Shown: positions 1 through 64,000 of the stretch, piece after piece
Position numbering within the stretch: the first letter of the stretch is position 1
How the letters are laid out: each line of letters begins with the position of its first letter
NCBI GenBank assembly: GCA_964252035.1
Contig: OZ176203.1
Direction: 5' to 3' (one strand)
DNA length: 64,000 bases
From: Podarcis erhardii
Taxonomy: Eukaryota
Notes under the pieces: model-generated
Seen by the model: only the letters and a program-made list of their open reading frames with translations
Databases searched by the model: none
What the model was told of the DNA's origin: nothing
Made by a program: the position numbers and the translations under genes

Positions 1-1490
1 CTTGGCCATTCCCATCTGCTGGGAAACAGAACTGTGTGTGCCACATCAGGACTGTATGTGCATCTCATGCACCCAGTAAACCAGTCTTCTGACCTCAGGT
101 GCATCAGAGGTTGCTGTCTCCTTTTTGGTGTTGTAATAAGATTCAACTGACAGCCCAATCAAGTTCTGTACGTGGAATTGAGTGTGTGTGCCTTGTCCTT
201 TGCCTCAGACAGAAAAAGGTATTGGGGTGGCCCTGGAAATATTAGTAACTGTGTGGGGGATGGGAATACCATACTGTGTGTTGGGTATTGCGTGACATTG
301 GAATGCAAAAAGGTATGTTCTGTTTGCATAGAAATTCATTATTTTGAAATTAATGCCAAAGTTCTTTGCAAGGGCCTGTGTCCAAATCCCATGGAAGCTC
401 ACTTATGTGCCTCGTTCCCTAATGTGTTCCTAGCTCACTTCTTAGAAAACAGAACACCTGCTTTTCTCAGTGAAATGGGGGAAACTGAGGGATGTTTCTG
501 TTCTATCATTGTTGAAGAATATATCAGTGAAGCAGAACAATGAGGAATCAGAAGGTTTGCAATCTTGGACGAAAATACACTATATATTCAATTCCAGAAA
601 CGTTGCTGTATTGCATTGTTGGTGCAGAAACAACAAAAGCATATTATGGCATACCACAGGAAATCAAGAGCCGGGAAGAGAAATTGAGGATGAAAATACA
701 TTATGCGGACAGACTTGAAAATTCTTCAGGTAGTCATGGTGGTTTCACTCACAGGCTTTAATTAATGCATCTCTCCCCCTGACACAGCACAATGTATATT
801 TTTACAGGAGTAGACTTAGCGGTGTAGGATTTGTATCATCTAATTACTGCCATTCTCTTCTTCTCAAGTAAGGAAAAGACAGCATCTCTTTGTGTACCTT
901 CTTGCCTCCTGCAGACTGTGTCTACAACTGAGGATTTCTGCACTTACAGGTGAGACGGCTATACATGGATATACATACAAAAGGGGGTGATGCCACCCTA
1001 GTCCTGGCTGTCTATAAGCTACTGGCCCCACTTTAAGGTTTTAGTATTGATATCTAAACCCCTTCACAGCCTGAGACTCAGGTATTTATCAACATACCAT
1101 ACACCCCATCTCCTAGGGGCCAAGGCACTTTCGCACCAGCCCCCAATGTTTTTTTCTGAGGGATCCAGGGCCCCTCAACATTCAGAGAAGATGGCGCCTC
1201 TGCAACACACCTTGTCAAATATAATTTGTCCCCGATCTTGTGGTTAACCCAGAGGAGGTGGGGACTCTTCTTGTTGTCCCTTCTGGGGATTTGGCCCATG
1301 TGAAAGGCTTTTTCTCCTGATTCTGGAGTTCCCTTCCCCAGGAAGTATGGGCAGTGGAACTTGCCAACAAGTAAAAACAATCTTATGCTCCCATGCTTTT
1401 GAAGCAAACCAGTAGCTACTAGTGCAGATCTCACCAGCTTGGTATTGCTTGCTCATGGGAGTCATCTACTTTTGCATGTGTGAATACTAG

Positions 1491-1716
1491 TGAGAGCCAG
1501 TTGGTTAAAGGGTTGGACTAGGACCTGGGGGACAAGGGTTCGAACCACCACTCAGCCATGAAGCTCACTCGGTGACCTTGGGCCAGTCACTGCCTTTCCA
1601 CCTAACCTACCTCACAGAGTTGTTGTGGGGATTAAATGAGAAGGGGGAGAATCATGTATGCCACCTTGAGGTCCTTGGAGAAAAAGGCAGGATAGAAACG
1701 CAATATATAAATAAAA
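1491..1716 (+). mobile_element. tRNA-derived CORE/MIR-like SINE
   Basis: Box B ggttcgaacc; CORE-like gtgaccttgggccagtcact...acctcacagagttgttgtg; A-rich tail. Confidence 0.75.
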
Positions 1717-2489
1717 GTAGGGCCAATAACAAAGAATTCTCAGCCCTGCCTGTAACTTGAGAGAATCGACACATACATGCTAGCACCTGCCTGGAGATGT
1801 CGTTTGTTTCGGTTAAAGCGAACACATTTTTCGCTTGCTGCTAAGGCTGCTCTTGCTACAGCAAAGCTTTGTTGCCCTTCCCTCATGTATTTGTACATGC
1901 TACTATTGTCAGGTTACAGTGACAGGGAAAGGAGAAAAAACACAGAGATGTGCACACAATAGGCAAGAATGCATTTCATGGAGAAGCTTTGTTCCACATG
2001 TTAGATTTCTGAAAGACACTTTAAAAAATACTAGGTGTGGAGAACAGCAAGCTAGCATGTATGGGGGCTGCTCCCCCCCCACCCTTGCCTTCCCCTACAC
2101 ATCTGCCAATGCAGGTTCAGGGATAAACACTCCTGAAGTGGAAAGGGAAGCAGCACTGTGTTCCTTCCTCCCCTCCGGCGAATGCCTGTACAAGCACCAA
2201 ATTTATTTTAGTGCCTTTGGGGATGACAATTGATTCTGACAAGAGAGATGGGAGTAGAGCTGATCTTTGTGAAGAAAAGTAGTATTTGCTGCTGCCCAGT
2301 TCCTGGATATTCCTCCCTGTGGCAGTGAATCTTTTGTGTTTGTGTGGTGTTTACAGAGGCCTGTGAAGTTGCTGAGAGAAATTACTCCAGGGGGAAACTG
2401 AGCACAAGGCCATGTGTGTGGTGCTGAGACGTCTAGTCAAGATAAATTGGTGGCGAGACAGTAGGCCGTGTCTGAAGGAAACAAATATA

Positions 2490-2748
2490 CCGTATTTTTT
2501 GCTCTATAAGACGCACCAGACCACAAGACGCACCTAGTTTTTGGAGGAGGAAAACAAGAAAAAAAATATTCTGAATCTCAGAAGCCAGAACAACAAGAGG
2601 GATCGCTGCGCAGCGAAAGCAGCAATCCCTCTTGCTGTTCTGGCTTCTGGGATAGCTGCGCAGCCTGCATTCGCTCCATAAGACGCACACACATTTCCCC
2701 TTACTTTTTAGGAGGGAAAAGGTGAGTCTTATAGTGCAAAAAATACGG
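2490..2748. mobile_element. Tc1/mariner-superfamily MITE, TIR CCGTATTTTT...AAAAATACGG, TA TSD
   Basis: TA-flanked inverted termini; internal palindrome. Confidence 0.88.
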
Positions 2749-5420
2749 TAACTGCCCCCTACCTGCAATGAAGAAGGATTATTTGAGGGAACGAATGCGC
2801 TTTGGATGTGCTTTAAAGGTGGAGTGTGTACAAAGCTTTTAGTTGCATAGCACCCGATGTCTTTCTACTTGAAATTTATTTATTTTTTACTACCCTTTCG
2901 TCGTTGTCTAATGCAGTTTCCATATTGGTTGTTGGCTGTTGTTTGGATTCTTCTTCTTTGTGCAATGCCCAGACAAGCGATAACTACGGAGCCTAATTAT
3001 TCAGTAAATAAGGAACAAGCAAACAAATAAATAAATGTGGGTGGAGGCCACAGATGACAGTTTCCTCAGGTAATTGTCATCACTAAACAGAATCCTTTTA
3101 TATGGGCCCTGCTTTCCTCTTGATTCTCTTAAGTCACTGTTGTCTCCCTTTTTCAAGAAAATGGCAGAATTGTTGCAGGGCCTGGTCCCTAATCCCAGGT
3201 GTGGAGGAGCCACATGGATCTCAGGCCTCAAAAGCCATGGTCTGCCTATAGGACCAAGTAAGGGTAAGTTTCTTGTGGTAGTATCTCCCACTTGCTTCTA
3301 GATTGCTTTCCTTGCCCTTCATAAAATATACAGACCATCCACCCAACAGCCATAGCCTCCTGAGCAGGGGGTCAACTTTCTATCTCTTGCTCCATATGCA
3401 CTAAACACTTGGTGGAATGTCATTTGCTCTGCTCCTCTGAGCTTACATTTCCATCTATCTAAAGTATTACAACAGAGTAGTCTTAAAACCACATCTTCAG
3501 AGAGACTAATGGAATAAAAGTAACATACTATGGCAGTTTTATTACCCTTAAATATGCTTTTAGTCTTCATAGGAAACATTTCCAAAATAATGTTTGAGAG
3601 ATGTAGAATGTGCTGGAATATATTTTATACACTGGGCATCTTGGGACCTCTCCAGCCCCCACTGAAGACGGTAGGAGACTTGTAGCTGTATCTAATGCAG
3701 GTTGAATCCATTCTTATTTCTGATAAATATCTTATTTATTGCTGGATGCAAGTTCGGAAGAAAACCTACATTTTTGAAAAATGATTCCAGTGTTCCATAT
3801 TTCACTAAATCTTCTGATCAGTCTCTCCCCACCCCCCACCCACCCCCCGTTTTGTCTGATAGAATACAATCCCACCTAAGTTTTTTGATGGCATTCATAG
3901 ATGGTTACAACTACTCAAGTTCAGGTACGTTAACTTATGCTTAAATATGTGATTTACAACAACGATCCATTGTTATACATGAATAAATTTTCTTTCGGGA
4001 AAGAGCATTGAGGTTAACTGTGGGGAAGGGAAGAGTTCAGACGGTTTAGTTTGCAGGACTAGAGATTAACCAAACACTACAAGTGGTACTAAATTAGGTT
4101 TTACACAGAGTAGACCCACTGCAGTTAATGAACATGCCTAAATTGGGGCTACATTTATTTCAATGAGTCTACTCTGAGTAATAATAATAGTAATTTGTTA
4201 TTTGTACTCCACCCATCTGACTAGGTTGCCCCAGCCACTCTGGACAGCTACTTAAGAGTAAAACTTAGTTGAATATCACCCTACAAACCCATTATCTCTA
4301 TTTCCCATGAACTTCTCAGGGTTGCTGTTCTATAGACCAGAGTGCTAATGGCAGAAGAGTTAGGGGAAGCAATAGTTCCACTTCAAATAAAGACATTATA
4401 CTGCACTGTAGTAACTTTACTGTATTTCATTTTTAACACAGCAATGAAGGCTACTGGTTAATATGTCATGAATACCCTGCTATATCTGGATCATTGGTCT
4501 TAATGACAGCAGTGTGGAGACTGCAATGCAAAATGAATGGCCACTGAAAGGATATTTTAACTGAAATCAGCACACAGTTATTGACCCCTATGTTGCAAAG
4601 TTAGGAAGATAATTGTATTCTAGGGGCCCAGAAGAAGAAGAAAGCATTACTGCTTTGGGTTGGTTCCCTAGTTACCTTAATCTGTTTGGGTTAGGTTTTT
4701 AAAAGTGGGTGTTTTCTTTCTTATTTGACCTGTGATTAAAAGAGCATAGGGAAAGAGCCATGCAGATTAAGATTTAATAATAGAGGATCACACCATCTGA
4801 AATTTAATGACTTCCTCCAGTTTTCCAGAATAAATAAATAGATCTTGAATTTTACATTCATTTATTTGCTATGTTGCTTTTGAGCAGTTATGCCATACTC
4901 TGAAAATAATCTATGTGCGTACTAAATAAATAACTCATAGCTGAGTTACCCAAGGAAGCAAATGTTTGAGAGCACTCTGTACCAAAATAAAGCTTCAGGC
5001 TATAGTCTCCTTGCGGTATGGACTCCAATATGGGGTGGTGACCAAAGCATATTTTGTGGTGCAGAGCTCTTCAAACACTTGTCTGTTATTCAGATTATGT
5101 CTTCACCCTTATATTGAACTAGGAACTGGAAATAAGAAATTGCTGCTCCTCTGGAGGAAAAAAAAAACAAATCAGTGAAGCATAACAGAAAGTAACCACA
5201 GCTCTTTCATATTATTATTATTATTATTATTTTAGAAAGTGATTTGGGCTCTCCATGTCTCAGCCCATCTTTAAGGTCAGCTGGATTTGAATGACTCTTT
5301 AACCACTTTCTTGTCTCAAAGCTGGGTTAAAGAATAGCGATAGCAATAATCTTCCTTTTCTCTCCAACATTTAAAGTGATGGGGAATGCACAGCTTCTAA
5401 ATTGTGGTAACATAGAGGTA

Positions 5421-5761
5421 GTGTGGTCTAAACCATAGCTGTGGTCTAAACCACTGAGCCTAGGGCTTGCCAATCAGAAGGTCGACGGTTCGAATCCCCA
5501 CAATGGGGTGAGCTCCCATTGCTCGGTCCCTGCTCCTGCCAACCTAGCAGTTTGAAAGTAGATAAATAGGTACCACTCCGGCGGGAAGGTAAACAGCGTT
5601 TCCGTGCGCTGCTCTGGTTCACCAGAAGTGGCTTAGTCATGCTGGCCACATGACCTGGAAGCTGTACGCCGGCTCCCTCGGTCAGTAAAGCGAGATGAGC
5701 GCCGCAACCCCAGAGTTGTCCATGACTGGACCTTGCGGTCAGGGGTCCCTTTACCTTTACC
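5421..5761 (+). mobile_element. Sauria SINE, 5'-truncated, 8-bp TSD TAGAGGTA
   Basis: Body matches the other copies; (TTTACC)n tail; TSD at 5413-5420 and 5762-5769. Confidence 0.92.
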
Positions 5762-6381
5762 TAGAGGTAATAGGAACAGTCGTCACCTTTTTTTCATGGC
5801 AGGCCGCTGTGTCTGCAGCTCTTTCTCAGCATTGGCATGCCATGTTAAGTCAGAAGGGAATTCGGATTTTAGATGTATGGATATATATTTGCATTTCCTT
5901 TCCTTCTCATCTTATGGTTTTACATCTCACACCTTCCCCATATATATATCTGTGGACTTAAGATAACAGTTCATGTTACCGGATAAAATGAGGTATAGTC
6001 CACTAAAGTTTATACCCTAATAAATGGGTTGTCCTTCAGGGTGCTACAGGACTATTTCTAAGTTCTGATTATGACTTATGCTTGGCATACAGTCACCAGC
6101 ACTCCCTCAGGGGCCCCTTGCCAGAAGAAAATAGATAGAAATACTACCAGAAATCCTACTGATCCTGGAATCTGAAGCTACAGATTTATGTGGGCCATAA
6201 AATATGGCTGTAGGTTTTGTTTTTAAGCGATTACTCTGTTGTTTTATCTTTTTGTAAACCGCGGTGAGGTTTTCTTCTACAATCAAGCACTATATAAATT
6301 TTATTAAATAAATACATGTGCCCCTGCCCCTTGTAAATAGGGTTGCAAAGACTGTGCCTTTCTGCAACCCAGAAATATTTT

Positions 6382-7475
6382 CTAAGAACGTAAGAACCTA
6401 AGAGTAGTCTACTGGATCAGGTCAATGGCCTGCTTAGTCCAGCATCATGTTCTTGCAGTGGTCAGCCGCATGCCTGGGGCCGAAACCAGGGTACAAAACA
6501 TGAGCACAAGAACACTCTCTCCCCTCCTATGGCTCAAGCACCTGCTGTTTGGAAGCACTGCTGCCTCCAGCTGTGGAGGTAGAGCACAGTCGTCATGTCC
6601 AGTAGACCCTGTTATCTCTCTCCTCCATTATTTTGTCCAATCATCCTCTAAAGCCATCCAGGCTTGTTGCTATCACCCCCCTCCTGAGGGAGCAAGTTCC
6701 CATAGTTTTGACTATGTGCTGCACATTAAATGTGTCCTAAACCTTCCAACATCCAGCTTCGTCCGATTTCCCATGATTTCTATAGTGCTATGGTTTTCCT
6801 AGTAGTGATGTATGGAAGTGAGAGCTGGACCATAAAGAAGGCTGATCGCCGAAGAATTGATGCTTTTGGATTATGGTGCTGGAGAAGACTCTTGAGAGTC
6901 TCATGGACTGCAAGAAGATCAAACCTATCCATTCTTAAGGAAATCAGCTCTGAGTGCTCACTGGAAGGACAGATCCTGAAGCTGAGGCTCCAATACTTTG
7001 GCCACCTCATGAGAAGAGAAGACTCCCTGGAAAAGACCCTGATGTTGGGAAAGATGGAGGGCACAAGGAGAAGGGGACGGCAGAGGACGAGATGGTTGGA
7101 CGGTGTTCTCGAAGCTACCAGCATGAGTTTGACCAAGCTGCGGGAGGCAGTGGAAGACAGGAGTGCCTGGCGTGCTCTGGTCCATGGGGTCACGAAGAGT
7201 CGGACACGACTAAACAACAAATGAGAGAGGAGGAAACACTTTTCTTTAGCTGCTTACTCCATGCAGTGCATAATTTTATAAACTTCTAACATGCCGCCAC
7301 TTCCTCGCCTCCCCCCCCCAAAAAAACTAAAAAGACCCAAATGCTGCAACCTTTCTTCATCGGGGAGTCGTTCCATCCACCTTGATCGCTTTCTCAACTC
7401 TTCAATATCCATTTTGACGCGAGGCGCCCAGAACTCTGTACGCAGCACTCCAAAAACGCACTATAGATTTGTACA
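6382..7475 (-). mobile_element. Old CR1 LINE 3' fragment (6382-6786 plus 7221-7475), split by BovB
   Basis: aagaacgtaagaac tail; the right part translates on minus to CR1 ORF2-like RWMERLPDEERLQHLGLFS. Confidence 0.7.
6787..7220 (+). mobile_element. BovB (RTE-clade LINE) 3' fragment nested in an older CR1
   Basis: Translates to ...SESWTIKKADRRRIDAFGLWCWRRLLRVSWTARRSN...HGVTKSRTRL; (CAA)n tail. Confidence 0.92.
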
Positions 7476-8420
7476 GCGCGCGGGTCGGACAGTTCCGTGT
7501 TCAGTGCCTGCGTGGACATCTCCATCCGCCGCCTTCACACCTCCAGTTCAGACCCCGGGCAAACGAGATTCCCACGCTCAGGCTCCGCTCCCCTTCGCTT
7601 CGCCTCCCCTGCGCCCCACCCGGGTGCTCGCTGCGCTCCGCCTTGCAGACGTCAACCTCGCCTCGCCAATGAGCGAGTGCTGCTACTACAGCGGGGCTGG
7701 GAGGAGGAGGAAGTCCGGAGAGCCAATGGGCTCGGAGGGATCTTTCGGGAGCGGAGAGGCACGGCGGCTCCTCCCCCGGCCCGGCCCATCCCGCGGCCCC
7801 GCGGCTTCAGCAGGAGAGCGCGGATCAGAGTTGCGCGCTCGGGTGGGAGATGCCGCTCGGGCTCCTTCTAGCTGCAGGTAAAGCCAGGGCGGGGCGGGGA
7901 GCATGCGCGCGTGTCTGGGTCTGGAGGGGCCCCGAGGCGGGCGCAAGGGCTGGCGGCAGATGGGAAAGGGGTCCCTCTGCGTGGGAAGCGCCCCTGGGCG
8001 CTCTATGCGGCAGGGGAAGCGCCCGGTTCCGCACCCACCTCGAGAGCGCACTCCCAAGACAAAAGGAAGCACACGAGACGCAAACAAAAGGTGGCTCTCT
8101 GGCGAGGGACGGATCCCACCAAGGTCACTTTTTCAGGCACTTCCTCATAACAGCCACAACTCCCTCGCTCTTTCCTTGCTCTCTTGCTAGAGTTGTTAGG
8201 ATCGCCTCCTCGCCAGCACCTCTCCCCCTCCCCCGCCACGACCCCGATCCTCTGGGGTCGTTCCAGCCCCATCTCCGTTCCGAGGAGCGCGTTACCTGCC
8301 TTTGCTACACTGTGGGTTTGGGGAAATGCAGTCCTTAAAACATCTTGCGAGGAAAAGCAGCCCTATTAAACTTGGCGGGACTGGCTTCTGAGTAGGCGCG
8401 TATCGGATCAGCTGCACGTT
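7400..8420 (+). promoter_or_regulatory. TMTC4: CpG-island promoter and non-coding first exon of TMTC4 (donor GCAG|gtaaag at 7877/7878)
   Basis: Strong CpG/GC enrichment; CCAAT boxes at 7666-7670 and 7723-7727; good splice donor at 7878. TSS not determinable from sequence. Confidence 0.8.
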
Positions 8421-8795
8421 TCCTTTCCACAATATTGCTATTAGACAATGATGTTCTTCGCAGCACTGTGCGGAACCACTTTCGATAACAGATCCAGAGG
8501 GGGAACTGGGATCTTCACCTCGTCTTTTGTCTGCAGTCACAGTGCTTGGCTCTTTTTTAAACACACGAGTTTGGATTCTTCCTTGGGGAAAGCACAAGTT
8601 CCATGGGTTTTTATTTTAAAGAATGGCCTGTGTTTATTACGGTCTGCTGTTCAGCCTAGTTGTGAATTATTATTATTTTGAAACTCTGCCATTTAAGTGG
8701 AAACTTCTGATTGGCAGAGTCTTTACTGTGGGTCTTCCATCTTTCTTCCCAAATTGTGGAAGGGGGAGGAAAGAACATTTACATGATCGTTTTAG

Positions 8796-9034
8796 AGTTT
8801 TTGATGACATGCCAGAAAGTGGCACGCATTACCCCATGCCCTGCAAGAGCTACAGAACAAAGACAACAGAAACCAGCAGACAGGCTGAAGCATGCAACCC
8901 TGTGTATGCTTACTTGGGAATAAGTCACATAGAATTTGGTAGGACTTGCTTCTGAGGAAACAGCAGCCATAGGATTGCACACCTGTGTTGGGCACAGTGT
9001 CATAATTTGTTCCAACAAATTTACCACACTGATG
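8796..9034 (+). other. TMTC4: Candidate TMTC4 5' leader exon ending in ATG (start of a long N-terminal isoform)
   Basis: ttttag acceptor ending 8795; ...CTGATG|gtgtgt donor at 9035. The ATG would be in frame with 10691-10744 (ICNQHNVGTPNFGKVSYR). Confidence 0.45.
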
Positions 9035-10744
9035 GTGTGTGTGTTCCACTCTGGAGACCTTCAGAACTCAGCAAGGAAAGAGGGCAAGATGCACTATATA
9101 CTTATGTATAAATAGGTTTCTCACCCTTGTTTTCAGAAGAGATTATACTCATTTAGTGCCGGTGGTGGTGGGGACAGGACACAAAAACAACTTCTGCAAC
9201 CAGGTCCATTATAGCAATGTTGGAAACTGCTTTCTTTCTTCCTTTAAAAGAACTACAATTCTGTTTTAACAGCCTCCCCTTTCCCACAACACATCTAGCT
9301 ATTTATTTTTGGGGCCAATAGGTTGGTTTAAAAGCCCAGGGAATTGGAATATTAGCATACTGGGAGGAAGGTTGCTGTTAGCTATTGTATGCCACTTCAT
9401 GTATTTTTTATAGGTACTTTTGTAGGGGACATTGCTATAGTAACAAGGGCTCACTTCTGGACTGCATTAATAGCTGCGCACAACAAGTAGGTCCAGTTGG
9501 TCTTTCCAGCAAGCACTTTGTTTTTAGTGGGCATCGTTTGCAAGTCCAGTAGTGAGCAACATAAAAAAAAATTCCATGCTGGAAAACAAAATACGAAAAA
9601 CAACACCACATTATGGTGCATAATGACTTCAAAGATAAAAAAGAAGAGGAAAACAAACCACTTATGTAGTATGATAAACAGGGAGGTGAGGATAGAGGGT
9701 CTAAATTCTGCACCCTAAAATTTCAAAGTTGGGGGGGGGGGATAGATCTGGTTAAACTTGTTGGTTTTGGAGATGCTAGGCCAGAGGGTAATGGAGATAC
9801 AGGAAGGAAGGTGAACCTTAGAAAATATTCTTCAGTCAGGCTAAAGGCTCTTCCAGTCTTCCACTTGTCCCGTGTTGAGAAAGCACAAGTCCAAGTGATT
9901 TTCTGCTTGTTATCTGTTATAACTGTAAGATGTAGAAATCCTAACGTAACAATAGCTTCTTGCACTGTGGGCTTCCCCACTCTCAACGGCTTTGGCACAC
10001 CCATTTCTCAATGAACTTGACATTGCAGGAGACTGGACATGATATGCACAGGTATCTTGTGGGTAACAGTTTCTGGATGCTGCCATTGGAAGATGCTGCC
10101 TGAGAACCATGTGGAAGTGCTTTGAACATATTTAGTTTTGCTTTGCTCATCATCTTAATTAGGGGTGGGTAGACCCATACTTCCAAATCCACTCCAAATC
10201 CACTCTAGAATAAATAGACTAATTTCCAGCATGCCTTTTGGATCCAGATATTCCATAACCTGAGTGGATATGAGCAGTCATTTGCCAAGTGGTAACATAA
10301 CCACAGAATGCATTTAACGGCATGGTCCTGCCAAGCAATGATATAAAAACCACACATCCGTAGCCAGCAGGGAAGCCTTGGGGTCAGCTTTTCCCAACCT
10401 GGTTCCTCCTGGGGATGGGGCTTGAGAGTCCCTGTTCCCATTAACCCTGAGCATTGACAATCCTGGCTGAAAGTTGTAGTTCCAAACATCTGTAAGGCAC
10501 CAGTTTAGGAATGGCTGCTTTGAATGCTGAAAGAAAGTTTTCTTCTTCTCCCCCTCCTCCCCAGACTACTAGTTCACCATAAATAACACCCACCCCTAGG
10601 TGTAGGCAGGCTACAAATGGTGCAGGTTTTTTTTTTTTGTAAAAAGGCTGAGCTAGCTGTTTATAAATATATACATCCTATTTCTTTCAGATTTGCAACC
10701 AGCATAATGTTGGCACTCCAAATTTTGGAAAGGTATCGTACAGA

Positions 10745-10906
10745 ATGGCACAGGCAGACAGTAACCTGGACCATGACATACCACTACTGCCCCTTCCAGC
10801 ACACTGGGCCAAAAGTGTTGTGGGACTCCTTTCCTTCATCTGCTTTGCAAACAGCTACAATGGGGACTTTGTCTTTGATGACTCCGAAGCTATAATCAAC
10901 AATAAG
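10745..10906 (+). CDS. TMTC4: TMTC4 coding exon 1 ([10 protein letters not shown]...[10 protein letters not shown]); exon acceptor at 10690
   Basis: tttctttcag acceptor 10681-10690, ATG 10745, donor AAG|gttggt at 10907; contains the DD motif. Confidence 0.95.
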
Positions 10907-13900
10907 GTTGGTGTTTTACCAGTTGGGGGCCTTACAAGATCAGGGCTTGTAAATAGCCATTCACCTAGCAATCTGTCTTGAGTAAGAATCTCCTCCAGCA
11001 AAGAGGTAGGGAAAGTTTTACTAGGGTTACTAACTGCTGGTGGCAAGCACCAGCCTCAAAAAGCTGACTCCCCTGCTGTGATATGTATACATGCACAGTC
11101 CAAAAAAGCCAAGAAGTATGCTTTTTCTTGTGATTTATGCAAATTTGGTCAATTAAAACTCATTTAGTTAATCAGCTTTTTAAAAAATGGTTGGCAGCTC
11201 TAACTTCTAGGGATTACAGGAAAGTTTGTTGTTGTTTTGGCCGCAAAACACATGTGGAGGTAGGTTAGTAAAACTCCTTGTGGAATAGTAATCTCTGTGG
11301 ACCAAATAATATATATTGTGACTGTGTACACAGCAGAGTGTTGAGGCACACATAGGTCACACAGATCTGATTTTTTTCCCCTATCCACTTTTGTAGATGT
11401 TTCTTTGCACGCGAGCATTTTCAATTGAACAGTATCTCAGAGTTTCCCATACACACAGGTGGTTGGAGCTTAATGGGAAGCGCTGGGTGTTGTTTGTGCC
11501 TTTCGTTCAATTTGCACTTCCCAGCCTTCCCCATGTCCCGGAAATCTGAGGTCCATTTGGGGCATGTGCACAGGTATTTGTTTACTTGTGCACATGTTAT
11601 CTTTTTTTAAAAAAAAAAAAAAAACTTGAATTATCAGACTTGCACAAAACAGCAAGTTCAAAAACAAAAAAATCCCATCTGTGACACCTCGACCCACCAG
11701 CAACCCACTGAGATACGTTCCCCCAATGGCAATAGGATAGATGCGCTCAGAAAAACTTCACCATGCATGTGAAAAAACCTTTCCCACACATTGCACTTCA
11801 GTACATCTGCATTATCTGCAGAGTGGGGAAATTCAAATTTAATTGGATGAGGACAACATCGCATGAACGATACATAAATCATGCACATATGGGATGCATC
11901 AAATCCACTTCAGACTCCTATGTGTCCGCAACCCATGTTAAAGCTTTACCCTGTGCATGTCTACTCAGAAATAAGGCCCATTGAATTAAACGAGACTTAA
12001 CACCCAGGTAAGTGGGACGCGGGTGGCGCTGTGGGTTAAACCACAGAGCCTTGGGCTTGCCAATCAGAAGGTCAGCGGTTCGAATCCCCGTGACAGTGTG
12101 AGCTCCCGTTGTTTGGTCCCTGCTCCTGCCCACCTAGCAGTTCGAAAGCACGTCAAAGTGCAAGTAGATAAATAGGTACCGCTCTCGTGGGAAGGTAAAC
12201 GGTGTTTCCGTGCACTGCTCTGGTTTGTCAGAAGCGGCTTAGTCATGCTGGCCACATGACCCAGAAGCTGTACACCGGCTCCCTTGGCCAATAAAGCGAG
12301 ATGAGCGCCGTGTGCGAGATAACGATCTTGATAGCTTGATCGTTGAGCCGTGTACTCAGACAGCTTTACGATCTCAATCAGTCATTTGCAGCGTCCGGCA
12401 CGCTTCCTTCTAGCTGCGCACGTAAGTCTGCTGTCTCTTTGGCCACGGCTCAGCAGAGTGGCTTACAGCGGTGTAAAAACAGTCTTTTTCTCCCTTGCTC
12501 CATGCAAGCATACACAGACAGATCCGTCTATTTACAGCTTTTATTCAAACATTTGTCCATCACTGCTTGCAGCCATGTTAAAACATGTCCGTCTCTCTCA
12601 AGACACACAGAGAGAACAACAAGATACAGTCTCCTCCCAGACTCCTCCCAGCTTCTAAAGCTGACGTCGGAAAGTGACGCACAGTTCAGAACACTTAACC
12701 AGTTAAGTTCTGAACTCCCACACACCCCCTTGCGTCGCTTTCTGACAAAACCTGTGTAACATCTTCAGCAACACCCTGTGAGATCAATCCCTTCCCCAAT
12801 GCCTTGCGCCCTACCTTGGCGTACCTGTTGGGCATCTGTGGAATCACCTCACAACTCTCAGAATCGCACTGTGCGAAACTTACCCACGTACCTGTGGCCT
12901 GGTACCTCTCAGGTGGAATACCCTTGGTTGTGCGACTGGATCGCCTAGGCACAAACTCTGGTGTTTCCTCTGGCTCACTGTCACCAGCAGGTGTGTCCTC
13001 TGCATCACGGGTTTCCCCCTCTGACTTAAAGCGTCTTCGAATCCTCTCCATTACACTTACAGGAGAACTAGGCTCACTCTTGGGCTGTCCTCTCCTAACA
13101 ACTTGTGGAGACACCCCACCCTGCTCCTGACCCTGGTCAGTGACCTGGTCGTCATCAGCAGACTCAGCCTCTTCTTCCTCCTCACCAGAACTGTCCTCTG
13201 GATCAGAGAGACATTCTGAAAGAATATCACGCCTGACAGGAGTCTTTGACTTTACATCCTCCTGACAAAAATCAGCGTGTTTACTGATCAACACCTTACT
13301 CTGATCACCTGACGGATATGCAAATCTCCATGCACGAGCATCTGGCTCATACCCACAGAAGATCATTTTCTGGACTTTGGCTCCATCTGGCCCTTGCAAA
13401 GCCTTAGGCACAGGGACAACCGCAGGAGATCCAAACTTGCGCAGAAAGTGAACCTGGGGTTTGCGGCCATTTAACAACGAGTACGGTGTGTCACCTACCA
13501 GTGAGTTGTAGACACGATTCCAGGTAAATGACACACATCGGATTCCCTCCAGCCAAAACTTTGGAGGTAACCTGGCTTCTTTCAGCATCACCTGTCCAGC
13601 CTTAACCAGAGCTTCACTTCTCAGCTCTGCCACCCCCCTCTTACTGGGTGAAGTAACTGTGTGACGTATCCCTCTTCTGTGAAAGAACTGCTGCAAAGCA
13701 GAACCAGTGTACCTAGCATTTCTGTCACTGACGATTGCTTGAACCCTGGTGGAGAATCTCAGTTCCACCCCCTCAACCCAGCTCTTGATCAGCTGTGCTG
13801 CATCCTCCCTGGATTTGAGGCCGTGGGTCCAGGTGCTCTGCGAAAAATCATCCAAAAAAGTTAGCAGAAACCTGGCCCCTCCCAGACTTGGTTCCTTGAC

Positions 13901-16900
13901 AGGACTGGCCAAATCTATGTGAACCAGCTCAAAAGGTTTAGTGGTTACCCGTTCCACCTTTGGGTAACTGCACCCTTTCACCTTTGCTTGCTTGCAAGTG
14001 TCACAGTTAATGGCACTTCTGCAATCTCGAATCTTACAACCTGTGGAAACCTCGGGTAGAACCTGCAAGTCTTCTACAGAACCATGAATGGTTCTCCCAT
14101 GCCAAACACAAGCACATGACACATGAGCGGGAATTGTAGCACGCTGGTTGGGAACTGTAGCACGCTGCGCCTGTGCTCTCTCAACCTTCCCCTCACCCCC
14201 AAGAGACGTCTTAAGAATGAAAAGATCATTCTGCCCCTTCTTAACCGTGGCAAGTAACCTCCCTCCTCTGGAGATTGTGCAGACATCATTTTCAAAACAA
14301 ACTTTGAACCCCTTACTTAACAAATAAGGCACAGATAACAAACAATGATGCGCCTCCGGAACAATACAAAACTCCATCCTTTCCTGCAAAACAGAAAGGA
14401 AAACGTTAGTGACAGTTTTAATCTGGGTTCTCTGTCCATTTGCGAACATAACAGTTTGTCCGGCCGGAATTGCCGTGCAATTCCCCATCTTGACTGCAGA
14501 TGTCTCTGGAACCATGTTGCGGTTAGCTGTAGAGTCGATGACAAAGCTAAGCTTGGAATTTTCCACACAACTGTTCTCAAACAAGGCCATGCAGGCAGTT
14601 GTTTGAAAAGACTCTTCCTGTTGTTTACCACGACCACCTGGCTCAGTTCCACGCCTGCCTGTCTTCCCAGGCCTGTTGCCATGGAAACCCGCCTGGTTCC
14701 CATGAGAAGTGTCCTTGCAAACATCCTGCATCGGCTCTGTGCTCCGGTGGGGGCAGCTGCCATGCAGACGTTGTATTCCAGTGGAAAAACACTGCCCGGG
14801 GCTCCTCCCAGCTGGCCTGGCCTTCCTCCTTCTGGAACGGCACCTCCCACCAGCCTGGCCCCTGCTGAAGTTGCTCTCCGCTTCAGCAACAGTGGAAAGT
14901 TTCTTAAACTTGCCTTTGGAACTCTTCGCCCCCCCGATCTGCCCAACAGTGCTCCTTGAGACTGAAGTACCGGGAACTGGGGCCGCAGCCATCTTGGGGC
15001 TCTCCATTTCTTCTCCAGGGCCCTGGCCTCCTGCTGCAGTTTCACACAAACTTCGCAGCACCTTCCAGGCAGCCCCTGGTGTCTGTACACCTTCCAAATG
15101 GGGTCTCAGTGAAGCATCAACGCATGCTCTGAGCATATTCAGCTCTTGTTGCATTCTCTGCTTGCCATCTCCAGGCACCGCAGATTCACAGCCTGCTTCA
15201 GCTGGCTCTGACTGGCTTCCTTCCCAAAGCCCAGTGACCAAGAACCAACCCCTGACTCTTCTGCTCCAGGTTGCCCAACTTGTTAAAGTGAGCTTTTCCA
15301 CCGGCATATCCTGGCTCTCTGCCATTTTCTTCCCGTTCTCCCAAGGGGGCCCAAGCTTACTTACGATCAGGTACAGCTTCTCTGCCTCACCCTTCCGTGG
15401 AGAAACGACAGCAGCTGCGTCTCAGCTTTTAGCTCCAGCCAGCTCTCTGTATCTCAGCAGCAATCTTGCCTCTCGGAAGCAGGCAAAAACTCCCTCTGCT
15501 TCCCGGCATTAGGCTAGACTCAAGGAATGCAGCTTCCAACCTCCAGCTAGCTTCCGTGCCGACTTCAAAGCGTTCCTGGAGCTCACACCGACTGTTTTAC
15601 GAGCGTTTACTGACCCCCCATAACCTGTGCGAGATAACGATCTTGATAGCTTGATCGTTGAGCCGTGTACTCAGACAGCTTTACGATCTCAATCAGTCAT
15701 TTGCAGCGTCCGGCACGCTTCCTTCTAGCTGCGCACGTAAGTCTGCTGTCTCTTTGGCCACGGCTCAGCAGAGTGGCTTACAGCGGTGTAAAAACAGTCT
15801 TTTTCTCCCTTGCTCCATGCAAGCATACACAGACAGATCCGTCTATTTACAGCTTTTATTCAAACATTTGTCCATCACTGCTTGCAGCCATGTTAAAACA
15901 TGTCCGTCTCTCTCAAGACACACAGAGAGAACAACAAGATACAGTCTCCTCCCAGACTCCTCCCAGCTTCTAAAGCTGACGTCGGAAAGTGACGCACAGT
16001 TCAGAACACTTAACCAGTTAAGTTCTGAACTCCCACACGCCGCAACCCCAGAGTCGGTCACGACTGGACCTAATGGTCCCTTTACCTTTTTAAGTGTGAC
16101 AATTGTGTGTTTGTGTATTTCCTACAAAACCCATAGTGAGGTAAATTAATACAACTCTTTGTGTGTTTCTAAGACTTGTGGACTTAGGAAGTTGTACACT
16201 GTTTTAAAGCTTTAATTGATTAGCTATAATTTAGTAAAGAAGAAAAAAAAGATTAATTGTTGTTCTCCACCTTATATTTGCAAGGAAAGGACATTCTGTG
16301 AACAGTGGTCTTCTATAGGGCAGTCACTGCACTAAAGACCTCTTAGTCACATTTAACTAATCATGTGGATCTTAACCAGTCACTTGATTAATGAATTGCT
16401 ACAATTGGAACAGAAGGCATATGAATAAAACAATACTTCTGAAGAAAAACAGCATATATTAGCCCAGTTTCACATCACATTAAACTGTATTATAAAACAA
16501 ACTAGATTTTAATAGGAAGGAGGAGCGTGTTGCTTCACGCTGTTCAGAAGTTCTCGTGGCACTCTTGCCTGAGTCCTTGCTGCTACTGAGCCACAAACAA
16601 TACAAGCCAGAGTCTGGCTTGTCATGTTGTATGAATCTGAGCTGGTGCGGTTTCTTTCCCCAAAAACAAGTGACAGGTGGTAAGCCAAGAGCAAACCTTG
16701 GTCCCTGCTTGTGGTTTGTTTGGGGAAACAAACCGCACACTTGGGTTTCAACAGCATGACAAACCAGAATCTGACTTGCTTCATTCACAATGCAACAGCA
16801 GCAGGAGGGCGAGGAGGAAAAGCGCTGCGGGAACTTTTGAGCATCATCCACCAACATTCTGCTTGATCACATTAAACAATAGTTTATTTTAATCTGTGGT

Positions 16901-19900
16901 TTAATGTGATGTGCAAACCAGGCTGTTAGTTCTCAGCTTATGTATAGGCATTTCCTTCTGTGTGAGGGTGAAGTGGGATGCCTCTTCAAATATGGCACAG
17001 CCAAACACAGATTTTTCCACATTCTAGCTATTAAAATAATCTCCTTAAACGAATAAATAAACCAGTGCTGGGTCACCTCTTTAGTTGATCAAAACATTTT
17101 TATTCAGTTAATTTAACTCATTAATTAACTGAACACTGTCGCTCTAAAGGGCAAGGAAGAATATTCACATAATGCATTCCCAAAATTAGCATTCTTTTTG
17201 AAATACTAGCCATGATGGTAACAGAGTACCAAGCCCTGAAAATATAACTCTGTATTTAGTCCCAATTTATATTTATGAGTAAAATCTGTCCACTAGCAAG
17301 GAAAGCATATTGATATGATGGGGGTGTGTGTGTTTTTTGGGGGGGGACTTTTTAACAAAAAAGAAAAACCAAACTTTCTGAACAAAGAGAAAACTCTTTG
17401 AAATGAGAGGAATAATTTTGTTCATCACGTTCTTATCTAAAGAAGGGAAAAGAAAGAAAAAGTGATAGCCCTGAGCTGGAGTTGAACCCAACAAATTTGT
17501 AGAGGTTTGAATCTCTGCTTGTAGAGTTTCAGAGCTCGCCAGAAAGATATTTCATAGATGTACCGTATTTTTCACTCTATAACACGCACCCGCCCATAAC
17601 ACACACATAGTTTTTAGAGGAGGAAAATCCGTAGGCATGCCACCCGTAGGCATTCCCTCCATAACACGCACAGACATTTCCCCTTACTTTCTAGGAGGAA
17701 AAAAGTGAGTGTTATGGTGCAAAAAATACGGTAGCTTATTGGCTAGACATCCTGCTTCATGTACATGCAATGGTAAATGTGCAATTTGGATATAGAGCAG
17801 TCTTGAGGTTGACATGCTGCACTGTGATCTCAGACACTTCACTTAATCTTCTTTTAGCAGTTACCTGAGTAACTCAATTATATTCTCGAAGCTGGGGGTG
17901 GGACTGAGAGGGAAAATCAGCTAACAAACTTCTTAATGCACTTCTAATTACCCGGAATGCTTTGGGGGGGGGGGGGGAGAACAAGCAATCATTGCCTTTT
18001 CAAAAGGAAAGATGACAGAAATCTGCCTTGTACCAGGTCAGACCAGCTGACCTGGTACAAAGCAGTTTGGAGTTGTGCAGGATTGAGCCTAGAACCTTTT
18101 GAAAGCAAAGTTTACGCTCTAACACTGAGCCACACCCCTTCCTCAATGTTAAATGTAGTCCATTTGAATAACATTCCATAGCAGCACAGGATACTCGTTT
18201 TAGTATTTCATAATATTTTTTGCTTAGCTAATACCACCTCCAAAACACCTTGATGGTTAATAAATTGAAAGCTAAACTATTATAAGGGACATAAGAGAAG
18301 CCCTGCTGGATCAGACCAAGGATCTGTCCCATCATCCTGTTTCTGGGAAGACTATAAGCAGAACATGAAGGCAACATGATGACATTCTTACATTTTTATC
18401 ATATATAGAGAGATGGGCTTTAGCAAATGCTAGCCTTACTCAGAGCACGTCCGTAGAAATTAATGGACATGACTAATTTCAGTGGCTCTACACGGAAGAA
18501 GGAGGGACACGGGTGGCGCCGTGGGTTAAACCACAGAGCCTAGGACTTGCTGATCAGAAGGTCGGCGGTTCGAATCCCCGCGGCGGAGTGAGCTCCCGTT
18601 GCTCGGTCGCTGCTCCTGCCAACCTAGCAGTTTGAAAGCACGTCAAAGTGCAAGTAGATAAACAGGTACCACTCCGGCGGGAAGGTAAACGGCATTTCTG
18701 TGCGCTGCTCTGGTTCGCCAGAAGCAGCTTAGTCATGCTGGCCACATGACCCGGAAGCTGTATGCCGGCTCCCTCGGCCAATAAAGCGAGATGAGTGCCG
18801 CAACCCCAGAGTCAGTCATGACTGGACCTAATGGTCAGGGGTCTTTTTACCTTTACCTTTTACACAGAAGAAGACTCTCGGTTGTCACATTCCTCTTTAA
18901 ACTATACAGCATTTCTCTCACCCATATTATAGCAACTTCTTTTGTGGAAAATGTAGGATTGGTTGGTTGCCAGCTTGCAAGGGAAGGAGCTGAGGTAGAA
19001 CAAATGTTCACTTTATTCAACATCGTAACATATTTGATTCGCTTTCGCTGGGAGCTCCAACAGCTAAAACCATTTTGTAGATCTATCGATTACGGCTAAG
19101 CCAGCATTGGATACCACACTGTGATCCTTTTGTGAACTTCCTGTGCTCTTTTCTCCCCTTTATGGTTCCAATGAAAGATCCTCTTCCAGTTGGCCCCATG
19201 CCTACCCTGGCATGGAGCAGTCTGTTATTGGATTTTACTGGTGTTCAAGAATCTTCTCCAGATGCTTTCTTGCCATTGTAAGCAGCTCTGTGCTTTGCAA
19301 AAAGAAAAAAGAAATGAAAGAAAACCTGTGTACTGCAGCGATCTGCCTTCTGTGTGTTTAGGAAGGTAAACATTTGAACAAGTAAAGCTTTCGAGGTAGA
19401 ATGCATCTCCATTACAAGCATTCATTAGAACAATGGTTCTTGCATAAAATGTTACACCCAGCGAAGCAAAGCTATTTAAAATCAAATGTTTTCAGAGCTG
19501 CCAGAGGAGAATGCACCTGACTTTTCAAATCAATGTATGCTGCTTAGAGTTGAGAGGGAAGCGGAATCAATATTTTCTCCCCGCCTCCCCCTTTCCTTAC
19601 TACAGCCCTATAATAAAAGTCTATTTTTCAAAAGAAGCTTCCCTCATATTCCTAGCCTCCTGCGAAGGCCGTTGTGACTTGTTTGCTTTTAGTTAGGGCT
19701 GATTCACACAACTGTTCCCAGGGCATATGTTCCAACTGTTGCGATTATATATAAAAAATTGTCAGCCCAGATTGAATGAGGAGGTGATGAAGCTGTCATC
19801 TCAGTGGTTCACAGTGGACCATATGCCAATTTACTACATCACTGCAAAGGCTTCTAACAATCTGATCTGTGGCATACCCACCCAGAAGCAAGTACAGTGG

Positions 19901-22900
19901 CAGCTATAGTCCACGAATGGTGGCTGGGCTTGTTTTCTTGGGTCCCCCCCCCCCCAATGTAAAATCCAATTCCACTGCAACAATAAGAAGAAGGATTCAG
20001 CAAATGTATTACAGACACAGCAACTAAGAGATGTAGGCAAGCCCTAGACAACTTTCCCACAGCCTCCCACCCACTTTTGTCCTGTGCCAAACAAGCAAGC
20101 TCCATATAGTTCCATGTCGTGGGGTTGGCTTGCGAGGGTGAAAAATGGTCTGGGCTGTCACGTGTGCTGCAAAGTGTTCTACTTTTAAAGCCCTGCTTTC
20201 CTACCTCCTCTTCCTTCGGTTAGTGCTTGGGCTAAGCGGCAAAGCATCTCTTCCAGCCTCCCAGTACAGCTGTTGTGGCTCATGCACAGGCTGCAGAGAA
20301 GTACACCCCATTTTCATGGCCCTCTCCTGCACCCACCCTCCTGCTGCTCTAGAATGCCTGTTTCTGAGATGTTCTGCCCTGGGGCCGCCTCCTACCACCA
20401 GAGCAGGATTTGTCCCCTCAGGCTTACACCACTAGGGTGTAAGTCTCATTGTATACAGTGGGACTTACTTTGGAATAAACACACATAGTATTGTGCTGTC
20501 AGGAGTGGGTTCCAGCCCATGAACGCTTACACTACAATTAATGTTGTCAGTCTTTTAAGCTAATACAGGACTTCAGGAGAGTTCGCTCTTATTTAGGTAC
20601 TGTGTAAAGAGGGTGGATTCAAATAGGCTGATTTGGGGACTGCATTTGCTGACTTAGCTCCATTGACATCTGTGCAGCTCAGTGGAGTGTTATTAGCCTA
20701 GGTGGTCATTGGCTCATTTGTCCAGGGCAAATCCTTCCTCCATTTCATAGAATCATAGAATTGCTGAGTTATTTAAACAAATAAAAGATGCAGTGCTAGC
20801 TGCCAAGAGGCTAGAATTTAATTTCCAAGTGTTTTTGAACCTTCTGTTTGCTTTGCTTTATTTTTTATTTGCTGAAGTTTTTTTTTTTAAGGCTGTGGAT
20901 CTAAGCTGTGCAAATTATTTCTCTGTTATAATACTTGAGGCACCGTGTATGAAATTTTTTTATTATTTGCATTCTGTTTTGTGAATGTAATGAGGCTGCC
21001 TGCAGTTTTCCATCATGGCTAAAATTTCTATTAGGGAGAACACATATATTGATTTACTCCTACTCTTGCAGAGGAATTTGGTGGGAAGAAAGAACCCTTA
21101 AATCTACAATGCTGTGTACATTTACCTCTCAAGAAACCCTGTTGAACAGAGTGGGACATTCTTTTGAGCAAATATGCATAGGGTCAAGCTGTATAACTAC
21201 TCAGTCCCAGGCTTTGTGAAATATAGGAAGTGTGGCCCCCAATAAATTTATTTCACTGTTTTTCTTTGTAATATTTAAGTCAGGGATGGGGAACTTGTGA
21301 CCTTCCAGATGGATGTGGTTGGACTCCAGTTCCCATCAGCCCTAGGCAGCATGGCCACTGGCCAAGGATGATGTGAACTGTAGCTCAACAACATCTGAGG
21401 GGCCATATGTTCCCCACCTCTGATCTAAGGTATAAGATTTGCAATGGATTTGTGGTGGGGAATTTTTGTGTGTACACTTCCTACTGTAAGGGTGATGCTC
21501 GGGCACAACAAATGATGGATACCTAATTACCCCATGGTAGCTACTGACTAGGGACGCAGGTGGCGCTGTGGGTTAAACCACAGAGCCTAGGACTTGCTGA
21601 TCAGAAGGTCGGCGGTTCGAATCCCCGCGACGGGGTGAGCTCCTGTTGCTCGTTCCCTGCTCCTGCCAACCTAGCAGTTCGAAAGCACGTCAAAGTGGAT
21701 GAAATCTTGGATTGCCCGGGGTTGCCTGTACAGTGGTACCTCGGGTTAAGTACTTAATTCGTTCTGGAGGTCCGTACTTAACCTGAAACTATTCTTAACC
21801 TGAAGCACCACTTTAACTAATAGGGCCTCCTGCTGCTGCCGTGCTGCCGGAGCATGATTTCTGTTTTCATCCTGAAGCAAAGTTCTTAACCTGAAGCGTA
21901 TGTAACCCAAGGTACCACTGTATTGCTTCTCCCACCAGTGTCTACAGGGGCCATTCTAGCACGGAAAGAAACGAAGTGATCACACTGGCTCTGTATAATG
22001 TGTACCACGGGAGCAGTTTTTCAGTGGCCACCATGTTGCTGCGGTGACTGGGTGCATTTACCCAAGGCCACCCAATGAAATTCGTATCCAAAACAGTATG
22101 TGGGATACTGAGATCTATATGCCTGACACCATAGTCAGCACACAGCATAGGCTCTTGTCTGCATCTGGTCTACAGATGGCCAGGATATCAGTGCAGGTGG
22201 AAGATCCCCAAGCATGTGGGCTGCGGGGTTGTGATCTGCTGAGTTAGCACATCTGAACTCAGAAAGAGCCATGCACAGATGCACTCCTGAAAACATTGTT
22301 GTGCACATTCTCAACAGCCATCTCCGTTTCTAATTTTCATCCTCAGTCTTGGCAACAAATGCAAATCATGATGGTGCATAACGATTTTTTCCCTTGTGCC
22401 CCATCAATTTTTCTTATTCATGAGTGTGCCACAATTGGGCTGACCTATAAGTTTTGATGTGTCAGAAATAAAATGAAGAATGATAGTTTAGTAGTGTTGT
22501 GTGAAAATTAAGAAAGCATCTCAGCAGGGTATTCAAATAGCAGTTGATCACTACTTGCCATCTGTAGTGTTTGCATTGTGCTTTCTGTCGTGGTTTGCTG
22601 GTGACGAGAATGGAGGATATGGAGTTGTGCAGCACACAGCCCCCTGATATTCAAGACAGAGCGCAAAGTAAAAATGGCACTGAATCAAGAACTGTAGGCT
22701 AACTTCCAGTATATGATGCATTGTAATGCTCAAGACAGCTATTCGCTCATTAAAGTTGGCTTAATGTTATGAATTCCGTTTAATAGGTTGGCTGGGTTAT
22801 AATAAACATAATCCAAAACACTGGCCACTTTTTTGAGATGGAAATGGTGTGCTATAACATTTTCTCCATGGTAAGCATGGAGCATAAGAGCTTAAATGCT

Positions 22901-25900
22901 GCTGTGGTTTACTAGTCAGAATGATGGTTAGAACGATAAAATGGAACAATTTCCATTATCTCTATGCTTTAGAAAAGTGTTTCTCATACTTAGCCTGCCA
23001 GCTGTTTTCAGACTACAATTCCCATCATCTCTGACCACTGGCCTTGCTAGCTAGGGATGATGGGATTTGTAGTCCAAAAACAGCGGGAAGACCAAAGTTT
23101 GGGAAATGCTGCTTTAAACTGTAATCATTCTTCAAAACGACAAGAACTTCTTTAAAAATAATATCTCTGGCATGATAGAGTGGTTCTAGGAAATCCAGAT
23201 TCAACCCCCACCCCTCCAGCAATGAATCTCAGTAGATGGCCTTGTGGCAGTCACCATTTCTTAGTCTTTCCTACCTCATTGGGTTGGTTTGAGGGCAAAA
23301 TGAATGGGTAGGCAAGGAACCTTGTAAGTTGCTTTGAGTTCCTTAAGGGGAAATGTGGCATGCCAATGTAGTAGACAAATCTCTGGGTTTACTCAGTGCA
23401 GAACTGTTCTTGGTTTACCTCTGTTAAAGATTAAGATTTTGACAATGCTATAAACTTGTGTCGTTTCAGGACCTCAGGGCAGAAACCCCACTTGGTGAAC
23501 TGTGGCATCATGACTTTTGGGGGAGCAAACTCAGTAGCAATACCAGCCATAAATCTTATCGACCGCTTACTGTATTAACTTTCAGGTGAGATGCTGTCAG
23601 GCTCCACTTAAGACATTTAAATGGGGAGGGGGGCATTAAAAGGAAGTAGAATGTACTGAGATGCTACCTTTAACATGGAGGGAAGTTTCATTTGTGCTCT
23701 TATGTGCTGCTACTCTACCCATGAAGCCAGCTTCCTGTAACCAAACTCTTATAACTGTTTAGGATCACAACATGTGTAACAGTCCCAAATCTCTCGCAAA
23801 GAAAATATCCTGCCATGCTTTTTCTTCCTGGTAGGGACAGGAGGAGTATCACATAGACGTCAAAGGTCACTTCTTGGTTACAGAGGACCATGGAGGTGCA
23901 TCAAGCTAGTTCTGAACAACCAAACGTCACACATCTCGACACACCCACACGTCACCATGCATATTTTCCAATATTTTTAATGAAGGGTTTTTTTTAATTG
24001 ACACAACTTTGTAGGTCCTCTGAAAATGTATAACCACTTAAGTGAAATGGGAAGTCATATGATGAGAGTGTGATGATTGAGGAAAGATACTTGCCATCAC
24101 ACATAATATAATAAATGATACGTTGTGCTGAAGAAGCAAACTCTAGTGAGTGGTTTTCAAACACAACACCCTTACTGCTTTGGCACACGATTTCTACTCT
24201 TCTTTCCTTTAGCATATAACTTTCTTTATGAATGAATGGCAGAATGCCCTGGAGGTGGGGAGAGAAAAAGCAGGAATCGTGGCCGGCAGAACTGCATACA
24301 CTTTTTGCACAGGCCCATCTATTATTCCAGTCTCCTGTGTCAACAGATGGAAGACCAGCACAGAACAACCCAAAGCATGTGTCTCTGACAGGGAGCAGGT
24401 GTGTTGCAAAGGTGTATCCAATTCTCCTTCTCTTCCCCGCCTCCTAAAAAAATAAAAAAGCATCACGCAGACACCTTACTTTATCCCTCTCTGACTCAAT
24501 CTTGCATATGAAACACAGCACTGAGCATCTGGAGTTGCTGATGGGAAAGAGTGGAAAACTGGATTTATAAATGTATTTTCTAAGGGGCACCTTAGCCAGG
24601 AAAATCTGTGTGCCATTGAAAGGAGAGTCCCTGTTTGCACTAGTGTATTCAATCTTTTCCTCCTCTCGCCCACAGTCTTCTTATTAAGGAGTACTTAATT
24701 GCTGGGAACATTGAAAGCTGCCTTATAGCGAAGACATCTTCCTACTATTCACACATTGCTCTAGCACTGGAATAAGTTCTGGAACTGCAGGTGGTATTCA
24801 ACTAAGTTTTACTTGGGAGTAGACCTATTGAAATTAACATACCTAACTTCCTCATTAATTTCAGTGGGTCTGCTCTGGAGTAAAACATAGTTGAATACCA
24901 CCCTGTGACCTTGAAAGCTCTGGCTCAAAACCAGCGCTCCTTTTGAGATATTGCAGAGAAGGGAAAAATGAGTGCATAAAAAAAAGGAGGAGTTGAGCAA
25001 GAGGGAAAGAAAATGAACTGAAAAGGAATGACTGAATGGAGAAGAGCACATTTAGGAGGGGAAGGGAGTTGGCTTCCTATCCTCTTCAGCAACATGTTCT
25101 TGTTGCTGGGCCCAATGTTAAGGTGCCTACCTGTGTGTGCCCCTCTTCCAGAAGCAGAGCCAAATGATGGCTTCCCAGCAGGTGCTTCACTGCCGCTTAC
25201 CGGGAGAGGTGGGCAAGGCAACAGGAAAGTCAGTAGAATGCAGGTGCACCAGCAGAACCAATCCAGTGCTCTCACTGGTGTGCCCACTTTTGCCTTCCCC
25301 CTCTCTCCCGGTAAGCAGCGATGACTCCCTTGCCTTGTGGCTCCACCCCAATGGAAGAGCTGCTCCTGCTCTCTTCATAACTTGCTTCCACTGTGCATCA
25401 ATAATAACTAGTTTGACACTGCTGTCTTTATGAATACATCCAGATTTATTCAGAATTTATTTTTTTAAAAGTATTTGTGCATTTTAATCTATTCACTTGT
25501 CGTAATTTCTAACATCAGTGTTTTCCCCCCCTTGTGTAGGATTAATTACCTTTTAGCTGGAGGCTTCTACCCATTGGGCTTTCATGTCGTCAATATAATA
25601 CTCCATTGTGCTATCTCTGTCTTAATTGTTGATGTCTTCTCAATATTATTGGGTGGGCTGCAGTACACCAGTAAAGGAAGACGGCTAAACTTTGTCCCCA
25701 AATCATCCCTGCTCGCGGCTTTGCTGTTTGCTGTACATCCAGTTCACACTGAATGTGTAAGTACTTCACGATTTAAGTATTAAAAGCTCAAAAACCCAGA
25801 GTCCATTAACAATATTTAATCTTCCTTATCCTTTCAAATAAATGTATTATGCAGTCCATAAGTGTGGGGTGGGTGTGAATGTATACACACACACACACAC

Positions 25901-28900
25901 ACACACACAAATTGTGTACATTTGCATGTGCTTTGTATTGATGCAACCGTGCTTTTTTGTTCTTTTGGGGTTTGTTTGTTTTTTGCACATGACTAATCCT
26001 AACTTGTGCTAGGAGAAGCCAGTGCTAGGATTTCTGCTAGTGCAGTGGAACTCCCCCCCCCCCCATGTCCCTGTGCACCCTTCCTAGATCTGCTCCAGAG
26101 AGCTGGGCGAACCCTCATAGCAGCACGTGGGGGAATGAGAGGGGAGATAGTTCAATGTGGCAACTCTCTTATGTTTTGTGGGTCTGGTTTTTAGTTTTGT
26201 TTTTTAGATTCATATTTATATATCTCCTGCTCTTACATGGAGTTCCCAGTAGTCTCCCATCTCCCCCCATGTAAGCACCTGCTTAGTTTCAGTAAGGTTA
26301 TAGCAGGGATTGCCAATGTGATGTCCTCCAGATTTTGCTGGACTACATCTCCCTACATCTATGACCATTGGTCATGTTGGCTGGAGTGAGAATGAATTGG
26401 AGTCCAACAACGTCTCAATTGCATCACATTGACTCCCCCTGGATTTTTGAATCTGGTCTTCAGACTACTCACTGGATACCTGTTCTTTTAATAGCTAACT
26501 TTGCTGCTACTTCATAAGTTCATGCACCTCACTTTTCACATTGTAGGTCTTTGCTAAATGAAAGTGAATTTCTGTTGAGAATTCTTAATTTTGCAGAAGC
26601 TGATAGGTTGGGTTTTTTTTTTTAACACCTGATGCATTTAATGGCAGCTATCGTGGTACAATAATATCAGAGTGTAAAAACATGCAAAATCTGGAGATGA
26701 TGAAAAGCAAGTTGCTTTTGAAATAGCAACTGTATTGATTTTCCACATAAATGACATATTTTGACAAATTATTATTAGAATCTGTTTCCAGTGGAGTAGT
26801 CTAGTTTCTTTTGTGCTGGTGGATATAAATGGAAGGAATCTTAAGACTTTTCATATATAAAATGGTTGTAGAAAGACTTGTTCTTCATAGTGTTTTCACT
26901 TCTCAGCGAGTCATGGGTTTGGTTCCATAGGTGATATATTTGGCTTGGGCTAAGGAGATATCGCTCCAAAATACCCATTCACTAAACAATGGGTTGAAGC
27001 TGTAGAAACCATTTTTGTGAGGTTTTATTTTTCTTGCAAAAGCTGTTGCTTTGGAGGGCACAAAAAATTCCACAAGACCCCCTTCTTTCCAGTATTTTGC
27101 ACATTCCCCTGCATCCTTGTCTACATCCACTGTCTCCTGCCCCCTCCCCTTTGTCAAGCCTCTCTTTGTCCCTATGGTGAGTGTTGGGATATGGATCTTA
27201 GTGGTCCTCAAAGGCCACTTAGGAGAGAGGAGAAGGCTCAGCTGTCCAATGGCAGTGTAGAGAGGATTTGGGCTCAGAGAGGGAATGCCGTACAGCCCAA
27301 AGGAGAATCCACTTCTTCTTTGAGCCCACTTCTTTCTACCTGCTCCCTGGAGATAAAAGGATGATAGCTATCCTTTTATCCAAAGGTGACTGTTGAAAGA
27401 GTTTTGTAGACTCTTGTTTAGACTGAGCACAGTCAGCCAGCACAGTTGACTTCATTGTTCCACCAGCAGTATCTGCAGGGACTAGCATGAAAACATTAGC
27501 CTTGAGAAGGGACCTGTGCCATTGATTGATGAAGCCGGTTTTGAACATATTTGAACAAGGATGAGGGGGATTGTTTTGACCTCCCTGGTATTTTCCTGCC
27601 AGAGTAGGGGGGTTCCGTAAGTGCCGTCTCCTATCTTACATGCCCCCATTCAAACTCACATATCTAGAATTTGCGTAGTGTTTAAACGTCTTATCCAAGG
27701 GCTCTTTATACGTGCAGGAACTCTTTATTTTGACTTCCAGCATGGAAAAGGGCTACCACTTAATGAGGATGGGTTCAACCCAGCTAAAGTTAACTGCTCT
27801 TAAAGGCTCATTGATTCCAACAAGAGCTGATGAAGCCTTTGGTTAATTCTCTCATATTGAGATCAAGGGGACTTCAACATGCTTCACTTGGGCTGTATTG
27901 TGGCCACTGTTCACAAATCCCTGGTGGCGTTGATGCAACGGTTTTTTAAAAAAGCAATTAGCCTTCCACACTACTTCACTTGAGGGGAAACTTCTATTTT
28001 GGTAATTAAATCCCTTTTCTTCTCTTTTTCAAGATCGCTGGGATTGTTGGCAGAGCAGACCTGCTGTGCGCCCTGTTCTTTTTATTGTCTTTCCTTGGCT
28101 ACTGCAAGGCGTTTAGAGAAAGTAAGTACTTGAACACACACCATCGGTTTCTGAGCAGATCAGTCTGTTAGAGCACCACCAAAACAATGAAAATTAGTAT
28201 CTAATTAATATATGGTGCTGAGAGATCAAAGTGCTCCCAGTTTGTGTCACCAGTTCCCCATCTCTCTAATGTTGCATGTAGGAAGTAGTGTATGAATTAA
28301 GTGCTTGCACGTATATCTGCCCATGACCTTTTCTGTAACTGGAAGAATCATTGGAATTGGAGAGGGAAAGGGTATATAGTGCACATATATGTGAAATTTA
28401 TGGACTATTCACATGTGTTTTTAATTTCATTTTGTTGCCAGCCTCCTTAGGGACCTCTGTGTGGGTTGAAACACAGGACAGAATTTTAATGAATATTTTT
28501 GATGGCCTAAGTGCATGATGGCCAGCATCCTAAAAAGAGCCCTGCTGGATGAGATCAAAGAGCCATCCAGTCCAGCCGACTCTTTCCTACAGGGATGAAC
28601 CAGATGCCTCAGGGGAAGCCTCCTAGCAGGATATTTTTGTTTTCCAACAGCTGATAATCAGAGTCATGTTGCTGCTGATCCTAGAGGAAGTGTGCAGCCA
28701 TAATGATTATGGTCACTGTTACCCTTATACTTCATGAATTGGTCAGCTTATAAGTAAGATACATGTGTGTATAGCTCTCTATGCAAGTCCTACTTCACAT
28801 AAAATACTTCTACATATATGAAGCAGCCTAAAAGAGATGTGATATATGGTTAGAAGAATTATGAATGAGAAGAAACCTTTCCAGATGATACACACTTGAC

Positions 28901-31900
28901 TGAAAAACCACATGGAGGCTAGTAATTCATAGACTGGTACCAGGATGGAATGAGGATTGTGTCAGGATTATGGTCTGTGCTTTTTCTCTGGGGGCACTCA
29001 AGGGTATGCAGTACTGGCACCTCCCCGGCAAATGTTAAAGGTGTGGCACTTAATGTAACAACTTCATTGTGAGTACCAGCACCCTTTTTCTTAGAAAAAA
29101 GCACTGATTGCGTTCCAGGCATCGTGCCTAAAGCCAAAATCATATATAGTCAAAACAAAGTCATTTTTTCCCAGGATCCCATCCTGCCCCCTTTCCAGCC
29201 TATTTTTATTTTTTGCCATGCGTGTAAAGCTGAATGTGCACAAGTTAAATGCACATTAAGTTGTAAAATTTCCTGGTTGAAGACTAGGAGACAGTCTCAA
29301 ACCTGAGCTCTCTAACACCATACAGCCCCATAGGGAAAGGCCTTTTCCTTTCTACCTGCCTCTCCTCAGTGAATACTTGTGAGGTGAGGAGAATCTCAGG
29401 CCCATGGACCTCTCCCCAGGCCAAACCTTTCTCCAGCCCTGCTCCAGGCAACTCCCCTGTGTACTTTAGCCTGAATGGAATGTGTCATTGAACTGTGATA
29501 ATGCTTCCTGCCTGAATAAAGGATGGAGATATTTGTGTGGTGTATATCTAGAATCCTCTTAACTTTTGTATCGCTGGAATGTAACCTACTGTAACAAAGT
29601 CCATTGCTTTGCCTTCTTTCTCCCGTGGTTCGCAACTACCACTGGCATGTGGCCCCCAGATGTTTTCCTATAAGGCAATGTGGCCCTCAGTTTCCCCTCC
29701 CAGGGATACACTGCAACATTTTATGTCAAGTCACATTTTTGTTTATGTATGGTCACTGCTTCATCAATTCATATGATTTGTGTCAGATACTGGGTAGTGC
29801 TATGGTACAAATCAAGAGCCGTCTCTGCTCTTACACATTAACCTTTGGAATCAAAGCTGCCTATTAATTGCTAGAGGGAGAACCCAGGCTTTAGATGTAA
29901 ACGTTCAGCCAAGCCTTCGACCCAAATAGACCTCAGTCCCACAATGACTTCATTGGAGCATAAAATGAATGTACAAGTTGCATGGCCTCACAGTATGAAT
30001 TTAATCTATTTCTGTAAACTAGATTCTCTTATATAAAATGACAGAAACACTTGTGGGCATTTAGCTTTCTGGAACAGGAATCAAATGCTTTCCGCAAATC
30101 TTTGGCACGGATTACACTTGTGGCCATCTGGTGAGGGTGGCAGAGTGCCTTCTCACAATATGGTGCACCAGTTTAAACTCGGTTCAGGTGCCAACCAGGA
30201 ATGAGTTCCATTCTCTGAAAGGAGATCGTGGTGGGAGAAAGCAGCATTGTTGTAGGGAGTGTGCTTTGTTAAGCTGATTAGCACACTTGGCATGTGTGCG
30301 ACCAGAGTAATAGCTGGCACTTGTTCATTGCTTTACATTTTCGGTGCTATTGATTGAGAATCAAAAGTTAAATTGACTATTTGGATCTGTTGGACTTTAT
30401 ATTCTGGGGGTTTTTATAAGGTTTTTTTTAATAAGTTTGTATGATGCCCACTTTGGGGATGAGAATGAAGAATGTGCATATACAAAAAAATGTATATACA
30501 AATGTATACAATTTTCAAACCTTGAACATCAGTGTGCTTTTTTAGCATAGATCTGTATTCCCATTTAGAGCGAAGATTGATGCTGGGCCCAAGAATCTTA
30601 GAAATGAAATGTATTTACCGGTACTTTTTGCACATCACTTTCTAAAGGTTTAGGATGAGTTGAAAAGATTCCCATAGTGAACTGGTCTAGATGTTGCTTT
30701 TGCCATATGTAGTATAGGGGTCTGCATGCATTTATTATTATTTATTTTATGATTACATTTATATCTCACTTTTCCTTCAAGAAGGTCAGTGTGGCACATA
30801 CACACAGCTACCCCCTTCCACATGTTATCCTCTCAACATCCCTGTGAAGTAGGTTAGGCTGGGACAGCGTGACTGGCCCAAGGTCATCCATTGAGTTTCA
30901 TGGCTGAATGGGGTTTGGAAGTTGAGTTGTCCTAGTCCAGTACTTTGACTCTCATACATGTATTGAGCCTTACCACAAATCTTGTTTGGGAGCATTTATT
31001 TATACCCCGCCCTCCCCAGCCAAGGCCAGGCTCAGGGCGGCTAACAAGCAATAATAAAAATAAGTTGAATGACTACAACTTAAAAACAAAATTAAAATAC
31101 AACATTAAAATATTGAAACATTAAAATATTAAAATGTAGCCTCATTGCAGGAGGAGAAAGGAAAAGAAAAAAGAAAGGGGAAGGGAATCAAATTGGCTCC
31201 AAGCCACAGGCCCTGCGGAAAGAAATCAGATCCTGCAGGGCCCTGGTCTCATGAGGCAGAGCGTTCCACCAGGCCGGAGCCAGAGTTGAAAAGGCCCTGG
31301 CTCTGGTTGAAGCCAATCTAACTTCCTTAGGGCCCGGGACCACTAGGGTGTTGCTATTTATGGACCTTGAGGCTCTCTGTGGGGCATACCGGGAGAGGCG
31401 GTCCCGTAGGTACGAGGGTCCTAGGCCGTGAAGGGCTTTAAAGGTCAAAACCAGCACCTATAATGTAAGCACTATTTTCCTTATTCAGGAAAACATACAG
31501 GTGTACAAACATACAGGTAAACAGGACAACTAGCAGATTGTGGGGAGTATGTGTTCAGACCAAGTGAATGGTGCAGGGGGAAGGTTTAAATCCCACCATC
31601 CAATGCAGTGATCCTCATCCCGTTCAGAACTCCAAGACTGCTTTGAAAATAAATGAAAAAAGAAATGAGGCCCACTCATTGATCTCCATTATTTTGTCTC
31701 GTTTGACCCTTATAAGTAACGTTAATTAATTAATTATTAATGTTCCTTTCCGACGAACCAAGAGACATTTATTTTGCACTTTAGGTGGGTATCCATATTG
31801 GAGCACAGAATGTGAAGTGAGAACAGGTCCTCTGTTTGTGACTTTGAAATCAGTAGCATTATGGAGTTGGCAAATGGAAGGGTTTTCTGAAGTCACTGTT

Positions 31901-34900
31901 GTGGGGGGAAGGGTGTTCGAAATAACATTTTGTGGAAAGGCTTCAGAAAATTCCCATTTGGTATTGGGAAAGCAGCCAATTTTAATCACAGTATTTTTGT
32001 TCAGAGGGATATTTTTGACTTGCTTGGTAGATCTATGTGCAAATTATTGCTTTTTAAAAAGCTTGTGCTGTACCCTTAATCTGTAGCAGAAGCCTAAAAT
32101 TTGCTAACAGAATTTATTGTATATTAATGTCAGGCAGTAACTTGCTAATGGAATGAACATGTGTGTCTACATTCTATCTGTCTTACTGAAAATTTCAACC
32201 ATGAAAAGCAGACCACATTTTCTCTTATCTTAAACGTTTTTAAAGTACCGTATTTTTAGGGTGCACCGGCCTATAGGGCACACCTAGTTTTTTTTGTGGG
32301 GGGAATAAAGAAAAAAAAATCCCTCCCCCCCCCCCGAACAGGATGCTATCTGCAAGCCTTGGGAGCCCGGCAGGAAGGCTTGCGGAGAGCTGCCCGAAGC
32401 CCAGGGTGCGCCCCGCTGCGCTCCCCGGGTTTCGGGCTTCAGGCTGCTGTCCGCAAGCCTTGGGAGCCCGGCGGGAAGTCGCACCTGGCTGCCAAGGCTT
32501 GCGGATAGCTTCCTGAAGCCTGGAGAGCGAGAGGGGTCGGTGCGCACCGACCCCTCTCGCTCCCCAGGCTTCAGCGAAAGCCTGCATTCACCCCATAGGA
32601 CACACATACATTTCCCCTTTCATTTTTGGAGGGGGGAAAGTGTGTCCTATATGGCGAAAAATACGGTAATTGACAAAGAGCATAACCTTGAATGACAGAA
32701 TTTATTCCAAAACAGCTTTCCACCTATGGCCAATGTCAATGCTTCTATATGTTATCAGTTTCTTTTCTTTATGCCCTGTTTTTAAACTGATAGGTAAAGA
32801 AGGAGCCCCATTTTCTACTGCCTGGGTCTTACTGAGTGTCCTCCTAGGAGCTCTAGCCATGCTGTGTAAAGAACAAGGAATCACAATACTGGTAAGTCTA
32901 CTCTTAACAGTTAAGCATTGACGTTTCTTATCAGCCAAAAGCAGCTCACTGTTAAATAAACTCTCTTTATATGGCAAACTATGGGTCCCTTATGGTTTGT
33001 GCATCGCTTAGGCTTTCTTACAGAAAATATGTGGTAAATTCAGCAACAACAATAGTAACAATCTTTCCTCTTTTCCTGTTTTTGTTCTCTGATTTCTATT
33101 GCAAATGCTTTCAGATTTGGTGTTCGCCAAGTCTGAAGGTGTGCTGAGTGCTGATTTCACTACATGAGTTATTGTTGGTGTTACTGAAGAATGTACACCA
33201 ATGGTTCCATGAATAATCTCCCAAGTCTGTCTGTATTATACTTGGTTAAGGCTTGCAAGAGCGTATTACAGCCTTGTTGCTCCCATTTCTTTCTATGAGA
33301 TTGATAATTTAGGACTCTTGGTGTGAGACCCAACTCTTCACCACATGCAAGGAAGGCATAGTGTGGAAGACTTTTCATAGCAATGCTATACAACCATTCA
33401 CGTAATGACAGTAGGAAGATATTGGTTACATAGAAGTCACTCAAGCTTTAGTCCAGCTCCATCAACTCCTAAAAAAACTCCTAATAAATAATAATTAATA
33501 ATTTATTATTTATACCCCACCCATCTGGCTGGGTTTCCCCAGCCACTCTGGGCGGCTCCCAACAGAATATTTTAAACACAGTAAAATATCAAACATTAAA
33601 AACTTCCTTAAACAGGGCTGCCTTCAGATGTCTTCTAAAAGTCAGATAGTTGCTTATTTCCTTGACATCTGATGGGAGGGCGTTCCACAGGGCAGGCGCC
33701 ACTACCAAGAAGGCCCTCATGAATGAGTTGCAGTGAACTGAAGGCTGAGGCACTGCTCCGTCCTCCTTTTCAGACAAAATAAGGAGAGATAAGTCTTCCC
33801 CTTTCATTGTAGAATAAACCACAGTTTCACTTGGGGCCACATTAAAAACTTGGGGACACTGGCTTATTTTAACCAAAGTTAGTTTAAATAAACCGAGATG
33901 TCAAAACTCTGGATTAACTTCCTGGTTTGATTCTCCGGTATTTTTGTATATTAACATTGATCTGAGCTTTGTTCCTAAGTTTTTTCCCTGCTTCTCTTGC
34001 ACATGGAGGAGAAGCACACCGGGCTTGTCGCAGTTCATTCAGGATGACCTATGGTAAACCGCTTAGAGGTTTTCAGAAATTAGGCAGCTGTTTTTATTTA
34101 TTTCACAAAGTGTATATATTTATTTATTTATTTCATAAAATGTATATACTGATTTTAAAACAAAAAAACTTTCATGTCAGTTATAGAAATTCTGTTTAAA
34201 CAAATAAATAGTTAAATGAAGTGGATTAGGCCAGCCTTCTCCAATCTGATGCTCTCCACACATTTTGGACTACAACTTCCATCAACCCCAGCCAGCATGG
34301 CTGCTGCTGGGTTGTAGTCCAAAACAGGCTGGGAAAGGCTTGTTTTAAGTGATTGAACTGAGGCTTAAGCGATCCAGAGTAATTATTGAACTGCATGGTG
34401 TAACTCTTGTTGGTATCCATCTTTCTCAAGAGACAGTGGATTGTGCCTCTGGGGGTGAAAGGAAACTGCTGCATTAGGAAGTGACCTTCGCGGGGCACAA
34501 TCCTGGGCAGTATGTATGGAGGTCCTGGGCTGCCCAGACGACAAGTCCGTCCTTTCGAGCTCACTGATACGGCCCAAAGGAAAACAGAGTAATACATTTG
34601 GCACCAGCTTGGCTGCAGGAGTTGCCAGAAGGAGGCATACAAGGTTCCATCCAACCGTCTTAGGGACTTCTTGCCGATATCCCGCAAGGCAGTGGAGATA
34701 GTGTAAATACATACCAAAATTTAAACGAGAGAAATCTCTCCTTTCTCTTTCTTAACCTTCTTTCACCTTCTCCCTGTTTTGTTTTCATCCCTGTCTTCTT
34801 AGGGTTTGAATGCTCTTTTTGACGCTGTGATGATTAACAAGCTCAATATTTTGGAAGTTCTTTTGAAGATACTGCGCAAGGACAAGTCGCTGGAGGTGAT

Positions 34901-37900
34901 TCCATTTATATATTTAAAAGAGCTGCCGCTTTAACTTCATACAGTTAGCATTTAAGTGTTAGCGTCAATACATCTACAGCAGCATGAAAGATCAAGCTGT
35001 TCTTTGATCTAGTAAGTGAGATTATTTGGAGGTCAAATACTATGACAGAACATTGCCTTCAAAATGTGAGTGTTCATGATCTCAGCCCCAATAAGCCTCA
35101 ATATTGCAGATCCTTTAACATGACTTACTGCAACTGTTCTGTGGAGCACTGCTCTGAATATCAGAGGGAATGCTACTAAAACTAGTTAATCATGTGGATC
35201 AGATGACCTCTTCTTAGAACAACAAAATTACATCCTTTAAAATTTCATTTTCCAACAGGGCAGACATAGCAACTCTTGTCTTCCAATCACAATTCTGTTT
35301 TTTGTTTTGGATTATTTTTTTAACAATGAATATACATTGTGCTTTGTGCCACCTTAAGATGAGTAGGTGGAGGAGGTGATTTGTAGATTTGCGTCCCTGT
35401 TTTGTGTGTAGGTTTTTTAAAAAAATATAATGCAAATATATATTTTTAAAAAATCGCCTTCCTGAACTTTTAAAGTCCCGGGGCTTGCTCACTTCCTTCC
35501 TGCAGCAGTAGCGTACAGAATTTCCCCAGTCCTCACCCTATGTAGTTCAGGCCTTATGGCAGGCAAGGCAGACTCGACCCTCCAGATGTTTTGGGACTAC
35601 AACTCCCATCATCCCTAGCTAACAGGACCAGTGGTGAGGGATGATGGGAGTTGTAGTCCCAAAACATCTGGAGGGCCGAGTTTGCCTATGCCTGCCTTAT
35701 GGGAACCTTTGTTCCAGGCTTACTTTCAGGGGTCCAAACTTGAATAAAATATTGGCCGGGGGGGGGGGGGCGCTAAGCTTACCTTAACTCCACCCCCGCA
35801 TAAGAAACAGTGCATTCACATCATTCGAATGGCAATGCCCATCAATTTGGGGGCCCCCAGTCCCCTCAAATACTTTATTGGGGAAGCTGAGTTGGCTCCT
35901 ATGGTCTCCTTTGTTTAGCTTCATATCTTTACTGTCTTCTGTTCTTGTAAGTCCATACTTTTCATTCCATTTTATCCTGCTTTTGACTGGCCACAAGTTG
36001 ACAGACCAACACTTGCTTCTCTCTTCCTAAACCTCTTCCAGGCTACAACACGCATCTCTTTAAACCCCTTAGATTTTTCTTCCTAGTGCCCATTCTCATT
36101 AGCATCTCTCCTGTCTTCTCTCCTTTTTTCTTCCCTCCCTCCCTCCTTTTTTTGGGGGGGGGGCGGCTTAGACTTTTGGCCAAGTGACTATTCAAATTTC
36201 CTGACCTCAGCCTCCTAATGTAGCTCTTTCTCTCTAATGGCTTCTGTGAGAGCTTTCCCCAACCAAAGTGACCTCTTATTTCCCTCAGAGAAGCTAGAAT
36301 CTGTTGTTGAGAGCTTTCTTCTTCCTTACATGGTGAGCCTAGAAACATGAGAGCTTTAAGGACATAGTCTACAGCTTAATATTGTCTACAATGACTGCCA
36401 GTGGCTCTTCAGGATTTCATACAATCATAGACTCATAGAATCGTAGAGTTGGAAGGGACCCCAAGGGTCATCTAGTCTAACCCCCTGCAATGTAGCCCAT
36501 TAAGCTAAATGGTTTTTTATATATATATAAAAAACTTTGCTGAAAATTAAAACGTTCATTTGACATTTTACCACAGAATTTGAAACTCTAGTGTTAGCAG
36601 TCTCCTTTGATTGTTTTTGGTGTTTAGCAATTGTCAACTGTTGTGAGCTGCTGCCAAATCTCATATTACATTGCGTATCCACTGTACAAAATAAAACAGG
36701 GTGTCGGTTATTTATTTGTTAGTCGAATGCTTTAAAGTGTTGCATGTCATCTGTCAAATACAGTGGTTGTTGAGTAAGAAATGCTATGTCATGGTGGCTG
36801 TTCCATACTTTAAATAACTATTGCCATCATGATAAATTCTAAATTTTATAAATTCAGGGTGGTTAAAGCAGTGAGAGTACTCTTGTGCCTGATGTAACAA
36901 ATAAAATATATACAGATTCTTTTTAGAAACTTGCTGTTTCGCATGCCTGATCAAAAGCTTTGATAATACTATGCATCTTCTTTCCCTTTGCAACCAACTC
37001 CAAACGTGCCTACTTGGAAGCAAACCCCATTGATTTCAGTGGGGCATATTTCCAAGTCAGTATGCTGAAGATTGGAGCCTATGTTTTATTGTAAATCTTT
37101 ATGGTGTAGATGAACCAAAGCAAACAGCAAGTTTATTTATTAGACTTTCATGTTCTTGCAGTTCCCTGTTGTGTCTGTAATACTGCAAGGTAGGATACTA
37201 ATAATATGAGGATATGCTGAAGAATTTCATATCTGTACCCTATACTAGTAACTGGCAGTGTTGCTATAACGACAGTTGCCTCACAAACTTTTATGTCGCT
37301 ATCATGTGGCTCACAGTTGTTGAACTTAATTTGGGCCAGGATTCAAATGGGACCACCATTGATTCTCATATGCAGGCTTCTTCCTGCAGTTTTCCAAACA
37401 TGAAAAAAATAAATATGAAGCTGAGGAGAGGCTTTGAGACCTATCAGTTTTCTTCAGAAATCCTGGATTACTTGGGCACGGAATGTTGTTTTTCTTCTTG
37501 GTGCATCTATTTCCACTGCTTGCATAAACTAACTGTCTTCTCACAATCCTGGATAGGCGCATCAAAGTCTTACATCTTAGTCCACTGGGTAAGGGCGGCA
37601 GAATGGCAACAGGGGAAAGCTGGCTTCTGAGATTGTAGCATTGGTTTTACCCTTCTTTCACAGCAAGAGGGACTCAAGATTTACTTTATCTTTAAAAACC
37701 AGGATACTTACTAAAACCCTTTGAACCAGATGGGATGGGGTCGTGGATTGGATGGAGGTACCTCTCCACCCAGCCCTCTAGCCTCTGCATGCCAAGTGAC
37801 ACCAGTGTCTTTTCTGGTGGCACAAAAGTTCCCATGTTCTACTCACTGAATGTGCCAGTAGGCAGAAATGTAACTGGTGGGATCCCCATTAGCAGCAGCC

Positions 37901-39914
37901 TCATAAAAGAGAATAGAGGGGCGGTGGCGGAATTGGGCTTGATTATTACACCAGCTCCAGGCTACTGCATCAATTTATCTCCTCCTGCTTCTACCCCATT
38001 AAGCGCCACCAGGCAGCACCTAAGTCCATGTACTGTATATCCCACCTTTCTTGCAAGGAGCTGCATGTGGTTTTCTCCACACACCCCAAAACCACTTTAT
38101 GAGGTAAGTTAGACTAAGAGACTGGCCTGAGGTGGTGACCCAGTGAGCTTCAGGGCAGCATAGCTCTTTGAACTTGCGTCCAACACGCTTAACCACTACA
38201 CCACACTGACTGCTGCGCCTTTTCTGCACTTCTGTGGAAAATGGAATATAAATGCAGCACAGGGCTGCTTGTACAATTTACTCCATGCTTGGCAGAGTCT
38301 TCGTTGGCAGCGTTGTATTGTCTGTATTCTGCCTCGCCTGTATAGGGATCTGATGTCTTTAATGATGATGGCTTCACTCACCATTAAATCACCATGGTAC
38401 AATACAGCAACCAAACTTTTTCTACCATGTGTCTGTTACAAGCGCAGGAGCCCTTATTATTAGAATCATAGAATCATAGAGTTGGAAGAGACCACAAGGG
38501 CCATCGAGTCCAACCCCCTGCCAAGCAGGAAACACAATCAGAGCACTCCTGACATATGGTTGTCAAGCCTCTGCTTAAAGACCTCCAAAGAAGGAGACTC
38601 CACCACACTCCTTGGCAGCAAATTCCACTGTCGAACAGCTCTTACTGTCAGGAAGTTCTTCCTAATGTTTAGGTGGAATCTTCTTTATTGTAGTTTGGAA
38701 CCATTGCTCCGTGTCCGCTTCTCTGGAGCAGCAGAAAACAACCTTTCTCCCTCCTCTATGTGACATCCTTTTATATATTTGAACATGACTATCATATCAC
38801 CCCTTAACCTCCTCTTCTCCAGGCTAAACATGCCCAGCTCCCTTAGCCGTTCCTCATAAGGCATCGTTTCCAGGTCTTTGACCATTTTGGTTGCCCTCCT
38901 CTGGACACGTTCCAGTTTGTCAGTGTCCTTCTTGAACTGTGGTGCCCAGAACTGGACACAGTACTCCAGGTGAGGTCTGACCAGAGCAGAATACAGTGGC
39001 ACTATTACTTCCCTTGATCTAGATGCTATACTCCTATTGATGCAGCCCAGAATTGCATTGAGTCAGTAGAAGGCACAGTTAGAGAAGCATTAGTACTACC
39101 TCCCATCTCCCCCACTACACATTTTCTGTTACACCCATCTGTCTAAATTTGCTGTTTTTAAAAGGAAAAAATTGTGATGACCTGAGCTTTTCCTTTTCTT
39201 CTGCTCTCTCCCTCTCTAGAGTCTAGTGGTGTTTAGAAAAGGACTTCTGTTCAGGATGACTCTTCTGTTATCTGGAGGAGCCACCATGCTGTATGTGCGC
39301 TGGCGGATTATGGGCACAGGACCACCGGCGTTTACTGAAGTGGATAACCCAGCTTCATTTGCAGACAGTATATTTGTGAGGGTAAGTGGCAAAGGCATTG
39401 CTTTTCAGTGAGCTAACTAATTAAGAACTATAAAAAAAAAAAAAGCGGAGGGGCCATGTGTCGTTTCCAGAACAAATGCTTTGTACATAGCAAGTTCTCC
39501 CATTCAGTTTCTGGCAACTCCCAAGGGTAGGCTTGCAAAAAGGCTTTTGTGGACTGCTGCCAGTCAGAGTAGACAGTACTGGACTAGATGAACCAGCAGT
39601 CTGATTGGGCATCAGGCAGCTTTGTGTGTTCATACATAGCTTACAAGAGTTGAACCATCAAAGTGGTAAAAGCGTCGTTCCTTGAGGGTGCTGAATGAAT
39701 GATGCTTTTAGAATATGAATCTTTTAAATCGGGTGTGGAACCTTATTCAGTCCAATGTCTACATTGCTTATGGGCAACTTCTGACAGCCACACACCAGTT
39801 GTGGACAGAGCCGGGGGCAGAAAGGGGTAGAGGAACGAACATGACTCTTGACCTTGTACAGTGGGTTACATTCCAGCTATGCAAAAGCCAGAAGTTTACA
39901 CACACACACACACC

Positions 39915-39968
<54 letters not shown>

Positions 39969-42900
39969 TTATTATTTATACCCCGTCCATCTGGCTGAGT
40001 TTCCCCAGCCACTCTGGGTGGCTTCCAATCAAGTGTTAAAAACAATACAGCATTAAATATTAAAAACTTCCCTAAACAGAGCTGCCTTCAGATGTCTTTT
40101 AAAGATAAGATAGCTACTTATTTCCTTCATATCTGAAGGGAGGGCGTTCCACAGGGCAGGCGCCACTACCGAGAAGGCCCTCTGCCTGGTTCCCTGTAAC
40201 CTCACTTCTCGCAATGAGGGAACTGCCAGAAGACCCTTGGCGCTGGATCTCAGTGTCCGGGCTGAACGATGGGGGTGGAGACGCTCCTTCAAGTATACAG
40301 GACCGAGGCCGTTTAGGGCTTTAAAGGTCAGCACCAACACTATGAATTGTGCTCGGAAACGTACTGGGAGCCAATGCAGATCTCTCAGGACCGGTGTTAT
40401 GTGGTCCCGGTGGCCACGTCCCTCTCCCTTCCAAGCACATGAAGCATTACCACAGTTCAAGGTGCTCTCATTCCAGCAAGGCAAAAGCACCCAAGGAGGG
40501 TGTCCCTCCCTCTCTGGGGTCAGAGGCAGATTTTGGGTAGTGCAAGTAGTGTGGTCACACTGGGCACACAGGCGAGGAGGGCACCTTCTCAAAACCCAGT
40601 GAGTGCTAACCTGGCTTCGGGAAGGTGTGACAGGGTCCTAGATAGTGATGTGCGGTGAAATTTTTCATAGGGGAAAAGTTAGGACCAGAGGACCAGCTTG
40701 TGAAGGTGATTGTGTGTGGTATGTCGCGACATCGTGCGTGTGAGCATCGTTCCTCCCTCCCTAAGCCAGGCAGAATCATAGAATCATAGAGTTGGAAGAG
40801 ACCACAAGGGCCATCGAGTCCAACCCCCTGCCAAGCAGGAAACACCATCAGAGCACCCCTGACATATGGTTGTCAAGCCTCTGCTTAAAGACCTCCAAAG
40901 AAGGAGACTCCACCACACTCCTTGGCAGCAAATTCCACTGTCAAACAGCTCTTACTGTCAGGAAGTTCTTCCTAATGTTTAGGCGGAATCTTTTTTCTTG
41001 TAGTTTGGAACCATTGCTCCGTGTCCGCTTCTCTGGAGCAGCAGAAAACAACCTTTCTCCCTCCTCTATGTGACATACTTTTATATATTTGAACATGGCT
41101 ATCATATCACCCCTTAACCTCCTCTTCTCCAGGCTAAACATGCCCAGCTCCCTTAGCCGTTCTTCATAAGGCATCGTTTCCAGGCCTTTGACCATTTTGG
41201 TTGCCCTCCTCTGGACACGTTCCAGTTTGTCAGTGTCCTTCTTGAACTGTGGTGCCCAGAACTGGACACAGTACTCCAGGTGAGGTCTGACCAGAGCAGA
41301 ATACAGTGGCACTATTACTTCCCTTGATCTAGATGCAATACTCCTATTGATGCAGCCCAGAATTGCATTGGCTTTTTTAGCTGCCGCGTCACACTGTTGG
41401 CTCATGTCAAGTTTGTGGTTAACCAAGACTCCTAGATCCTTTTCACATGGCTGCACACCACTGGTCCTAGAGTCCTCCTGCCTCCTTCCCAAGCCAGACA
41501 AGTGATTACTGGGCTTCGGGAAGGAGGTAGGAGGGCTGTGGAACCCTGTCAGAGCCTCGTGCCTCTTGCCCAAAGCCCAGCTTAAGCCGGCACCACAAGG
41601 GGGGCATATTACCAAGGTCTCCCCACACCTTTTTTTTTAAAAAAATTAATGCTCACCTATGGATCAGGGGATTTTTTTTTGTTTTGGAAATGTCTAATTC
41701 AAAGTGAATGGCTCTGCTGGATCTACCTCAGTCTGGTTAGATTAATGATACAGAACTGTCTTGATCTGAGTAGCCGTAGTTTTTCAGTCACATATGTTCT
41801 CTATGCTTTGACCTCTGGAGCTGCATAAGGCAGAGCTCACTGTTAGGTGCTGAAGCAAAAGAACTTTGAGCAAAAGCCAGAAGTGGGATATTGCCAGTGG
41901 CACACACTGGATTGTAACCATACAAGCTTTCCTAGAAAGGAATATTCTTTTGGGTAGCCAAATTTGTATGGTGTGGAGCAGGGGACAGCAGAACATGCAA
42001 TTACACTGAGATAACGTTAATTAACTTACATTTGATTAGGCTCGAGTCTTGGAGCCAATAAGTGTTTTATCTGATAAACAGTTTTGTTAAAGAGGAGGCT
42101 TAAATAAAAACTAGGCGATCTGAAAAAGTAGTAGTGATTTTACCCCCTTCCCCCCTTCCTAACAGCCTCTTAAAGTTCAGTATGAAGTAAATGTTTGTTT
42201 TTCCTTTGACTGACAGGCTATAAACTATAATTACTACTATTCGTTGAATGCATGGTTGCTGCTGTGTCCCTGGTGGCTGTGTTTTGATTGGTCAATGGGC
42301 TGCGTGCCCCTTATTAAATCAGTCAGTGACTGGAGAATAATTGCACTAGCAGTTCTTTGGTTCTGCCTAATTGCTCTGATGTGCCAAGCCTTGTGCTCAG
42401 AAGACAGCCAGAAGAGAAGGTAAACGACATTATTGTATTTTAAATTTCTAATTGGGTTTTCTTATTTCCAGCACTCTTCATCTTCCTCCTCTTCCTTTTT
42501 TTAAAAAATAACAACAAATCAGTGGAATCAATATACCTTGGCAAACCCAGTTCAAATAAATATTTATAGCTCCAACTTGCATTCTCTTCCCAATTTGGCT
42601 CCATCATTTTTTTACACTGACTATGGGGAGGCAAACTTGTAAAAGGGAGGTACGGATGGCTGCTTTATGTTCTTTCTGAAATGGCATTTTCAGATCCTTA
42701 ACTCTGTAGGGGGTAAAAAGTAATTTGTGGTCAGAATAAAGTGTAATTGAAGTATGTTGTTTTCCTTCGCCTCTTTCCACAATGTTTCTTTTGTTAATAA
42801 TAATAATAATAAAACCCTTAAGAAAAAAACTTTTAGAAAAAAAATGGTTCTGGCTGTTGATTAAAAAAATAAAATGCTGTCCCAGAGTGATTACTCTTCA

Positions 42901-44633
42901 TCAGTAAACAGTCAGAGAGAAAATAATATGGGGTGGGCTAGGGGAACCCCTGTCGTTTTACAGAAATGAAAGTTGCTTTAAGAGGATGAAACAATATTTT
43001 TTGAGAAGATATTACAGGTGTTGTTCTGGTGTTCTTGAACCAAACATTTAATCCTTTTAATTGGCAAAAGTGCACCTTGTTCAAATTGGCCTTTTATTCC
43101 TCCACAAGGATGCTTGCTAATCTTGATCCAGCTTTTCCCTTTAAAAATAAATAAAAACAAAACCTAATAGTGCTTCTGAGTCTTAATAGCAGTTCATGTG
43201 CATTATTTCCATATTTTTACAACAGTCCTGCAAGGTAGTATTTATTCCTGCGAAATAGTGGCTTGCCTAAGGTGTGAGCTTTGAACCAGCAGTGTCACAG
43301 CTTGCACTCTTAACCCCTGTGCTGGTTGCCATCTTTTTGGTTTGCGTACAACACATAGATGTGATTACATTTTGCATTTTTGCTTCAGGAATTTTTCACT
43401 TAAGATACCTTGGATCCCCTGCCCCCTCATTTTCCTTGGCAGATCCTTAAAAGTTTCTTTTTGTTTGTATGCTAATATTTGGATGATAAGCTATCAAAAT
43501 ATTTTCTTCCATACATGTGTTCCTGGATGATATCCAGAATGCACAAACACAACAGTATCCTGGAATCACAGAAAGGAGACCTGACATAAACATGGATTTT
43601 TGCAGTTAATCATTTGTGCTTGTGTATAGTGGGGGGAAGGGGACGCGGGTGGCACTGTGGGTTAAACCACAGAGCCTAGGACTTGCCGATCAGAAGGTCG
43701 GCGGTTCGAATCCCCGCGATGGGGTGAGCTCCCGTTGCTCGGTCCCTGCTCCTGTCAACCTAGCAGTTTGAAAGCACGTCAAAGTGCAAGTAGATAAATA
43801 GGTACCGCTCCGGCGGGAAGGTAAACGGCATTTCCGTGCGCTGCTCTGGGTCGCCAGAAGCGGCTTAGTCATGCTGGCCACATGACCCAGAAGCTGTACG
43901 CCAGCTCCCTTGGCCAATAAAGCGAGATGAGCGGCGCAACCCCAGAGTCAGCCACGACTGGACTTTATGGTCAGGGGTCCCTTTACCTTTACCTATAGTG
44001 GGGAGAAAGCAAAGCAGATACACATGATCTGTGGTAAACCATAAAGTAGGAAGAACTCTTGTGCCCAGTGATACCAGTGGTAAAACAGTAATTATACTGT
44101 AGAGACATTTTGCTAAAAACTAGACCCTGATGCCACAAGGAAATACTTTGTGTCTGTTAGTGTTTCTCATTATACATACTAAATATCAGGAGAATCTAAA
44201 AAACAGTTATAACTTGTTGCCCTTATGACAGAAGTGGGGATTAAATCTACAGGCATGGGGGCTTCTCCAGAGTGAATTAAACTTACCAAATCACAGGTGG
44301 GCAGTTCCAGGGGGTCTTGTGCAGGACAACTTTTTAAAATGTGACATTTTAAACAAAGAAAAGGTCAATAACACTTTCATTTTCTTCCAGAAATTGACTG
44401 AAACCAGCACATCCATATTAGCTTCATAATTTTGAGGAGGGAGTGGGGGGTTGCCTCTCTTGATTACCTTAAAATAACCTTTATTAGCAGCTTCATAGCG
44501 GTTGGCTTAACGTTCTTGTGCTTGTGTCCTCCTATAGATAGACATTACAAGGCGCAAGTGTTCAGAATAGTGCCTGTGGAATGCTGAAGCACTCGAGAGG
44601 ATTCCCACCCCCACCCAAGCAACACAGTGGTCT

Positions 44634-44671
<38 letters not shown>

Positions 44672-47600
44672 AAATGAAGCATCTTACTTAAAAAAAATAA
44701 AATCTTCAGCTGATCTGCTTCCAACAACAACAAAATCACCCAGAGCACTTTAGTGCTTCACAGATAGCATTCTGAACAGTCTTGCTTTTTGCAAAGCCCA
44801 TGGACCTAGGGAAACATATGGGCATGGGGGGAAACATAGAAATATAGTTTACACAAAGTAGAGTACAAAAACTATAGAGCAGCAGAGCAACATGAGGTCT
44901 TATGGGGGGAGTGACTGGGTGCTTTGGTGACCCTGTGGTCCAGCTCAGGGAGTGGTGAAATCACCTCAGTTCACCTCATTATTGAGCCCCAGCAAAGAGC
45001 TGCTATACACCCCTACTAAATACTCCCCTTCCCATTTAGGTAAACGCTTCAAAACCAGGGCTTCCCATGCATATTTAGAATGTTTAGATTGAGTACATTA
45101 TGTTAAACTTTGGATCACCAAACTATTACATGGCAAGCACATGGACATCATTAACACAACTCCTGAATTTCTTAGTCTTTTCCAACATGACCTTTAGTGA
45201 TACGAGATCTTCCACTGAGTAGTTCCTTCTCACCCTGCTTAGTAACATCAGAAATCTACAGGTTTCCCCACAGAGGAGCCCATGCAGCAGTTCCTTCTTG
45301 CAACAGCATTACCATTCCTGGGAAGATATTAGTATTTCTGATGTCGCTGAATGGAATTTAGCATGGATTCTAAAGATTCCATGCTAAAAAGACAGAATTC
45401 AAACAGATTCTTTGGAACCCCAGCTTTTTACATGCAGATACTAAGTTGTAGCATAAAAATATCATAAGAAGTCATGATTGCGTTGTTCATCCTGTAACTT
45501 ACTTTCTGCCTTCCAGAATCCTGACATTGGGTTTGGGATTTCTCATCATCCCTTTCCTTCCTGCAAGTAATCTGTTCTTTCGAGTTGGATTTGTTGTTGC
45601 AGAAAGAGTAACCTACCTCCCAAGTATTGGCTATTGCATGCTGATTACATACGGATTCAGTCTATTGAGCAGACAAGCTAAAAAAAAGGTACTGACAAAA
45701 GGATCCATATAACTGACAACAGGTATACATACACACACAGCTTTAAACTGTGGTTCCTAACATGTGTTTCTTCTCTCCAAGAAATTTCTTGTTGCTGCTC
45801 TGCTGGGCCTCTTGTTGGTAAATGTGTGGCGTTGTGTTATCCGCAGTAACCAGTGGAGATCTGAAGAACAACTTTTTAGGAGTGCTTTGTCTGTGTGTCC
45901 ACTGAATGCAAAAGTAAGTTTTGGAGTAATATGCATTAGCCATATGCATTGCACTCTGTAAAGGCAAATCCCTATTTTGAAGTAAAACTTTGAACAAATG
46001 TAAAGGAAATTAAAAATCTGAAAGTGTTTTCTTTTAAGTCATTCCCCACACCACCAAGTAAGTTCAAAAACTATTTTTTGTTCCTTTGTCATTTGGATCT
46101 GAAATGCAGCTACATCCCTGTGGTACATTCCTGTGTGCCTTTCCCATCCTTTAGAGCAGTGTTCCCCAACCTTGGGTCTCCAGCTGTTTTCGGACTGCAA
46201 TTCCCATCATCCCTGACCACTGGTCTTGTTAGCAAGGGATGATGGGAGTTGTAGTCCAAAAACAGCTGGAGACCCAAGGTTGGGGAACACTGCTTTAGAA
46301 TACTGGTCTTCAACTGGTGTGTTGGGAGCTACTACCAGGTTGCAGCCTGATGCAAGGTTGGTTGCAGCCGCAGCACTACCGCCATACAAACATAAGAAAG
46401 AAAGAGAAACAGGTCCCCAAACAATCTTTAGTTAAAGGTGGGTCCTGGGTCCGAAAAGACTGGTGAATACTAATTCAGATCAGGGGAGGAGGAAGGGGGG
46501 TGCATTCGGTGCGGGCCGCCCCGGGTGTTACCACTGAGGGAAGTGACAAAATGCCAGGCAGAACTCACCGCGGGGCCTGCAGTATGTCCGAGCCACACAG
46601 GCAGGCTGCCTCCCTACCCATAGGGTGGCTGAGTGGGAGGAAGCAGGCAGATTCAGGAGCCCCGCGGTGTGCCCTGCCCTCGCCCTGCCCCTATGGGTGG
46701 CTCGCCCCGCCCCTATGGGCGCGCTACCCCAGGTGCCTGAGCGGCTTCCTCCGCCACTGATTCAGATCCCTGATTCAAGTGCCAGGTTACCTGGTCTTAA
46801 TTTAAGTGGTCATATGCTGGTTTGCAGCCCAGGTTTCCAAGCTGGGCTTATAGGAATGGCAATTGAAGAAATCAGACTGCTTTGCTTAACTCCCGAGCAA
46901 AACTATCAGTCCCAGTAAAGATGCAACCTTAAAAGTTATCCCGCGCAGAGGATTTCTTTTACTGTGGCGTTTAATGGCAGGAATGAGCATAAGAGGATCA
47001 CAGACAATTCAAGATCTGTATTGTTCTTTGCATGCATAATGCTGCTCTGGAAATCAGGTCAATCCCTGCTTTTATGCATTATTAAAAGCAGTTGTGGGAT
47101 ATAAAAAAGTAAGCAACAGTGTATCACATTTGCCTAGCATTAAAGTTGAATTGGTTCATGAATGAGCTTGGCAATCCATATCCTTTTCTCAGTCCGTATC
47201 TGTTTCTCAGGGCTTAGCTTATGCAGAAAAGTTAAAACACCTGAACTAGAAATTTTCTAGCCTATGCTTTATTCTAAAAGGTGATGATTCATTGAATTTA
47301 TGTCTCACATTTCCTACTGAAAGATAGCAAAAGGCCATTTACTGTGTTTGGTAAGCCAAAAAAAGTACACAAAATCTGAAGTTTAAGACCCAAAGCAAAC
47401 AAAATGTTCAGTATCGCCAGTATTTGCAGCCAATTTTGAAAAACCTGTAGGGCACTTACAAAGAATTGGATGCTACAGATTTCCATCTCTCTTATAAACT
47501 GATTTCCCTAGGGTTCCTTAGGGAGACGGAATGGAGGAAATATAATAGTTCAATATATGGCTGTTGTGTATCGCATTTGTTTTTCAGGAGCGGTAATCTT

Positions 47601-50600
47601 TGTGGATCTAGGGAACACATTGTCCCTGATTGTTTTGGGAGTGGGCAGGAGCTGTTTAGCCCACTTATTCAGGAGGAATAAGGGCATGCAGACAGGAGCA
47701 CTGTATTGGCTCTGTCACTGCCCATGTAGACAGAACAGCACTGCTGCAGCTCCACCCCATGGTTGAACCGTTCCTTTTTCTCACACAACAAAATGCAGCT
47801 ATACCTCTTCCACACTCTGTGGTACATAGTGTTTCACACTTCCTTATTGTAGAATGCTTGTAAAAGATGTAGCTAGATCTCTGGCTTCTGTTTCCTCAAT
47901 TGTGTATATGGCAGTTTCCTTTTTGTTTTAATTCGGAAAACCTAAGGTCTGTTTGGAGTTGGATGTACAGTGGTACCTCAGGTTAAGTACTTAATTTGTT
48001 CCGGAGGTCCGTTTTTAACCTAAAACAGTTCTTAACCTGAAGCACCACTTTAGCTAATGGGGCCTCCTGCTGTTGCCGGAACACAATTTCTGTTCTCATC
48101 CTCAAGCAAAGTTCTTAACCTGAGGTAATATTTCTGGGTTAGCGGAGTCTGTAACCTGAAGCATATGTAACCTGAAGCGTATATAACCCGAGGTACCACT
48201 GTGCTGTATGGTGTGCACGTAGGATTTCCTGTTTGTGGAATGATGTCCCTGGGAGATTTAGCAGGTGCCTTCATTATACACCTTTAGGCACCAAGCAAAA
48301 ACATTTTTCTTCAACCAGGCCTTCAGCTTGTTACATCTGATACCCTTTCAAACATGTTGTGGGAGGAGATCAGCAGCTTATTTACTTATTGAATTTATTA
48401 TTGGTTTGTTTTTGTTCTATTATTATGAGTTTTGCTTTTTAATTTTATATTTTTATGTTGTGAACTGCTCTGAGATAAACAGATGGAGGGCGGTATACAA
48501 ATAAAATAAAAGTATACCCTTCTTTCACATTGTGTTTCAAGGTGCTCTTGGCAGGGAAAAGTGATTCATTAGTTGCCATCGTGTAACCAATTGCTTTGTT
48601 ACACTTGTTTGGCAGTGGGAATGGTATTTGCTGGTAAGTAAAAATAGAGTGATCGGGCCTTAGCTGGTATACAGTGGTGCCCCGCAAGACGAACGCCTCG
48701 CAAGACGGAAAACCCGCTAGACGAAAGGGTTTTCCGTTTTGGAGGCGCTTCGCAAAACGAATTTCCCTATGGGCTTGCTTCACAAGACGAAATGTCTTGC
48801 GAGTTCCTGCAAGTTTCCCCCCTTTCTCCCCCCTTTTCCTAAGCTGCTAAGCCGCTTATCAGCTGATCCGCTGATAAGCCGCTTATCAGCTGATCCTCTA
48901 AAAGCCGCTAAACCGCTAACAGCGCTAATCCGCTAAGCTGTCAATGGGCTTGCTTTGCAAGACGAAAAAACCGCTATACGAAGAGCCTCACGGAACGGAT
49001 TAATTTCGTCTTGCGAGGCACCACTGTACAAACATGTTGGGATGCCTGGACTAGTTGGCTCGGGATGCTGCTGCCACAACCAACAATGTATACTCCTTCC
49101 CTCTTCTGTGGCCAATATCAGCATGCTAAGCGAAGGCATAGGCACCAACACTGGTTAATACCATTAACCTATGATGCTGAAGTAGGCCTAGGTCCAGTAC
49201 AAGGAGAGGCAGGTTTCTACGTCCATTTTGGGCCTGCTGTGGACTCAACTGCATGCCCCCCGCATCTAAAAGAGTTCTTCCAGAAACCTGCAGGGCTGAA
49301 ATTTGCAGAGTCAGCAGAAGATCGAGTAGTTCAAATATTTTGTTCGCTGACCTACAACTTTCTGTAAATATTAGTGTTGGAAATTTAAAAAACTCATTCA
49401 ACCAAAACGTATCAGAACCAATAGGCATGAATTTTCAGTTGGATAAATGTTTGGTGAACTTCAAAGTTGCTGAAGACTTGCATTTTCACTGGGATGTTTG
49501 TTCTCTGATTATTATTTTCTTCTCTCTAATTCTTGTGTCATATTCCCTTCAGCTACATTTTTTATTTTTCCTGGCAGCTGTTGATGCTATTTGAACATAC
49601 CATGACTGTGTTAAAAGCCTAATGGAGTCCCTGCTATATATCCTACCTCATACTATCACTGTGTAAGGAAAGAGATAACATTGTGGGCCCATACAAACAA
49701 TGTTGAGCCTAGCCCTGAACTTCAGAGGCTTGACTCAGCATCAGCTTTGGAAAAAGGGGTCAAAGCACAAATGTTGTTTTTATTTCAAGCCATCCCCTTC
49801 TTGAAGCTTGACACATCACTGTAAATTATGCATATTATTCAAAGAAGGTTGCACTTACCTTGACCTGTGGTATATATATTTATAAACAAAAGTAAGATGC
49901 TTTGTTAAACCATAAATCTATTTTCAAAATTGCAGAGATAAATGCTGCAATATTAGTATCTAAGAGTAATAAAAGTCTGGAACAATTAATACATTTCTGG
50001 CCTTTACTTTCAGGTTCATTATAATGTTGGCAAAAACCTGGCTGATAAAGGCAACCAAACAGCTGCAATCAACTATTACAGGGAAGCTGTCAGGTACGTG
50101 CTAGTTTACTGTTTAAAAGGGGAACAGGGAAGTGTCCCACAATGAATGCAAACAAACAAACTGTGAAAAAGACTCTATGAACTGAAAGTGGCGACACTAT
50201 ATGCACTTTTCCTTTTTTTTTTCAATTTGTTTGTTACACAAGAAAATCTTTAATAAAAACTGATTTAAAAGAGGAACAGGAAAAAATATTCAGAATATTG
50301 CATTTATTGGCCTATAAAAGAGAGCCTGGAAGACATGACATCTCAATGTACTGTTTAAAATAAATTAATTTTATTAGAATTATTCAAAAGATAATTTAAT
50401 CCATGAGGGGCAGGGAATGAAAGTAGCTTAGAACACTATTGGTTAGGAAAATGTGCACAGTGTGAGTAAAAATGTTGGCGATGAAACACAGGGGGAAATT
50501 GTGAGGTGGTCCCATCCCAATCCAGATTTGGGTAGTTGCTGAAAAAGTAGAAAATACGATAATTAAATTTCAATCCAATATTTTTGTTGTTAGGAGATAG

Positions 50601-53600
50601 ATACTAGCGTGTGCACACAGACACACTCATATATCTCGTATCCTAAATACACAGATTAAGGGGTGCAATCCGATCATAGTGGCAAGTATAACTACTGTGT
50701 ATTGGAAGTCATGTGAAATTCCAGAATTATCAAGCCAAAAGAAAATTAGGTAGTACAAACCTAACAAAATTAAGTATGAGCACATGAATGAAGGCAATAA
50801 AAGGGATGACATGTGTTTGTAGAAAAATGAATAAAGGAGACCTGTATTCCTGTTGTTGTTGTTTTTAAATTTAAAGCAAGATAATGCTGCCTGGGTAAAA
50901 GCACTATCCTCTGCATGTGCTCAACATGTTCTGCAGGCAAGCACCACTGATAGCAAAGCCATCCTAGCAATGAAGCTACATTATAGTTGTTTCTTTCTGC
51001 ATCACGTTCTAGAGAGGGCACCATTTCCTGTCTCTATAAGATTGGTGATGATGATTTAATATATGATTAAGGGGTAAATTTCCTATGTTTGGTCAGGTTG
51101 AGATTCAAATAATAGGTGGTCTCACAAGTTGGTGGCTATATACAGGGGGGGAGGAGTATTTGCTAAATTTGCGTGTTTGCCCTCTGACGAAGAAATGACC
51201 AGTCCATAATTTTAATGGTAGGTTTATTGTAGCTGTGAAAGACAGAATAACAACAGGAAAAGCCCCAGAAACCCAGAAGACAAAAGTCAGAGATTGGTGT
51301 GCATTATAATGAGTGAAATAAGTATTTGATCCCCTATCAACCAGCCAGATGTCAGGCTACCTGGTATCTTCACTGTATGTAACAAGCTGAGATTAGAAGA
51401 GCCAGCTGTAAGGGAGAGGTCTTACCTGTAATCCCAGCTCGTTACAGTACCTGTACAAAAGACACCTGTCGACAGAAGCAATCAATCCAGCAGATTTCAT
51501 TTACTGTAGTGTAAATGAAAGAAAACGAGTCAGGCTGCCTTTTTCCAATGAGTAATTATTTCCCCCCTTTTACATGCCCAGATTGAATCCTAAATATGTG
51601 CACGCTATGAACAACCTGGGAAATATCTTGAAAGAAAGGAATGAACTCCATGAAGCTGAAGAGCTGCTGTCACTAGCTGTACAAATACAGTACGTTTTTA
51701 AATACACAATTCCAGTTGTTGTTGCAGAGCATATAAAAGGAGTGCTGTGTCCTGTCCTATATACTAAATGTATCCAACAATTCTGCCTAGGCCTGATTTT
51801 GCAGCGGCATGGATGAATCTGGGAATAGTGCAGAATAGCTTAAGGAGGTATGGAGAAGCAGAGCAAAGCTACTGGACTGCAATTAGACACCGAAAAAAAT
51901 ACCCAGATTGTTACTATAATTTAGGACGTTTGGTAAGTGTATTGCATTACATGTGTGCTAATGACAGCAAGGGACTAAGATAAAATGTCGCCTCGGTGGC
52001 GAACTTAAGCATACTTCCTAGATGTTAACAGTGTGGTTAAACAGCAGTACTTTGGCATGTTTCATGTAGCTTCCTAATAATATTCTGAGTGCAGTAGGTG
52101 AAGAGCACATCCTCAGCCCAGCACTCCAGCCCATAGCAGACCATCTGCTTTGCATGCAAAAGGTCCCAGGTTCAATCCCCAAGTCGGGGTGGGAGAGACT
52201 CCTGCTTGCAACCCTGAAAGCCTCTGCCGGTCAGTGTGTGCAATACTGAGCAAGATGGACCAACTCAGTATAAGGCAGTTTCCTATGTTCCTGTGTGTTG
52301 TTCTTACAGTATCAGTGGGCGAGAACTTTCACTGCAGATTGCCTTTCGTGGCTTTGACCATTATAAATTGTTTTCAAGAGCTTGTCCCCAAAATATAGCA
52401 CTACTCACTATTGTTTTTTTCATATATACATGGTTGGTTTTTTGCATAAAGTAATATAAGCATGAGTGGGACAAAACAAAACAAATTCCTTCCAGTAGCA
52501 CCTTAAAGACCAACTAAGTCAGTTCTTGGTATGAGCTTTCGTGTGCATGCACACTTCTTCAGATACACTGAAACAGAAGTTTCCAGACCCTTCTATATAG
52601 TGAGAAGGTGGGGAGGGGTATTACTCAGAAGGGTGGTGGGAATGGGTGATTGGCAGATAGCTGTGATGAGCCTGTTGACGACTCTTAACGACTGCAATAG
52701 GTCTTACAGGAAAAAGCAAGGGGTGAAAAGGTGAAAAATGGCTTTGTCATGTATAATGAGATAAGAATCCAAGGTCTTTGTTCAGACCAGGTTTTTCCAT
52801 GGTTTTGAGTTTGGTGATAAGTTGTAATTCAGCAGCTTCTCTATGAGTGGGACTAGACAGGAGAGGAACTTGAGCATTGATCTAATTTATTCAGGACTAC
52901 CGTTACTGTATTTGCTGTCATATTGTCGTCCGTGTTTCAGTATGCTGACCTCAATCGCCACATAGATGCATTGAATGCATGGAGGAATGCCACTGTTCTG
53001 AAACCACAACACAGTTTGGCTTGGAACAACATGATTATATTGCTTGATAATACAGGTACAGTAACAATTACCCAGCGACGTTTAAATAAGTGATGCATTT
53101 ATGCAGTTTTTGCCCTGCTTACGGTTTTGTGGAATAAAAACTAGTGTGCTATTCAGCACCCTTTCCTCTCTTTTCTTACGTTCCTAGGTAACTTAGCACA
53201 AGCTGAAGCTGTTGGAAGAGAGGCTTTGGAGTTAATACCCAATGATCATTCTCTTATGTTTTCACTGGCAAATGTATTGGGGAAATCACAGAAATATAAG
53301 GTAGTAAAATATTTCCAATCATAACTTTTGAATGAAATAATTATCTTACTTGTTTCTCCATTGTTCATAGACTGAATAGGTTCTCAAAAAATTTACAACT
53401 CACATTAGAGACAAGCTGACGTGTTGTTCTGTAGGTACATGTGGCAAAATAGACGTGCACATTTGTAATGTGGTGGCATGTATATGTTGTCATGGCAAAC
53501 TACTCGTGTATGGGGTTTGCCACCTTTTATTCAAGGTCACCTGTGTTGAATAAAATATACTGCCTTCATCTGTAGAGACACAGTAATGTTGTCAAAGAGC

Positions 53601-56389
53601 TGGGCATGTGGCTGGGTTTTCTGAACCTGCAGAGTTACCAGCCCTAGATTTCATGAACGTAGGAGAATAATTTCATTGATAATTCAGAGAGAAATAGGTA
53701 AAACATCAAAGAAAAGTAGCTATAGAAAAGAAAGGTTCAGTTGAACATGGATTCCCCAGTAATCTGAATTTTTTATAGGCCAAATCCTCCTTTTTCAGAT
53801 ATGTCCTAAGAAGTAAGATAGCCTTTAGGGCCCTGGTCTGATCAACTCCTGGGTGCTAAACTAATTTACTTGATTCATCCCTAGCTGAGGTTCTCAGTGG
53901 TCCCCACAATCACATGAGATAGGAACACATACTCTGGGTATTATTCAGCTGACTTTTACTCATTCGTGCCTATACAGAAAACACCAGGTTCCTTACCGTG
54001 AACAAGTTCATGAGTTTGGTTTAGGGAGACAGGCAAGCAAGCGTGTTTTGCAGAACAGTTCCGAAACCACATAAAAATATTTTTTATCTTATATGCAGCA
54101 CATCTAAAAACCATCTCTCAAATTGATAAATATAGAAATAAACCAGGGTTTTTCCTGAAAAAAACATTTAAATTAGAACCAGCATTTGCCCTTGGATTAT
54201 AAACAGACATAAGTAGCCCTGTAATTACCGTATTTTTCGCTCTATAGGACGCACTTTTTCCCCTTCAAAAATGAAGGGGAAATGTGTGTGCGTCCTGTGG
54301 AGCGAAGAAGCCATAGCCCCGTGACCCTCTCCTGGCTGGAGAGGTGACGCGCGGCTATTGCAGGAGCCTCTATAGCCGCGTGTCACTTCTCCAGCCGGGA
54401 GAGCGCGCACGGGGCTAAGGCAGCCCCCCCCCCGCGACCCTCTCCTGGCTGGAGAGGTGACGCGCGGCTATGGCAGGAGCCTCTTTAGCCGCGCGCCACC
54501 TCTGCAGCCGGGAGAGAGCGCATGGGCTAAAGAAGCCCCGCTTACTCTCTCCCAGCTGGAGAAGTGACGCGCGACTATGGCAGCAGCCTCTCCGCTGCGC
54601 TTTTCCGCTGCTCCCTGACCTGCTCTTTGGGGCTGGTGGTGGGCTTCCCCCCGCCAGCCCCAAAGAGCAGGTCGAAAGGAACCTGAAGCCTGGAGAGCGA
54701 GAGGGGTCGTTGCGCACCGACCCCTCTCGCTCTCCAGGCTTCCAAGGTAGCCGCCTGAACGCACCTTAAACGGCACCTTGATTTAGAGCGGGAAAACAAG
54801 AGGGGGAAAATTCTCCCCCTCTCTGCGCAGCACCTCCTGCCGCTTCGCTGAAGGGGCGCTGGGCAGAGAGGGGGAGAATTTTTTTTTCTTGTTCTCCCCC
54901 CTCTAAAACAAGGTGCGTCCTATGGTGCGAAAAATACGGTGCGTCCTATGGTGCGAAAAATACGGTATGTCTGCATCCACTGGATAGGAACATCTTTAAA
55001 AGTATTTTTAATCTCTTATCTGTTTAAATAATTGTTTTTCTTGAGTAATTGTAGAAATTTTGTATGCGTTGTTCAGAGTTGAATGATGTCATGCAAGAGG
55101 GATGTGTGAGCCTAGCAAAACTGAAAATGAATAATGAAAATATTTAGTGGTCTGAATCTTTGAAGCAAGTCAATTAGAAAAACAAGTGAAAAGTCTTTTG
55201 TGGAACATTTTTTCTTTCTAGAAGTATTGTCTCCAAAACAAAGCAGATAAGCCTTTAAAAATTGTTGGCTGTAATAAAAGTAGATTCATCTCATTGATTT
55301 TATTGGGATTAACTTCATTTTAACACAAATATGCAGGTTTTAAGTGGTGATTTGTGTGAGCATCCGTTTATAATGCAGTCCGCAAGTGTTTTTGTGTTCT
55401 TACTAGCACAGAAGTAATTACTGTTTAATTGACAGCAACTACCAGACAACAGCTGGATCAGGCTGTGAATTATATTGTATGTATATCCATTAGAGAGAAG
55501 TAGAAGTGTGAATGCACATGAAAAAAATATGGTGACATAATCACATTAATAGACCACAGAGCATGAGGTAATTGGTAGTGTTTGGTTGTACTTGACATTG
55601 TATGCACTACAGAAATAGCTTGTCCTGTTGATCTCTTTTTCTGAATTATTCAGGAATCTGAAGCTTTGTTCCACAAGGCAATTAAAGCCAATCCAACTGC
55701 AGCCAGTTACCATGGTAATTTGGGTAAGACATTTTACAGCTCCCCTAGTGCAAACTTTTAAAAAATCAGACACACTGCTTGTACTTCTTTTCATGTTAAT
55801 TGTCTTAAAAACTACTGTTTTTAAGGCATTATTCTGCTGCCGAGATTTCTATTCTGCCTACTTGCTAAACAAATTGCCAGCTAGAGAAAGGAGTTCCAAA
55901 AATGCAAAGCTCAATGCATTGTATAATAGACCAACCAGGCAGCACACTACAGCCAGAGGTGGCTGCATGTCAGTGGTGGCAAATTGGCTCTTTTGTGCCA
56001 TGCTTGCAAACCGCCATGAGCTCTCCTGATAAAAACAGCAATTTATGGCTCTAGCACAATCCACTCTTGTCATTCCCTGGCCTGCTCAGCTCCCAAACGT
56101 GTCCCCTCCAGCTGGCAACAGAGCAGGCTGCCACCATGCCGGCAGCCAACCAAATGTTTTAATGTTTTCTAAGTAATTGGCAAGATTGTCTGTCCTTCAA
56201 CGATGTTGCTAACAAAAACTCCTCTTTGCTGTTTCAGCTGTGCTGTACCATCGCTGGGGAAATCTTGACTTAGCCAAGAAACACTATGAAATCTCTCTGA
56301 AGCTTGACCCCACAGCAGCTGGGACCAGGGAAAACTATAGTCTTTTAAAAAGGAAACTGGACCAACTGGGGAAAAAAGGCGATGTCTGA
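10745..56389 (+). CDS. TMTC4: TMTC4, spliced CDS of 17 coding exons, 2223 nt = 740 aa + stop (membrane GT-C O-mannosyltransferase with C-terminal TPR repeats)
   Basis: Hand-spliced exons are all GT-AG with consistent phases. The translation follows vertebrate TMTC4 as I recall it ([63 protein letters not shown] repeats). Confidence 0.97.
12014..12310 (+). mobile_element. Sauria SINE, 5' part (interrupted by the copia element)
   Basis: gggacgcgggtggcgctgtgggttaaaccacagagc tRNA-like head; continues at 16043 exactly as in the intact copies. Confidence 0.92.
12311..12722 (-). repeat. 3' LTR of the copia element (412 bp)
   Basis: Apparently identical to 15626-16037; AATAAA on the minus strand at 12540-12545. 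Confidence 0.97.
12695..15325 (-). CDS. 876-aa copia polyprotein: short Gag, protease-like domain, HHCC + DDE integrase + SH3-like fold, acidic tail; no RT/RNase H
   Basis: EKLT..WATW..LW (copia Gag N-terminus); [11 protein letters not shown] (PR-like, 14525-14536); WHGRTIH...CDTC (13994-14104); [16 protein letters not shown]; LRKFGSP...FCGY; [15 protein letters not shown]. Confidence 0.93.
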   Translation of the reverse strand: MAESQDMPVEKLTLTSWATWSRRVRGWFLVTGLWEGSQSEPAEAGCESAVPGDGKQRMQQELNMLRACVDASLRPHLEGVQTPGAAWKVLRSLCETAAGGQGPGEEMESPKMAAAPVPGTSVSRSTVGQIGGAKSSKGKFKKLSTVAEAESNFSRGQAGGRCRSRRRKARPAGRSPGQCFSTGIQRLHGSCPHRSTEPMQDVCKDTSHGNQAGFHGNRPGKTGRRGTEPGGRGKQQEESFQTTACMALFENSCVENSKLSFVIDSTANRNMVPETSAVKMGNCTAIPAGQTVMFANGQRTQIKTVTNVFLSVLQERMEFCIVPEAHHCLLSVPYLLSKGFKVCFENDVCTISRGGRLLATVKKGQNDLFILKTSLGGEGKVERAQAQRATVPNQRATIPAHVSCACVWHGRTIHGSVEDLQVLPEVSTGCKIRDCRSAINCDTCKQAKVKGCSYPKVERVTTKPFELVHIDLASPVKEPSLGGARFLLTFLDDFSQSTWTHGLKSREDAAQLIKSWVEGVELRFSTRVQAIVSDRNARYTGSALQQFFHRRGIRHTVTSPSKRGVAELRSEALVKAGQVMLKEARLPPKFWLEGIRCVSFTWNRVYNSLVGDTPYSLLNGRKPQVHFLRKFGSPAVVPVPKALQGPDGAKVQKMIFCGYEPDARAWRFAYPSGDQSKVLISKHADFCQEDVKSKTPVRRDILSECLSDPEDSSGEEEEEAESADDDQVTDQGQEQGGVSPQVVRRGQPKSEPSSPVSVMERIRRRFKSEGETRDAEDTPAGDSEPEETPEFVPRRSSRTTKGIPPERYQATGTWVSFAQCDSESCEVIPQMPNRYAKVGRKALGKGLISQGVAEDVTQVLSESDARGCVGVQNLTG
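12723..12731 (-). other. Polypurine tract of the copia element (AAGGGGGTG)
   Basis: Purine-rich run directly upstream of the 3' LTR on the minus strand. Confidence 0.75.
15611..15625 (-). other. Primer-binding site of the copia element (GGTTATGGGGGGTCA), related to the half-tRNA-iMet PBS GGTTATGGGCCCAG
   Basis: Directly abuts the 5' LTR; first 9 nt match the canonical copia PBS. Confidence 0.75.
15626..16037 (-). repeat. 5' LTR of the copia element (412 bp)
   Basis: Apparently identical to 12311-12722. Confidence 0.97.
16043..16090 (+). mobile_element. Sauria SINE, 3' remainder after the copia insertion
   Basis: caaccccagagtcggtcacgactggacctaatggtccctttacc matches the SINE tails at about 5705-5761 and 43937-43993. 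Confidence 0.9.
17563..17731. mobile_element. MITE of the same CCGTATTTTT family
   Basis: TA-flanked inverted termini. Confidence 0.88.
18504..18861 (+). mobile_element. Sauria SINE, full length
   Basis: Head to (TTTACC)n tail; imperfect flanking duplication acac(g/a)gaagaag. Confidence 0.92.
21281..21422. mobile_element. Older hAT-type MITE
   Basis: cagggatggggaac...gttccccacctctg termini; flanks atttaagt/atctaagg. Confidence 0.7.
21551..21697 (+). mobile_element. Sauria SINE, 5' half only
   Basis: Head to ...cacgtcaaagtg, then unrelated sequence. Confidence 0.88.
21731..21920. mobile_element. Tigger/pogo-like MITE, TIR CAGTGGTACCTCGGGTTA, TA TSD
   Basis: TA|cagtggtacc...ggtaccactg|TA. 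Confidence 0.88.
22975..23111. mobile_element. Older hAT-type foldback MITE (same family as 46157-46292)
   Basis: gactacaattcccatcatc / gatgatgggatttgtagtcc inverted arms. Confidence 0.75.
23470..23585 (+). CDS. TMTC4: TMTC4 coding exon 2 ([18 protein letters not shown]...LTFR)
   Basis: tttcag|GAC acceptor, AG|gtgag donor, 116 nt. Confidence 0.96.
25540..25756 (+). CDS. TMTC4: TMTC4 coding exon 3 (INYLLAGG...HPVHTEC)
   Basis: tgtag|G acceptor, TGT|gtaagt donor, 217 nt. Confidence 0.96.
25885..25908. repeat. (CA)n microsatellite
   Basis: Direct reading. Confidence 0.9.
26304..26441. mobile_element. Degenerate hAT-type MITE
   Basis: caggg...ccctg termini; ggactacatctccc / ggagtccaacaa interior. 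Confidence 0.55.
28034..28121 (+). CDS. TMTC4: TMTC4 coding exon 4 ([29 protein letters not shown])
   Basis: ttttcaag|ATC acceptor, A|gtaagt donor, 88 nt. Confidence 0.96.
28531..28725 (-). mobile_element. Old CR1-type 3' UTR fragment
   Basis: aagagccctgctggat...ccatccagtccagc, similar to 6390-6450 and 18296-18330. Confidence 0.5.
30731..30955 (-). mobile_element. tRNA-derived CORE/MIR-like SINE
   Basis: Reverse-complement homolog of 1491-1716. Confidence 0.7.
30994..31458 (-). mobile_element. L2-clade LINE 3' fragment
   Basis: [23 protein letters not shown]...[14 protein letters not shown]; AT-rich tail. Confidence 0.85.
32248..32666. mobile_element. MITE of the same CCGTATTTTT family with GC-rich palindromic core
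   Basis: TA-flanked inverted termini; perfect 38-bp palindrome at 32525-32562. Confidence 0.88.
32794..32891 (+). CDS. TMTC4: TMTC4 coding exon 5 ([11 protein letters not shown]...[11 protein letters not shown])
   Basis: gatag|GT acceptor, CTG|gtaagt donor, 98 nt. Confidence 0.95.
33482..33718 (-). mobile_element. L2-clade LINE 3' fragment
   Basis: ORF ...[37 protein letters not shown]; same family as 39915-40408. Confidence 0.85.
34232..34342. mobile_element. Degenerate hAT-type MITE
   Basis: cagccttctcc...gggaaaggct termini; ggactacaac / gttgtagtcc arms. Confidence 0.55.
34803..34895 (+). CDS. TMTC4: TMTC4 coding exon 6 ([13 protein letters not shown]...KDKSLE)
   Basis: Long pyrimidine tract + ttag|GGT, GAG|gtgatt donor, 93 nt. 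Confidence 0.94.
35560..35694. mobile_element. hAT-type foldback MITE with 8-bp TSD CCTTATGG
   Basis: Long inverted arms (ccagatgttttgggactacaactcccatcatccct); TSD at 35552-35559 and 35695-35702. Confidence 0.88.
36424..36492 (-). mobile_element. CR1 extreme 3' tail fragment
   Basis: tcatagactcatagaatcgtagagttggaaggg...ccccctgc. Confidence 0.7.
38036..38210 (-). mobile_element. tRNA-derived CORE/MIR-like SINE
   Basis: Reverse-complement homolog; head cagtgtggtgtagtggttaag. Confidence 0.65.
38461..39060 (-). mobile_element. Young CR1 LINE 3' fragment, copy A
   Basis: (AGAATCAT)n tail; ORF ...[40 protein letters not shown]... Confidence 0.93.
39220..39381 (+). CDS. TMTC4: TMTC4 coding exon 7 ([13 protein letters not shown]...[13 protein letters not shown])
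   Basis: ctctag|AGT acceptor, AGG|gtaagt donor, 162 nt, phase 0-0. Confidence 0.96.
39915..40408 (-). mobile_element. L2-clade LINE 3' fragment with (AAT)18 tail
   Basis: ORF ...[20 protein letters not shown]...[12 protein letters not shown]...; microsatellite at 39915-39968. Confidence 0.88.
40772..41447 (-). mobile_element. Young CR1 LINE 3' fragment, copy B
   Basis: Near-identical to copy A; ORF ...[34 protein letters not shown]... Confidence 0.93.
42217..42419 (+). CDS. TMTC4: TMTC4 coding exon 8 ([28 protein letters not shown]...EDSQKR)
   Basis: gacag|GCT acceptor, AG|gtaaac donor, 203 nt. Confidence 0.96.
43640..43993 (+). mobile_element. Sauria SINE, full length, TSD TATAGTGGGG
   Basis: Duplicated flank at 43625-43634 and 43994-44003. 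Confidence 0.93.
44639..44667. repeat. Poly(A) tract, 29 nt
   Basis: Direct reading. Confidence 0.9.
45517..45688 (+). CDS. TMTC4: TMTC4 coding exon 9 (ILTLGLGFL...[12 protein letters not shown]...AKK K)
   Basis: ttccag|A acceptor, AAG|gtactg donor, 172 nt. Confidence 0.96.
45782..45913 (+). CDS. TMTC4: TMTC4 coding exon 10 (KFLVAALL...CPLNAK)
   Basis: ctccaag|AAA acceptor, AAA|gtaagt donor, 132 nt. Confidence 0.95.
46157..46292. mobile_element. hAT-type foldback MITE (TIR CAGTGTTCCCCAACCTTGGGTCTCCAGCTG), 8-bp TSD CTTTAGAG/CTTTAGAA
   Basis: Near-perfect inverted arms; 7/8 TSD match. Confidence 0.87.
46481..46759. mobile_element. GC-rich hAT-type MITE, 8-bp TSD ATTCAGAT
   Basis: Termini caggggaggaggaag / cttcctccgccactg (13/15 inverted); TSD at 46473-46480 and 46760-46767. 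Confidence 0.8.
47968..48201. mobile_element. Tigger/pogo-like MITE (CAGTGGTACC family)
   Basis: Inverted termini; homologous to 21731-21920. Confidence 0.87.
48277..48510 (+). mobile_element. Degenerate L2-type 3' end
   Basis: [14 protein letters not shown]-like end; ttgtgaactgc...gggcggtatacaaataaaataaa tail. Confidence 0.6.
48672..49026. mobile_element. Tigger/pogo-like MITE, TIR CAGTGGTGCC, with repeated GCAAGACG subterminal motifs
   Basis: TA|cagtggtgcc...ggcaccactg|TA; internal tandem taagccgcttatcagctgatcc x2. Confidence 0.85.
50014..50093 (+). CDS. TMTC4: TMTC4 coding exon 11 ([27 protein letters not shown]; TPR)
   Basis: tttcag|GTT acceptor, AG|gtacgt donor, 80 nt. Confidence 0.96.
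51143..51506 (+). mobile_element. Tc1-family DNA transposon remnant (left IR/DR-type long TIR + 5' UTR)
   Basis: TA|CAGGGG start; outer agtatttg and inner gaaataagtatttgatcccct direct repeats; aaaagacacctgtc..cagaagcaatcaatc leader resembling Tc1 elements I recall from fish/amphibians; ends ...ttactg|TA. Confidence 0.72.
51582..51689 (+). CDS. TMTC4: TMTC4 coding exon 12 ([19 protein letters not shown]...VQIQ; TPR)
   Basis: gcccag|A acceptor, CA|gtacgt donor, 108 nt. Confidence 0.96.
51791..51932 (+). CDS. TMTC4: TMTC4 coding exon 13 ([11 protein letters not shown]...YYNLGRL; TPR)
   Basis: cctag|G acceptor, TTG|gtaagt donor, 142 nt. Confidence 0.96.
52134..52292 (+). mobile_element. tRNA-derived squamate SINE with CR1-like tail
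   Basis: ctgctttgcatgcaaaaggtcccaggttcaatcccc head; cagtataaggcagtttcctatgttcct tail. Confidence 0.65.
52473..52842 (-). mobile_element. Penelope-like element 3' fragment with 11-bp TSD ATGAGTGGGAC
   Basis: Minus strand translates [30 protein letters not shown] (resembles a GIY-YIG C-terminus); ctgaagaagtgtgcatgcacacgaaagctc 3' motif; TSD at 52462-52472 and 52843-52853. Confidence 0.8.
52941..53055 (+). CDS. TMTC4: TMTC4 coding exon 14 ([17 protein letters not shown]...LLDNT; TPR)
   Basis: tttcag|TAT acceptor, G|gtacag donor, 115 nt. Confidence 0.96.
53188..53300 (+). CDS. TMTC4: TMTC4 coding exon 15 ([14 protein letters not shown]...KSQKYK; TPR)
   Basis: cctag|GT acceptor, AAG|gtagta donor, 113 nt. 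Confidence 0.96.
54228..54965. mobile_element. Longer MITE of the CCGTATTTTT family with hairpin repeats and a duplicated right end
   Basis: TA-flanked inverted termini; 26-bp tandem duplication at 54912-54963. Confidence 0.88.
55654..55723 (+). CDS. TMTC4: TMTC4 coding exon 16 ([23 protein letters not shown]; TPR)
   Basis: ttcag|GAA acceptor, G|gtaaga donor, 70 nt. Confidence 0.96.
56238..56389 (+). CDS. TMTC4: TMTC4 last coding exon ([18 protein letters not shown]...KKGDV*)
   Basis: tttcag|CT acceptor, TGA at 56387-56389. Confidence 0.96.
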
Positions 56390-56583
56390 GGTTTCTTCTC
56401 AGGCTTTGAATGCGTACTGCATACCATTTATTGGCAACATGGCTACTAATCACCAGGGAGAGAAGCATTCAGTCATACTGTCATTTAAAAAAACACAACA
56501 ATAACCCAATAATTATAGCACCAGCAACAAATACTCAAAATGTTTCTTGAAGTCTAGTGGCAGAAGTAAATTTCTTTACAAAA

Positions 56584-56739
56584 AATAAAAAGCAACGCTG
56601 GTTTTGAAATTTTCATTTGGAGAACCGAAAGGTTTGTATTTATGCTTTCAGCTTTTTGACCCAATTTCAAAACCTGTTGAATATTTACATTCTTATACTC
56701 TGAGCACTTGTGCTGGTAGGGGCAACTTACTCAAATAAA
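56584..56739 (+). terminator. Candidate TMTC4 polyadenylation signals (AATAAA at 56584-56589 and 56734-56739)
   Basis: First canonical hexamers after the stop codon; further AATAAA sites lie downstream, so the site used is unknown. Confidence 0.4.
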
Positions 56740-59700
56740 AAGGAGGACATATTCAAAATGCATGTAGCAGTGGAGTGTGAATGTACCACAGTACAATTAT
56801 GTGGAAAAGAAATATAATTTATTTTGCCCGTGCATACATCTTACTGATGCAGGAATTCTGATGCAGCGTTGGTATGAAAGTGGCCCAGTGAATTACTGAG
56901 AGCACAAATGTTGGTTCATTAATCTTTGGAGAGGCCATGCTTCAGAAACATGGGGGAGGGTGTTTGTTCTTCTGGCAGGATTTGCGCAATACACTGCTAA
57001 TATACTTGGTAAGAACAGGATAGAATGAACTATTTTCAACAAATTATGGTGAATTGAGGATTGAAGTTTAATTCAAATTGTTTTTAGATTCAGAATCTAT
57101 CCTTAGTTGCTGTTGTACAGCTTAAAGGTAGTGACTTGAATGGTCAAGCATCCCAAAGTAACCGTCAAGAGTACTTTAAACTGTAAAGCCTTTCGTGTTT
57201 GGTAGTTTGCCCAGAATCTTGTAATGCTTCAGCTGGGCAGTGGTTATTACATTTTTAGATGTTTGATTAGGTTTTAATCTGCTGTCTTGTTGGTAGCAGC
57301 TTTCATTAGGGTATCAGTAGCTGAAATCCAAGTGGCATATGAAGGGTTCTTCAGTCTTCTCTGGGGATGATAGCAGACTTAATTTTTCTCTGTGGGTTAA
57401 TAGTTCCTTAAAGAAGTGGCAGCCCAGTTAACATGTTCTAAAATCCTTCACATGGAACATCCCTAAGGGTGCAGCCAAGTGCAGGAAGAAATGTCTGATC
57501 TGGGCCATTGTAGCCTAAAGTAGTAAAGAGATGTGGTTGCGACGTCTTTATTGGCAAAGAAAGGATTTATGTCAACATTGCACCCTAGATGCAATGTTGA
57601 GATATCCACCTGTGTAATCTTGACAGTCCCAGATAAACTATTGTTTTCCAGCTTTAGGGATTGCCTAAAGACCACTAACAGACAGGTACAGTTCACCTAA
57701 AAATCAATGATAGCATATCAGAAAAAGATCTGTTCTTCCATACTTCAATTTATTCTTGCTGCAGATTGAATTTTCCAGGAGCAAAGTCAAAATCAAATGT
57801 TGTCCTTTTTTGTCCTGCTACGTACCGGTATATTGTGCAAGACAGATATTGCTGCATTAGAATCCTTCCCATATAGAGCATATTTCTCAGAATGGAAAGA
57901 TCAGAATTGAGTTTCAAAAAAGAAAACTCTTCATACAATATATGTACCAGTTGGTGCACTTAGCTTTGGCAGCTATCTTGTTATGCATTCAGTACAACCC
58001 TTAAAAAACGGATGCTATGGACCCAATCAAGCCCTTAGAGCTGGAGACAAAGATCCAACCACTGGACAGCATGCACATCCTGAATTGATTAGGATTTGCA
58101 ACTGCTCCCAATATGTTCTAAATGTATCAGTCCCTTGAATAAAATAGTTTTAACTGTTGTAATACACAGGATGCTGACAGTCTTGCTATATGGAATATTA
58201 TAAAATAATGTGAATGACCCCAATAAGAACATACACAAGAAAAAAGTGTACAAACTATAAATAGAAATCATTTCCACTGGTTGTTTTATGTTTTGTTTTT
58301 TAATGATTCAGCCATTTCCTCTAACATACAGTGCTTACAGACCATTTTCTCAGATGGGATAAGATTTTAATAATAGTTCTATGTTTGAATATTGTTGATG
58401 TCTGATGTAATTAATTGTCTGATTCATTACTATTGCCTGCAGTTTACATATGATACTTATCCCTGTTGGCCTGCACTATTTGTTTGGTATGAACATAGTG
58501 AGTTAATATTTTATGTAGAGCATGAAACATTTCTTTAAATTTACTTTTTTTGTTAACAGCCTGGAAATGTTTGGATCTCCTGATTTGAAAGCATATGTAA
58601 AGTAGATCAGCATTTTCTAGACTTTTGTTGGTATAATAATACTTGAAATTAACGTGTCTCCTAGCTGTCAGCTCTGTCATGTGAATGTAACTACAAAACA
58701 TTGCCTAGGCAAACTTTTTGAATAGTGTCCTAAAGGCTACTTCACATATTATGCAGAGGCAACCTTAGCTATACAACCAAGCCTAAACTTGACATGGAGC
58801 TGCAACCAACTCTGCAACCACATTCATATGTGGCATTTTTCCATGTATGCTTATGGCATATTGTGTGTATATGTATTTTTGGGAGGGCAGAATGGTGATG
58901 TGTGAAGTGATCCTACTTTTAAAAATGATAATTAAATGTCAGACAGATTGCTATAATTCAGTTTTAGAAATTTATTTTAAATTTAGAAACATTATAAAAA
59001 GGCTTTAAAAATATACAGTAATGCGGCTTTAAAAAATATACAGTAGTAAATGGCTAAGTCACACAAAGAGTAAACCCACTGTATTCAAGGTGGTTAGTTA
59101 GTTATGACTACAAATCCATTGATTTTAATGGTACTATTCTAACTTAGTCAGATACCACCCATAAGAAGAAGAAAATTTCAGTCTCTTCCTACCACCCCTG
59201 CTATACACTTAGCAAAGGCATACATGTCTCTTAACATTCAAAAGCCATGAAGGCAAAAGTGAGCTGTGTGCCGTTTTAGGCTGCTGGCCTGATATATCCA
59301 ACATAGTTTGATCCTCTGCATCCCAGTTCAATTCAACTCAACTGCATGTCACCACAGTACTTAGGATTACATGTAAGGTGGCAATCCTAGACATACTTGC
59401 CTAGGAGTAAGTCCAGTGGAACTTCCTTCTGAATAAACAGATGTAGAATGGGGCTGTTTGTTTGGAAAGCTGGAACCGGATCTTTTGAAATTGTAGTGCA
59501 AATTCTGAGGTTAAAACTCTTTTGAAAATAGTGAATAAGCAGTGACTGCTGCCTACTAAATCTACTTACTAAAAAGCGGAGTGTACAGAAGATTGTTTCA
59601 TTTCTGTGATACAAGGTTTGTCATAAGCATCTACACTTTTGTAAGCACAAACAAGTATGGGCTTTATACTGAAATAATTGTTTTAGCACTCAACAAAAGA

Positions 59701-61379
59701 TTTGTAGCCAATTTGGTGATATGTCCAATGAATGTCAGCCTCTGATGTATTATAAATTTCTTCGTGGCCTATTAAACTGTATGGCTGGATAATAATAAAA
59801 AGTGAGGACTTTGAAGACAATGGTTAGCAACTGATGTTTTAGTTCTTGATAATGACATTGAATTTTAATGAATACATTCCAGTTTCTTTTATAAGACAAC
59901 ATTTGTAATAAAACCTCATCTGTTCTTTGGCTGTTGTGGATTTTATAAGAGTAAAAATAAAACCTGCTCAATAACAACGATAAAAGTAATGTTTCAGAAA
60001 GGGCAGTGGCAATGCATCAAATGGAAAAGGGGGAAAGCACTTTTTTTCTAAATAGCTGTGGTTGTTTTGTTGTTTAACTTTGAAACAATACAACTGGGAG
60101 CACCTGCTTTGAGCAGAGCTGGGGGGGTGGGGGCGTATGCTAAAATCTTTATCCACATGAAGTTTTGGTGCTCAAATTTGGCTTCTCCTCTGCAGCTGCT
60201 TTCCTACACCAAGTGGGGGGGGGTAATATATATTGTCCCCTCACTTAGTTTGATCCTCTCTAGCACAATACATGTTTATGGTCTGCTTTTTAGTGTAATA
60301 GCAACTCTGTATCTGGCCTGCCCTATGGCTCTTGTGATATCTACACATAAAAAAGATTGGGATAGGCCAGAGCTGACGTTAGGTAGTTCAGGTGATGAAT
60401 ATTTGGATAAAATAAGTTTAGGAGAAAACTTGTCAGATTGCCACTACTCAAACTGAGAGAGAATTTTTTTCACCATCTTGACAAGGATGAAAATCACTTT
60501 GGCATGAAGCTTAAATTAGCTTGTACATACAATAGTTTTTGATAAGAGATTTGAGATCTACACTTCATAAAACTTAGCTCTGATTCTCCCCCAATTCATC
60601 TTACATTAAGTACATATAGATATGGCCCAAAGGCAGCAAGGAAGGATCAAGGCCCTCTATATGTTACTATAGTTTCTAAGTGTCTGTTGAACATCCTACA
60701 GGGAGAGAGAATATCTCGAAATCTGCGGAAAGATACTATTCTCACCCCAATATCTCAAGCGTGCATTTGGTTGGTGAGAATCTTGAAGAACCTGTTGTTC
60801 CGGACTGTTGTTCTGTTTTGTTTTAAGATAGGTTGTTTTTTTGTTTTAAGATTTTGATACTGCAAAATTAGTTATAAAGTGGCAATTCCACCCTGCTCAG
60901 TCCTAGCCTTCCAACCCTCTCTTCCTAAGGCTAGCACTAACTAGAAAGCTGCGGTTTCCACCTTCTTCTTGTAATGTGAAGAAATTCAACAGGTGTAGTT
61001 AGTTGCTCAGCCCTGCATCTCCACGATGGACCGTAGTTTGGAAGTCTCCAATCCTACGAGAATTAAAGCCAGAGGGTCCCTGGTCAGAAGGAAAAGTGGC
61101 AAGTCTGTAAGAAAGTGCACAGCAGGCAGAAATCCAACACGCACAGCAGCCTTTCCAACATAGCGATTGTGGAGTTTCTGAGTAAGCATTTCTGGCACCA
61201 ATGCAATAACTCCTGTGGAAAACCACTTAGAGTGAGTAGCTTAAGAGATTTTTTTTTTTTAAAGCGGTTTATATATTTTTTTTAATTCATAAAAAATCTT
61301 AACACGTAACATGCAAGCTTCACAAAAGTCAGTGAACTTACCTCCCAAGTGAGCAGACATAGGTACGGGGTGGCCACAT

Positions 61380-62720
61380 ATATTGGGTGAAACGACCGGC
61401 TCCTGCCCGCTGCCCTTCACTGAAGAAAGTTATCGAGCCGTTCGGCCTTTCCTTCGCCTGCTTTTCCCGCCGCACTGCGCAGGCGCGCGGTTGCCTAGAC
61501 AACGGCGGCTTTCCTCGCCGCCTTCTTTCCTCCGGGCGTTCCTCCTTCCGCTAATTCTGTCACGTTGAAGAAACGTGACGTCAATCACCTCTTGGAAAAG
61601 GCGGGAGTAAGAGCTCGCCGAAGGCGCCCACAGAGCTGAACAGTTGAAGAGTGACAACCAACTTCCCAGCTTCCGGCTCGATTTAGCCCTAATTTCCAGC
61701 AGCCTGGTATACCTGCGCTAGATGGCGCAGTCTCAGCTCCGTTGAGTTCATTGGGACTTGTGGTGACAGCTCCTACTGTCACAAATAGGAGTGTCATAAA
61801 TCAATCCTCCCTCGGCTTCGGCTCCCTTTCCTCCTCGTGAAATGTTGGGAAGATAGTGGCGTGTTGGCGCTCCAGTTTTCTAAAGGTTTAAAAAGTCAAA
61901 AGATCGTTTCCCCCCCCCCCTCACAGAATGAGCATCGACCCCGTCTTCAGCACGTGAAATGGCAACTCTAAACTAACTCTCTGTGGAGAACGCCGAGCAG
62001 CCCCGCCCACTCCCTCAGGTTCTAAAGGGCAACGGCGCACTCCGGAAGCGGCCGGAGCAAGTTTGTGCGATTGGCAAGCGCACTCTAGGACCCGGGCTCT
62101 AAACACGGCTGTTCAAACTGGCGGGTGAGCTTCTTTCTTCAAACGGCTTGCCGCCTTTTTTAAACATGCGAGCGCGAGGGAAGAAGTGGGAGACCCTTAT
62201 AGGTTATTGTAAAAGGTTATTGGTTAAAAGCGAGGTCATGTGATGGTGGGCTCGGGATAGGAAAGGAAGGCGCGCGCAGTTTCTCTCTTCTCACTCTCCC
62301 CCCCCCCCCCGCCTAACTCATTTAGTCAACCGTTTTCTTTCAGGCGTTGGCTTTTAAATCGGCGCGCGCCAGCTGGGGCGCGCGGGTGGGGGGGGATCAC
62401 GTGAGAGGAGGAGGAAAGCCCGATTGGTTGGCGCCTCATGGAACCTGTCGTGGGGCGAGCGTCGGATTCTCTCGAGGGTTGTAGAAGATAGAGAGTCGCT
62501 TGTTTGCCTCAACCGGCTCGCAGCTGCGCAGAACAGATCCCGTCGTTTTAGACGCGGATACACCCGCATACGTTCCGCTGCATTTAGAAGCGCCCGAGTT
62601 ACGATATCGACCTGCTTTGCATGCGCAGTTTCCTGTTGAAACTGTGTTATTCGCGATGTAATTGGATGCGTGTCAAGGCCTTCTTTTTGCACGCTCATTC
62701 ACTGCTGCAAGGGCGTTACG
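61380..62720. promoter_or_regulatory. Second CpG-island promoter; likely 5' end of the next gene (GGACT by vertebrate synteny, inferred only)
   Basis: CpG-rich; full CRE TGACGTCA 61576-61583, ETS-like CCGGAAG 62042-62048, E-box CACGTG 62398-62403, reverse CCAAT 62423-62427. No coding exon recognised. Confidence 0.75.
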
Positions 62721-62915
62721 ACTGACACACGTGCGTTTTTTTCCTATTCCCTATGATATTATCTTTCTGCTGCTTTAGGTACCTTGGCTTTTGACTATGA
62801 ATATATAAAACCACTGAATTATTTGCAAGGGTTTTGTTTTTTTAGAGCTTTGTTTGTTTGTTTGTTTTGGGGGGGGGGGTTAAACGCGCTTCATTTTCTC
62901 CAGTGAAAGATTAAG

Positions 62916-63153
62916 GCAGCCTAAAGCCCGGGGGCCGGATGCAGCCCAATTGCCTTCTCAATCCGGCCCACGGACAGTCCGGGAATCAGCGTGTTTTTTA
63001 CATGAGTAGAATGTGTTCTTTTATTTAAAATGTATCTCTGGGTTATTTGTGGGGCATAGGAATTTGTTCATATTTTTTTTTTCCAAAATATAGTTCGGCC
63101 CACCAGTCTGAGGGACAGTGGTGCCCACGGCTGAGAAAGATTGCTGACCCCTG
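62916..63153. mobile_element. hAT (Charlie-like) non-autonomous remnant
   Basis: gggggccggatgcagccc...aaagattgctgacccctg end motif. Confidence 0.55.
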
Positions 63154-63314
63154 GTTTAATGAGACCATGTAGTGCCTTATAGCTAGATTTTTAGCAGGTA
63201 ACGTCAACTGAGCGTTGAACAGAATGTCAAACACTCCCCACCCAAAAGGGAAGGTTCCTCTCCAACCTTACACTTTAGTCAGGCCGAAAACGTAAAAGGC
63301 AGCAGGACTTGTGC

Positions 63315-63737
63315 TTGTTGTTGTCATTTAGTCGTGTCCGACTCTTCGTGACCCCATGGACCAGAACACGCCAGGCACTTCTGTCTTCCACTGCCTCCGA
63401 CAGTTTGGTCAAACTCGTGCTGGTAGCTTCGAGAACACTGTCCAACCATCTCATCCTCTGTTGTCCCCTTCTCCTTGTGCCCTCCATCTTTCCCAACAGC
63501 AGGGTCTCTTCCAGGGAGTCTTCTCTTCTCATGAGGTGGCCAAAGTATTGGAGCCTCAGCTTCAGGATCTGTCCTTCCAGTGAGCACTCAGGGCTGATTT
63601 CCTTCAGAATGGATAGGTTTGGTCTTCTTGCAGTCCATGGGACTCTCAAGAGTCTCCTCCAGCACCATAATTCAAAAGCATCAATTCTTCAGCGGTCAGC
63701 CTTCTTTATGGTCCAGCTCTCACTTCCATACATCACT
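63315..63737 (-). mobile_element. BovB (RTE-clade LINE) 3' fragment
   Basis: Reverse-complement homolog of 6787-7220; (TTG)n tail at 63315. Confidence 0.92.
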
Positions 63738-63789
63738 GATAGTTTGCCATAATTGCCATCGCTACACAACAAAGGGACTTGTAGTGCTA

Positions 63790-64000
63790 CAGTGGTACCT
63801 CGGGTTAAGTACTTAATTTGTTCTGGAGGTCCGTTCTTAACCTGAAACTGTTCTTAACCTGAAGCACCACTTTAGCTAATGGGGCCTCCTGCTGCCTTCG
63901 CGCCACTGGAGCAAGATTTCTGTTCTCATCCTGAAGCAAAGTTCTTAACCCGAGGTACTATTTCTGGGTTAGTGGAGTCTGTAACCTGAAGCGTCTGTAA
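63790..64000. mobile_element. Tigger/pogo-like MITE (CAGTGGTACC family), runs off the window end
   Basis: TA|cagtggtacctcgggttaag start; homologous interior. Confidence 0.85.

Follow-up and report, generated by a model that had tools for sequence, protein, structure and literature searches.

The window analysed here is a stretch of 64,000 nucleotides from the lizard Podarcis erhardii (contig OZ176203.1), and on its minus strand, at 12311-16037, it carries a copia-type retrotransposon. The element is bounded by two 412-bp long terminal repeats (LTRs) of the form TG..CA, the 5′ LTR at 15626-16037 and the 3′ LTR at 12311-12722, which are 100% identical, with no mismatch over 412 bp. Outside them lies a target-site duplication (TSD), CGCCG, at 16038-16042 on the element's 5′ side and at 12306-12310 on its 3′ side in the minus-strand reading. 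The copy is very young, and its insertion split a host SINE into a part at 12014-12310 and a remainder at 16038-16078, whose loose ends and joints rebuild an uninterrupted SINE. Logan contigs of that SINE, the depth of which is in the millions, join 12305 to 16038 and hold CGCCG a single time across the joint in the consensus; since they skip exactly the element and its TSD, the boundaries are independently confirmed. A 300-nt leader (15326-15625) opens with the primer binding site (PBS) GGTTATGGGGGGTCAG at 15625-15610 and contains a conserved GTAAGTA motif at 15363-15355, just 5′ of the ATG, and the polypurine tract (PPT) region GCAAGGGGGTG lies at 12723-12733. All structural hallmarks of Ty1/copia are present, namely TG..CA LTRs, a 5-bp TSD, a PBS by the 5′ LTR and a PPT by the 3′ LTR, and these parts, together with the leader and an 876-codon reading frame, bear out the preliminary description of the locus, which had listed them.

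The single open reading frame (ORF), 876 amino acids long and stop-free from 15325 down to 12695, encodes a truncated Gag, protease (PR)-like and integrase (IN)-like domains and an N-terminal remnant of reverse transcriptase (RT). It had been described as confined to the interior; it actually includes the PPT, crosses it and ends only within the 3′ LTR, whose first 28 nt supply its last nine codons and the stop. Nor is Gag intact in this copy, as had been claimed. Within the Gag remnant (aa 1-200, 14726-15325) only the first ~100 aa are recognisable, at 26% identity to canonical Gag (E=2e-12); about 85 aa of capsid core are missing, with a basic low-complexity stretch in their place, the CCHC knuckle is broken, and Pfam finds no Gag in the window copy. 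The Pfam matches that do appear in the ORF are rve (aa 462-560), SH3_retrovirus (aa 620-689) and, weakly, Pol_BBD (aa 262-340). The protease-like beta-barrel (aa 256-375, 14201-14560), a fold predicted with high confidence, carries DSTANRN where the canonical active-site motif is DSGAS.H, so that both the G present in 36 of 39 homologues and the H present in 37 of 39 are lost.

The integrase-like part begins with an HHCC zinc-binding region (aa 405-450, 13976-14113) in which all four ligands, H, H, C and C, are kept, continues with the rve catalytic core (13646-13942) and ends in the SH3-like C-terminal domain (13259-13468). The catalytic D, D and E are retained at a spacing of D-32-E, as opposed to 35 in 38 of the 39 homologues. 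Several residues invariant in 36-39 of the 39 homologues have been replaced: the R, G and E of RSDNGxE, the N of QQNG and the R after the catalytic E. Confident folds were predicted for all three integrase domains, with intasome structures as the matches, and the predicted core resembles the PFV and RSV integrases. As modelled, then, the PR- and IN-like domains retain their folds while their catalytic motifs are remodelled. The integrase-centred function assumed earlier is doubtful, given the changes at near-invariant positions of the PR and IN motifs.

Downstream of the integrase, an IN/RT boundary motif with about 40 codons (12776-12943) is homologous to the segment that immediately precedes RVT_2 in an autonomous relative, and the RT-RNase H (RT-RH) deletion starts where this segment ends, at the first residues of RVT_2. 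That relative is P0153, an autonomous copia from Podarcis lilfordi (locus L003) annotated as "Retrovirus-related Pol polyprotein from transposon TNT 1-94"; its RVT_2 begins at aa 948, and homology to the RT-less ORF stops at about aa 943. The loss of RT and RNase H claimed at the outset was upheld by the domain search then proposed, in which Pfam found rve and neither RVT_2 nor RNase H in the ORF, and by tblastn with the RT-RH part of P0153, the closest autonomous relative, which had zero matches in the window; RT/RNase H was not found in any frame. There is no room for them, since the interior of 2903 nt is taken up by the ORF (2631 nt) and the leader (300 nt). The window copy therefore does not encode the RT and RNase H that an autonomous LTR retrotransposon has to encode.

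A second full-length RT-less copy, L002, was found in an independent chromosome-level assembly, that of Podarcis muralis (OZ076959.1). Its LTRs are 425 bp and identical, its TSD is ACAGT, its PBS is GGTTATGGAGGTCAGC and its PPT equivalent is ACAAGGGGGGGG. The 954-aa ORF also runs into the LTR, ending 53 nt inside it, and Pfam finds Gag, CCHC, rve and SH3 and no match to RT in L002. Unlike the truncated Gag of the window copy, that of L002 is canonical, with a CCHC knuckle. The copia order and domain types are thus represented between the two copies by rve and SH3_retrovirus in the window copy, Retrotran_gag_2 in L002 and the pre-RT segment after IN; the protease motif reads DST in the former and DSA in the latter, and with D-32-E and replaced invariant neighbours neither the canonical D[ST]G protease nor the D,D35E integrase is encoded. 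The base-by-base reading draws on these two copies, which share an interior, have different TSDs at distinct insertion sites and have diverged from one another, as members of a family do.

Both copies have the same RT deletion junction, and they differ at 13% of nucleotides. From the junction to the PPT the tail is collinear, with 87.6% nucleotide identity as compared with 86.9% in the rest of the ORF. Because the junction is common to both and as diverged as the remainder of the frame, the 13% divergence built up after RT was lost. As part of the explanation favoured below, one ancestral deletion probably took out the whole RT-RH region, from the first RVT_2 residues to about 17 codons before the PPT. 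The earlier suggestion of a long-lived RT-less lineage, rather than a one-off deletion, is borne out by this 13%-diverged copy with the same junction and by a summed interior depth that exceeds that of the unique flank several hundred-fold.

Over the 665 codons compared between the window copy and L002 there are 262 differences, distributed 79/64/119 by codon position. They give a dN of 0.107, a dS of 0.290 and an omega of 0.37 (bootstrap 95% CI 0.28-0.49), away from the ratio near 1 that the preliminary description had named as speaking against such a lineage. In neutral simulation none of 5000 sequences stayed stop-free, the mean being 9.5 stops, and all coding indels between the two copies are multiples of three. 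The amino-acid changes per branch are comparable (25 and 17). By segment, omega is lowest in the HHCC region (0.19), followed by the SH3-like domain (0.29), with the weakest constraint of any domain in the catalytic core (0.56). Every frequent indel listed for the source-species run falls in the LTR or the leader, with none in the ORF; in other species paired -1/+1 indels occur 4-6 nt apart. By these substitution patterns, the ORF is under purifying selection.

In the source-species run (X1) the summed contig depth across the interior is about 11,000-236,000, against about 79 on the unique flank, and the junction segment (12749, 12757) has a depth of 47,000-66,000, on a level with the coding sequence beside it. 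A depth summed over contigs is not itself a copy number, and these values suggest several hundred copies in the source species. PR-IN depth is also high in three other species, which suggests that relatives are present in at least these three; depth there drops about 100-fold between 12813 and 12757, so part of the PR-IN depth in those species could stem from an unsampled autonomous sibling. Only runs guessed to be RNA, from a related species, contained 5-7% of the interior words, which is weak evidence of expression. Pieces of such RT-less copies are listed in RefSeq as "uncharacterized protein" genes.

In the tree the window copy and L002 fall among copia polyproteins and form a 100/100 clade on a stem of 1.1 substitutions per site, sister to P0153, P0001 and P0005. 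P0153 resembles the RT-less lineage in its clade, its PBS core GGTTATGG, its LTR 5′ terminus and its 5-bp TSD, and differs in three ways: RVT_2 and RNase H are both encoded, the protease has the canonical DSG motif, and the integrase has the D-35-E spacing. The comparison of LTR ends and PBS with a putative helper, proposed earlier, came out partly in favour of such a relationship. GGTTATGG directly follows the LTR in the window copy, L002 and L003, as expected for use of the same tRNA primer, the property employed in PMC9744471, and at the 5′ terminus the RT-less copies and L003 have similar sequences, TGTGG(G)AGTT..GAAC; the 3′ terminus is ..CACA in the former and ..CAAA in the latter, a single, damaged copy. 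LTR bodies are alignable over only about 45%, and the P0153 copy is truncated at its 3′ end. Between L002 and P0153, Gag has 88-96% amino-acid identity and PR-IN 30-50%, and synonymous sites in PR-IN are saturated between P0153 and the RT-less lineage. With a Gag about 90% identical and a PR-IN only 30-50% identical, L002 points to recombination with the likely helper. No autonomous element with a closely related PR-IN was found. The shared PBS, similar LTR termini and recombinant Gag indicate, indirectly, that the P0153-like family would be a helper or co-packaging partner.

The best explanation of these findings, with a probability of roughly 70%, is that the copy was inserted very recently and belongs to a non-autonomous Ty1/copia lineage that is established, in multiple copies, in lacertid lizards and keeps its ORF as an adaptor. 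Having lost RT, the family requires copying by a helper. The deletion left the LTRs, a tRNA-type PBS, the PPT and the leader as cis-acting parts, along with one ORF. In this ORF the Gag remnant is fused to a protease-like barrel, an integrase-like protein of three domains and about 40 pre-RT residues, and its termination inside the 3′ LTR is accidental. Reverse transcription would take place in trans, by the RT-RH of an autonomous copia inside the helper's particles, and processing and integration would very probably be provided in trans as well. Template-switch recombination may have brought a complete Gag from the P0153-like family into the Podarcis sublineage. The polyprotein would have been kept because its product works on behalf of the element's RNA or cDNA: as a Gag-Pol-like adaptor it would gain access to the helper's particles or attach to the element's own ends, and it would not serve as an active protease or integrase; the gag-pol fusion of the mouse IAP I-delta-1 element offers a possible precedent for such an effect in cis. 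A more speculative extension, which we hold only tentatively, is a true satellite retroelement whose dead protease and dead integrase would have been repurposed as an adaptor through which satellite RNA or cDNA is loaded into the particles or the intasome of the helper. It may be one of several defective copia lineages of this genome that complement each other, which together would make up a multipartite retrotransposon system in a vertebrate.

Among the alternatives the strongest, although unlikely, is a semi-autonomous element that still makes a functional integrase with specificity for the ends of its own LTRs, perhaps supplies Gag as well in L002-like sublineages, and borrows only RT-RH and protease processing. 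The retention of HHCC, D, D and E makes an active, if unusual, integrase conceivable, and the confidently predicted folds of all three domains, with their intasome matches, the tight constraint on the zinc-binding (0.19) and C-terminal DNA-binding (0.29) parts and the canonical, CCHC-bearing Gag of L002 all agree with it; the LTR termini of the two RT-less copies differ from those of P0153, so a matched integrase could be needed. However, the 32-residue D-E spacing (35 in 38 of 39 homologues), the replaced near-invariant residues and an omega of 0.56, which makes the catalytic core the least constrained domain, do not fit this reading, self-processing is doubtful in a protease motif without its G and H, and the window copy, which has no Gag core, comes from an abundant subfamily. 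Considerably less probable is a functionally irrelevant ORF in a parasitic deletion derivative, its open frame either a leftover of the selection that acted on autonomous ancestors or kept only for an RNA-level need, such as avoiding a long untranslated 3′ region. The copy did transpose despite a compromised-looking PR and IN and a truncated Gag, the end of the ORF is accidental and copy-dependent (28 as opposed to 53 nt into unrelated LTR sequence), and recombination is frequent in the group, so that segment histories can differ. Yet the divergence that arose after the loss of RT itself shows an omega of 0.37, an excess at third positions, in-frame indels only and no stops where about 9.5 are expected, and a need for translation at the RNA level alone puts no constraint on amino-acid replacements. 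An assembly artefact or one-off deletion, with an autonomous element collapsed or mis-joined during assembly or a lone copy that was dead on arrival, is very improbable. Assembly of young repeats is difficult, and none of the contigs spans the whole element. Yet there is no sign of the collapse envisaged earlier: the independent Podarcis muralis assembly contains an RT-less copy of the same architecture, which has a TSD of its own and LTRs identical to each other, the source-species junction depth is on a par with the adjacent coding sequence, and LTRs, TSD and frame are all clean.

Non-autonomous LTR elements with selected ORFs have been documented mainly in plants, where the retained protein is Gag. 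The lizard case is a vertebrate copia family that apparently comprises hundreds of copies and has been active during roughly the past few million years. Only RT-RNase H is gone from it; the PR- and IN-like domains remain, with altered catalytic motifs, and Gag is expendable or swappable. The family is a natural experiment for asking which needs of a retroelement have to be served in cis and which in trans, why parasites of parasites keep coding capacity, and how modules are reshuffled by recombination inside shared particles. For annotation, the whole RT-less family would escape surveys of transposable elements based on RT.

The family belongs with the protein-coding non-autonomous LTR elements, a class already known. 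The non-autonomous types enumerated in the preliminary description (TRIM/LARD, TR-GAG and BARE-2) were an incomplete list, as protein-coding precedents include Athila with Gag or Gag+Env, Sabrina_SA with Gag-PR and the gag-pol fusions of IAP I-delta-1. TR-GAG elements encode Gag only, LARD and TRIM elements are non-coding, and BARE-2 lacks the Gag start and keeps pol. Like the lizard family these are trans-mobilised and have conserved ends, PBS and PPT; none has the layout of Gag remnant-PR-IN minus RT-RH. Membership in TR-GAG, LARD or TRIM, with their non-coding or Gag-only interiors, was rejected in view of the 876-aa ORF with its PR- and IN-like domains. In Arabidopsis, Athila includes RT-less families with intact ORFs under purifying selection that need pol-encoding relatives, and new lineages arose by recombination between distant families (Marco & Marin 2008, PMC2410132). 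The lizard family is similar in lacking RT and in its selected ORF, recombinant origin and dependence on relatives; Athila is a plant Ty3/gypsy group whose non-autonomous forms retain Gag or Gag+Env and drop all of pol, integrase included, whereas the vertebrate copia family keeps PR- and IN-like domains, has lost only RT-RH and can dispense with Gag. The wheat families RLG_Sabrina_SA ("semi-autonomous", Gag-PR) and RLG_Quinta (Gag+DUF1) have the partners Wilma and Cereba, recognised by a common PBS and LTR termini despite little other similarity, in what is a long co-evolution (PMC9744471, PMC11302176). They too are high-copy and non-autonomous with an intact partial ORF; they are, however, plant gypsy elements without integrase whose retained protein is a plausible functional Gag, while in the lizard family the retained enzymes are remodelled and the resemblance to the partner is partial. 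In mouse IAP I-delta-1 an internal deletion created a novel fusion ORF whose protein acts in cis, and this non-autonomous form, which needs proteins in trans, has had greater success than the full-length copies (PMC6466679, a review that cites Saito et al. 2008). I-delta-1 is an endogenous retrovirus that lost part of gag and pol and kept RT, and it is a recent form and not a diverged lineage; the lizard family shares with it a fusion ORF made by deletion and dependence in trans and, by analogy, its protein may likewise act in cis.

The element belongs to a replicating lineage that has no RT-RH, keeps its ORF under constraint and carries altered catalytic motifs. It occupies window positions 12311-16037 on the minus strand, and its architecture is the one that the preliminary description had read from the sequence alone. 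A 5' LTR (15626-16037) and a 3' LTR (12311-12722), each of 412 bp with a TG start and a CA end, are flanked on both sides by a perfect CGCCG duplication. A PBS-like sequence, GGTTATGGGGGGTCAG, lies immediately 3' of the 5' LTR, its first 9 nt probably being complementary to the anticodon arm of initiator tRNA-Met, as for Drosophila copia. A 300-nt leader separates the 5' LTR from an ORF of 876 codons (ATG at 15325, end at 12695), which reads across the PPT, GCAAGGGGGTG, directly ahead of the 3' LTR, and stops 28 nt into that LTR. No second copy of any part of the element was found elsewhere in the 64-kb window, and no tRNA genes or Rfam families were found around it. The only other window ORFs longer than 180 aa, at 7291-7881 (plus) and 40941-41615 (minus), have no Pfam match.

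The two LTRs show no mismatch over 2 x 412 nt, so the insertion is young: assuming that neutral change runs at about 1e-9 per site per year, the first LTR difference is expected at about 1.2 My, with a 95% bound of a few My. The insertion split a host SINE, at 12014-12310 and 16038-16078, next to which a poly-T/A-rich end stands at about 12013. In each of the four species compared, contig depth summed over this SINE family runs into the millions, whereas unique sequence has about 80. In contigs of four sequencing runs, 12305 is joined directly to 16038; these are SINE copies that lack the element and carry a single CGCCG, and they independently verify the insertion boundaries and the TSD. These joints were rejected as an empty allele, as they derive from other copies of the host SINE and confirm the boundaries only.

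Within the ORF, Pfam recognizes an integrase core (rve, aa 462-560), a copia/retroviral SH3-like domain (aa 620-689) and, below threshold, a protease barrel (aa 262-340); the first 267 aa have no Pfam match, and no Gag, RT or RNase H match was obtained in the ORF. The RT-RH of P0153, an autonomous copia polyprotein of Podarcis lilfordi, found nothing in the window as a tblastn query, and the interior of only 2903 nt leaves no room for an RT, all of which bears out the RT absence claimed earlier. An AlphaFold2 model of aa 245-700, based on a 33-sequence alignment (mean pLDDT 81.7), predicts a beta-barrel, a helical zinc-binding module, an RNase-H-fold core and an SH3-like barrel, and its top Foldseek matches are the integrases and intasomes of PFV, RSV and MMTV.

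Word-based protein searches and an exhaustive HMMER search returned a sole close relative, P0004 (RefSeq XP_077785850.1, "uncharacterized protein LOC144327940 [Podarcis muralis]"), which is 81% identical to the window ORF over query residues 580-869 by HMMER, the odd C-terminal tail included. This dearth of protein matches is uninformative on copy number, as high-copy repeats have evidently been masked ahead of annotation. The locus of P0004, L002 on OZ076959.1, is a full-length copy with identical 425-bp LTRs (7394-7818 and 10895-11319), the TSD ACAGT, a PBS (GGTTATGGAGGTCAGC), a PPT (ACAAGGGGGGGG) and an ORF of 954 aa (8084-10948) which, like that of the window copy, crosses the PPT and ends in the LTR. 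The RefSeq model covers only the last 315 of the 954 codons (L002:10001-10948). Pfam identifies Retrotran_gag_2, a CCHC knuckle, rve and SH3_retrovirus in L002 and no RT, and the tblastn search with RT-RH was likewise negative. The copy lies inside the span of an opposite-strand RhoGEF-family gene (CRAL-TRIO/spectrin/RhoGEF/PH), the called range of which covers the whole locus, and is probably intronic. Between a point just past the zinc knuckle and the PPT, the two copies are collinear, with 83.6% nucleotide identity by blastn with gaps counted and 86.9% by codon alignment; the LTRs and leaders are homologous and just 66.5% identical, and the Gag regions cannot be aligned at the DNA level.

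P0153 (1376 aa, with Gag, PR, rve, SH3 and RVT_2) is the closest autonomous relative found. Its locus, L003 on OX395127.1, has a 5' LTR at about 5406-5813 with the TSD GGGCG and a PBS core, GGTTATGGAAG, that is the same as in the RT-less copies. The 3' end has been lost, leaving a 3' LTR remnant of the last 26 nt (10072-10097), and the annotated C-terminus of P0153 consequently runs into the LTR and flank; the span L003:5406-10131 is annotated as "Pol polyprotein from transposon TNT 1-94", 1376 aa. In a three-way alignment, the RT-less tail past the ...RRS.R.TKG.PPERY motif corresponds by homology to P0153 residues about 895-943, a segment that immediately precedes RVT_2 (starting at residue 948), and about 17 further codons lie between this tail and the PPT in the RT-less ORFs. 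The alignment thus indicates one deletion of RT and RNase H, which begins at the opening residues of the RT domain and ends shortly ahead of the PPT. The 3' breakpoint falls within ~50 nt before the PPT and can be placed no more exactly because L003, the only close autonomous relative, is without its own 3' end. The junction is common to the window copy and L002, with 87.6% nucleotide identity there and 86.9% in the rest of the ORF; being as diverged as the remaining ORF, the deletion must be older than the split of the two copies and was not lately spread by recombination. A long-lived RT-less lineage, rather than a one-off deletion, had been proposed, and the shared junction in the diverged L002 agrees with this.

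A donor-like CAG/GTACGTGGGTAAGT occurs right after the PPERY motif of the IN/RT boundary (window 12892-12878, minus); it is only partly kept in L002 (GTGCGTGGATAAGT) and lies off the deletion breakpoint. Retrotransposition of a spliced RNA was rejected as the origin of the deletion, as autonomous homology runs ~40 codons past the donor-like site, which L002 fails to conserve. A Logan contig of run ERR14656775 (L001:1-4586), considered as another RT-less ORF, was also rejected, since it has RVT_2 at 2-1321 and is an autonomous element circularly permuted, in the order RT-RH, about 590 nt of presumably collapsed LTR and Gag-PR-IN. The contig shares 34-38% identity with the window ORF, and its Gag-PR-IN ORF ends at 4234 with the next ORF from 4391, so that the IN and RT frames are separate or interrupted. 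Another splice-donor-like motif, GT[A/G]AGTA followed by GCTT..CCCC, is located just 5' of the Gag ATG (window 15363-15355, minus). This motif is kept at about 8050 in L002 and about 5970 in the autonomous L003, while the leaders of all three are poorly conserved outside it; a role as splice donor or in packaging or dimerisation is possible.

Selection on the reading frame was assessed over 665 aligned codons (window aa 200-867) of the window copy and L002, which differ at 262 nt, distributed 79/64/119 over the codon positions. The dN/dS comparison proposed in the preliminary description gave dN 0.107 and dS 0.290, for an omega of 0.37 (bootstrap 95% interval 0.28-0.49), below 1. Random placement of as many changes produced a mean of 9.5 stops, with none of 5000 simulated sequences staying open, and the coding indels between the two copies are all multiples of three (3, 3, 27, 9, 3, 3 and 3). 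Because the LTR pair of each copy is identical, very little of this divergence can be post-insertion decay, and it must have built up along replicating RT-less lineages. With P0153 as an outgroup, amino acid changes are not lopsided (25 specific to the window copy, 17 to L002, p=0.28). Omega rises from 0.19 in the HHCC region through 0.29 in the C-terminal SH3 part to 0.56 in the catalytic core, differences that are only suggestive given the short segments. Among the best-supported frequent indels in the source-species run, all are in the LTRs or leader and the 2.6-kb ORF has none. The best-supported ORF indels of three other species are -1/+1 pairs 4-6 nt apart that keep the frame. In the runs of these species, many relatives carry such compensated frameshifts within the integrase core, at window 13639/13645 and 13674/13678.

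Abundance was gauged from Logan contigs. In run X1, probably from the source species, unique flanks have a contig depth of about 79-80, while summed depth is about 11,000-236,000 over the element interior (typically near 50,000), 47,000-66,000 over the junction segment at 12749/12757 and about 23,000-40,000 over the window copy's peculiar Gag remnant. Summed contig depth is itself no copy number, and these values are taken as a family with this junction and Gag variant on the order of hundreds of copies. In runs X4, X6 and X8 from three other species, PR-IN-tail reaches 150-2000x unique depth, far above the 20-70x of the window-type LTR and Gag variant, so subfamilies differ among species. Depth in these runs drops sharply from 12813 to 12757, which could reflect diverged pre-PPT/LTR sequence as in L002, or autonomous siblings. 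The element was found in none of the runs recorded as RNA; related-species runs guessed, not recorded, to be RNA contain 5-7% of its sequence words.

The catalytic motifs were compared with those of 39 homologous copia polyproteins. The usual protease motif, D-S-G-A-S-x-H, in which G is present in 36 and H in 37 of the 39, reads D-S-T-A-N-R-N in the window copy and D-S-A-A-N-R-N in L002. The integrase retains the HHCC residues and the three acidic residues; its D-35-E spacing (38/39 homologues) has become D-32-E through a 3-residue deletion, and invariant or near-invariant residues are replaced (the R, G and E of RSDNGxE, the N of QQNG, the R after the catalytic E and the next N-R). Remodelled motifs had been noticed from the outset, and their presence in both copies marks these changes as old. 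Phylogenetically, the window copy and L002 group in a 100/100 clade, sister to P0153/P0001/P0005, on a stem of 1.1 substitutions per site, against paths of 0.7-0.8 from the same node to those three relatives; the long stem points to a burst of protein change followed by constraint.

Gag is where the preliminary description, which had called it intact, does not hold. Only the N-terminal ~100 aa are left in the window copy, and they match canonical Gag in the same frame at 26% identity (E=2e-12). The ~85-aa core is gone and the knuckle is broken; a frameshifted canonical Gag was rejected, the blastx homology being in the ORF's own frame, distant and with deletions. L002, in contrast, has a complete Gag whose identity to that of P0153 is 88% by codon alignment and about 96% over the first 210 aa, with 85-91% nucleotide identity and an omega of 0.17, whereas its PR-IN is merely 28-55% identical to that of P0153 and synonymous sites are saturated. 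The window Gag remnant and the window PR are equally distant from P0153. On the simplest reading, the remnant would be the lineage's original Gag, now decayed, and the Gag of the L002 sublineage would have been swapped in by recombination with a P0153-like autonomous element. LTR-retroelement lineages normally recombine by template switching between two RNAs in one particle. As this needs co-packaged RNAs, the apparently recombinant Gag of L002 speaks indirectly for transport of the RT-less RNA in particles of the P0153-like family.

RT-RH would then be provided in trans inside the helper's particles, very probably together with protease and integrase, and with capsid too for copies like that of the window; the needs in cis would be the LTR ends, the PBS, the PPT and presumably the leader. 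For the upkeep of the ORF, the main rival explanation is an integrase that remains active and is adapted to the LTR ends of its own element. The reason preferred here, with moderate confidence, is that the protein serves as a cis-acting, Gag-Pol-like adaptor, which would carry its own RNA or cDNA into the helper particle or an end-binding complex. Such an adaptor would be in line with the tighter constraint on the integrase domains outside the catalytic core. It would also have a precedent in mouse IAP I-delta-1, whose fusion protein is reported to act in cis, with Gag and Pol supplied in trans (Saito et al. 2008, as reviewed in PMC6466679).

The literature search, of incomplete coverage and thus no proof of absence, retrieved no paper linking Podarcis with copia elements and no described family that keeps PR and IN and is precisely without RT-RH. 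Among families that were retrieved, Athila of Arabidopsis includes non-autonomous families with Gag or Gag+Env and no pol, under purifying selection and with inter-family recombination (PMC2410132), whereas the lizard element retains PR and IN without RT-RH. Wheat has the "semi-autonomous" Sabrina_SA (Gag-PR) and Quinta (Gag+DUF1), with Wilma and Cereba as their partners (PMC9744471, PMC11302176), and families of sugar beet keep decayed domain remnants (PMC13570524). Protein-coding non-autonomous LTR families were already known, and the lizard element forms no new category; its layout of PR and IN without RT-RH is what is new among the descriptions found.
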